Origin: Candidatus Saccharimonadota bacterium
GTDB lineage: Bacteria > Patescibacteriota > Gracilibacteria > BD1-5 > UBA6164
Direction: 5' to 3'
NCBI GenBank assembly: GCA_965229705.1
Contig: OZ245922.1
Coordinates: 1-32,000, forward strand
DNA length: 32,000 bases
A model generated the notes under the pieces. The model made no database searches and was not told where the DNA came from. It worked only from the letters and a program-made list of their open reading frames with translations. A program made the position numbers and the translations under genes. This document shows positions 1-32,000 of this stretch, piece by piece. How positions within the stretch are numbered: position 1 is the stretch's first letter; each line of letters starts with the position of its first letter.

Positions 1-1622
1 GTTCAACCAGTCTCCTCTTACAGTGAGGATATATTCGCCAAGCAATGGCAGGAGCTTATGAGTATCTTCCTATAGGGCAGAGAGTTCTCAGAAATATTGA
101 AAATGTGATCAGACAAGAGATGGATCATGCTGGATATCATGAAACGCTCATGACTATTCTCACTCCTCGAGAGTACTGGGAAACAACGGGGAGATGGAAT
201 ATTCCTGAGTATTTCAAAGTCCCGTGACACGGTGAGATAGAGTACCGTATTGCTCCGACGAATGAAGAAAATATTACTCCTATCATGCGAGAGTTTATTC
301 AATCATACAAAGACCTTCCGACATGTGCTTATCATATTCAGAAAAAGTTTCGTAACGAACGACGGGCTAAGTCTGGCCTCCTGCGAGGAAGAGAGTTTAT
401 TATGAAAGATGCCTACTCGTTTCATGCCAGTAGAGAGGATTTTGACGACTTTTATGAAAAAATCAAAAAGGTGTATATGCGTATTTTTGAGAGACTTGGG
501 CTTGGAGATGATACCGTTATTGCTGATGCTGATGGAGGAGCTATATCTGATAAGAACTCTCACGAGTTTCAAACATTTCTTGAGGTGGGAGAAGATACTA
601 TTGTATCAGATAGTTCTGGCTACTGCTATAATCTTGAGCTTGCTGCGGGTGTGCCTGACGAGAAAAATATCTCAGAAAAAGAACTACCAATGCAGTATAT
701 TGATAGTGTTCCAGATATTGTAAATATGGAAAAGATGATGGCGTACTTCCATGCGCCAGACTGGCAAATGCTCAAAACAGTAGTGTATAAACTCCAAGAC
801 TCACACAAATATATTGCAGTAGCAATTCGAGGTGACCTAGATATCAATGAGATAAAACTCAGCAGGTTTATTCGTGAGAAATACAATGATAGTTTTACTC
901 TGGCAGGAGAATCTGATCTTGAAAAACTCTGAACAGTAAGAGGATTTATCTCTCCTCTAAGAGACGGAAAACTTGATTTCGATTGTTATGGTGATCATTC
1001 TCTCACCACCGTAAAAAACTTCTTTGGCTGAGCAAACCAGATCGCAAAATCTACAAAAAACATCAATCTCTCAGATCTCGATATCAAAGAATTTTGAGAT
1101 TTTTCTGAGCCGCGAGAAGGATTTACTTCTCTGAGTGTTCCTTGAGAAAAACTCACGTTTCGTAAAGCCTCAGAAGTAGGAAATATCTTTCATCTTGGAA
1201 CAAAGTATAGCAAGCCTTTTTGAGTAAGTTACCTTGATGAGAATAATCAGATGAGGGATGAGGTAGAGATGTGATGTTATGGTATAGGGGTGTCTCGCCT
1301 TATGGGAGTGATGGCTGAGTATTTTATGACGGAAAAAGGAATATCCTGGCCAGAACATATAGCTCCTGCGAGTTATTATATCATAGTGATAGGAGAGGAA
1401 CATATCGAGACAGCATACAAGATATGAGAGGCACTTGAGGAGAAATGAGAGAGAGTCATAGTTGATGATCGGATATGAAGAAAGGTATGATACGGTCAAA
1501 AGATGGGCGATTGTGAGTTATGGGGAGTTCCTCATCGTATTGTGGTTTCTCCCAAGACTTTGCAGCAGGGAGGATACGAGGTGTACAAGAGAGGAGAGGA
1601 AGTTTATATTGAGGAGTTGTAA
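1..1622 (+). CDS. proS: prolyl-tRNA synthetase (5' end lies outside the window)
   Basis: With TGA=Gly the frame is open from base 3: ..LLLQGGYIRQAMAGAYEYLPIGQRVL.., FRNERRAKSGLLRGREFIMKDAYSF, GCYGIGVSRLMG. It ends at TAA 1620-1622. Track ORFs 45..227 and 285..932 are fragments of this gene. Confidence 0.9.
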
Positions 1623-1828
1623 ATACCTTATCTCCTTACTTTTCCCTTATGACATCTCATAGTCCAGATAGACCAAAAGCATTAGTAAAAAAAACATCAT
1701 CCCAAGCAAGAGAGCTAGGCTTCCCTCAAGCTCACTCAGTGGTTCAAAGTTTATGAGCAGAAATGTGCTCCTTGAGTCCATGAAGAAAAAAGATTTTTGA
1801 CTCAGGACTTTGGCCACGAGAGAAAAAG

Positions 1829-2761
1829 ATGAGCCGTGAACTTGGTCTTTCAGAATTAGAAGAGCTCTGATATGAGCTATTTTATAGAGGAAAAAATGCT
1901 GACCTTTATGTCTGCCCAGGGACTGAGGATATACAAGTCCTACAAGTGCGAAGTGATAGAACCTCTGTTTTTGATATTCCCCTTGATCTAGAGATCGCAT
2001 GAAAATGAGAGATACAATCACAGATATCACAGCTCTGAGCGCAGTTTGTAGTAGAGAGAGGATTTGTAACCTGCTATACAGAATGAGCAGATAATATCCC
2101 CGAACACCTTCGAGCGAGATCTCAATGTATGTCTCTATGTGCCCCACTCACAATGAAGATTGATGGACATCAAAAAGGACTCGAACTGGTGATACGAAAC
2201 TTTCATACGGGTTCACTTTTTCAGCTGTATCAAAAATGACAAGACCCTTACGGACTCAATATTAGTCCATGAATGCTGGAATGGGAAAGATTTGATACAC
2301 CCCAGTTTACTCCAACAACCAAAGAAAAAAATGATACTCCTCTCAACTCAGAAATGGTAAGGTCACATTTTCCTCAGCTGATTGAAAGACTGGAAGCGCT
2401 CTTTGCAGATTTTACAGACCATATGAATCAGAGATGATATGTTGTTGTAGATACAAAGCTAGAAGTGTTTATAAACAGTTCAGGAGAATATGTTTTATGA
2501 GATGAGATTTTTACACCAGAAAGCTCTCGCTTTATCAAGAAAGAAGATTTTGAGGCAGGGAGATATATATCAGCTGATAAACAGATTATTCGAAATCTTG
2601 GCAGAGAACTTGGTTGGAAAGAAAAATGGAGAACAGCTATATCTCAAAACCCTGAAAAAAAATTTCTTACAGTATCAGAATCTGTAGGAGATGATATTCG
2701 ATTGCAAGTCTTGGAATGATATCAGTGAATACTTCGTGCAATGAACAATGAGAGATGATAG
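1829..2761 (+). CDS. purC: SAICAR synthase (phosphoribosylaminoimidazole-succinocarboxamide synthase), long form
   Basis: I read it codon by codon with TGA=Gly and found no TAA/TAG. Motifs: YRGKNADLYV, LQVRSDRTSVFDIPL..IAGKGE, VVVDTKLEVF..GEYVLGDEIFTPESSRF, ADKQIIRNLGRELGW. Stop is TAG 2759-2761. An in-frame ATG at 1649 is an alternative start. Confidence 0.8.
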
Positions 2762-2803
2762 CTTATTTCAGACAAGTTGAATTTTCCTTGAACTACAAAG
2801 TTT

Positions 2804-2822
2804 ATACCCTCTGGGTATTTTT
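2804..2822. terminator. short hairpin plus T-run between convergent purC and the wHTH gene
   Basis: ATACCC-TCT-GGGTAT followed by TTTTT. The stem is only 6 bp. Confidence 0.35.
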
Positions 2823-2850
2823 ACACATTTCCTATTTTTCGTTGTTTCTC

Positions 2851-3450
2851 TTACAGTTTTTCTCTCACTTTCAAGGTATCTTTGATAAAAATATTGCCTT
2901 TTTCTCTCAAAATATTGTGTATCAGCTTGTCCCCATAGGAGAGACGATTAAAAAAATCTTCTGCCGAGATGATGGCAAACTTGATCTTTTTATCAAAAAA
3001 AATACTTTGCAAAAATTCAGAAAAAACATCTCTGTCTATTTCCCCAATCATAAAAATATCTAAAATCGCTTTTCCATCTTCGGTGAGTTTATGCTTCACG
3101 CTTTCATTGACGATAACTAACTCAAGAAGATTTTGCTTTTTAAAAAATGCTTTGATAGCATCAAGCGGATTATAATTTTTGAGAAAAATACTCTGAAACT
3201 CACTCAGGTAGAGGAAATTTGGATTGATAAAAAATATTTTTTTTCTCAGTTCTATTTTAGATTTGAGAACACCGAGTTCTTCGAGATTATCCAGTTCACG
3301 CTTGATAGAATTTATTTGTTCATCAAGATCACGAGCAAGACCACGCATATGAAATCCCTCATTTTTTCACGCGTAAAACTCAAGAAAAAGCTTTTCAAGA
3401 ACTTTTGCTCTACTCTTAGAACCAAATATTTTTGAGAGATCGAGTTTCAT
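2851..3450 (-). CDS. winged-helix (ArsR/MarR-like) DNA-binding protein, hypothetical
   Basis: This is track ORF 2851..3348 extended upstream through one TGA to ATG 3450; 600 nt, in frame. N-terminus: MKLDLSKIFGSKSRAKVLEKLFLEFYAGKNEGFHMRGLARDLDEQINSIKRELDNLEELGVL (wHTH pattern). Confidence 0.6.
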
Positions 3451-3506
3451 ATGACGAAAAAAGGGAGGTTTCCATAATATATGTATGAGCGTACTATATT
3501 GACTTT

Positions 3507-3986
3507 CTACTTGGAGGCAAACTCATTTTCAAAGCCCTGCTTTTTCAAACACAACTCTATATCATGGTAGGGAAGTCTCCCAGGAACAAAGTGGTAGTGA
3601 ATATGTTCAATACTCCGAGGCTTCACTCATTCACGCACAAACATAAAATAGTCATCTTCTCCGTATTTTTCACGCATCACTTTTTCTACCTCTCGAAACT
3701 CAAGAGCTTCCTCATCACTCAAATCTTTACTCAACACCACATGCCTATAGGGAATAGCCAGAAACATATTACTCAGTCACAAAATAGGGTATTTGTTATG
3801 AGCAATAAACCAGTGTTTTCCCTCCCAAATAACATAGCAATAGTTCTCTGGAAGAGTGTATTGGCAAAATGGGCAATCACTCACTCACTTGTCAGAGGGT
3901 TGTACCTCATGCCATATGTCTCTGCTTAAAAATTTCATATCTTCATAGTAAAAATTATTTGCAATAGTATAGCTTTTTTCTATCAT
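3507..3986 (-). CDS. HIT (histidine triad) family hydrolase
   Basis: Reverse-strand translation with TGA=Gly; 480 nt. Contains CPFC.., WFIAHNKYPILG and the histidine triad IEHIHYHFVPG. Stop TAG. The + strand track ORF 3564..3929 is antisense to it. Confidence 0.8.
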
Positions 3987-4020
3987 ATTCCTATATTATT
4001 TTCAGCAGTTTTTTAAAAAT

Positions 4021-5304
4021 ATGCAATACATTAAACATGACTTAGAACAAAGAGGTTTTCTTCATCAGACAACGCATGAAGAAGTATTTGAAAAGTTTGA
4101 GGGTGGTGGACAAAATTTTTATTTTGGTGTTGACTGTAGCGCTGATAGCATGACTATTGGAAACTTTGTGGCTCTTATGATGGCAATACACTTTATGATG
4201 AGAGGCAATAAGTGTTATCTCCTGGTTGGAGGAGCAACCTCAACTATAGGAAATCCGAGTGGAAAAGACAGTGAAAGACCTATCCTCACGCCAGAACAGT
4301 TAGAAAAAAATCAGGCAGGAATTACCCGACAATTTTCTCGTTTGGTAGATAATATCAAAGACCAAACCGGAAAAGTACTCCAATATGAGGTTGTGAATAA
4401 CTATGACTTTCATAAAAATATGACAAGTTTGGAGTATCTTCGAGAAGTATGACGCTACATGACCGTGAACTGGATGCTGTGAAAGGATATTGTGAAAAAC
4501 CGAGTCACTGATCCTGATAAATCCATTTCTTATGCAGAGTTTAGTTATATGCTCATTATGTGATACGACTATTATTATCTCTGGAAGCATCATGGAGTCA
4601 CTCTTGAGGTATGAGGAAGTGATGAGTGGGATGGGATACTCGCAGGTCTGGAACTCATCCATAAAAAAGATGGTGGTACAGCTTATGGTGTAACAAATAA
4701 ACTGATCACAGACGCAAATGGAAAAAAGTTTGGAAAGTCAGAGGGCAATGCTCTATGGCTTGATGAAAATAAAACATCACCATTTGAATTGTATCAATAC
4801 TTTATCAACACTCTTGATAATGATGTGGAAAAATATCTTCGTCTTTTGAGTTTTAAAACTCTTGAGGAAATAGGAGAGATATATCAAGAACATATGAAGC
4901 AGCCAGAGCTTCGTATGGGGCAAAAAGTTCTTGCTCGTGAAGCAGTCTCTCTGATACATGGATCGAGTATTGCAGAGTATTGTGAGAAAATCACAGAATT
5001 TCTTTTTGGAAAAGGGAACAAGATGGAGCTTCTTTCAGGGCTTGACTCAGAGCAATTTGAACTCTTTTTCAAAGAGATAGGAGGAGTAGCCTACAATGAT
5101 GATGTATCTCTTACACAGCTTTTTATCGATTCTGGTCTTGAGATATCTGTATCTTCAGCTACGAGGAGCGTGAGAGAAAATGGACTTTCAGTAAATGGAG
5201 AAAAGATTTCAGATTTTGAGGGAAGTATCGAAGCATATTTTTGACAAAGAAAATTTTTCTTACTAGGGAAGGGGAAGAAGAGTTTTAGGATAGTGAAGAG
5301 ATAG
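4021..5304 (+). CDS. tyrS: tyrosyl-tRNA synthetase
   Basis: One frame joins track ORFs 4021..4452 and 4789..5244 through TGA codons that fall on conserved Gly: LREV-G-RYMTVN, IM-G-YDYYYL, LEV-G-GSDEW. KFGKS loop present. The S4-like tail ..FFLLGKGKKSFRIVKR ends at TAG 5302-5304. Confidence 0.95.
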
Positions 5305-5366
5305 AAAAAATGCGTAAGAGACCAGTCTCGAGAAAATAAACATGCCTTTCTCAGAGGTTCCTTAAA
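5305..5366. repeat. truncated MITE-like repeat (A-type, one terminus only)
   Basis: GCGTAAGAGACCAGTCTCGAGAAAATAAACATGCCTTTCTCAGAGGTTCCTTAA matches the inner and terminal parts of the copies at 13460, 17061 and 22208. It starts directly after the tyrS stop. Confidence 0.7.
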
Positions 5367-5392
5367 AGTGTAATACATAACTCATATATGCT

Positions 5393-6268
5393 ATGAATAA
5401 TATTTCTCTCAAGAAACTCAAAAATGGTTTTGAGATGCCTCTTCTCGGTATCGGAACATGGCGCATGTGAGGTATGTGAACGCGAGACCCACACAATGAT
5501 GATGCAAGAGATATCAAGGCTCTTCGATACGCTATCTCGCAATGACTCATATGTATAGATTCAGCAGAAATGTATGCTGGCTGATATAGTGAAACACTTC
5601 TTGGTCAGGCAATACAAAATACTCCGAGAGAAGAGCTCTTTCTCTCTTCAAAAGTTCGAGGAGATAACTGCTCATACACGGCAATAAAAAATGCCTGCCG
5701 TAATAGCCTCCAGAGACTCTGAGTAGAGTATCTAGATTTGTATTACATTCACTGGCGTGATGCCCAGTTTTCACTCAAAGACGCTATGCGAGCGATGAAT
5801 GAACTCGTAGATGAATGACTGATACGCTATATAGGAGTTTCAAACTTTTCTATCGAGAGCCTCCAAGAGGCGCAAAAACACTCTGAGTATCCTATCGTGG
5901 CAAACCAGGTACATTTCAATCTTATATTCCGAGAACTTGAGGTATCAGGTCTACTACAATACTGTCAAGAAAATGATATCATGCTGGTCGCTTGGCGTCC
6001 TTTTGAATATGGAGAATTTGCTACTCCAGATGCTCAAATACTCTTAGATACGATATCTGAGCAGTATAACAAAACACATTTTCAGATAGCGCTCAACTGG
6101 ATTATATGACACCCTAATGTTGTCACACTTTTTATGTCTCGAACACCAGAAAATATAGATGAAAACTTATGAGCACTTTGATGGAGTCTGAATAGTAAAG
6201 ATATGCAAAAACTCTCCAAAGATTTCCCAGGTCAGAGAGATATTTCAAATGCTGTACCTTTAGAATAA
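5393..6268 (+). CDS. aldo/keto reductase
   Basis: MNNISLKKLKNGFEMPLLGIGTW.., IDSAEMYAGGYSE, YLDLYYIHW, IRYIGVSNFS, VANQVHFNL. Frame shared with track ORF 5897..6109. Stop TAA 6266-6268. Confidence 0.9.
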
Positions 6269-6286
6269 AAAAAGTATAAAAAATAT

Positions 6287-6315
6287 TTGACAGTAAAAAT
6301 ATGTATATATAATAT
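6287..6315 (+). promoter_or_regulatory. sigma70-like promoter
   Basis: TTGACA (6287-6292), then either a 15-nt spacer to TATAAT (6308-6313) or a 17-nt spacer to TAATAT (6310-6315). No protein gene follows on this strand. Confidence 0.5.
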
Positions 6316-6319
6316 CTGT

Positions 6320-6440
6320 CCTTGAAGGAGGACAAGCCTATTTTTAGCTTTTGGGCTTGATCTTGTAGCGAAAAAGGTACCACTTAAAACGCTACAAGAC
6401 CGTTGATATAAAATATCGACGGTCTTCCTTTCTCTTTTTT
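6320..6440 (+). ncRNA. candidate small structured RNA of unknown class
   Basis: Bounded by the promoter above and an intrinsic terminator. Internal hairpins: CAAGCC..GGCTTG, and TCTTGTAGCG-loop-CGCTACAAGA (10 bp). No start codon follows the AGGAGG at 6327-6332. Confidence 0.4.
6398..6440 (+). terminator. intrinsic terminator
   Basis: GACCGTTGATAT-AAA-ATATCGACGGTC (12 bp with one G.U pair) followed by TTCCTTTCTCTTTTTT. Confidence 0.6.
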
Positions 6441-6497
6441 GAGAAGTATATATATTATCCTTCTGTATCATTTGATTGCAGACTGGAAATACAAGAG

Positions 6498-6518
6498 GAC
6501 TCGAAAGAGTCTTTTTTT
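6498..6518. terminator. GNRA-loop hairpin plus T-run, downstream of the convergent PKD gene
   Basis: GACTC-GAAA-GAGTC followed by TTTTTTT, located 9 nt from the stop of the minus-strand gene 6527..9181. Confidence 0.45.
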
Positions 6519-6526
6519 GTAATGAT

Positions 6527-9181
6527 TTATTTTTTGTATACCTGTATATTTACGCTATCACTCATAGAATTATTATTTGAAAACGCTACCTTGAGAGTGA
6601 CAGTATAACTTCCAGTTTTTGAGTAACTATGAGTGGGATTTGCCTCGGTAGAAATATTTCCATCACCAAAATCCCAAAAATACTCCATGATCTGCCCCTG
6701 AGAATCAGCGGATGAAAAATCAATTCCTTGTCAGATAGGAGCTCTTTTGAGACTCGTTTTTATAGAAACATCTTGCGCAGGAGGGAGAAGTACCAAACTC
6801 TTTTCTAGAGAATATTTTTTTCCGGATTTTCCCGTAACTGTCAGCCTGACCGTATAGTCTCCAGCTTTTTTGTAGGTATGTCATGGATTGATAGCGTCTC
6901 TCTCTTCTATGATACCATCACCATAGTCGTAGGTAAACTTTACGATATCATCATTTTTGATAAAAGATTTTGAGGCGTCAAAACGTACACTCACAGGAAC
7001 ATAGTTGTCCTCATATTGCATATCCAGACTCAAAACAGCATCTTTTTTGAGTCCTTCGATATATACAAACTCTGAGAGGTTGATAATGTCATCTTTGTTT
7101 CTTCTATGTTCAAAGGTGTAATTGACTCTAAGAGTATGATTTCCAGCTGTGGGTATCTCCATATCAAACCTCTCTCCATTTCCATCAATATCTCCATCAT
7201 TTCATATATCCCATGTGACATCACTGAGTACATAGAGAATATTTTCAGGTCTCACATATCGAGCAATAAAACTGAGAGTGCTTGGTACTCCTTGCTCATC
7301 AATAAAATACTCATGAGCATTTTCCTCATATCGTATATTTTCGAGATCTTCTCATTGTTGGTTCTCTATGATAAGAGATGAACGGAGTTTGAGTTGTTTT
7401 TGTAGCGTAATGATTTGTGTGAGGAGTTTTTGAGCACCAGTAGTATCTGTCAAAACCACTTCTATTTCTTGGTCTCCAAAGCGAGAGAAAGTATGCTGTA
7501 TCACCTCTGAACTGTTTGATCCAGAACTCTTGGGTCAGACACTATATGTTTTATCCTCTATACGCCACTGGTAGCTTTCGATAAAACCATTTCCAAAAGC
7601 AGTAGCAGCATCTATTACCTGAAAACTATAAGACAATTCATCTTCGAGAGATGCGAGGGCTTGTATATCTCATACTATTTCTGATTGACCATCGTTTCAT
7701 AGCTTAAGAACTTTATCTATCTGTGGATCAGTAGTATTTCATGACTGAAGAGATACACCGACATATATATCATAAAAGAAAATATCACTCGGAAAGAACT
7801 CATATCATGTATATATTTCTGTCCATTCAGGATATCGAGGATTTGGATTATCTGCTGTTTTTGGTTCAAGGAAATACCATACAACTTCTCATAAATTCTT
7901 GAGATTCTGAGCATCAAAAGAGACTTTTTTCCCTCAACTTTTTGTTTTTGTTTCTCGCATGTTTATAGTGTGAGAAATAGTCACGGCAGGAACATTGACG
8001 ATTTCTTGGGTGAGAGGATTCCCCTCTATATCTGTTCCTTGCGCTCTCACAGATATTTCATAGTTTCATATATCAGAAAAAGTTTTTATGATTTCGGGAG
8101 TAAAGCTTTCTTCTGTAATATCACCAAAACTCCAAATATATTTTTTTACCTGAAAGCCTTTTTTTGCTTGAGAATCTTGAAAGTTATTCAGATCAAAGCG
8201 AAGAGTTACAGGTCCTATCAGATTTTCACTACTAGATAAAAGCGCCTGTGTATCACGAAACTGTGAAGAGATAAGCAGATCATTATCAAATATCTTGAGG
8301 TCTCCGTATGCTTGTTCTTGCCAGTTTGGGAGGTTTTTTATTTGTTGATCAATATACATCCATGCGCTTCCCGTCATAAAAGTGAAAAGTAGGAGAGTCG
8401 CAGAAAGTATTGCAAAGTTGATACGCTTTTTTCTCAATACTTTTTTGGTAAGTATAAATGTGAGCAGAGCATATGAGAGAGCAATGGTACAGATAAAAAG
8501 CAGTATGGAAAATATGAGACTAACAATTTGTGATATAAAGCTATTGATATCATTGAGGTTGATTCATAAGCTGGCGAAGAATTTTACATCTTCCACTGTT
8601 TTTGCATTCAGTACAATAAAGGCAATAAAAGCTCCTCAGAGTATGAGTCATACAAAGAGGATTGCTCATAAAAATCAAAATATTGCTGAGAGAGGGGTCT
8701 TGGCTTTTTGTTTTTTTGCTTGAACACTGAGATCTTCTTTGACGCGTATCCATAGTCGTTCCCCATTTTGTCATGGAGCAGTTTTACTGTGTATATGAAA
8801 GTTTTTTGACGAGACAGATACTTTTCCTTTTCCTTCTTGCTCGACATCTGTATTTTCGAGAATGAGTCCTGTGAGTTGTTTGAGTTTGAAGAGTATGTTG
8901 GTATAGTTTGGATACTTTATATATCGAATTTCTCGGTCTATATTATCCTGTTTACATGTGATTTTGACCTCATTTTCTTCAGGTTCTACGATGATGTAGT
9001 CATATTCTTTTTCATGCAGGAGTGTCACAACATCTTCAAGAGACTGGATATTGATATCTATGATTTTACTTGCAGGTATTTTCTCTGGAGTTTTTTGCTC
9101 TTTTTCACCAGTATCTTGAGGAGTATGTGTATGAGTTTCTGCAGAAAGGGGATCAATAGTTGACGTGTTTTCTTGTGGCAT
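6527..9181 (-). CDS. 884-aa membrane protein: GspE/PilB N2-like N-terminal domain, 3 TM helices, about 4 PKD-like repeats
   Basis: I translated all 885 codons on the reverse strand; the only stop is TAA 6527-6529. It fuses track ORFs 8771..9181, 8066..8437 and 6881..7162. N-terminus: YDYIIVEPEENEVKITCKQDNIDREIRY..LKQLTGLIL..GKGKVSV..HIHSKTAPGQNGERLWIRV. TM helices: LSAIFGFLGAILFVGLILGGAFIAFIVL, IVSLIFSILLFICTIALSYALLTFIL, INFAILSATLLLFTFMTGSAWMY. PKD motifs: YIWSFGD, VSFDAQN, VTWDIGNDGDIDGNG, VRFDASKS..FTYDYGDG, YFWDFGDGNISTEANPTHSYSKTGSYTVTLKV. Confidence 0.85.
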
Positions 9182-9526
9182 TATTTCCTCTTTTATTTTT
9201 TCTTTCTCAGAAGTCTTTTGTCTATCCTCGTGAACGGGAGATACATTTCTATTTCAGATAGGAGGAGTATTTTCGCTTACTTCTTCATCAATATTGAGAT
9301 TGAGTTTGGAAGGGTCAAAGTTGTTCATAGTTTTTATATTCTATATCCTTTTGCTCGAAAAAGCCCTTTTAAGGAAAAAATAAATTTCTTTATACAAATA
9401 ATAGCATATAAAAGGGAAAAATGTATAAAAAAAGCCTTGACGAAGCTGACTCAGAGTGAGAAAACAATTATCAACAAAAAACCCTTCAAAATTATGACAA
9501 CTTTCAAAAAAAGAGAAGAATCTATC

Positions 9527-9635
9527 TTCCCCTCCCTTATCAAGGGAGGGGTCAGGGGAGGGTTACATATTCTAGAGATGGCTCGGTAGAACCAGAGAGG
9601 ATGAGAAATTTTCTATTTTTCAGAGTCTCCTTTAA
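9527..9635. repeat. MITE-like repeat, B-type (one clear terminus plus a G/C-rich hairpin)
   Basis: The reverse complement reads TTAAAGGAGACTCTGAAAAATAGAAAATTTCTCATCCTCTCTGGTTCTACCGAGCCATCTCT, then the hairpin CCCCTCCCTTGATAAGGGAGGGG. The core matches the copies at 15641 and 23313. Confidence 0.65.
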
Positions 9636-9693
9636 ATTCTTGTTTTTAGACTTTCCTGCATATAATCTCTGGAATATCAGCAGAGATTTTTTT

Positions 9694-11778
9694 ATGAAGA
9701 AACATATCAGAAAATGACAGGCATGATCTCAGAATCTTCTTCCAAAAAAGAAAGCAGTCACAAAAAAGATTTTTTATCAGTCGACTCCAAAAAAACATCA
9801 TACGACTCTAGAGTGAGTATATAAACAGATAAATGAAAGAGTTGCTTTTATTGATGTAATATATGAGAAAACAAACGAAAAAAAATGATACTTTGTGCAT
9901 AGCTCAAATACACTTTGAGCCTTTGATGGAGATAGAGTTGTATTTCGTACAAAGTTTTTTCGTGGAAGAGAGGAGGCAGTGATATGTAGTGTTGTTCAGC
10001 GGAGTACAAAAATGATTATTTGAAAACTCCAAATAGGCAAAAAGTTTGCCTTTGTTCTTCCGGAAAACTCCATCATAAAAAAAGATATCTTTATTCCTGG
10101 GAAACACCTCAGGTGATATACACACGGAGAAGAAGTTGCCGTACAAATACTCAAGTGGGAAGGAAAGTCCCCAGAATGAAGAATCATGGAATCAATACAA
10201 AAAATGCCAAAAGGGCGAGAAGATATATACAAGATAGCTTTGCAAGAATGAGTGAGAGTAAACTTTTGAAACAACTTACAGATGGTGAGACCGGTCTCAA
10301 TAGAAAAAGAAAAAAAGACTCGTCAAGATCTTCGATCACTCTATACTTTTACGATAGATGGAAGTGAGAGTAAAGACCTTGATGATGCTCTTTCCCTACA
10401 ACCTCTTTTTGCCGAATCTCGCGAAGGAGAAAAACCCAAACAGCAAAAGGGATGGAGACTCTTTGTGCATATTGCTGATGTTACTCACTTTGTACCAGAA
10501 AACTCATCGCTTGATAGAGAAGCTCGAAAAAGAGCAACAAGTATATATCTTGCAGATCAAGTGATACCTATGCTTCCAAAAAAACTTTCAAATGAACTGT
10601 GTTCTCTTCATCCCGGAGAAGACAAACTGACTCTGACTTGTGAGATGCATCTCGATTTAGAGGGAAGAGTACAAAATACGCAGGTCTATGAGAGTATTAT
10701 TTCCTCTGACTATAGACTGACATATCAAGAGGTAGAGTCTCTCACGGAAAAACCCTGAAGCAGTATATCTTGAGAAGATTTACAACTTTGAGACCTGCTT
10801 CAGTTTTGATGAAAGCTAACGCGCGAACTCCAAGATCATCTCAACCATCTCAAAAAACTCACAGATATACTGAAAAAAAATGCGACAAAGCGATGAGTAC
10901 TCAGTTTTGATTTTCCAGAAACATATGTGGAACTAGATACCACATGACAACCACTCAATTATAGAGATTATCCACGCTATGATTCTCACAAAATCATCGA
11001 AGTGTGTATGGTGCTTGCGAATGAGCAGGTAGCAAAAATGTTTTCAAAAATCCCATTTTTGTACCGAGTACACGAAGATCCAGACCCAGAAGATATAGAC
11101 AGTTTTCTTGTGATGCTGGAAAAGATATCGCATGAAAAACATATTTCCCAGACTCTTTCTTCTCAAAAGGGGTTTAGGAGTTTTTCTGATATATGAGCCT
11201 TTCTTCAGAAACATCCCTCTCTCTCATATTTACAAAGAAGACTTTTGAGGTCAATGGCAAAGGCAAAGTATAGTGAAAAAAACCTATGACACTTCTGACT
11301 TGCTTTACAATACTACACACATTTTACTTCTCCTATTCGTCGATATAGTGACTTACAAATACACAGGATTATCAAAGAATATATTACGGGAAAAACATGA
11401 ATATCTCGAGAAAGAAAAGATCATTATCAAGAGATACTTCCAAAAGTTGCTCGACAATGTAGTGAAATGTCTGAGAGAGCAGAAAAAATAGAATATCGCG
11501 TGAGAGATATGCATGGATGTAAGTATATGCAGGAAAAAATCTGACAATATTTTACAGGGCGTATTTCTTGAGTGGGAACAAAGTGATTTTTTGTAGAACT
11601 TGAAAATACTATTGAGTGATTTGTTGAGTATGCTTTGAGTTGATATCAGATGCAAGAAGACGCTATAGGCATAGTACATATCAGCTCTGGAGAAGAAAAA
11701 TACTTTGGAGATGCCGTTGAACTGCGACTCATCAATGTAGATATGCAGAGATATAAAATTGAGTTTGATTTAAGATAG
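9694..11778 (+). CDS. rnr: ribonuclease R / RNase II family exoribonuclease
   Basis: Same frame as track ORFs 10282..10758 and 11002..11196, joined through TGA=Gly. Motifs: [67 protein letters not shown]-terminal S1-like GRISGVGTKGFFVEL. Stop TAG 11776-11778. Confidence 0.9.
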
Positions 11779-11818
11779 CATGCTACACTTGCAAATAATA
11801 TTTTTTCATCACTTTCTT

Positions 11819-12184
11819 ATGACTCTCAAACAACTTCTTCGTCTCACCGGTATTCCTGTATTACTTGCAAGTATGTGCTGTCTCTCACCACTGATCTTTT
11901 TCCTTTTATGAATCGTCTCATTGAGTGTTGCAACAGAGCTGGCAGAGCTCTTTTATGGAACATACAAGTGGGTGTTTCGATGAGTGGGACTTTTGTCACT
12001 CGTGTGAGCCTTATGATGGTATTTTTATACAAAAGGAGTTTGTACGCTCGACGCAGTAAAAAAACAGAGAAAAAAAGTCATAAATACTATTCTCCTCGTT
12101 TTCAGTGTATGAATCCTTGCCTATATATTCTTCCTCTATATAGTGGTACATTATATAGGTGTATGGTTAGATATTTGGAAATAA
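11819..12184 (+). CDS. small integral membrane protein with a vicinal Cys pair (MerT/MerC-like first helix)
   Basis: I read frame 2 codon by codon with five TGA=Gly. [31 protein letters not shown].., with 3-4 hydrophobic helices. Stop TAA 12182-12184. The overlapping track ORF 11875..12207 is in another frame and is not hydrophobic. Confidence 0.6.
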
Positions 12185-12203
12185 TATTTTTTTACAAGAG
12201 ACT

Positions 12204-13463
12204 ATGAAACACACACATATTGACGCATTTGAAAATGCTCAAAAACAACTCAGACAAGCGTACGAACTCTATGACACGCAGCATATGTATCAAAATCATT
12301 ACCAGCGACTTCTACAGCCAAGACGTATTTTAGAGGTATATATTCCTGTCAAGATGGATGACGGGAATACTCAAGTTTTTCAGGCTTTTCGCTCTCAGCA
12401 TAATGATGCTCGCGGACCATTTAAAGGAGGGATACGATTTCATCAAGATGTGAATAGAGATGAAGTAAAGGCTCTTTCTCTGTGGATGACTTGTAAGTGT
12501 GCCGTGATAGATATTCCTCTCGGAGGGGGGAAATGATGAATCATTGTCAACCCAAAAGAACTTTCACAAACAGAGCTCGAACAACTCTCACGATGATATG
12601 TAAGAGAAATATATAAGTACATTGGTCCCGATATTGATGTTCCAGCCCCAGATGTAAATACAAATCCAAAAATAATGTCCTGGATGATGGATGAATATTC
12701 TCAACAGCGGGGAGTATATTCTCCATGAAGTTTTACGGGAAAACCTCTTTCTAGTGGAGGGTCAAAGTGACGATGATCAGCAACAGCTCAATGAGGAGTA
12801 TATGTTCTCGAAAAAATACTTGAATGACGAAATGAATCTCTTTCATGAAAAACCGTAGTGATTCAGTGAGCAGGAAATGCTGGTCTGACAGCTGCCAAGC
12901 TTTTAGAAGAGAGAGGAGCAAAAGTGATAGGGATTTCTGATTCACGAGGAGGAATATATAACCAGGAAGGGATAAATATAGAAAAAGTAAGCATGATGAA
13001 GTCCCAAAGAAAATCAGTTACAGATGATACTGATATGAGTATTTTATGAGAAAAAGAAGTGCTGGAATGCGCGTGTGATATTCTTATCCCTGCAGCTCTT
13101 GAAAATCAGATCACATCGGAAAACGCTGAAAACATCAAGGCAAAAATGATTCTCGAACTTGCAAATGGCCCTATCACTCCAGAGGCTGAAAGTATTTTAG
13201 AGCAAAAAAATATTCCAGTAATTCCTGATATCCTCGCAAACTCGTGAGGGGTAATGGTGAGCTATTTTGAGCAAGTGCAGAATAATATGAATTTTTATTG
13301 GGATGAACAAGAGGTAGATGCTCGACTCAAAACCAAGATACAACTCGCAGCATCAGATGTAGTAAGCCACGCGAAAGAGTATCAAACGAGCTATAGATCA
13401 GCAGCCTATATTGTTGCGATGAAGCGTATTTTTGCTGCTATGCAGGATAGATGAGAGTGTTAA
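12204..13463 (+). CDS. gdhA: glutamate dehydrogenase (Glu/Leu/Phe/Val dehydrogenase family)
   Basis: FKGGIRFH and PLGGGKGG (the last two Gly are TGA TGA, 12534-12539); Rossmann motif VIQGAGNAGL. It joins track ORFs 12204.., 13059.. and 13254... Stop TAA 13461-13463. Confidence 0.93.
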
Positions 13464-13546
13464 GGAGAATCTGAAAAATAAAAAAATCTTGTGTAAGAGA
13501 CCGGTCTCGAGAAAACAAAAATGCCTTTCTCGGAGCTTCCGTAAGG
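13460..13546. repeat. MITE-like repeat, short A-type (both termini present)
   Basis: TTAAGGAGAATCTGAAAAA ... GTAAGAGACCGGTCTCGAG ... TTTCTCGGAGCTTCCGTAAGG. The left terminus contains the gdh stop codon. Confidence 0.75.
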
Positions 13547-13577
13547 AAATTTTGAGAAACTTCTTAACTATAAATTT

Positions 13578-14924
13578 ATGCGGTATTTTCACCGATTTTC
13601 TCTTCCTGAAAAAATATCACTGAGTTTTTCCCTGTTTGCTTTTTTTTCATTGGTACTGTTCCTCTTACTGGTTAATATTACCTATTTTTTTATTTGGTAT
13701 AATGATCAAAAGCAACAAAGTTTTTCAGATATGGATATTACCTATAACTCTATGAACTTTTCTCAAGATCAAAAGAGCCGAGATGCTTTTCAGGCATATC
13801 TGATGACGCAAGACACTATGATCATTCCACAAAATGGTGAACTCATATGTTCTCCAAGCGTGAGCTCAAAAATCAAAGAAGCACCAGAAGAAATACAAGA
13901 TAGATATTTCTATAAAGATGGAGATACTACATATTTTATCTATTCAAAGTACTTTGAAGGTATAGGAGAAGTGAAAGTATTTTTTGATACGACGCAGTAT
14001 ATCAATGACCAAGTGACTATCATGAAGGTTTCTCTGATATTTATTTTGTTGATGTTCCTTGTACAATATGCAGCTGGAAAATATGTCACAAAAATTCTTC
14101 TTAGGCCTCTCAGGAGCTTTTCTCACGAAATACGAAATATAGATATTCATGCTCCGAAACAAGTTCTCACTTGTAACGAGCCACAGCATGATGAGCTCTA
14201 TATGCTGAAAGAGTCTTTTAATACTGCTCTTGAAAGTATTACTCATCAAACAGAAAAACTCAAGCAGTTTCTCACAGATGTGAGTCATGAGTTTAAAACA
14301 CCCTTGATGGTTATGAGTTCAAAGCTTGATCTTTTAGAAAAAAAAGCAGAAAAGCATAGAGGAAAAAAACTCGATATCGCAGCATATTTTTCTGAAAGTC
14401 GAAGAGAAATACACAAGATGAATAGTCTCTTAGAATCTCTTTTTCTTCTTTCTCGCGTGGAGGAAAACAAGATGTGTCTTATCACTCAAAAGCTCGAGGT
14501 GAGGAATATATTTTTGAGTGAATGTGAGACAATGAGACAAAAGTTTCCACATAAAAATATACAGATCAATATAGATATATCGGAGAGTCTCTACTACCAG
14601 CTAGAGGAAAGTACCTTTCGTGTATGTATTGCGAACTTGCTTTCAAATGCTTGTAAATTTTCTGGAGAAGAAGTGGCTTTAACAATACATGCAGATACTG
14701 ATACATTTTCTATTTGAGATAATGGTCGATGAATACTCTCTTGAGAAAGAGAGAAGATATGGCAAAAGTTTTATCGTCAAGATACCAAGATAGAGGGATT
14801 TGGTATTGGTCTGTACTTAGTAAAGCGTATAAGTGATATGTATGGATGGGAGATAGTTCTCTCAGAGAATACTTCTCAGGGAACGGTGTTTACATTTCTT
14901 TTGAAACATAATAATAAGATCTAA
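13578..14924 (+). CDS. sensor histidine kinase
   Basis: Track ORF 13578..14717 extended through TGA codons. Two N-terminal TM segments, H-box SHEFKTPL, ..IGDNGRGILSGEREKIWQKFYRQD.., G-box GFGIGLYLVKRI. Stop TAA 14922-14924. Confidence 0.85.
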
Positions 14925-14948
14925 ATATATATTTTTTTACACAATGAT

Positions 14949-15614
14949 ATGTCACATATACTCATCATAGAAGATCATACAGAGATCGCATCTAATATTC
15001 AGGAGTTTCTGGAGCTAGAATGATATAGGGTTTCTCATGCGCGTGATGGAGAACAGGGAATAGAAAAAGCTCTCAAAGAAGACTATGACCTTATTTTACT
15101 CGACCTTATGTTACCAGAAGTAGATGGGATATCAATAGCAAGAAAAGTCACACAGAGAAAAAATACTCCTATCATCATGATGACGGCAAAGTCATCTCTT
15201 CAAGAAAGACTTGCAGGCTTTGAGGTATGAGCGGTCGATTATCTGGTAAAGCCTTTTGATCTTTCAGAACTTCTGGCTCGTATACAGGTGCATTTACGAT
15301 ATAAAGACCGATGAACTTCATCATCTCCCTGACTTCATATTTCTTGAGTTGATATAAATATGAAGAAGCGAAAGTTTATGAGAGATAAGCAAGAGATTCA
15401 TCTAACACATAAAGAGTTTCTTATTATGGAAAAGTTGATTGAGAGTCGTGATCAGGTAGTATCTCGAAGTGATATTATAGAATACTTATGGTGATGAGAA
15501 GCATTGTTTGGGAGTGATAATAAGCTTGATGTGTATATATCAAATATTCGCACAAAACTTGGGAAGGAGTGTATAAGAACGATAAAGTGAGTGTGATATA
15601 TTCTTGGAGAGTAG
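14949..15614 (+). CDS. OmpR-family response regulator
   Basis: MSHILIIEDH.., LILLDLMLPEVDG, DYLVKPF. The winged-helix output domain ends ..YISNIRTKLG..IRTIKGVGYILGE. Stop TAG 15612-15614. Confidence 0.9.
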
Positions 15615-15640
15615 AGATAATTCAGTGTTCCCCTCCCTTA

Positions 15641-15748
15641 TTAAGAAGGCTCTGAAAAACGAAAATTTTTCAATCCACTCTGGCTCTATCGAGACATCTC
15701 TCCTTTGTAAAAGGAGAGATAAAAGGAGTTTTTCAGAACTTCCTTAAG
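15641..15748. repeat. MITE-like repeat, B-type (complete)
   Basis: TTAAGAAGGCTCTGAAAAAC..CAATCCACTCTGGCTCTATCGAGACATCTCTCCTTTGTAAAAGGAGAG..GGAGTTTTTCAGAACTTCCTTAAG. It has terminal inverted repeats and an internal hairpin. Confidence 0.75.
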
Positions 15749-15805
15749 TTTGTTTTAAGTCTGTTGTTATACAATTTTTTTGTATATTTTTATAACATAT
15801 ATTTT

Positions 15806-16348
15806 ATGCAAAAGCTCTATTATATTTGAGTATGTGGACTCTTGGTAACACTTGCATCGTGCACTACGCAGGATACTTCACAGGAAGAGGTTATTATACC
15901 TCAAGAAACTGTTTCGACAGAGATCAGGGAAACTGTTGTAGATCAGAAAGCTATGAAGGAGGAAGTTATGCAGCAAAAGCCAGTACAAGAACCACAAGTA
16001 TCACAGGTGGTATCTGAGACGCGATCAAAACTGTCAGAAACTCGCAGTGGTGTCTATGCTGAGTACAGTGAAGATGCTCTTACTCATGGAGGAGATACGG
16101 TACTTTTCTTTCATGCTGCGTGGTGTCCGAGCTGTCGAACTGCTGATGCAGCACTTTCTTCAGCGAAGATTCCTGCTGGTTTGAGTATTCTAAAAACAGA
16201 TTTTGATAGTCAGCGCACTCTGAGAAAAGAGTATGGGATTGTGAGTCAGCACACTTTTGTACATCTTGATAGTGAAGGAAACTTTGTGAAGAAATGGGTT
16301 GGAGGGAATAGTCTTGAGGGAATTGTTGAGCAGGTGAAGTCATTATAA
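15806..16348 (+). CDS. thioredoxin-fold lipoprotein (CxxC = WCPSC)
   Basis: MQKLYYIGVCGLLVTLASC (lipobox L-A-S-C), a low-complexity linker, then VLFFHAAWCPSCR. Same frame as track ORF 15842..16348. Confidence 0.8.
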
Positions 16349-16362
16349 CAAAGGAGTATATG

Positions 16363-16394
16363 AAAAGCCTCATCAAATGACGAGGCTTTTCTTG
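16363..16394 (+). terminator. intrinsic terminator
   Basis: AAAAGCCTC-loop-GAGGCTTTT followed by CTTGG. Confidence 0.5.
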
Positions 16395-16531
16395 GTAGAT
16401 GAATTTATTTCCCTTGAAACAATAGAGAGGAATCTGTTTTTCTCTTCCTTGTTACTATCGCGATTTTTTTCTCACTTTACTCTCAAATACTTATACATAT
16501 AATACGGAAGATATATCTCAAATCCCAAAAT

Positions 16532-17053
16532 ATGAAATCATTTTTTGCTATACTCCTCATCGTTTTCCTTGCCTCATGTGGATCTCAAACAAGTATCAAC
16601 CAAGAGAAAAATCCTCCAGAGATACTTACCCCTTCAGAAGAAAACCTTGCTCGAGAATATGAGGAACAAGAAAGCGATGACCAAACATGAGACTCAATGA
16701 GTCCAGAAACGCAAGAAGCTATTGATAGTGTTGTCTCAGACCTGATAAACACCGAGTCATCAATACCTCCCCGGCAAGAACTAACCGAAGAGTTTATTCC
16801 CCAAACCATCGAAAAAACTACCAGCTATAACAACCCAAAATGAAAAGTAGATATGAACATCAGCTATGTTCTCTGAGAAGATGGAACAATACAGTCTCTC
16901 TCTGTGACCTCACCAAATTATAGAGGTATGAAAAACTTTAATAAACAGGTGCAAGCAGTAATAGGTATGACAGAACAAGAAGCATCTGAGTTTTATGTTT
17001 CGGGAAGTTCACTAACAAATCCAGCATTTCAAGCTGCAATGAAACAGGACTAA
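16532..17053 (+). CDS. lipoprotein with a C-terminal FMN-binding-domain-like region (candidate ApbE substrate)
   Basis: MKSFFAILLIVFLASC (lipobox). C-terminus: ..KGKVDMNISYVLGEDGTIQSLSVTS..FYVSGSSLTNPAFQAAMKQD, which resembles the FMN_bind flavinylation region (..SGAT-type motif). Stop TAA 17051-17053. Confidence 0.6.
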
Positions 17054-17060
17054 AAAATAT

Positions 17061-17180
17061 CTTAAAGGAAGATCTGAAAAACTCCTTTTTGTTTTCTCGA
17101 AACCGGTCTCGAGTACTTATTTCAAGAGATTGAGACCGGTCTCTTACGCAAGATTTTTCTATTTTTCAGAACTCCCTTAA
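17061..17180. repeat. MITE-like repeat, long A-type (complete)
   Basis: CTTAAAGGAAGATCTGAAAAA ... TCTCGAAACCGGTCTCGAG ... GAGACCGGTCTC (17132-17143) ... TTTTTCAGAACTCCCTTAA. Confidence 0.8.
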
Positions 17181-17204
17181 TCAAACTTGTAGATACACAA
17201 CCTT

Positions 17205-18044
17205 ATGAGAATCAATCTCAAAAAACAATGTTTTGGTTCTCTCCTCGAAATACATGGAGAGTCTCAAGAAAATATCAATTCAGTCATTACTGAGTCATTT
17301 TCATACATAGATGACTTTGAACAAAAATATTCTCGCTTTATTTCTGGAAACTGGCTCTCAAAACTCAATAAGGGTAAGAAAGCATGACTCACAAAAGAGA
17401 TAAAAGCGATCATAGAACTCTCTCTCAAAGTTTCTCACCAAACAGAGGGGTATTATGATATCACGATATTACCACTTTTAGAAAATGCTGGTTACGGTAT
17501 ACAGAAGAAGAAAATTCCTGAAAATATTGGCTATAAAAATATTGTGATACATGGAGATATGATAATACTTTGATGAAATGTTTCTCTCGAGTTTGGGTCT
17601 TTTGGAAAATGATATATTGTTGATTATCTCTATAGGCTGCTCGAAAAACATTTCAAGTTTTGAGTGATAAACTTTGGTGGAGATATGAGAGTCATCGGAG
17701 AAAAAGATATTCATCTTGAAAATCCTGTAAAACTCTGAGAGTATATTGGAAAAACTTCTCTCAAAAATATGAGTATTGCCAGCTCAGCAGGAAATAGAAG
17801 AAAACTCCAAAAAGGCACACACCTACAGTTTCATAAAAAAGTTAGACAATGAGAACGAGTTCAGGCAACATATATCACGCACCAACTTTGTACCATGGCA
17901 GATATCTATAGTACCGCGCTCTTTGTATGTCCTTTTCAAAAAGCAGTACATATACTTGAGACGACTCACTGACTTGAGTGAATGATTATTTCAGAGACAG
18001 GAGAGATATACACAAGTACACATTTTGACTATTATCCTCAATAA
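17205..18044 (+). CDS. apbE: FAD:protein FMN transferase (ApbE family)
   Basis: I read it codon by codon. Motifs: GSFGKGYIVD, INFGGDMRVIG, SIASSAGN, MADIYSTALFV. An in-frame TAG at 17190 excludes a longer N-terminus. No signal-peptide-like segment. Stop TAA 18042-18044. Confidence 0.85.
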
Positions 18045-18053
18045 AATGCTCTT

Positions 18054-18677
18054 ATGAACCCAAAAACATTGATACAGCTCGGAAATATATTGTCACCAGT
18101 TTTTTTACTGATAGCCCCTCTCCTCTGGCTAGGAGTGAATTATTTTTGATTTTTGTATACTAGTTTTTTATGACTGACGATATATACATGGTTTTTTGCC
18201 GCGAGTTGGTATGCGGTTGTTTTTGTGATGATGATTCGCCCTCTTGCTGATCTATTTCCTAGCCACAAACTCTTTAGGAAATTGTGTCTTCTGCGTCGGG
18301 CTTTTGGTATCTTGTCGGCAACGATTATTCTTACGATACTTTTTTCAAATTGGTTCACTCTTACAGGATCTTTTTATGGATTTTTCTCGTGGTCTTCATG
18401 GTCTTTTGGATCCTCTCTTATAGCGAGAATGAGTGAAGTAACAGCAATCATACTTCTCATAACTTCAAATAACTTTTCTCAGAGACTGTTGAAGAAAAAC
18501 TGGAAGCGCATTCAGCGTTTGAGTTATATATATTTTCTTTCTTGAGGAATACTAGCAATGCGTTATGGAGATGAATATTTTGTGATGATCACGCTGGTGG
18601 CAACGCTTATACTCTTTTTGCTTGCTGAGGGGAAAAAACTTTGGAAGAAGTTTCAGACTTCTCGTATACGGGGGTAG
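18054..18677 (+). CDS. 6-TM MsrQ/YedZ (ferric-reductase-like) family-like membrane protein, apparently lacking the heme His ligands
   Basis: MIRPLADL.., LRRAFGILSATIILTILF, NWKRIQRLSYIYFLSGGILAM; six hydrophobic helices. Same frame as track ORF 18225..18545. Stop TAG 18675-18677. Confidence 0.6.
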
Positions 18678-18756
18678 ATTTTCTTCACTTTAATTTCTGG
18701 ATTTTTTAAAATTCAAAAATATACTGTCCCTATTCTTATTTTTTAAATGTAATACT

Positions 18757-19053
18757 ATGGATTTTACAAAAGATAATTTTTCATCAGAAACAGCAGAAGG
18801 TTTAGTACTTGTAGATTTTTGGGCAGAATGGTGTTGACCGTGTCAGGGGATGATGCCAGTTTTGGCTGATTTGGAAGCTACAGGAGTAAAGGTAGGAAAG
18901 GTCAATGTTGATACGCAGCCAGATCTTGCAGCTGAGTTCCGCGTTATGAGTATTCCCACTCTTGTATGGATGAAAGACGGAAAAGCAGTAGAACAAATGA
19001 TTTGAGCGCAAACGCTTGAGACGCTGAAAGAGGCTGCGCAGAAGCATAAGTAG
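18757..19053 (+). CDS. trxA: thioredoxin
   Basis: VLVDFWAEWCGPCQ, with the active-site Gly encoded by TGA 18835-18837; ..MSIPTLVWMKDGK... 98 aa. Stop TAG 19051-19053. Confidence 0.93.
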
Positions 19054-19076
19054 GATGTTTCCTATTTTCGCTATAT

Positions 19077-19112
19077 AAAAAGACCTAAGAGAATTTCTCA
19101 AAGGTCTTTTTT
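19077..19112. terminator. bidirectional intrinsic terminator (trxA / rplA)
   Basis: AAAAGACC..GAGAA-T-TTCTC..GGTCTTTT, with an A-run on the 5' side and a T-run on the 3' side. Confidence 0.6.
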
Positions 19113-19123
19113 GAAAAGTATTC

Positions 19124-19819
19124 TTATTTTTCGTCGGGATTCATATTGATCTTAATACCAGGTCCCATAGCGTTACATACAACTACAGAATTGATATATT
19201 TTCCTTTTGCACCAGAAGGTTTCACATCACTGATAATCTGTAAAAAAGCTTCAAGGTTTTCTATGAGTTTTTCTTTTCCAAAAGAGAGTTTTCCAAAAAC
19301 AGAGTGTACATTTCCTTGCTTATCCGTCTTGAACTCAAACTTTCCTCCGGCAATATCAGTAATAACCGCTACAAGATCTTCTCCGACAGTTCCTGTTTTA
19401 GGATTTGGCATCAGTCCTTTTGGACCAAGTACTCGAGCAATCTTCCCAAGATGTTTCATCATAGACGGTGTAGCAACACAGACATCAAAATCAAGAGCTC
19501 TTTTCCCAGCAGCAATATCAGAGATCAGTTCTTCACCACCCGCAACATATGCTCCAGCTTTTGTGAGATCTGTGCTACTGATAGTATCAGAAAATGCACA
19601 AACTTTCGCTGTTTTTCCGGTTCCATGTGGAAGCTTTGTAGTGGTTCGGATCATTTGGTCTTGATGTTTTGGATCAAGGTTGAGATTAAAGTGTATTTCT
19701 ACAGTGGGATCAAACTTGACCGTATTTGTTTGTTCGAGAAGCTCAACAGCTTCTTCAGGAGTGTATGACATTCCTTCTTTGAGAAACTGCATAGCTTGTT
19801 TATATTTTTTTCCTGCCAT
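19124..19819 (-). CDS. rplA: 50S ribosomal protein L1
   Basis: Within track ORF 19124..19930. The start is placed at MAGKKYKQAMQFL (ATG 19819), as in L1 homologs. ..LPHGTGK.., GPKGLMPNPKTGTV. Confidence 0.95.
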   Translation of the reverse strand: MAGKKYKQAMQFLKEGMSYTPEEAVELLEQTNTVKFDPTVEIHFNLNLDPKHQDQMIRTTTKLPHGTGKTAKVCAFSDTISSTDLTKAGAYVAGGEELISDIAAGKRALDFDVCVATPSMMKHLGKIARVLGPKGLMPNPKTGTVGEDLVAVITDIAGGKFEFKTDKQGNVHSVFGKLSFGKEKLIENLEAFLQIISDVKPSGAKGKYINSVVVCNAMGPGIKINMNPDEK

Positions 19820-19948
19820 AGTTATATATAAAAAAATAAAAGGTATAGCGTCCAGGAAAAGGACTTCCTTTTGGTATCCTCCAAGACTTGTATGAGCGTA
19901 GGAGGAAAAAGGCGAGATGATTATATACAAAAGCAGAGAAAAGCAACT

Positions 19949-20188
19949 TTATTTCTCCACCGGATCATATCCTCCCTTATTCCACGGCATACATCGACAT
20001 ATACGACAGATTCACATGAGCGTTCACCGAAAAACTCATTTTTTCTCCAAGGCTTCTATCATATACTGGCTACATGTTGGAAAATGCTTACAATACGGAG
20101 CTCTATCCATGCTTTTTGCCCAAAAACTATGATCAGGAGACAGAAGTTTTTGGTAGAGTTTCACGAGAGATATGAGAATATGTTTCAT
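19949..20188 (-). CDS. yidD: membrane protein insertion efficiency factor YidD
   Basis: Reverse translation with TGA=Gly; 240 nt. [57 protein letters not shown]. The antisense track ORF 19871..20344 is rejected. Confidence 0.85.
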
Positions 20189-20214
20189 TTTATGGATGCT
20201 ATTTCTATTTTGAA

Positions 20215-20476
20215 TTTTTTTTTACTCCCTTCCTTTTTTGCTAAAAGGAAGGGTTGGGGATGGAATAAGTGTATCAATTCCTATCTTGAATTCTTTCCTT
20301 TGTTCTCAAAGGAAAGAGGCTGCAGACTTTCTATCAAGTTTTGAGCCCTCCTCCTTTTTTGCTAAAAGGAGGAGATTCAGAGGTGGAATAAGTAATATGT
20401 TTTCTCAATTCCTATCTTGAATTCTTTCTTGCTTTCCTCGCTCCCTTCTTTTTTTGCTGAAAGGAAGGGTTGGGGA
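20215..20476. repeat. tandem array of three hairpin-containing repeat units
   Basis: Units at 20215-20260, 20336-20383 and 20431-20476: CTCCCTTCCTTTTTTGCTAAAAGGAAGGGTTGGGGATGGAATAAGT and variants. The sub-repeat CAATTCCTATCTTGAATTCTTTC occurs at about 20265 and 20396. Confidence 0.7.
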
Positions 20477-20578
20477 TGGAATAAGTACAACACTTCCAGG
20501 ATATTCAGAAGAGAAATGTATTTTTATTTATAAAAAAAATAACTACACTAGAAATATATCTATTTTAGCAAAAAATCA

Positions 20579-21193
20579 ATGATAGCATATATTACAGGAA
20601 AAATTATTGATATATCTGAAAGTACCATACTCATACTTCCAGCAACAGGAGTATGATACGAGATAGGTATTTCATCTCTCAGCTACGGAAATCTTGTTAT
20701 GTCTGACGAGGCTTCTCTCTATCTATATCATCATATCACAGAATGATGACAGGGACTTTTTGGTTTTGAAAGTCTTGAAGAAAAGATGCTTTTTAGTGAA
20801 CTGATAAAAATCTCGTGAGTATGAGGAAAAGTCGCACTCCAAATACTTTCTCTATGAAAAAATAGACTCATAGAAGCTATAATATCAGAAGATAGAAAAA
20901 CCATAGAAGGGATAAAAGGGATAGGAAAAAAAATGGCAGAAAAAATAGTCCTCGAACTCAAAGACAAAGACTTCGTAAAAACATATCATATACAAAACAG
21001 GTCTTCTGAGAAGCTGGTAGATGATCAAGGTATAGGTCATATATTGCCAGCAGATATGCGAGAAAATATTGCTATGACACTCCAAAACATGTGATACCAG
21101 TCTCGCGACATACACAGAGCTATGCAAAACATCCCAGCAAACCTAGAGACTCTCGAGGATATACTTCCATATATGATACGAGAATTGAGTTAA
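20579..21193 (+). CDS. ruvA: Holliday junction branch migration protein RuvA
   Basis: MIAYITGKI.., GVGYEIGIS, LFGFES, ISGVGGKVALQILS, GIKGIGKKMAEKIVLELKDK. Stop TAA 21191-21193. Confidence 0.88.
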
Positions 21194-21210
21194 TCTCTCC
21201 CAAAAACGTT

Positions 21211-22212
21211 ATGAATATATCCATATTTGCTTCTGTTTGATGCCAAAATCTTGGTGATGAGCTCATCGTGAAAAATGAGCTAGAGTTACTGCGTAAGGAG
21301 TTTTGAGATGACGCGCAATTTTTTATTGCCTCTTATGATGTGAAGAATCCTTTTTTTCAACAAAAATGAGTTCAGTATTTTGAGTATTTTCCTTTTTGAT
21401 CTAAAAACCCAAGAAATTTTTTTAGGAATATTCGCAATTTTTTTATCTTTTTAAAAGTTATTTCCAAGAGTGACAGAGTCGTTATAGGTGGATGAGGAAT
21501 CATGTATGATAAGGAAAACCAGTCAGTAAAAAATCCTCTGGATCAATGGGTGTTTCGCGCGAAAATTGCAAGATTTTTTTGAAAAAAAATCTACTTTTAT
21601 GCTCTCTGAATAGATGTGAGAGATTCAAAAAATATAAAAAAACTCAAAAGTATTTTTTATAAAGCTTGGAAAGTCACCGTGAGAGATAAAAAGTCTCAGG
21701 GTATATTGCAAGATATATGAGTCTCATCTCAGGTAGTACCAGATCCGGTTATGCAAGAGGGGGAGTGGTGAGGAGAAATTTTATGAAAGCTGTCTTCAAG
21801 AGATTTTACACTCAAAGATCTTGTAAAACATGATTTTAGAGGGAAGAGAGTTGGTCTTGCACTTCGATCAGGCTATCTTGGAAAATCAGGAAATCCAAAC
21901 ATAGAAACGCTTCTCATAGAAGAGTTGTGTCAGCATATTGAAAATGCTGGAGGGAGCATTCTCTTTCTTCCGCAGAGTTTTCACACTCGAGATATTTTGG
22001 CAAATGATGCGATATTTTTACAGCAATTTCTCAAACCTGGAAGAGAGATATGTATGAGTATGGGAGAGGTGTATACGATATACTCACACAAAATGGTGAG
22101 TATAGTTATCTCAATGCGTTTGCACAGCATGATACTTGCTTATGTGTATGGTATCAACCAGATTGCTCTAAGCTATTCACAAAAAACGGAGGAGTTTCTC
22201 CGTATTTCCTAA
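21211..22212 (+). CDS. polysaccharide pyruvyl transferase family protein (CsaB-like)
   Basis: NLGDELIV.., VVIGGGGIMYD.., ISMRLHSMILAYVYGINQIALSYSQKTEEF. Same frame as track ORF 21925..22212. The stop TAA 22210-22212 lies inside the next repeat. Confidence 0.7.
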
Positions 22213-22331
22213 GGAATCTCTGAGAAAGGCATTTTTATTTTCTCAAGACCCCGGTCTCGAGTTACTTATTTCAAGGACTTGAGACCGGTCTCTTACACAA
22301 GATTTTTCTATTTTTCAGAGTCTCCTTAAGG
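22208..22331. repeat. MITE-like repeat, long A-type (complete)
   Basis: CCTAAGGAATCTCTGAGAAA ... GACCCCGGTCTCGAG ... GAGACCGGTCTC (22281-22292) ... TTTTTCAGAGTCTCCTTAAGG. Confidence 0.8.
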
Positions 22332-22336
22332 ATAAT

Positions 22337-22366
22337 AAAAATCCCTCATGTAGGAGGGATTTTTTG
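22337..22366. terminator. bidirectional intrinsic terminator
   Basis: AAAAATCCCTC-ATGTAG-GAGGGATTTTT, between the convergent pyruvyl transferase gene and rpmG. Confidence 0.65.
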
Positions 22367-22370
22367 AAAA

Positions 22371-22553
22371 CTATCCTTTTTTGATTTCTTTCATTTTGAG
22401 TACTTCGTGCTTTCGCGTCTTTGGATTATATTTTCTGAGTTCTGGACCTTTTTTTCCAGCTTCAAAATTCTTTTTTTGGATATTGGTCATGTGTACCATA
22501 TTTCCAGTTTCTGTTGAATAGTACGCAACATATGTTCTTTTTCCTTTTGCCAT
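22371..22553 (-). CDS. rpmG: 50S ribosomal protein L33
   Basis: Track ORF MAKGKRTYVAYYSTETGNMVHMTNIQKKN..LRKYNPKTRKHEVLKMKEIK; L33 length and pattern, Cys-less form. Confidence 0.9.
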   Translation of the reverse strand: MAKGKRTYVAYYSTETGNMVHMTNIQKKNFEAGKKGPELRKYNPKTRKHEVLKMKEIKKG

Positions 22554-22619
22554 AATGGTGTCCTTGGAGATAAAATTTTCACAGGGATTATAACCAGTTT
22601 TTTAAGAAGGCAAGTTTTT

Positions 22620-23213
22620 TTACAAATCCTCAAAGGACATTAATGTAATTTTAGCATGTATTATATCAAGACTATGAGTATCCTGAAATGCTTTTATGGC
22701 ATCATCTCAAGTAAATCAAAAAAAAGATATATGTGAATAAATATCTTGTAAAAAGTTTAAATGTAGCTGATTTTTAGGATTAAAAACTATTTCTTTCCTA
22801 CCTTCAAGCATAAGTCTGACATCAATAACTCCATCTAAGAATAATCGTACATTATCTTTATATTTATTAAACTGTTCAGGACTTGTTCTAGCCAGTCTCT
22901 GCTCTTCTCATAATAATCTTCTCAAGTTTTCTTTTAGATGTTTGTTTTCAGCAGTAAGAGTATATATTTCTGATTGAAGCTGAGTAAGTTCTAATCACTT
23001 TTCTGTATCAACTCTTTCATTTTCTCATCAATCATTTCATTCTCAAACATTAATAGCTTTTATTCGATCCTCTAACTCTTGGATTCTACGAAGATTCTCC
23101 CAGAGTGTTTTATTGAATGATTCTCTCGTTATTGATATCTGATCTATATCGGTATAAGTCAATTCTATAGATTCATTGAAATCTGTATGATTCTCTACAA
23201 GACATTCTGACAT
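22620..23213 (-). CDS. hypothetical protein with a central coiled-coil-like segment
   Basis: I read all 198 codons with TGA=Gly. An in-frame TAA lies two codons upstream of the ATG. ..LRRIQELEDRIKAINVGEGNDGGENERVDTEKGLELTQLQSEIYTLTAENKHLKENLRRLLGEEQRLA... I recognise no family. Confidence 0.55.
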
Positions 23214-23312
23214 AATTTATTTTTTACAATCTAAAAATACTCAATAAGCGTATCATAGATTTTTCTCTCATGCAAATATTGGTACAAGTTTCCCCTAAAT
23301 TACAGTTTTATA

Positions 23313-23422
23313 CCTAAAAGAATCTCTGAAAAACAAAAAATTTCTAATCCTCTCTGGCTCTAGCGAGCCATCTCTCCTTTGAAAAAGGAGAGAAAAAAGG
23401 AGTTTCTCAGAGCTTCCTAAAG
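23313..23422. repeat. MITE-like repeat, B-type (complete)
   Basis: CCTAAAAGAATCTCTGAAAAAC..AATCCTCTCTGGCTCTAGCGAGCCATCTCTCCTTTGAAAAAGGAGAG..GTTTCTCAGAGCTTCCTAAAG. Confidence 0.75.
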
Positions 23423-23482
23423 TGATGGAGGTATATCAGATAAAACCTCTCTTTTTGTATGAAGAGAGGGTAGTAGGGCACT

Positions 23483-24772
23483 GTTTCAAAAAAGTGTGTA
23501 AAATAAGAGATAAAAAAATAAGGTATGTATGCAAATATGTACCTTATTTTTTTAATCCCTTAGGATATGGAAACTATATTGCAAAGATTAAAAAGCACAA
23601 TAGAGAGTGCTATATACGAAGAATTTGAGGATTTTGTATCACGAGTAGATGTGTATAAGAACGGAACTCGTAAGATACGCCCTAAAACCTACTTTGGTCG
23701 TATGGATTTAGAAATACCTCGTACCCGTTGAAAAAAAGAAGAAGGCACAGTGTTTTTTTCTGAAATAAAAGCAAAAACACTCGAACAAATATTCGATACC
23801 ATTTGGAGTCAGATACTTGGTCTGATGCGATTATGAAATACTTTTGAAGATATAAGACAGTATTTTACAGAAGTATATGGTTTTGGATTTTCTAATGATT
23901 TGCTCTCAAAAATATCAGCGTATATGATGAACTTCTGGGTTTCAAGTCAAGAACCTTACTTAATTTTTACACAATAGTATATCTGGATGCTACCTATATA
24001 AAGATGAAGGTTGAGAGTCATAGTGGCAGAAGCTGTATTAAAAGTGTGCCAGTATATTTCATCATCTGAGTAAATATATACGGAGAAAAAGATATTTTAG
24101 ACTTTGTGGTGATGCAAAAACCAGAATCATCAGCTGTATGGCAAGAAATTATAAATAGTATAAAAAATCGAGGCGTAGATGATATTCTCATAGCTTGTGT
24201 TGATGGACTGGCCGGATTTCAAGAAGCAATACAATCTTGTTTTCCGAACACTCAAGTTCAGCCCTGTATCGTGCACAGAGTCAGAAACCTTCTCCAGTCC
24301 ATTTCATACAAAGATAAAACAGAATTTTTTATGGAGTTTAAGAAAGTGTATAACGCTGTTTCTCAAGAGGAGGCTCTCAAGTTTTTAGAGGCTATGAAGC
24401 AGAAATGGGAAAAATATAGTATCTTGCTTCAGGAATGGTTTTATAATATTGATGTATGGGGAGGGTATTTTAAATATTCTTATCCTCTCAGAAAGCTTAT
24501 ATATTCTACGAATGTGATTGAGAATTTTAATGGACTTATTAAATCTAATATTTGAAAAAGAAGAGTATACTTTACTCAGAGATCTGCTGAAATATCTATA
24601 TTTCTTGCAGTACAGAATAAACAAAAATCTCTCAAAAAAGTACGTGATTTTCATTCATTAAGAATGGAACTCGTAGCTTTCTTTTGAGAAAAAAGAATTC
24701 CTGTTCTGTAAATTTTTATTACAATAATTTACATACATACCTCATATCTATTTTTACACACTTTTTCAGAAC
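23483..24772 (+). mobile_element. IS256-family insertion sequence (about 1.29 kb)
   Basis: Imperfect terminal inverted repeats. Left: GTTTCAAAAAAGTGTGTAAAATAAGAG..AAGGTATGTATGCAAAT. Reverse complement of right: GTTCTGAAAAAGTGTGTAAAAATAGAT..GAGGTATGTATGTAAAT. They enclose one transposase gene. I saw no clear target-site duplication. Confidence 0.75.
23567..24711 (+). pseudogene. IS256-family (mutator-type) transposase interrupted by a -1 frame change
   Basis: The N-terminal part runs in frame 2 from ATG 23567 (..NGTRKIRPKTYFGRMDLEIPRTRG..DIRQYFTEVYGFGFS..NFW) and hits TAG 23975-23977. The remainder is in frame 1, open from 23896 (..KSRTLLNFYTIVYLDATYIKMK.., ILIACVDGLAGFQEAI..CIVHRVRN.., IYSTNVIENFN). 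Stop TAA 24709-24711. The most parsimonious join is near TTCTGGGTTTCAAG (23933-23946). Confidence 0.75.
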
Positions 24773-24940
24773 TATACCGAGAAAATAAAAAATGTTCTTA
24801 AAGAAATGGGTATAAATCACGGACACACACATAATAAAAATTTCTGCATACTCCATGAACGCACGCCAGAAGGTGAAATAGATTGGGATAAACCACCAAG
24901 AGTGTATTGTATCGATTTTGACCAATCTGTGAGTAGTTAA
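24773..24940 (+). pseudogene. C-terminal remnant of a RIO/Kdo-type protein-kinase-like gene abutting the IS end
   Basis: The frame is open from inside the IS end: ..YTEKIKNVLKEMGINHGHTHNKNFCILHERTPEGEIDWDKPPRVYCIDFDQSVSS, then stop. This resembles the ..G..HGDLh..N.l.. / ..IDFdQs.. catalytic-loop region. It has no plausible start codon or N-lobe. Confidence 0.3.
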
Positions 24941-24956
24941 AATTTTTTGGGAATAT

Positions 24957-25106
24957 GGTAAGAAACTCTGAAAAAAGCATTTTCGTTTTTTTCCAAGACC
25001 GGTGTCTTACATGAGATTTTTTTATTTCTCTCCTTTTGCAAAGGAAAGATGCCTCGTTAGAGCCAGAGTGGATTGAAGAATTTTTATTTCTCAAAGTCTC
25101 TTTAAC
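24957..25106. repeat. composite MITE-like element (half A-type joined to an inverted B-type)
   Basis: GGTAAGAAACTCTGAAAAAAGC..CCAAGACCGGTGTCTTAC.. (A-like) is followed by the reverse complement of TTAAAGAGACTTTGAGAAATAAAAATTCTTCAATCCACTCTGGCTCTAACGAGGCATCTTTCCTTTGCAAAAGGAGAG (B-like). The right terminus overlaps the stop codon of the next gene. Confidence 0.7.
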
Positions 25107-26730
25107 AAATTTTCCCATCTCTGGGATAATCAAAATCAAGATCAATAATATGAAGACCCGAGTCATTTATAATGCGAGTAAGAAGTGGTTGGAAATCTTC
25201 TTTTTTCTCTACCTTGTATCATTTTGCTCCAAAACTCTCAGCCATTTGTACATAATTGATTTTTCCAAAATCAAGACCATAGTCATCAAATCCTCCTCAA
25301 TGTTGCTTCCATTTTATCATTCCATAAGAACTATTATTCAGCACCACTATCACTAGATCCAGTCAAAGACGAACAGTTGTCTCCAGATCACCAAGATTCA
25401 TCACAAGTCATCCATCACCTGTCACGCATACAACTTTTTTTTCAGGGTTAAGCCTCTTTGCCTCCATAGCACTGGCATATCCAGCTCACATGGTTGCAAG
25501 AGCATTATCTAAGAGAAGTGTATTAGGTTGGCGAGCTCGATAATTGCGAGCAAGCCATACCTTATAGAGACCATTATCAAGAGCAAGTATATCATCATCG
25601 GCAAGAACTTCCCTGAGGTCTTTTGCGAGTCTTCGAGGCATCATATAAGGTATATCATCTTCAAGTGTGAGATTGTCAGATATTTTTTGTCTATTTCATT
25701 GGGCTATCTCATATATCCTTCTAAAGTCCCAGTTTTGTCCATCGATCTCTAACTCATAGAGCCTCCAAAAAGCATTTCCAATATCTCAAATAATATCAAT
25801 GTATGGAGAGTATACATAGTCAAAATGTGATTTGGTAAAATTGATATTTATCACTGGAACTCCATTGATACCCAAAATATCTGTTGGTTTTTCTGCGTTA
25901 TCGTATCATACTGAAAGAATGAGGTCAGACTCAGCAATCGCTTCATGAATATAGTCTCCACTGGTAAGTGCTGCTGTACCAAGGTTTTGTTCATCGAGAC
26001 TCACATCTATCACCCCTTTTCCCATTTGACTACTAAAGTACGGGATATTATGTTTTTTTAAAAAAAGTGTGAGATACTTAGTGATACGCTTACGGTTTGC
26101 TCCAGCTCCTACAAGAACTATCGGACATTTTGCCTTCTCTAACTCTTGTTTTACAAGTATAATCGCTTTTTCATCTATTTCTGGACGGCGAATTTTATGT
26201 GTTTTGAGATCAATTTGGGTAAAGTTTTCGGCTACTTCTTCTGCAGCGATATCTTCGGGAAGTTCAAGATGAACGGCTCAAGGTTTTTCGTCTTCAGCAA
26301 TGCGAAAGGCATTTTCTAAGATGTATGGTATTCTCTCACCAGAAACAATACTTATAGCATGTTTTGTTACTGGTTTCATCATACTCACGGCATCTATGAT
26401 CTGAAAAGATCATTGTTTTGAGTGATTTTGTGGTTTTTGTCCGGTAATAACGATTACTGGCATACCTCCAAGTTGGGCGTAAGCAATACCTGTCATCATA
26501 TTGGTAGCTCATGGTCAAAGGGTTGCCAGAGCAATTCCAGCTTTTCCTGTGAAGCGTCCATAAGTTGCTGCCATAAAAACTGCTGTTTGTTCATTGCGAG
26601 TCAGTATGAGTTTGATTGAAGATTTACCAATACTATCGAGCAAATCAAGGTTTTCTTCTCCAGGAACACCATAAATAGTTTCCACTCATTTTTGTTCCAG
26701 GATTTTTACAAATAGGTCTGATGATTTCAT
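25102..26730 (-). CDS. acetolactate synthase-like thiamine-diphosphate enzyme (large subunit / catabolic type)
   Basis: 1629 nt in one frame with TGA=Gly. N-terminus: MKSSDLFVKILEQKGVETIYGVPGEENLDLLDS..NEQTAVFMAATYGRFTGKAGIALATLGPGATNMMTGIAYAQLGGMPVIVITGQ. The TPP-binding part includes ..VCVTGDGG... The C-terminus ..LDFDYPRDGKIC ends at TAA 25102-25104. Confidence 0.88.
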
Positions 26731-26870
26731 ATATACTGAAAAAATATTATACAGGCAGATATACTATATATTGTGCGTATATATCTTAAAAAAATATGAA
26801 AAATTTAATTTGACAAAAAATATATTTTTCATATAAATGAAATATATTATTTCTCGTAAATTCAACCCTC

Positions 26871-26914
26871 AAAAGCAACTTTTTTAAAAAATATTTCTCT
26901 TATCTAAAAGTTGC
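26871..26914 (-). terminator. hairpin plus T-run downstream of msrAB
   Basis: On the minus strand, GCAACTTTT-(22 nt)-AAAAGTTGC is followed by TTTTGAG. The loop is long. Confidence 0.45.
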
Positions 26915-26957
26915 ATTTCATTTCTGAACTTTTGATCATGTTATTCCCCTGTCTCTT

Positions 26958-28046
26958 TTATTCAAACATCTTTTTATACTCCTCATACCCTTCTTGTTCC
27001 AAATCCTCAACTGGAACAAACCTCAAAGCTGCAGAGTTGATACAATGACGAATCCCTCAAAGCTCATCGGGCGCATCAGAAAAAATATGCCCCAAGTGCG
27101 CATCGGAAGAACGACTCCTCACCTCTGTGCGAGTCATAAAAAATCGCGTATCTGTATGAGTGGTAACCACATCATCTGAAAGAGCGCGAGTAAAGCTGGG
27201 CCATCAAGTTCATGAATCAAACTTATCCAAAGAACTATATAAAGGTGTTCCATCAATAATATCTACATATATCCCTGCTCGTTTATTGTCCCAGTACTCA
27301 TTTTGAAATGCTCGCTCCGTCCCCTCTTCTTGCGTCACATGATATTGGAGAGGTGTAAGCCTTTTCCTAAGAGCCTCATCGCTATAGGTATCTTGCGTCA
27401 GTTTGGCTATTTCTTGTCTCCAGTTCTCCTCGATAAATCCAGCTCTTCCGGATCACTTTTTGTAGAGATTATACCGAAGAGCTGATTTTTTATAATAATC
27501 TTGATGATACGATTCCGCGAGATAAAACTCTGGTGTCTTCAGTATCTCGGTTACAATCTCTTGTTCAAATTTCCCAGACTCAGCAAGAGCTATCTTTGAC
27601 GCCTCAGCTATCTGCCTTTCCTCATCATCACTCACATATATCGCTGTGGTATATTGGTAGCCCTTGTCCGCAAACTGACCGTCTGGATCAGTCGGATCGA
27701 TTTGTGTCCAAAAAAGCTCTACAAGAGTAGCATAAGAAATACTCTCAGGATCATAGCTCACTCGAACTGCCTCTCGATGCTGTGTTTCTCATGATGCTAC
27801 CTGCGTATAATTTGCTGAATCAGCACTTCCTCCTATATACCCTGACTCTGCTGCGTACACTCCGTCTTGCGCTTCAAATATGCCTTCCATACACCAAAAA
27901 CAACCTCCAGCAAAATAGGCATATTTCTGTTCTCCTTTTATTTGTGAACTATCTTTTTTCATATCAGCCGTACTCAGAAAATATTGAGATCAAACAAGGA
28001 AACATATGATGACGAAGATTCCTCATAAAGAAAGTATTTTTTTCAT
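26958..28046 (-). CDS. msrAB: membrane-anchored bifunctional methionine sulfoxide reductase MsrA-MsrB
   Basis: 1089 nt in one frame. N-terminal anchor: [23 protein letters not shown]. MsrA: [15 protein letters not shown] (track ORF 27453..27761 is the core). MsrB: ..[50 protein letters not shown]. Stop TAA 26958-26960. Confidence 0.9.
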
Positions 28047-28055
28047 AATATAACA

Positions 28056-30338
28056 TTATGGAAGTATCAGATTTTCTCCATGACTTGCAACAAGAGAAAA
28101 CCACATCTCAAAATATCAAGGGATTTCCTGAGGATTTTGAGAGCTTGATACAGATGCAAGACCTGTATCAAAGCGAGCTGTATACCTCACTCATTCATGC
28201 TCTATTGTTGACTCTCATGACGCTCAGAGTTCTTCCCATGGAAATCATAGTACTATATCTCCATCTCGCACGACATAAAAAAGCTTTTTTGGATGATAGC
28301 TCATATCCCTCTCTCATCATACAGGGAAATAGAGGTCTTCACTCTCATCATAGTTTCCATATGGTATTTCTCCATATCTTCGGAGATATCCTGTCTCATT
28401 TGAGAGCACTTCACCCTCTGGAAAGAGTCTCTGATACTCACTATAACTCATCAGATCTGTATCAATTATCTTCAGCTGTTTCCCTATATTATCTCCTATC
28501 AATGCTTTTCACTCACTCTGACTCCAGAGCGTTTCTGTTTGTGAATCATACATGAGCAAATTAGAGTTATAGAGTTGTCCAGAGACACCAAAGTGTACTT
28601 CTTGGTCATCGATAACTCTCTCATATACGATACCCGAACCACACAGTGGGCAAAAAGTAACAGCAACTTTTTTTCCAGCAAAATCATCATTTACAATCTC
28701 GTGCCATACCAAAACATCATAACCGTAAAATCGCGCATTATTATCTTCATCAACAAGTACAAGTCCTAAATCATCATCTCCGAGATATGCTGACTTTTCT
28801 GCTACTTCTCTATGGTTCAAAAACTTTGGTGCTCGAATGGCAGGAATACCATCTTTTCATGGTCATCCATCAAGAACGAGCTGGAGGTCAATAAGAGTTT
28901 TTGCCGTATTTGTTTGAAGTCCTTGACGCGAAAAGTGATATTCTCCTTCTCATAAAGTACTCATCTCTTCTCTAGGATTACCAGTATCTATTAGGGAAGT
29001 ATCTTCTTGTTTTTCTTTTATGAGGCGTATGATCTCTTGTCGTTTTTCCTCGTATCATCATTCTCAAAAATGCGTGTAGCGAATATTTCCTGTATGGTCT
29101 ATGAGATAAAAAGCTGGCCAGTACTTATTGTTATATGCCTTCCAAGTTGCAAAGTCATTATCTTGCGCAACCGGAAAACCAATTTCATATCTTTCTACGG
29201 CTTTTTGTACTTCTTGAAGTTTTTTCTCATACGCAAACTCTGGCGAATGAATCCCGATAACTCTCAATCCTTGGCTATAAAATTCTTCAAAAAGTGCTTG
29301 TGTCTGCTTGTGAGTATTGATACAGTTTACGCAGCTTGCTGTCCAAAACTTGATCATCACAATGTTTCATCTCAACTCAGAGAGACTTGATATTTTTTCT
29401 GCGTTTATCCATCCAGTCAATCAACGAAAATCAGGAGCTGTATATCCTGATACGCTCTCTGATTTTCCTTCTAACAGGTGCTCAGGATCTAAAAAAGAAA
29501 GCGATCACTCTATATGTTTTTCACAGCTTCCATCACGACACTCGGAGTGTAGAGGTTTATCATTTTGAAGAGTTTTTTGTTCAGAGGATAGTGTTGGCTC
29601 AGTATTTCATATATCAAATTCTTCTATGATTCTCTGTTCAAATCCTGTAGTATTGAGAAATCCAGCATCGAGTAGAGCTATTTCTATTTTTTTATCATAG
29701 CCGGTCAGTATAGCGATACCGACACATATAAAGACAATTCATAATATTTTTTTAAATATTCCGTCTGGTTTACTTGCCCATGTGAGTCTCCTGACAAGTG
29801 ATTGACCAAATATCGCAATAGCGAAAAGGATGACTGCGAGTCAGAGGGTATAGGATATCAGAGCCAAAAATCAAAATGCAAATCCTACTGGAAGAATAAT
29901 TGTCAGTATCAGGGCGTAGGTCGGAGAACAACTACTAAATACTGGACCAAGTGCAAACCCCATAAAAATATATTTTGATATACCTTGTTTTTCTTGTGTT
30001 TTATGAAGAAGGGTATTTGATGTTCCTGTAAATCAGAGTTTTGTAGAAATATATTTCCAAGTATTTGGAAAAAGCGTGATAATACCAAGCGAGATAACAA
30101 TTCATCCTGAAAAAGTTTTCCAAAAACTTGGAGGAACATCTATGAGAATGGTACTCGCTTTTAAAAGAAGGGAGAAAATGATGATCGAGATACTCAGCGA
30201 AGCAATAATCACTATGGGAATGCGTTTGTTGTTTCCGTCTTCGGCACTAGCTCAGAGGATAATTGGGAGGAGAGGAAGGACGCATGGAGCGAGAACGGTT
30301 AGTACTCAGGAGAAAAAGGCAATAATGAGAAGCGTCAT
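28056..30338 (-). CDS. DipZ-like tri-domain fusion: CcdA/DsbD-type transmembrane domain + TlpA/ResA-type thioredoxin domain + DUF3179 domain
   Basis: I translated all 761 codons with no TAA/TAG until 28056-28058; an in-frame TAA lies just upstream of ATG 30338. CcdA: VLTVLAPCVLPLLPIILG and PVFSSCSPTYALIL. Trx: MIKFWTASCVNC (track ORF 29064..29360). Junction: RYTHFGEGGYEEKRQEIIRLI. DUF3179: LDGGPGKDGIPAIRAPKF, VTFCPLCGSGIVYE, LYNSNLLMYDSQTETLWSQ, YFEMWFSLVASHGENLILP (track ORFs 28509..28820 and 28317..28502). Confidence 0.8.
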
Positions 30339-30422
30339 AAAAGAGCATTAAAAAATATGACCATTATCATATATATCATACTTAAATGAAGCTTAAAATG
30401 TGTATAGATCTCTAAAAACCAT

Positions 30423-30701
30423 TTACACAAAACTATTTATACTCCCGACTGTTACTCTATCAAATCAAATGTTAAAATCAAAGGATTTAGTAATAGAATA
30501 TTTTCAATCCTTAGCTACTTTCAAACTATTTATACTAAATGTATCTATCAAATTGACGATACTATCTTCGGTAAAAAAATAACTTGATTTTTGAGGCACA
30601 TATAATTCTCCTCAAACTAAATGTCTATCCTTAATATGTTGTAATCTTTCATCAGATATTTTTAAACCTGTTTTAGCCACTTTAAAAGCAACTGCCTTCA
30701 A
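30423..30701 (-). CDS. small hypothetical protein (H-x3-R-H motif); start uncertain (TTG 30701 or GTG 30710)
   Basis: The frame is open between frr and the next operon: ..KAVAFKVAKTGLKISDERLQHIKDRHLVGGELYVPQKSSYFFTEDSIVNLIDTFSINSLKVAKDGKYSITKSFDFNIGFDRVTVGSINSFV. Stop TAA 30423-30425. GGAGG lies 8 nt upstream of the TTG. There is no ATG. Confidence 0.35.
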
Positions 30702-30757
30702 CCTAGCCACCTCCGGTAGTAGGTAGTATAATCGGGATTCAAAGTGAGAATTGATCT

Positions 30758-31303
30758 TTATACTTTCATAACATCAGCTTCTTTTGCTTTTGTTTTTTCT
30801 TCTACTTTCTTGTTACTTTCATCAATGGCTTTTTGGAGATCAGCTTCATAAGATTTTGCTTCGTCTTCAGAGATTTCTTTCTCACTTTCAGCTCTTTTAA
30901 TCGCTTTATGATAGTCTCATCTCACATTTCTCACAGAGACCTTGGCTTCTTCCCCAAATTTTTTTACAACTTTCGCCATATCTCGTCGTCTTTCCTCAGT
31001 AAGTTCAGGAACTTTTATCAGGACACTATCAGCCATAGTTTGTGGATTGAGCCCTGTTCCAGCATCGGTGATAGCCTTTGCGATAGGATGAATCAGGGTC
31101 TTATCCCATGGAGCGATAGAGAGCGTTTGAGGATCAAGGATATTGATACTGGCAGAGTTTTTTAGTGGTTGCACGCTTCCATACTGTTCTACCTGAATAT
31201 CCTCTACCAGTGCTGGTGTTGCGCGTCACATTTGCAACTTTGAAAATTCACTTTCAAGGTGAGAGAGAGCTTTCTTGAGGTCTCCTTCGAGATTATCTAA
31301 CAT
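30758..31303 (-). CDS. frr: ribosome recycling factor
   Basis: Track ORF 30917..31174 extended in both directions through TGA=Gly. MLDNLEGDLKKALSHLESEFSKLQMGRATPALVEDIQVEQYGS..NILDPQTLSIAPWDK.., ..ERRRDMAKVVKK..AKVSVRNVRGDYHK... 546 nt. Stop TAA 30758-30760. Confidence 0.93.
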
Positions 31304-31387
31304 ATATATTGTTTTAAAAAATAAGTATTTTTTGAAGTATAGGGAGAATATTTTCTATTTCAAAATTAAATATTCCTGAAGAATATC

Positions 31388-31903
31388 TTATTTTTCTAAG
31401 AGAGATATCACTTCAGGGCGTAAATACTTTTCGATATTTTGTGTATCTCATTCCTCCAAGAGTTCTCGAACCTTTGTCCCTGATATGGGGAGATGACTAC
31501 GAGGAATTTCTACAATACTCAGTTCAAAAAAGAAGCTACTTTCAAACTCTTTGAGGACTTTTACCGCAGAATCGGTTGAGGTGTCTCCACAGTAGAGTGT
31601 GATATATTGTATGTTATCAGGGATATGTAAAAGAACTTCCTGAATCCAGTCGGTATCATCGGGAAAATCAGGAAGAGGAGATATAGATAGTTGTGTAAGA
31701 AACTTCTGAGAAATAAAAAAATCTTGTATCATTTCTTTTCTCTTCTCATAACTCCATGGATTTTCTATATTTTCTATATTGCTTGATCCGATAAGGATGA
31801 GTGTTACTGGATTTTCTTGTAGAGATTTTTGCACAAGGAGTTCGTGACCTATATGAAAAGGCTGAAATCGTCAGATGATAAGTCAGAGAGAGTTTTTGCG
31901 CAT
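31388..31903 (-). CDS. nicotinamide/nicotinate-mononucleotide adenylyltransferase (NadM/archaeal-type cytidylyltransferase fold)
   Basis: Track ORF 31448..31834 extended in both directions. MRKNSLGLIIGRFQPFHIGHELLV.., ..ILIGSSN..NPWSYEKRKEMI.., ..ISGTKVRELLEEGDTQNIEKYL... 516 nt. Stop TAA 31388-31390. Confidence 0.85.
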
Positions 31904-32000
31904 ATAGTTTTACTTGCTCTTGTTTTCAGAGAGATGGATAAGAGGACTAAAAGAAGAGAGGATATATCAGTTTATAAGCTGTTAAAATAGTCAGTAAGGT

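Follow-up and report, generated by a model that had tools for sequence, protein, structure and literature searches.

According to published descriptions, CPR/Patescibacteria have no respiratory chain. The closest described relatives of the locus analyzed here are the 'MsrQ-like' clusters, comprising apbE, an FMN-binding gene and a gene for a PF01794 protein, in many cases joined by an NAD-binding domain, for which electron transfer from the cytosol to the surface has been proposed (Meheust et al. 2021, eLife, PMC8238504). Members of this published class have Pfam matches to PF01794 and PF04205 and conserved heme histidines, and are mostly actinobacterial; CPR are strikingly underrepresented in the same flavinylation survey (PMC8238504). 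In E. coli, MsrQ (YedZ) and the flavin reductase Fre combine a six-TM, N-in fold with an FNR-type partner. The flavin EET system of Listeria monocytogenes uses FmnB (ApbE) and PplA, which has FMN_bind, together with Ndh2, a quinone, EetA/EetB and a dedicated flavin exporter. Within Absconditabacteria/SR1, a sister lineage, Vamp_33_45 of Vampirococcus lugosii joins a YedZ-like membrane domain to iron-binding and ferredoxin-reductase-like NAD-binding domains (in the order TM, rubredoxin-like, FNR, 8 TM helices) and was proposed as a novel electron/proton translocator in a cell without a respiratory chain, with no link made to ApbE or a flavinylated lipoprotein (Moreira et al. 2021, PMC8080830).

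Gene content and genetic code of the window

In the window, the whole 32,000-nucleotide stretch of DNA that was analyzed, ORFs of at least 80 aa add up to 24962 aa when translated with table 25 but to 7135 aa with table 11; the region yields clean genes under the former (UGA = Gly) and fragments under the latter. UGA falls at G136 of ApbE, G94 of the response regulator and G385 of the histidine kinase, where code-11 orthologues have Gly in 40/42, 13/13 and 14/14 cases, respectively, and almost never at code-11 Trp positions. Once UGA is read as Gly, the five co-oriented genes described in a first-pass annotation are all recovered on the plus strand exactly where it had placed them, and the histidine kinase and OmpR regulator noted upstream (13578-15614) are both present by Pfam. 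The relevant features are:

13578..14924, plus strand: sensor histidine kinase (HK) with two TM segments, HAMP, HisKA and HATPase_c (Pfam)
14949..15614, plus strand: OmpR-family response regulator (RR; Pfam)
15641..15747, no strand assigned: MITE-like repeat in the RR/Trx-lipoprotein spacer, of the same family as the 17063..17180 repeat
15806..16348, plus strand: thioredoxin-like lipoprotein (Trx-lipoprotein) with a LASC lipobox and WCPSC at codon 16124 (Pfam Thioredoxin)
16532..17053, plus strand: g2, a lipoprotein combining a LASC lipobox, an acidic disordered linker and, by profile comparison, a divergent C-terminal FMN_bind domain
17063..17180, no strand assigned: MITE-like repeat between g2 and ApbE, bounded by 19-bp terminal inverted repeats
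17205..18044, plus strand: FAD:protein FMN transferase of the ApbE family (PF02424), with no signal peptide
18054..18677, plus strand: Mem, six-TM, N-in, of the ferric-reductase-domain (MsrQ/NOX/STEAP) superfamily, without the canonical heme His
18757..19053, plus strand: cytoplasmic thioredoxin TrxA (WCGPC; TIGR01068)
26958..28046, minus strand: membrane-anchored MsrA-MsrB fusion (MsrAB), an extracytoplasmic methionine sulfoxide reductase (PMSR, SelR)
28056..30338, minus strand: CcdA (DsbD_TM) fused to a TlpA/AhpC-TSA-type thioredoxin fold and DUF3179, a trans-membrane thiol electron carrier (Pfam)

The 150-190 bp spacers contain MITE-like repeats as well as terminator-like hairpins, so co-transcription is uncertain.

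The proposed flavin module g2-ApbE-Mem

We surveyed synteny across 83 related loci, both code-25 and code-11. The conserved core is g2-ApbE-Mem: ApbE is the gene immediately upstream of Mem in 15/24 code-25 loci, and g2 lies upstream in 15/23. Mem is fused to a reductase in 21 of the 26 code-25 loci and this reductase, where examined, comprises Fer4_13, FAD_binding_6 and NAD_binding_1. In code-11 CPR loci ApbE adjoins Mem (37/48) and a separate FNR gene often follows downstream (29/47), the gene order in CPR outside Gracilibacteria being ApbE-Mem-reductase. Overall, ApbE, a membrane protein of the FRD type and a reductase form a module that occurs in Gracilibacteria and Absconditabacteria as well as in six or more further CPR groups; its neighbors in relatives are genes read as ribosomal-protein genes. 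The fusion of Mem to a ferredoxin and an FNR-type NAD(P)H reductase in most relatives fits a trans-membrane electron route. This Fd-FNR part is missing from the window and from loci L001/L006, L004 and L005, is retained in the otherwise syntenic L010, and has been lost in the window's subclade; no FNR-like ORF occurs anywhere in the 32 kb. The wider grouping of the first-pass annotation, which joined both thioredoxin genes to this core, is not shared by relatives: g2, ApbE and Mem are kept together, but TrxA lies 3' of Mem in only 3/26 code-25 loci (the window, L005 and L010) and the Trx-lipoprotein adjoins the flavin module in this window only.

ApbE matches PF02424 at 7.6e-34 (117.9 bits, cutoff 25.6) over profile positions 12-265 of 266, and its Ser194, His210 and the Asp within MADIYSTA align with Ser257, His273 and Asp301 of FmnB (7esa), named as catalytic residues in a review (PMC12052999). 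The proposed identification as ApbE is upheld by the family match and an intact triad; its 'HHIIDP' region is degenerate (THLQFHKK). An in-frame TAG lies 15 nt 5' of the ApbE ATG, and a hydrophobic N-terminal segment or signal peptide is absent from 60 of 61 ApbE orthologues, the one apparent exception looking like an ORF-calling artefact; the g2 proteins, used as a control for this scoring, all score as signal peptides. Since g2 is a lipoprotein while ApbE lacks an export signal, putative substrate and enzyme are predicted to end up on opposite sides of the membrane. The cytoplasmic ApbE of Klebsiella pneumoniae likewise lacks a signal peptide, but its substrate is a soluble, cytoplasmic fumarate reductase, whereas the candidate substrate in the window bears a lipoprotein signal (PMC12052999).

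The first-pass annotation read an FMN-binding domain into the C-terminus of g2 and took the lack of an FMN_bind hit as grounds for abandoning the idea. A direct Pfam scan formally gives that result (no match to g2 at E up to 1, PF04205 included), but profile-level evidence overturns it. A search with the g2 family profile gathered 170 relatives, among them multi-domain proteins carrying 3-7 copies of PF04205 (E 1e-48 to 1e-102), and retrieved PF04205 proteins at E 9e-9 to 2e-4 from 1.84 billion sequences. Moreover, hhalign compares g2 with FMN_bind at a probability of 96.3% (E 1.7e-9), aligning VSGSS of the g2 family on SGAT of FMN_bind. The C-terminal 84 aa of g2 are, on these profile comparisons, a divergent FMN_bind domain. 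SGSSL is invariant across a g2 family of 21, and the predicted acceptor, Ser160 (codon 17009-17011) within S157-G158-S159-S160, aligns with the flavinylated Thr of SGAT. Among 125 members the acceptor column holds Ser in 121 and Thr in 4, and hence a hydroxyl residue in every one; 112 of the 125 possess a lipobox. The family departs from the D-x-x-[S/T]-G-A-[S/T] motif in that Asp never occurs and Ala is mostly replaced by Ser or Gly (Ser at position -1 to the acceptor in g2 itself); a D-to-A change in the motif has only minor effects according to the review (PMC12052999). The AF2 model of the domain (pLDDT 94.7) comprises three strands and then helices, with the motif loop preceding the last helix. 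Foldseek returned no match to this model at E below 0.03, the top match being IscU (non-significant), and g2 has no PDB sequence match. From these alignments we infer that ApbE would attach FMN to Ser160 of g2.

A Pfam scan of Mem gave no match, PF01794 included, and its sole NCBIfam match is MsrQ at E 0.038 (13.5 bits, cutoff 130). However, phmmer links Mem to two PF01794-positive proteins, P0082 and P0144, and its AF2 model (pLDDT 92.9) features six long helices, with STEAP2, STEAP1 and the NOX5 TM domain as top Foldseek matches (E 0.26-0.45, TM-score 0.43-0.52). Mem is a relative of MsrQ/NOX/STEAP within the ferric-reductase-domain superfamily. Its earlier description as an MsrQ/YedZ-like 6-TM protein therefore holds for the superfamily, by homology and by fold, but not for the canonical heme ligands: the heme-His columns in TM3 and TM5 contain no His in 80/80 module Mem proteins scored, reductase fusions included. 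The His columns of P0082/P0144 correspond to Ile95 and Leu167 in the window's Mem, whose single His is non-conserved. With both columns empty, the usual FRD electron path cannot operate. Every family-invariant residue is nonetheless kept in the window's Mem, and conserved residues are confined to the cytoplasmic face (topology from sequence), where related proteins bind flavin nucleotides. The cytoplasmic-face motifs RPLA..., RR.xG, TS... and W..xQ/H..Y are, we presume, common to E. coli MsrQ and Mem.

The trio and at least one exported component that define 'MsrQ-like' clusters are recognizable here at remote homology only, with g2 exported by virtue of its lipobox. Unlike that class, g2 and Mem fall below Pfam thresholds, the His is absent, ApbE has no signal peptide, the lineage is CPR, and the CPR reductase carries an extra 4Fe-4S ferredoxin, either N-terminal or separate. 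Relative to E. coli MsrQ, Mem lacks the heme-ligating His and is linked instead to ApbE and a putatively flavinylated lipoprotein; no MsrP/YedY-type partner was recognized among the module's neighbors. The Listeria monocytogenes system shares with the window a monoderm-type cell, a surface lipoprotein with an ApbE-type flavinylation site (predicted in g2) and a clustered ApbE, and both systems could plausibly relieve the cytoplasm of reducing power, whereas Ndh2, quinone, EetA/EetB, a lipoprotein ApbE and the dedicated flavin exporter are all absent here. Unlike Vamp_33_45, the window's Mem lacks any reductase domain.

The thiol module

Surface methionine-sulfoxide repair by CcdA-Etrx-MsrAB systems is known from Gram-positive bacteria, e.g. 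Streptococcus pneumoniae. The window likewise encodes a CcdA-type carrier, a CxxC thioredoxin-fold lipoprotein and an exported, membrane-anchored MsrA-MsrB fusion, and all three are linked in three relatives (L084-L086). It differs from these systems in that CcdA has a TlpA-like domain and DUF3179 as fusion partners, and in that the cluster is split, partly inverted and located 3' of an HK/RR pair. The Trx-lipoprotein, with its lipobox and WCPSC, matches Pfam Thioredoxin at 30.9 bits (cutoff 23.5) and TrxA matches TIGR01068 at 102.8 bits (cutoff 96.8), bearing out the earlier identification of a thioredoxin-CxxC lipoprotein and a canonical TrxA; the DsbD_TM match of CcdA is borderline (26.6 bits vs 27.1).

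In L084-L086 the order GDH-HK-RR-TrxLipo-CcdA/TlpA(-DUF3179)-MsrAB is colinear, at 40-72% identity to the window proteins. GDH, HK and RR orthologues are 49-72% identical, with 49-54% for HK, which is followed in these loci by RR and the Trx-lipoprotein, and 59-62% for RR. Orthologues of the Trx-lipoprotein sit between RR and CcdA-TlpA/MsrAB; the window's CcdA-TlpA-DUF3179 is 57-66% identical to the genes directly 3' of them, and its MsrAB is 61-64% identical to that of L084/L085. Conversely, no Msr or CcdA gene was found within 6 kb of the flavin module in any other code-25 locus. The Trx-lipoprotein, HK and RR thus belong to the CcdA/Msr thiol block and not to the flavin module. These data do not support two proposals of the first-pass annotation, namely one five-gene system feeding thiol or Msr chemistry, and HK/RR as regulators of the flavin module. 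Transposase-like fragments, as read from translation, are located at 23567-24711, between the two halves of the thiol module.

Readings of the locus

We consider it probable that the window contains two neighboring but distinct extracytoplasmic redox modules, the flavin module g2-ApbE-Mem and the thiol module HK-RR-Trx-lipoprotein/CcdA/MsrAB. The flavin module (16532-18677) appears to be a variant of the known 'MsrQ-like' (NOX/STEAP-type) flavinylation system that is specific to CPR and invisible to Pfam. ApbE would move FMN from FAD to Ser160 of the lipoprotein, and Mem would link the surface-tethered flavin on g2 to a cytoplasmic NAD(P)H/ferredoxin reductase, which most Gracilibacteria have as a fusion to Mem and other CPR as a gene of its own, and which the window lacks. 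That flavin, on its long acidic leash, may hand electrons to an external acceptor, making the module an outlet for reducing equivalents in a fermentative cell. The trans-membrane redox route of the first-pass annotation retains the ApbE-centred module, an exported substrate and the reductase fusions in its favor, but the proposed mechanism is weakened by the absence of heme ligands from Mem and of a signal peptide from ApbE. The thiol module (13578-16348, with CcdA-TlpA-DUF3179 and MsrAB at 26958-30338 on the minus strand) is an ordinary surface repair system that cytoplasmic thioredoxin presumably feeds; its probable regulator is the two-component system next to it. Rearrangement in this genome would have split the module, thereby placing the flavin module, TrxA and rplA beside its first half.

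A single five-gene system, in which Mem reduces flavinylated g2 and this in turn the Trx-lipoprotein/Msr, with TrxA as cytoplasmic donor and HK/RR as regulator, would account for the adjacency and co-orientation of the genes. TrxA does lie just 3' of Mem in three loci, its start overlapping the Mem stop in L005, a two-component system adjoins ApbE-Mem-FNR in at least 13 code-11 CPR loci and L031, and DsbD-DUF3570 clusters provide a precedent for hybrids of thioredoxin and flavinylation systems (PMC8238504). We nevertheless judge it very unlikely: 23/26 code-25 loci lack TrxA, the orthologues of the Trx-lipoprotein accompany CcdA/TlpA/MsrAB, neither Msr nor CcdA neighbors the module in other code-25 loci, a synteny break falls between 16348 and 16532, i.e. 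between the Trx-lipoprotein and g2, and a full CcdA route to surface thiols is already present in the window. Alternatively, Mem may serve flavin logistics rather than carry electrons, either exporting FAD/FMN or docking the signal-less ApbE at the membrane to let flavin get to the exported substrate. The His-less columns of all 80 Mem copies and the cytoplasmic-face conservation suit such a role, and extracytosolic flavinylation elsewhere is described as requiring a dedicated flavin exporter (PMC9973259). The ferredoxin and NAD(P)H reductase fused to or adjoining Mem in most loci argue instead for redox input, and no transporter-like fold occurs among the Mem fold matches, rendering this reading unlikely.

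We judge it very unlikely that the module is a decaying remnant in the window's subclade, its genes left non-functional by the loss of the reductase domain and the ApbE-like protein perhaps a cytoplasmic FAD pyrophosphatase or acting on another cytoplasmic target. The loss of Fd-FNR from the subclade but not from L010, the lack of an FNR-like ORF in the window, the MITE-like insertions and the degenerate THLQFHKK would all be expected of a remnant, and ApbEs with cytoplasmic targets are known (PMC12052999). Against this, the three ORFs are intact in four genomes with Mem copies 50-58% identical, the family-invariant residues of Mem persist, and both the lipobox and SGSS of g2 and the catalytic triad of ApbE are retained.

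A further and rather doubtful possibility is a heme-free, quinone-free route taking electrons from NAD(P)H to the cell surface, in which a NOX/STEAP/MsrQ-type conduit was rebuilt in CPR around a tethered flavin installed by ApbE before export. CPR bacteria are not known to make heme. The His-less ferric-reductase-fold pocket would be served by FMN on a partner protein: in Gracilibacteria the lipoprotein FMN_bind domain, and in other CPR a short signal-anchored protein whose C-terminal end, ...SR(R/Q)(T/S)RAS, would serve as a naturally occurring flavin tag. Flavinylation by the signal-less ApbE would then take place in the cytoplasm, ahead of the export of the substrate's C-terminus.

For this window the consequence is more modest, as its thioredoxin genes and two-component system go with ordinary CcdA/Msr repair and not with the flavin module. 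Judged from sequence comparison, the flavin-attachment module appears to be a CPR-wide, Pfam-invisible form of the 'MsrQ-like' flavinylation system. Screens that depend on Pfam would overlook it, as two of the three signature proteins score under the cutoff and its ApbE carries no signal peptide. If functional, the module would provide fermentative symbionts with a surface outlet for reducing equivalents, and Mem would be a natural ferric-reductase-fold protein working without heme.

Genetic code and gene content

Read with table 11, the region falls into fragments; ORFs of at least 80 aa total 7135 aa under that table and 24962 aa with UGA as sense. Once UGA is read as sense, the five plus-strand genes proposed by the first-pass annotation are clean ORFs, and the histidine kinase and OmpR-type regulator that it placed upstream are both borne out by Pfam.

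Genes of the cluster
13578-14924, + strand: histidine kinase (HK)
14949-15614, + strand: OmpR-type regulator (RR)
15806-16348, + strand: Trx-lipoprotein, with a LASC lipobox, WCPSC and a Thioredoxin match above the Pfam threshold
16532-17053, + strand: lipoprotein g2, with a lipobox, an acidic linker and a conserved C-terminal domain
17205-18044, + strand: ApbE (PF02424, 7.6e-34)
18054-18677, + strand: six-TM membrane protein (Mem), without a Pfam match
18757-19053, + strand: TrxA, scoring above the TIGR01068 cutoff

In ApbE, Mem, RR and HK, UGA sits on near-invariant glycines of orthologues from CPR that use the standard bacterial table (code-11), with Gly at ApbE position 136 in 40/42, at RR 94 in 13/13 and at HK 385 in 14/14. 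Because UGA falls on Gly columns and almost never on Trp columns in this comparison, table 25, in which UGA is Gly (code-25), is the right code for the window. The nearest related loci are labelled 'Candidatus Gracilibacteria'.

Proteins of the flavin module

In g2, a canonical lipobox is followed by an acidic, disordered ~75-residue linker and then, at the C-terminus, by a conserved 84-residue domain in which S157-G158-S159-S160-L161 is invariant across 21 relatives. Direct scans of g2 against Pfam and NCBIfam gave no usable match, and its profile found nothing relevant among PDB sequences. Structure prediction from an alignment headed by the database version of the protein (UGA=Trp) gave a confident model (pLDDT 94.7), for which Foldseek returned non-significant PDB matches alone, IscU the best, and the fold evidence was for that reason left unused. 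Searching 1.84 billion representative sequences with a profile of the domain brought up 170 proteins. These include multi-domain proteins (E 9e-9 to 2e-4) in which Pfam scores 3-7 tandem FMN_bind domains (E 1e-48 to 1e-102), and the alignments place 'VSGSSL' of g2 on their 'VSGATMT'. Profile-profile comparison of the g2 family with canonical FMN_bind retained this register (96.3% probability, E 1.7e-9). The first-pass annotation had proposed an FMN-binding domain here, to be abandoned if no FMN_bind hit emerged; the direct Pfam scan came out that way, and the profile-level searches reversed it. Among 125 full-length family members the acceptor column is Ser in 121 and Thr in 4, position -6 of the motif is Asp in none, and 112 carry a lipobox. 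Our conclusion from these sequence comparisons is that g2 is an FMN_bind domain, divergent and anchored as a lipoprotein, with Ser160 as its likely flavinylation site. In published work, D-to-A substitution in the flavinylation motif had minor effects only, and Ser is a poorer flavin acceptor than Thr (PMC12052999).

In ApbE, the residues aligned to the FmnB triad Ser257/His273/Asp301 (PMC12052999) are Ser194, His210 and an Asp. An in-frame TAG lies 15 nt 5' of the ApbE start codon, and 60 of 61 orthologues are without any N-terminal hydrophobic segment, the exception resembling a longest-ORF artefact. Lipoprotein signals are scored for all g2 proteins except two, which resemble longest-ORF extensions. 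Since ApbE is signal-less while g2 scores as a lipoprotein, the predicted locations of enzyme and candidate substrate are separated by the membrane. Other ApbEs that lack a signal have been described, with substrates that are cytoplasmic (PMC12052999).

Mem matched nothing in Pfam, MsrQ alone and far under cutoff in NCBIfam, and, as a profile, nothing relevant among PDB sequences. Many of its 120 homologues, which come from CPR for the most part, carry the JGI label 'YedYZ heme-binding membrane subunit', and two distant ones (P0082 and P0144) reach PF01794. The AF2 model is a confident six-helix bundle (pLDDT 92.9) whose closest PDB folds, STEAP2, STEAP1 and the NOX5 TM domain, are weak matches (E 0.26-0.45, TM-score 0.43-0.52). 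Charge distribution puts both termini and two basic loops inside. The PF01794 matches, the sub-cutoff MsrQ match and the STEAP/NOX5 folds uphold the superfamily guessed earlier from the sequence: Mem belongs to the ferric-reductase-domain superfamily. The His columns of the two distant homologues are Ile95 and Leu167 in the window protein, and His in 0/80 module copies; the window Mem contains a single His, at a non-conserved position, and among its 16 closest homologues 13 are His-free. In this the family departs from flavinylation-associated MsrQ-like proteins, a feature of which is their conserved heme histidines (PMC11334425). The residues that are invariant (R62, P63, R81, G85, S88, S138, N139, K151, Q154, Y158 and F161) or nearly so (T137, W150 and Y160) all face the cytoplasm.

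Two other sites in Mem were considered. Positions 52/125 (codons 18207-18209 and 18426-18428) form an outer-leaflet pair that covaries across the family, being Trp/Arg in 22/27 code-25 proteins and Phe/His in 13, Leu/Pro in 10 and Leu/His in 7 code-11 proteins. With His/His in 20/53 code-11 and 0 code-25 proteins, a relocated bis-His heme site does not qualify as a feature of the family and was rejected. A second idea, that Mem is itself flavinylated at its invariant T137-S138-N139, was set aside because E. coli MsrQ, which is not known to have a link to ApbE, shares this motif.

Synteny of the flavin and thiol genes

Eighty loci encoding Mem relatives in GTDB species genomes, plus 3 from exact-protein look-up, were compared. 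The code of each locus was assigned by Mem HMM score, as ORF-length ratio misclassified loci, and neighbouring genes were annotated with HMMs made from the window and its relatives. Of 26 non-redundant code-25 genomes, 21 have Mem as the C-terminal part of a ~500-aa protein; in the fusions examined, FAD_binding_6 and NAD_binding_1 come after an N-terminal ferredoxin with one 4Fe-4S cluster. ApbE lies directly 5' of Mem in 15/24 code-25 loci, and g2 5' of ApbE in 15/23. The 51 code-11 loci, labelled as Paceibacterota, Moraniibacteriota, Kaiserbacteria, Saccharibacteria, Minisyncoccia and others, have the order ApbE-Mem-FNR: ApbE adjoins Mem in 37/48, a separate 233-aa FNR-type gene follows in 29/47, and an RR-HK pair is often divergently transcribed. 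Synteny, together with the fusion or adjacency of a reductase in relatives, shows the conserved core to be g2-ApbE-Mem with NAD(P)H/ferredoxin input. The window belongs to a solo-Mem subclade (with L001/L006, L004 and L005) and holds zero FNR-like ORFs across its 32 kb. Because the otherwise syntenic L010 retains the fusion, the reductase was lost in this subclade. Lacking it, the window copy of the module is atypical. That the module is decaying in this subclade is a reading of low probability.

Of the 41 code-11 loci with ApbE, 36 also encode a small protein (77-195 aa) adjoining ApbE or just past the neighbouring RR-HK pair. Its N-terminus forms a hydrophobic anchor, its linker is of low complexity, and its extreme C-terminus is conserved as ...K(K/P)SR(R/Q/K)(T/S)(R/K/H)AS, a tail that resembles the [S/T]GA[S/T] flavinylation motif; two representatives scanned against Pfam gave no match. 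ORFs ending in [ST]xA[ST] number 46/3864. This protein appears to stand in for g2.

Examples of code-11 tail proteins
L018, 4565-4948
L013, 4529-4948
L020, 2073-2510, - strand
L003, 5269-5793, - strand

HK, RR and the Trx-lipoprotein have other partners in relatives. On three long contigs encoding Trx-lipoprotein homologues (L084-L086), the order is GDH, HK, RR, Trx-lipoprotein, CcdA-TlpA(-DUF3179), MsrAB in all three, and the window counterparts are 40-72% identical. The window keeps the GDH-HK-RR-Trx-lipoprotein run, followed by the flavin module instead of CcdA/MsrAB; CcdA-TlpA-DUF3179 and MsrAB are encoded on the other strand, at 26958-30338. No other code-25 locus has an Msr, CcdA or GDH gene less than 6 kb from the flavin module. 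The module in relatives adjoins what we take to be genes for ribosomal proteins L10 and L7/L12, and rplA adjoins it in the window. Because HK, RR and Trx-lipoprotein are colinear with CcdA/MsrAB in relatives, and the flavin module occurs elsewhere without them, we assign them, on gene order, to a repair system of the conventional kind, made up of CcdA, a surface thioredoxin and MsrAB. As for TrxA, which is found 3' of Mem only in the window, L005 and L010, it is a neighbour with a housekeeping function and probably serves as donor to CcdA, a role established for cytoplasmic thioredoxin in DsbD/CcdA systems. The first-pass view of a single five-gene system under HK and RR drew on the co-orientation of the five genes in the window; given the colinearity of the HK, RR and Trx-lipoprotein orthologues with CcdA-TlpA/MsrAB, and TrxA 3' of Mem at only three loci, it is not supported, and an integrated model of all five genes has little probability.

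Several further features were observed around these genes. The CcdA (DsbD_TM)/TlpA-AhpC-TSA/DUF3179 triple fusion (760 aa, - strand) lies directly upstream of a membrane-anchored MsrA-MsrB fusion; DUF3179 in relatives is either fused to CcdA-TlpA or a separate gene. Two adjacent ORFs at 23567-24711 (+), between the cluster halves, resemble mutator-type transposase halves in translations read by eye. A second two-component type, RR then HK (L086:10663-12519, L001:14020-16636 on the - strand, L031:1483-3634), is 28-32% identical to the window pair, as measured for L086, and recurs near fasciclin-domain genes, MsrAB or g2-ApbE-Mem in Gracilibacteria. At 11780-12184 (+), between genes that we take to be RNase R and GDH, lies a gene for a small membrane protein that contains a CC pair and has a weak MerT-like match (18.8 bits, under cutoff); a gene with a weak MerT match is also near the ApbE module in L003.

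The intergenic gaps are 24 bp (HK-RR), 191 bp (RR-Trx), 183 bp (Trx-g2), 151 bp (g2-ApbE, vs 2-32 bp in relatives), 9 bp (ApbE-Mem) and 79 bp (Mem-TrxA). A search of the upstream regions for a shared regulator-binding motif turned up instead a MITE-like repeat of 107-118 bp, contained in the long spacers and present in at least six copies in the window, which form three pairs of subtypes. Its terminal inverted repeats are 19 bp long (TTAAGGAAGxTCTGAAAAA ... TTTTTCAGAACTYCCTTAA; 8 matches observed vs 0.13 expected), and it contains an internal GC palindrome (GAGACCGGTCTC).

MITE-like repeats in the window
13460-13570, 15641-15747 and 17063-17180: MITE-like copies
near 5240-5369, 22200-22333 and 23300-23425: related copies

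Promoter- and terminator-like sites occur at close to shuffled expectation and give a weak hint at most; in this near-chance scan the top promoter-like site is directly upstream of g2, and a hairpin then a T-run lie at the Mem stop. Beyond the ApbE-Mem pair, any co-transcription is putative. Scans against Rfam, with 15500-19200 also searched in permissive mode, gave no riboswitch or known RNA. Two near-identical stretches translating to 'LLKGRVGDGIS', ~216 bp apart at 20172-20585 (+) and upstream of a presumed ruvA, suggest another small intergenic repeat.

Proposed electron route and known systems

The comparisons establish which genes these are and to what they are remotely homologous, along with the synteny, the domain fusions, a conserved acceptor Ser and the catalytic triad. 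On this footing, a route can be proposed in which ApbE would flavinylate g2 at Ser160, Mem would couple a cytoplasmic reductase to the g2 surface flavin, and this flavin, on its long acidic leash, may reduce an external acceptor, much as PplA does in Listeria. Mem could instead serve as a flavin-logistics protein, a role to which we assign low probability. The conserved core of the module is alike in logic to the published 'MsrQ-like' class (PMC8238504), and differs from it in detectable signatures.

A survey that filtered for signal peptides and Pfam hits found extracytosolic flavinylation to be strikingly underrepresented in CPR (PMC8238504), and literature searches on ApbE or flavinylation in Gracilibacteria, Patescibacteria or CPR turned up no other paper. 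In Vampirococcus, a tripartite protein (YedZ-like / iron-binding / FNR) that is conserved in SR1 was described as a candidate electron or proton translocator, and no ApbE link was drawn there (PMC8080830). In the light of this survey, the otherwise null literature and the Vampirococcus report, the flavin module is thus an already-known type of flavinylation system, here in variant form.

Follow-up and report, generated by a model that had tools for sequence, protein, structure and literature searches.

In the window, the 32,000-nucleotide stretch of DNA analyzed here, a single gene encodes a 760-residue protein that joins a CcdA membrane domain, a DipZ-type thioredoxin and DUF3179. We propose, with a probability of about 0.6, that this protein works outside the cytoplasm as a self-contained reducing hub, in which CcdA would supply the thioredoxin and the thioredoxin would serve both the tethered DUF3179 and a membrane-anchored MsrAB. 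What we observed directly are the identities of the domains, an outward topology read from hydropathy and charge, the conservation of the cysteine pairs, a conserved operon and a genome-wide association of DUF3179 with CcdA and thioredoxins.

A CcdA domain and a DipZ-type thioredoxin in one polypeptide

The N-terminal domain matches the DsbD_TM profile (PF02683) at residues 3-211, covering profile positions 3-215 of 219, with 26.6 bits, 0.5 under the gathering cut-off of 27.1. Homologues of the 760-aa protein score with PF02683, and Thermus CcdA (5VKV) was matched over residues 4-214 (E=4e-5). Hydropathy places six hydrophobic segments in this domain and none after residue 230. The even-numbered loops at aa 92-123 and 179-195 are rich in lysine and arginine, so both termini of the domain are predicted to face out. 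Hydropathy and charge, on which this topology is based, imply that the soluble C-terminal domains would lie outside the membrane. Two membrane cysteines, Cys19 (APCVLP, 30282-30284) and Cys137 (SSCSPT, 29928-29930), are conserved in 67 of 67 relatives from four architectures. With its polytopic core and both of these cysteines, the domain is predicted to be a CcdA/DsbD-type transmembrane electron conduit.

Table 1. Features of the operon and of related genes in the window, with the basis of each assignment.
Feature	Position	Strand	Basis
Two-component system: HisKA/HATPase sensor kinase (13578-14921) and OmpR-type response regulator (14949-15611)	13578..15611	+	Pfam
Lipoprotein thioredoxin, lipobox LASC, active site WCPSC	15806..16345	+	Pfam, motif, synteny
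Cytoplasmic thioredoxin TrxA, WCGPC	18757..19050	+	PF00085, E=1.9e-24
TPP-dependent enzyme, downstream of msrAB	25105..26730	-	Pfam; conserved synteny marker
msrAB, 362 aa + TAA	26958..28046	-	PMSR, SelR, TIGR00401, TIGR00357; hydropathy; alignment to 7E43, 5FA9
Intergenic spacer TGTTATATT, 9 nt, fusion stop codon to msrAB start codon	28047..28055	-	Sequence
Fusion gene, CcdA - linker - DipZ-type thioredoxin - DUF3179	28056..30338	-	Table-25 ORF, Pfam, full-length homologues
DUF3179 domain, aa 470-760	28059..28931	-	Pfam, invariant columns, homologue model
DipZ-type thioredoxin domain, aa 296-445	29004..29453	-	AhpC-TSA/Redoxin profiles, DipZ structure match, Foldseek
Linker, aa 216-295	29454..29693	-	Cys pair conservation, homologue model
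CcdA membrane domain, aa 1-215	29694..30338	-	DsbD_TM profile, 5VKV match, hydropathy/charge, Cys conservation

The CxxC thioredoxin domain had been described as DipZ-like, and our searches bear this out. Pfam finds AhpC-TSA at residues 298-421 (E=3.3e-15) and Redoxin (E=1.5e-11), and M. tuberculosis DipZ (2HYX/5CYY) is matched at E=2e-39, with C336-V-N-C339 (29322-29333) aligned to C-I-N-C of DipZ. This cysteine pair is 100% conserved. Foldseek with a homologue model of the domain retrieved DipZ, SOQ1, NHLRC2, ResA and Etrx2. The protein shares with DipZ (the M. tuberculosis Rv2874 type, composed of CcdA, thioredoxin and PF17991) its N-terminal CcdA core with two conserved cysteines, its thioredoxin subfamily (motifs APD..G.TGW.N, FW..SC.NC, H.PEFA.EK, YWPA.YLID and FGEG.Y) and a domain order in which both soluble domains are predicted to lie beyond the membrane. 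Whereas true DipZ relatives carry PF17991 (Thioredoxin_10), Pfam gave no match to it in the 760-aa protein, in which DUF3179 takes the C-terminus. The window protein also differs from DipZ in sharing an operon with MsrAB and in having a cysteine pair in the linker that DipZ lacks. That pair (CxDGxC, Cys267/Cys272, 29523-29540), part of a Cys-rich linker noticed earlier, is present in 9 of 9 three-domain and 17 of 18 CcdA-thioredoxin relatives and absent from 20 of 20 DipZ proteins; the equivalent stretch of a homologue (P0126, residues 245-287) is predicted to be disordered, with pLDDT<50. DsbD/ScsB-type reductant transporters likewise have a membrane Cys-pair conduit covalently joined to periplasmic thiol-redox domains that feed several clients. 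In contrast to these, the window protein has a CcdA-type core of 6 rather than 8 transmembrane segments, no immunoglobulin-like alpha domain and a terminal domain without a solved fold counterpart.

DUF3179 has an invariant cysteine pair and a modelled fold without a PDB counterpart

As the preliminary description had it, the C-terminal part gives a full-domain match to DUF3179 (PF11376; residues 495-734, E=2.6e-68), scoring 231 bits where 27 would suffice. In a 102-sequence alignment with the window protein as its first row, the protein keeps all 28 invariant columns, which include the family motifs F-C-P-L-C-G, WHE and GGPxKDGIP. The pair C563-P-L-C566 (28641-28652) is invariant, with 100% conservation. 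The family is large: a single search scored more than 6,900 of its 90%-identity clusters. Its members come from both bacteria and archaea, among them Nitrosopumilus, Methanosarcinales, marine Gammaproteobacteria, Actinobacteria and many organisms of candidate phyla. Of 78 DUF3179 genes, 77 encode a hydrophobic signal or anchor at the N-terminus, and the window domain, like the family, is predicted to be extracytoplasmic.

A literature search on DUF3179/PF11376 function turned up nothing beyond selenoproteome tables and incidental mentions. The tables include DUF3179 among the selenoprotein families, with the motif UxxC/T (PMC9312934, PMC13188914), so a redox role for its CxxC is not a new idea. 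We saw the selenocysteine form directly at one locus (L128), which reads VTF-U-PLCG and has a DUF3179 HMM E-value of 2e-109. A SECIS-like hairpin after its TGA is present but no stabler than shuffled sequences (z=0.26), so the evidence for the assignment is one in-frame TGA together with the literature. Unlike these selenoproteins, the window domain is the cysteine form: its first CxxC codon is TGC (28650-28652), and because TGA encodes glycine in this genome, selenocysteine is not expected.

Structural comparisons used models of two homologues, P0010 (48% identity) and P0126 (57%), rather than of the window protein, and a high-confidence DUF3179 model was obtained for P0010. Foldseek of a DUF3179 homologue model against the PDB returned nothing below E=0.1, the partial matches to Rieske ferredoxins and sliding clamps being insignificant, and a profile search of PDB sequences gave only the chance-level, Trm112-like 2HF1 (E=0.66). 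The models suggest that DUF3179 has a fold without a counterpart in the PDB.

DUF3179 is associated with CcdA and thioredoxins across genomes

A survey of gene neighborhoods showed the enrichment that had been anticipated. CcdA and/or a TlpA-like thioredoxin was found at 35/80 species-level DUF3179 loci and at 0/119 control loci (Fisher p ~1e-14 to 1e-16), a background that may be understated since the control-locus HMMs were made from test-set neighbors; at 45 of the 80 loci both were absent within 6 kb. Thioredoxin-fold families and DsbD_TM rank first among DUF3179 neighbors in an unbiased Pfam census. Annotation-free clustering within 4 kb of the 80 loci gave thioredoxin-like proteins in 26 and a separate CcdA in 19, with a fused CcdA at 5 further loci. 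An architecture census, in which DUF3179 is mostly a stand-alone exported protein, counted 56 CcdA-thioredoxin, 50 CcdA-DUF3179 and 11 three-domain clusters.

Permutations of the three modules, as fusions or operons, recur across Patescibacteria, DPANN and Thaumarchaeota archaea, and Actinobacteria. They include CcdA-DUF3179 fusions with a thioredoxin gene directly upstream (L006, L013, L023, L043, L087), thioredoxin-DUF3179 fusions (L054, L071, L074, L080), the gene order CcdA, DUF3179, thioredoxin (L019) and, in other Gracilibacteria, CcdA followed by a thioredoxin-DUF3179 fusion at a locus with no Msr among its called genes. Compared with stand-alone DUF3179 and the two-domain fusions, which are far commoner, the three-domain form of the window is lineage-restricted, and every example that we saw came from recoded Gracilibacteria-type sequences. 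The architecture is already public without an assigned function, under the entry name 'DUF3179 domain-containing protein [Candidatus Gracilibacteria bacterium]'. Recurrent fusions, the neighbor ranking, the contrast with control loci and the invariant CPLC together make a strong comparative case that DUF3179 is generally linked to CcdA and thioredoxin, and this indicates that it may be a widespread cell-surface thiol-redox module supplied by both.

Metal-binding proteins, too, can carry Sec/CxxC motifs, and the CPLC motif alone is therefore no proof of redox catalysis. DUF3179 might handle metal or reactive sulfur or selenium species instead of acting as a reductase, a reading that we consider unlikely. 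At the cell surface, its invariant His/Cys/Cys set (WHE...x16...CPLC) would then be a binding site for Cu, Hg, Zn or a persulfide, and CcdA and thioredoxin would merely keep the ligand thiols reduced, as in ScsB/ScsC or Sco systems. Some neighborhoods are consistent with this: ArsR-family regulators lie within 4 kb at 9 DUF3179 loci (directly upstream where checked), MerA with an HMA domain lies 2.2 kb off at L079, an HMA P-type ATPase and an HMA-DsbD_2 protein adjoin the CcdA and thioredoxin-DUF3179 genes at L211, and SoxA/TsdA cytochrome c, DoxX and CMD/AhpD-like neighbors occur. However, such neighbors are far rarer than thioredoxin and CcdA, and the HMA, CopC/CopD and Sco families are all missing from the top neighbor lists. 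In our reading of the alignment, His84 stands 16 residues ahead of the CxxC, which is the spacing between the two Rieske ligand loops, and the weak, partial Foldseek matches to Rieske ferredoxins point the same way, but these matches are not significant (E 0.4-1). Although the selenoproteome tables list several UxxC proteins that bind metals (PMC9312934, PMC13188914), the second ligand is missing from the published UxxT variants.

Less likely still is that DUF3179 has no catalytic role and serves as a specificity or docking domain that steers the thioredoxin to particular surface substrates, possibly including MsrAB, in place of the C-terminal PF17991 of DipZ or the NHL propeller of SOQ1/NHLRC2. 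Over its N-terminal 58%, the protein is related to DipZ (46-48% identity to CcdA-thioredoxin-PF17991 proteins), DUF3179 occupies the exact position of PF17991 in DipZ, and the closest thioredoxin structures (DipZ, SOQ1 and NHLRC2) all have a beta-rich C-terminal partner domain. Nevertheless, an invariant CxxC with selenocysteine substitution would be unexpected in a docking domain, and the ~28 invariant and ~50 near-invariant residues in the family alignment suggest an active site. The prevalence of DUF3179 alone as an exported protein, and the 50 clusters that fuse it straight to CcdA without a thioredoxin, also argue against docking.

The three-domain frame is continuous in a genome that reads TGA as glycine

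The preliminary description read three domains, in order, from one 760-aa frame without TAA or TAG, and both the table-25 translation and Pfam agree. The reverse strand from 30338 to 28056 holds 760 codons and a terminal TAA, with zero in-frame TAA or TAG before it and 25 in-frame TGA codons. The motifs APCVLPLLP, SSCSPTY, HSECRDGSCEKH, FWTASCVNC, GGPGKDGIPAI, FCPLCGSG and EMWFS, which include all those quoted at that time, are present in the translation.

Judged by alignment to non-recoded DUF3179 homologues, TGA is glycine in this genome, neither stop nor tryptophan. The TGA codons 492, 610 and 741 fall on columns with glycine in 98-99 of 101 sequences, and tryptophan is absent from the five commonest residues at every TGA column of that alignment. 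TGA matches near-invariant glycines, including those of the FGEGxY motif in the thioredoxin domain and of GGPGKDGIP in DUF3179. An independent metagenome contains a 760-aa protein of 95% identity that keeps the continuous frame, as do further relatives at 55-61% identity (744-771 aa). The architecture is retained by 11 homologous protein clusters, so the fusion is not an artefact, and the stop that had been feared between the thioredoxin and DUF3179 parts does not exist. Readthrough of real TGA stops joining separate genes, or a frameshift or assembly error, would fit the 25 in-frame TGA codons and the splitting of the region into small ORFs under table 11, but we rejected this reading as effectively refuted by the shared frame of the 11 independent clusters, the glycine columns, domain junctions free of TAA/TAG, a window that reads as coherent coding only without TGA stops, and the NCBI-deposited translation of one cluster, which shows no excess tryptophan.

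MsrAB pairs with the CcdA-thioredoxin module

As first described, a membrane-anchored MsrAB follows the fusion gene: the spacer is exactly 9 nt (9, 51 and 7 nt in relatives), and hydropathy finds a single N-terminal hydrophobic segment at aa 4-20, a putative membrane anchor. In alignments to 7E43 and 5FA9, C49 and C52 of the MsrA domain (aa 43-192, GGCFWCME) and C335 of the MsrB domain (aa 230-345, catalytic RHCINS) fall on the active sites. Threonine replaces the recycling cysteine of MsrB (SGTGWPSF), making it a 1-Cys MsrB, and relatives have the same MsrAB features.

The combination of CcdA, thioredoxin and MsrAB had been called an established surface methionine-sulfoxide repair arrangement, and published work on S. 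pneumoniae (PMC3914529), S. gordonii (PMC7034828) and F. nucleatum (PMC9239216) agrees. In streptococci and Fusobacterium, both thioredoxin reduction of MsrAB and oxidant sensitivity on loss of the system have been demonstrated (PMC3914529, PMC7034828, PMC9239216), and the Fusobacterium system has a linked two-component system, ModRS (PMC9239216). Like CcdA-Etrx-MsrAB2 of the streptococci and Trx/CcdA/MsrAB of F. nucleatum, the window and its relatives encode CcdA, an extracytoplasmic thioredoxin and an anchored, fused MsrAB together (L001, L002, L003/4, L209). A lipoprotein thioredoxin and a two-component system also belong to the conserved locus in the window's relatives, where the sensor kinase/response regulator pair (L002-L005, L209) and the lipoprotein thioredoxin lie directly upstream of the fusion gene. 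In contrast to the streptococcal and Fusobacterium systems, the regulator/thioredoxin block of the window is 12 kb from the fusion gene on the opposite strand, CcdA and thioredoxin form one polypeptide with DUF3179 attached, and MsrB is of the 1-Cys type. By analogy to Etrx, the lipoprotein is likely a second extracytoplasmic thioredoxin, and TrxA is a candidate electron donor to CcdA.

The three-domain fusion is followed by MsrAB at L001, L002 and L003/4. A sister operon of identical synteny (L209) encodes CcdA-thioredoxin and MsrAB with no DUF3179, and Msr was found near DUF3179 at 1/80 loci. Together with the Gracilibacteria that have no Msr among the called genes of the locus, these observations suggest that MsrAB pairs with the CcdA-thioredoxin module, and the sister operon indicates that DUF3179 is dispensable for the MsrAB branch. 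A general DUF3179-Msr co-occurrence was rejected on these grounds. DUF3179 had been suggested to be a redox client or partner in the MsrAB pathway; its tie to CcdA and thioredoxin stands (35/80 against 0/119), but its membership in the MsrAB pathway does not.

A conserved Gracilibacteria locus composed of GDH, sensor kinase, response regulator, thioredoxin, CcdA-thioredoxin, MsrAB and a TPP enzyme appears to have gained the C-terminal DUF3179 in one sub-lineage. We propose no role in the redox system for the TPP-dependent enzyme. Promoter and terminator scans around the operon gave counts no higher than in shuffled sequence.

Discussion

In the reducing hub that we favor, electrons from cytoplasmic thioredoxin would cross the membrane via Cys19/Cys137 of CcdA and reach C336/C339 of the tethered DipZ-type domain at the outer face. 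We infer these transfers from the known logic of CcdA/DsbD systems; DUF3179 would be a terminal reductase rather than a carrier. The first client would be the attached DUF3179, with C563-P-L-C566 as a redox-active centre in which selenocysteine replaces the first cysteine in some organisms; as its substrate we favor a small oxidised molecule, or else a protein thiol or sulfur species, at the cell surface. As second client, the separate, membrane-anchored MsrAB would repair oxidised methionines of surface proteins. We advance more tentatively, at somewhat less than even odds, the broader idea that DUF3179 represents a new class of reductases, extracytoplasmic, Cys/Sec-dependent and with a fold unlike those of solved structures, forming a third widespread client branch of CcdA/DsbD beside cytochrome c maturation and Msr repair.

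The fusions give DUF3179 a testable placement, outside the membrane and downstream of CcdA and a TlpA/DipZ-type thioredoxin, with a catalytic-looking C/U-x-x-C, and so turn an orphan domain into a defined biochemical question. Genetic work is feasible because some carriers can be cultivated: Salinibacterium and Cryobacterium have CcdA-DUF3179, and Marinobacter, Photobacterium and Psychromonas have stand-alone DUF3179. For the Gracilibacteria, the operon outlines how an uncultured, recoded, small-genome lineage arranges its defence against oxidative damage at the surface. If DUF3179 does define a new reductase branch, that branch would matter particularly to Patescibacteria and DPANN archaea, in whose reduced genomes the domain has repeatedly been fused to its electron suppliers.

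Results

The window (36% G+C) shows coherent coding only when TGA is not counted as a stop. With TAA and TAG as the sole stops, its minus strand is a single open frame from 30347 to 28056; the ATG at 30338, the start given in the preliminary description, opens 760 residues that include 25 TGA codons and end at a TAA stop (28056-28058), and every motif quoted in that description is found in the translation. The genetic code was examined by aligning the C-terminal part of the fusion protein with 101 non-recoded DUF3179 proteins. Glycine occupies the columns of TGA codons 492, 610 and 741 in 99, 98 and 98 of the 101 proteins and is by far the commonest residue when all TGA columns are summed; tryptophan is not among the commonest residues in any of them. 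TGA also encodes the glycines of the DipZ motif FGEGxY in the fusion gene and of the MsrB motif SG(C/T)GWPSF in msrAB. On sequence grounds, we assign this genome to translation table 25, which Gracilibacteria and Absconditabacteria also use. Many public relatives carry spurious W residues (4-7% Trp) because they were translated with TGA as tryptophan.

All three domains previously proposed, a CcdA/DsbD-type membrane domain, a CxxC thioredoxin (Trx) with a DipZ-like junction and a complete DUF3179, were recovered by profile searches. DUF3179 spans residues 495-734 (Pfam, E=2.6e-68), and the AhpC-TSA/Redoxin families match residues 298-426 (E=1e-11 to 3e-15). M. tuberculosis DipZ (2HYX/5CYY) matches the Trx module at E=2e-39, ranking ahead of Arabidopsis SOQ1, human NHLRC2, YkuV, ResA, pneumococcal Etrx and the PilB N-terminal domain, and these matches identify the module as specifically of the DipZ subfamily. 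The DsbD_TM score over residues 3-211 is 26.6 bits against a Pfam cut-off of 27.1, and the CcdA assignment is backed by Thermus CcdA (5VKV), which matches residues 4-214 at E=4e-5. We conclude that the gene product is a DipZ-like reductant exporter, alike in its CcdA-Trx part but with DUF3179 in place of the usual C-terminal domain.

Six hydrophobic segments lie within residues 1-215, and hydropathy analysis found no hydrophobic stretch after residue 230. Applied to the K/R-rich loops at residues 92-123 and 179-195, the positive-inside rule would place the N-terminus and the C-terminal 545 residues outside the membrane, where the soluble part of DipZ and DsbD also lies. In a full-length AlphaFold model of P0126, a 57%-identical homologue, residues 1-240 form a helical membrane domain and residues 245-287 a disordered linker, followed by confident Trx and DUF3179 domains, the latter with pLDDT above 92. 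The fusion protein has nine cysteines, among which the pairs C19/C137 (CcdA), C336/C339 (Trx) and C563/C566 (DUF3179) are kept in all relatives examined. The linker described earlier as Cys-rich holds a further pair, CxDGxC, present in 9/9 three-domain proteins and 17/18 CcdA-Trx relatives (26/27 Gracilibacteria-type proteins together) and in 0/20 canonical DipZ proteins; C205 is not conserved. This distribution marks the linker pair as a lineage-specific element. It sits on a flexible tether, in a segment predicted to be disordered, and may act as an extra redox relay or form a small disulfide-closed loop.

The 362-aa MsrAB encoded downstream combines PMSR and SelR domains and contains both catalytic motifs, GGCFWC and RHCINS. 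Its sole hydrophobic segment (residues 4-20) corresponds to the N-terminal membrane anchor proposed for it, and a hydrophobic start is likewise seen in its homologues from relatives. Threonine replaces the recycling cysteine of MsrB, as it does in the MsrAB of three related loci, making this a 1-Cys MsrB whose sulfenate would therefore need direct reduction by a thioredoxin. Experiments have shown that the same CcdA-Trx-MsrAB arrangement repairs methionine sulfoxides at the cell surface of S. pneumoniae (PMC3914529), of S. gordonii (PMC7034828) and, under control of the ModRS two-component system, of F. nucleatum (PMC9239216).

In related loci L002 and L003/4, the gene order is glutamate dehydrogenase (GDH), HisKA kinase, OmpR-type regulator, thioredoxin, fusion, MsrAB and TPP enzyme; L005 has the same upstream genes, followed downstream by a gene other than MsrAB and then the contig end. 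The window carries these genes as two blocks with a split Mutator-family transposase, probably a pseudogene, between them, and in L001, the contig whose fusion protein is 95% identical, an intact Transposase_mut lies immediately 5' of the fusion gene. The blocks are contiguous in relatives, and these transposases suggest an IS-mediated rearrangement.

Just upstream of the plus-strand block is a membrane protein of 134 aa whose first hydrophobic segment contains a CC motif and which has a weak MerT match below the cut-off (E=0.0017); relatives have VTT/DedA and VTT-pyridine-nucleotide-disulfide-oxidoreductase genes in its position. An ApbE flavin transferase and the cytoplasmic thioredoxin flank a multi-pass membrane protein of 207 aa that matches no Pfam family; it may be a further redox component of the extracytoplasmic side, e.g. 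flavinylated or MsrQ-like.

Features of the window discussed in the text
Feature	Protein position	Window position	Strand	Remark
134-aa membrane protein		11780-12181	plus	
GDH, kinase, regulator, lipoprotein-Trx block		12.2-16.3 kb	plus	
ApbE flavin transferase		17205-18041	plus	
207-aa membrane protein		18054-18674	plus	
TrxA, cytoplasmic thioredoxin		18757-19050	plus	
Mutator-family transposase, two ORFs (136 + 235 aa)		23567-24708	plus	between the two blocks
Fusion-MsrAB-TPP block		30.3-25.1 kb	minus	
MsrB recycling-Cys position	MsrAB aa 274-280	27206-27226	minus	SGTGWPSF, Thr for Cys of GCGWPSF
Linker Cys pair CxDGxC	C267/C272	29523-29540	minus	conservation among relatives

The three-domain fusion is genuine and has counterparts elsewhere. 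An independent metagenome supplies a protein of 760 aa with 95% identity, and relatives at 55-61% identity (744-771 aa) share the architecture; one of them bears the database title 'DUF3179 domain-containing protein [Candidatus Gracilibacteria bacterium]', and the fusion sequences are already in databases, unremarked. Local HMMs identified 56 CcdA-Trx, 50 CcdA-DUF3179 and 11 CcdA-Trx-DUF3179 proteins among the best 120 clusters at 90% identity. The 150 best matches to P0126 among 1.84 billion 50%-identity representatives include no full-length three-domain protein: the top match is a fragment (P0017), no other three-domain representative is among the matches listed, and several others are CcdA-DUF3179 or Trx-DUF3179. 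Based on both searches, the three-domain form seems to be a narrow, Gracilibacteria-type version of a widespread theme, and the fusion system is lineage-restricted.

A general tie of DUF3179 to CcdA and thioredoxin is strongly supported. CcdA and DUF3179 are fused in Parcubacteria, Saccharibacteria, Peregrinibacteria and the actinobacteria Cryobacterium and Salinibacterium, with a small thioredoxin gene immediately upstream in 5/6 cases examined, and Trx and DUF3179 in Harrisonbacteria, Peribacter, Woesearchaeota and Thaumarchaeota; as separate adjacent genes, the three are found in every order. Marinobacter, Photobacterium and Psychromonas, which like Cryobacterium and Salinibacterium are cultivable, carry DUF3179 as a stand-alone protein. 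An unbiased count of Pfam families in ORFs neighbouring DUF3179, 150 of them nearest and 145 second-nearest, placed Thioredoxin, AhpC-TSA and Redoxin at the top, with DsbD_TM close behind. When 663 neighbour ORFs within 4 kb were clustered independently of annotation, this gave a Trx-like family in 26 loci, CcdA in 19 as a separate gene and in 5 as a fusion, pyridine-nucleotide-disulfide oxidoreductases in 22 (some fused to VTT/DedA), ECF sigma factors in 10, ArsR regulators in 9, DsbA-like, AhpD/CMD-like and G6PD families in 5 each, and DoxX in 4. HMMs of the Trx-like and CcdA neighbour families scored in 35/80 DUF3179 loci (880 kb) versus 0/119 unrelated metagenome loci (716 kb; Fisher p ~1e-14 to 1e-16); as a caveat, these HMMs had been trained on neighbours from the test set.

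The ArsR-family regulators lie ≤4 kb from DUF3179 in L022, L023, L025, L026, L028, L032, L035, L051 and L058, mostly Patescibacteria, and directly upstream in L022, L032 and L058 among loci with coordinates compared. They hint at metal- or persulfide-responsive control.

DUF3179 had been proposed as a redox client or partner in the MsrAB pathway; its redox link to CcdA/Trx stands, but a specific partnership with MsrAB does not. A sister operon of identical synteny (L209) encodes CcdA-Trx (441 aa) and then MsrAB without DUF3179, and locus L210 has neither DUF3179 nor MsrAB. In another Gracilibacteria genome (L211), CcdA adjoins Trx-DUF3179 (8241-11013, minus), with no Msr among the called genes at the locus. 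Of 80 species-level DUF3179 loci, drawn from a wide diversity of bacteria and archaea, a single one has an Msr gene within 6 kb. The evidence is thus against DUF3179 being part of the Msr pathway: MsrAB partners CcdA-Trx, and DUF3179 would be an added client. The L211 triad also adjoins an HMA P-type ATPase and an HMA-DsbD_2 fusion protein, a possible link to heavy-metal handling.

A hydrophobic signal, lipobox or anchor begins 77/78 DUF3179 genes that have an N-terminal extension. Aligning 102 DUF3179 sequences revealed 28 invariant and about 50 near-invariant positions, with motifs including GGPxKDGIP, WHEIxND, TFCPLCG, SNLLMYD, LWSQ, YPYGxY and EMWFSW, a density that suggests a catalytic or ligand pocket. 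Published selenoproteome surveys list a UxxC/T motif for DUF3179 (PMC9312934, PMC13188914) and already imply its redox nature. One direct example emerged here: on a high-G+C metagenome contig (L128; 2994-3013, plus), the single in-frame TGA of a lipoprotein-type DUF3179 (HMM E=2e-109) falls exactly at the first Cys of CPLC (VTF-U-PLCG), in agreement with the UxxC selenoprotein form in the literature; the stability of a hairpin just downstream was not above that of shuffled sequence.

The AlphaFold model of a 48%-identical stand-alone DUF3179 is confident (pLDDT 93, pTM 0.86) and beta-rich, and its order of strands and helices looks repeated across both halves. The PDB holds no significant counterpart by structure (best E=0.14) or by sequence profile. 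The sole profile match to DUF3179 alignment A1, the Trm112/YcaR-like zinc-ribbon protein 2HF1 (E=0.66, not significant), shares the CPLC...VFD and KDGIP motifs in opposite order, which may be no more than a curiosity or may hint at a permuted knuckle motif.

Discussion

The analysis shows which domains are present, how sequence rules orient them, how far they are conserved and how their genes are linked, and the mechanism that we propose builds on this. Electrons would pass from cytoplasmic Trx, for which the window encodes a TrxA, to C19/C137 of CcdA and on to C336/C339 of the Trx domain, which would serve two clients: C563/C566 of the tethered DUF3179, and MsrAB, at the C49/C52 disulfide of its MsrA half and the C335 sulfenate of its MsrB half. 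DUF3179 itself, we infer, would be a terminal reductase.

The main rival is that DUF3179 is a metal- or sulfur-handling domain, a role favored by its ArsR, MerA, HMA, SoxA/TsdA and DoxX neighbours and by its His-x16-CxxC spacing. It is less likely that DUF3179 serves for docking alone, in the manner of the C-terminal domain of DipZ or the NHL domain in SOQ1/NHLRC2, since its C/U-x-x-C is invariant and many forms stand alone or lack Trx. Through its set of fusions, DUF3179 acquires a defined place in the cell and becomes open to direct experiment.
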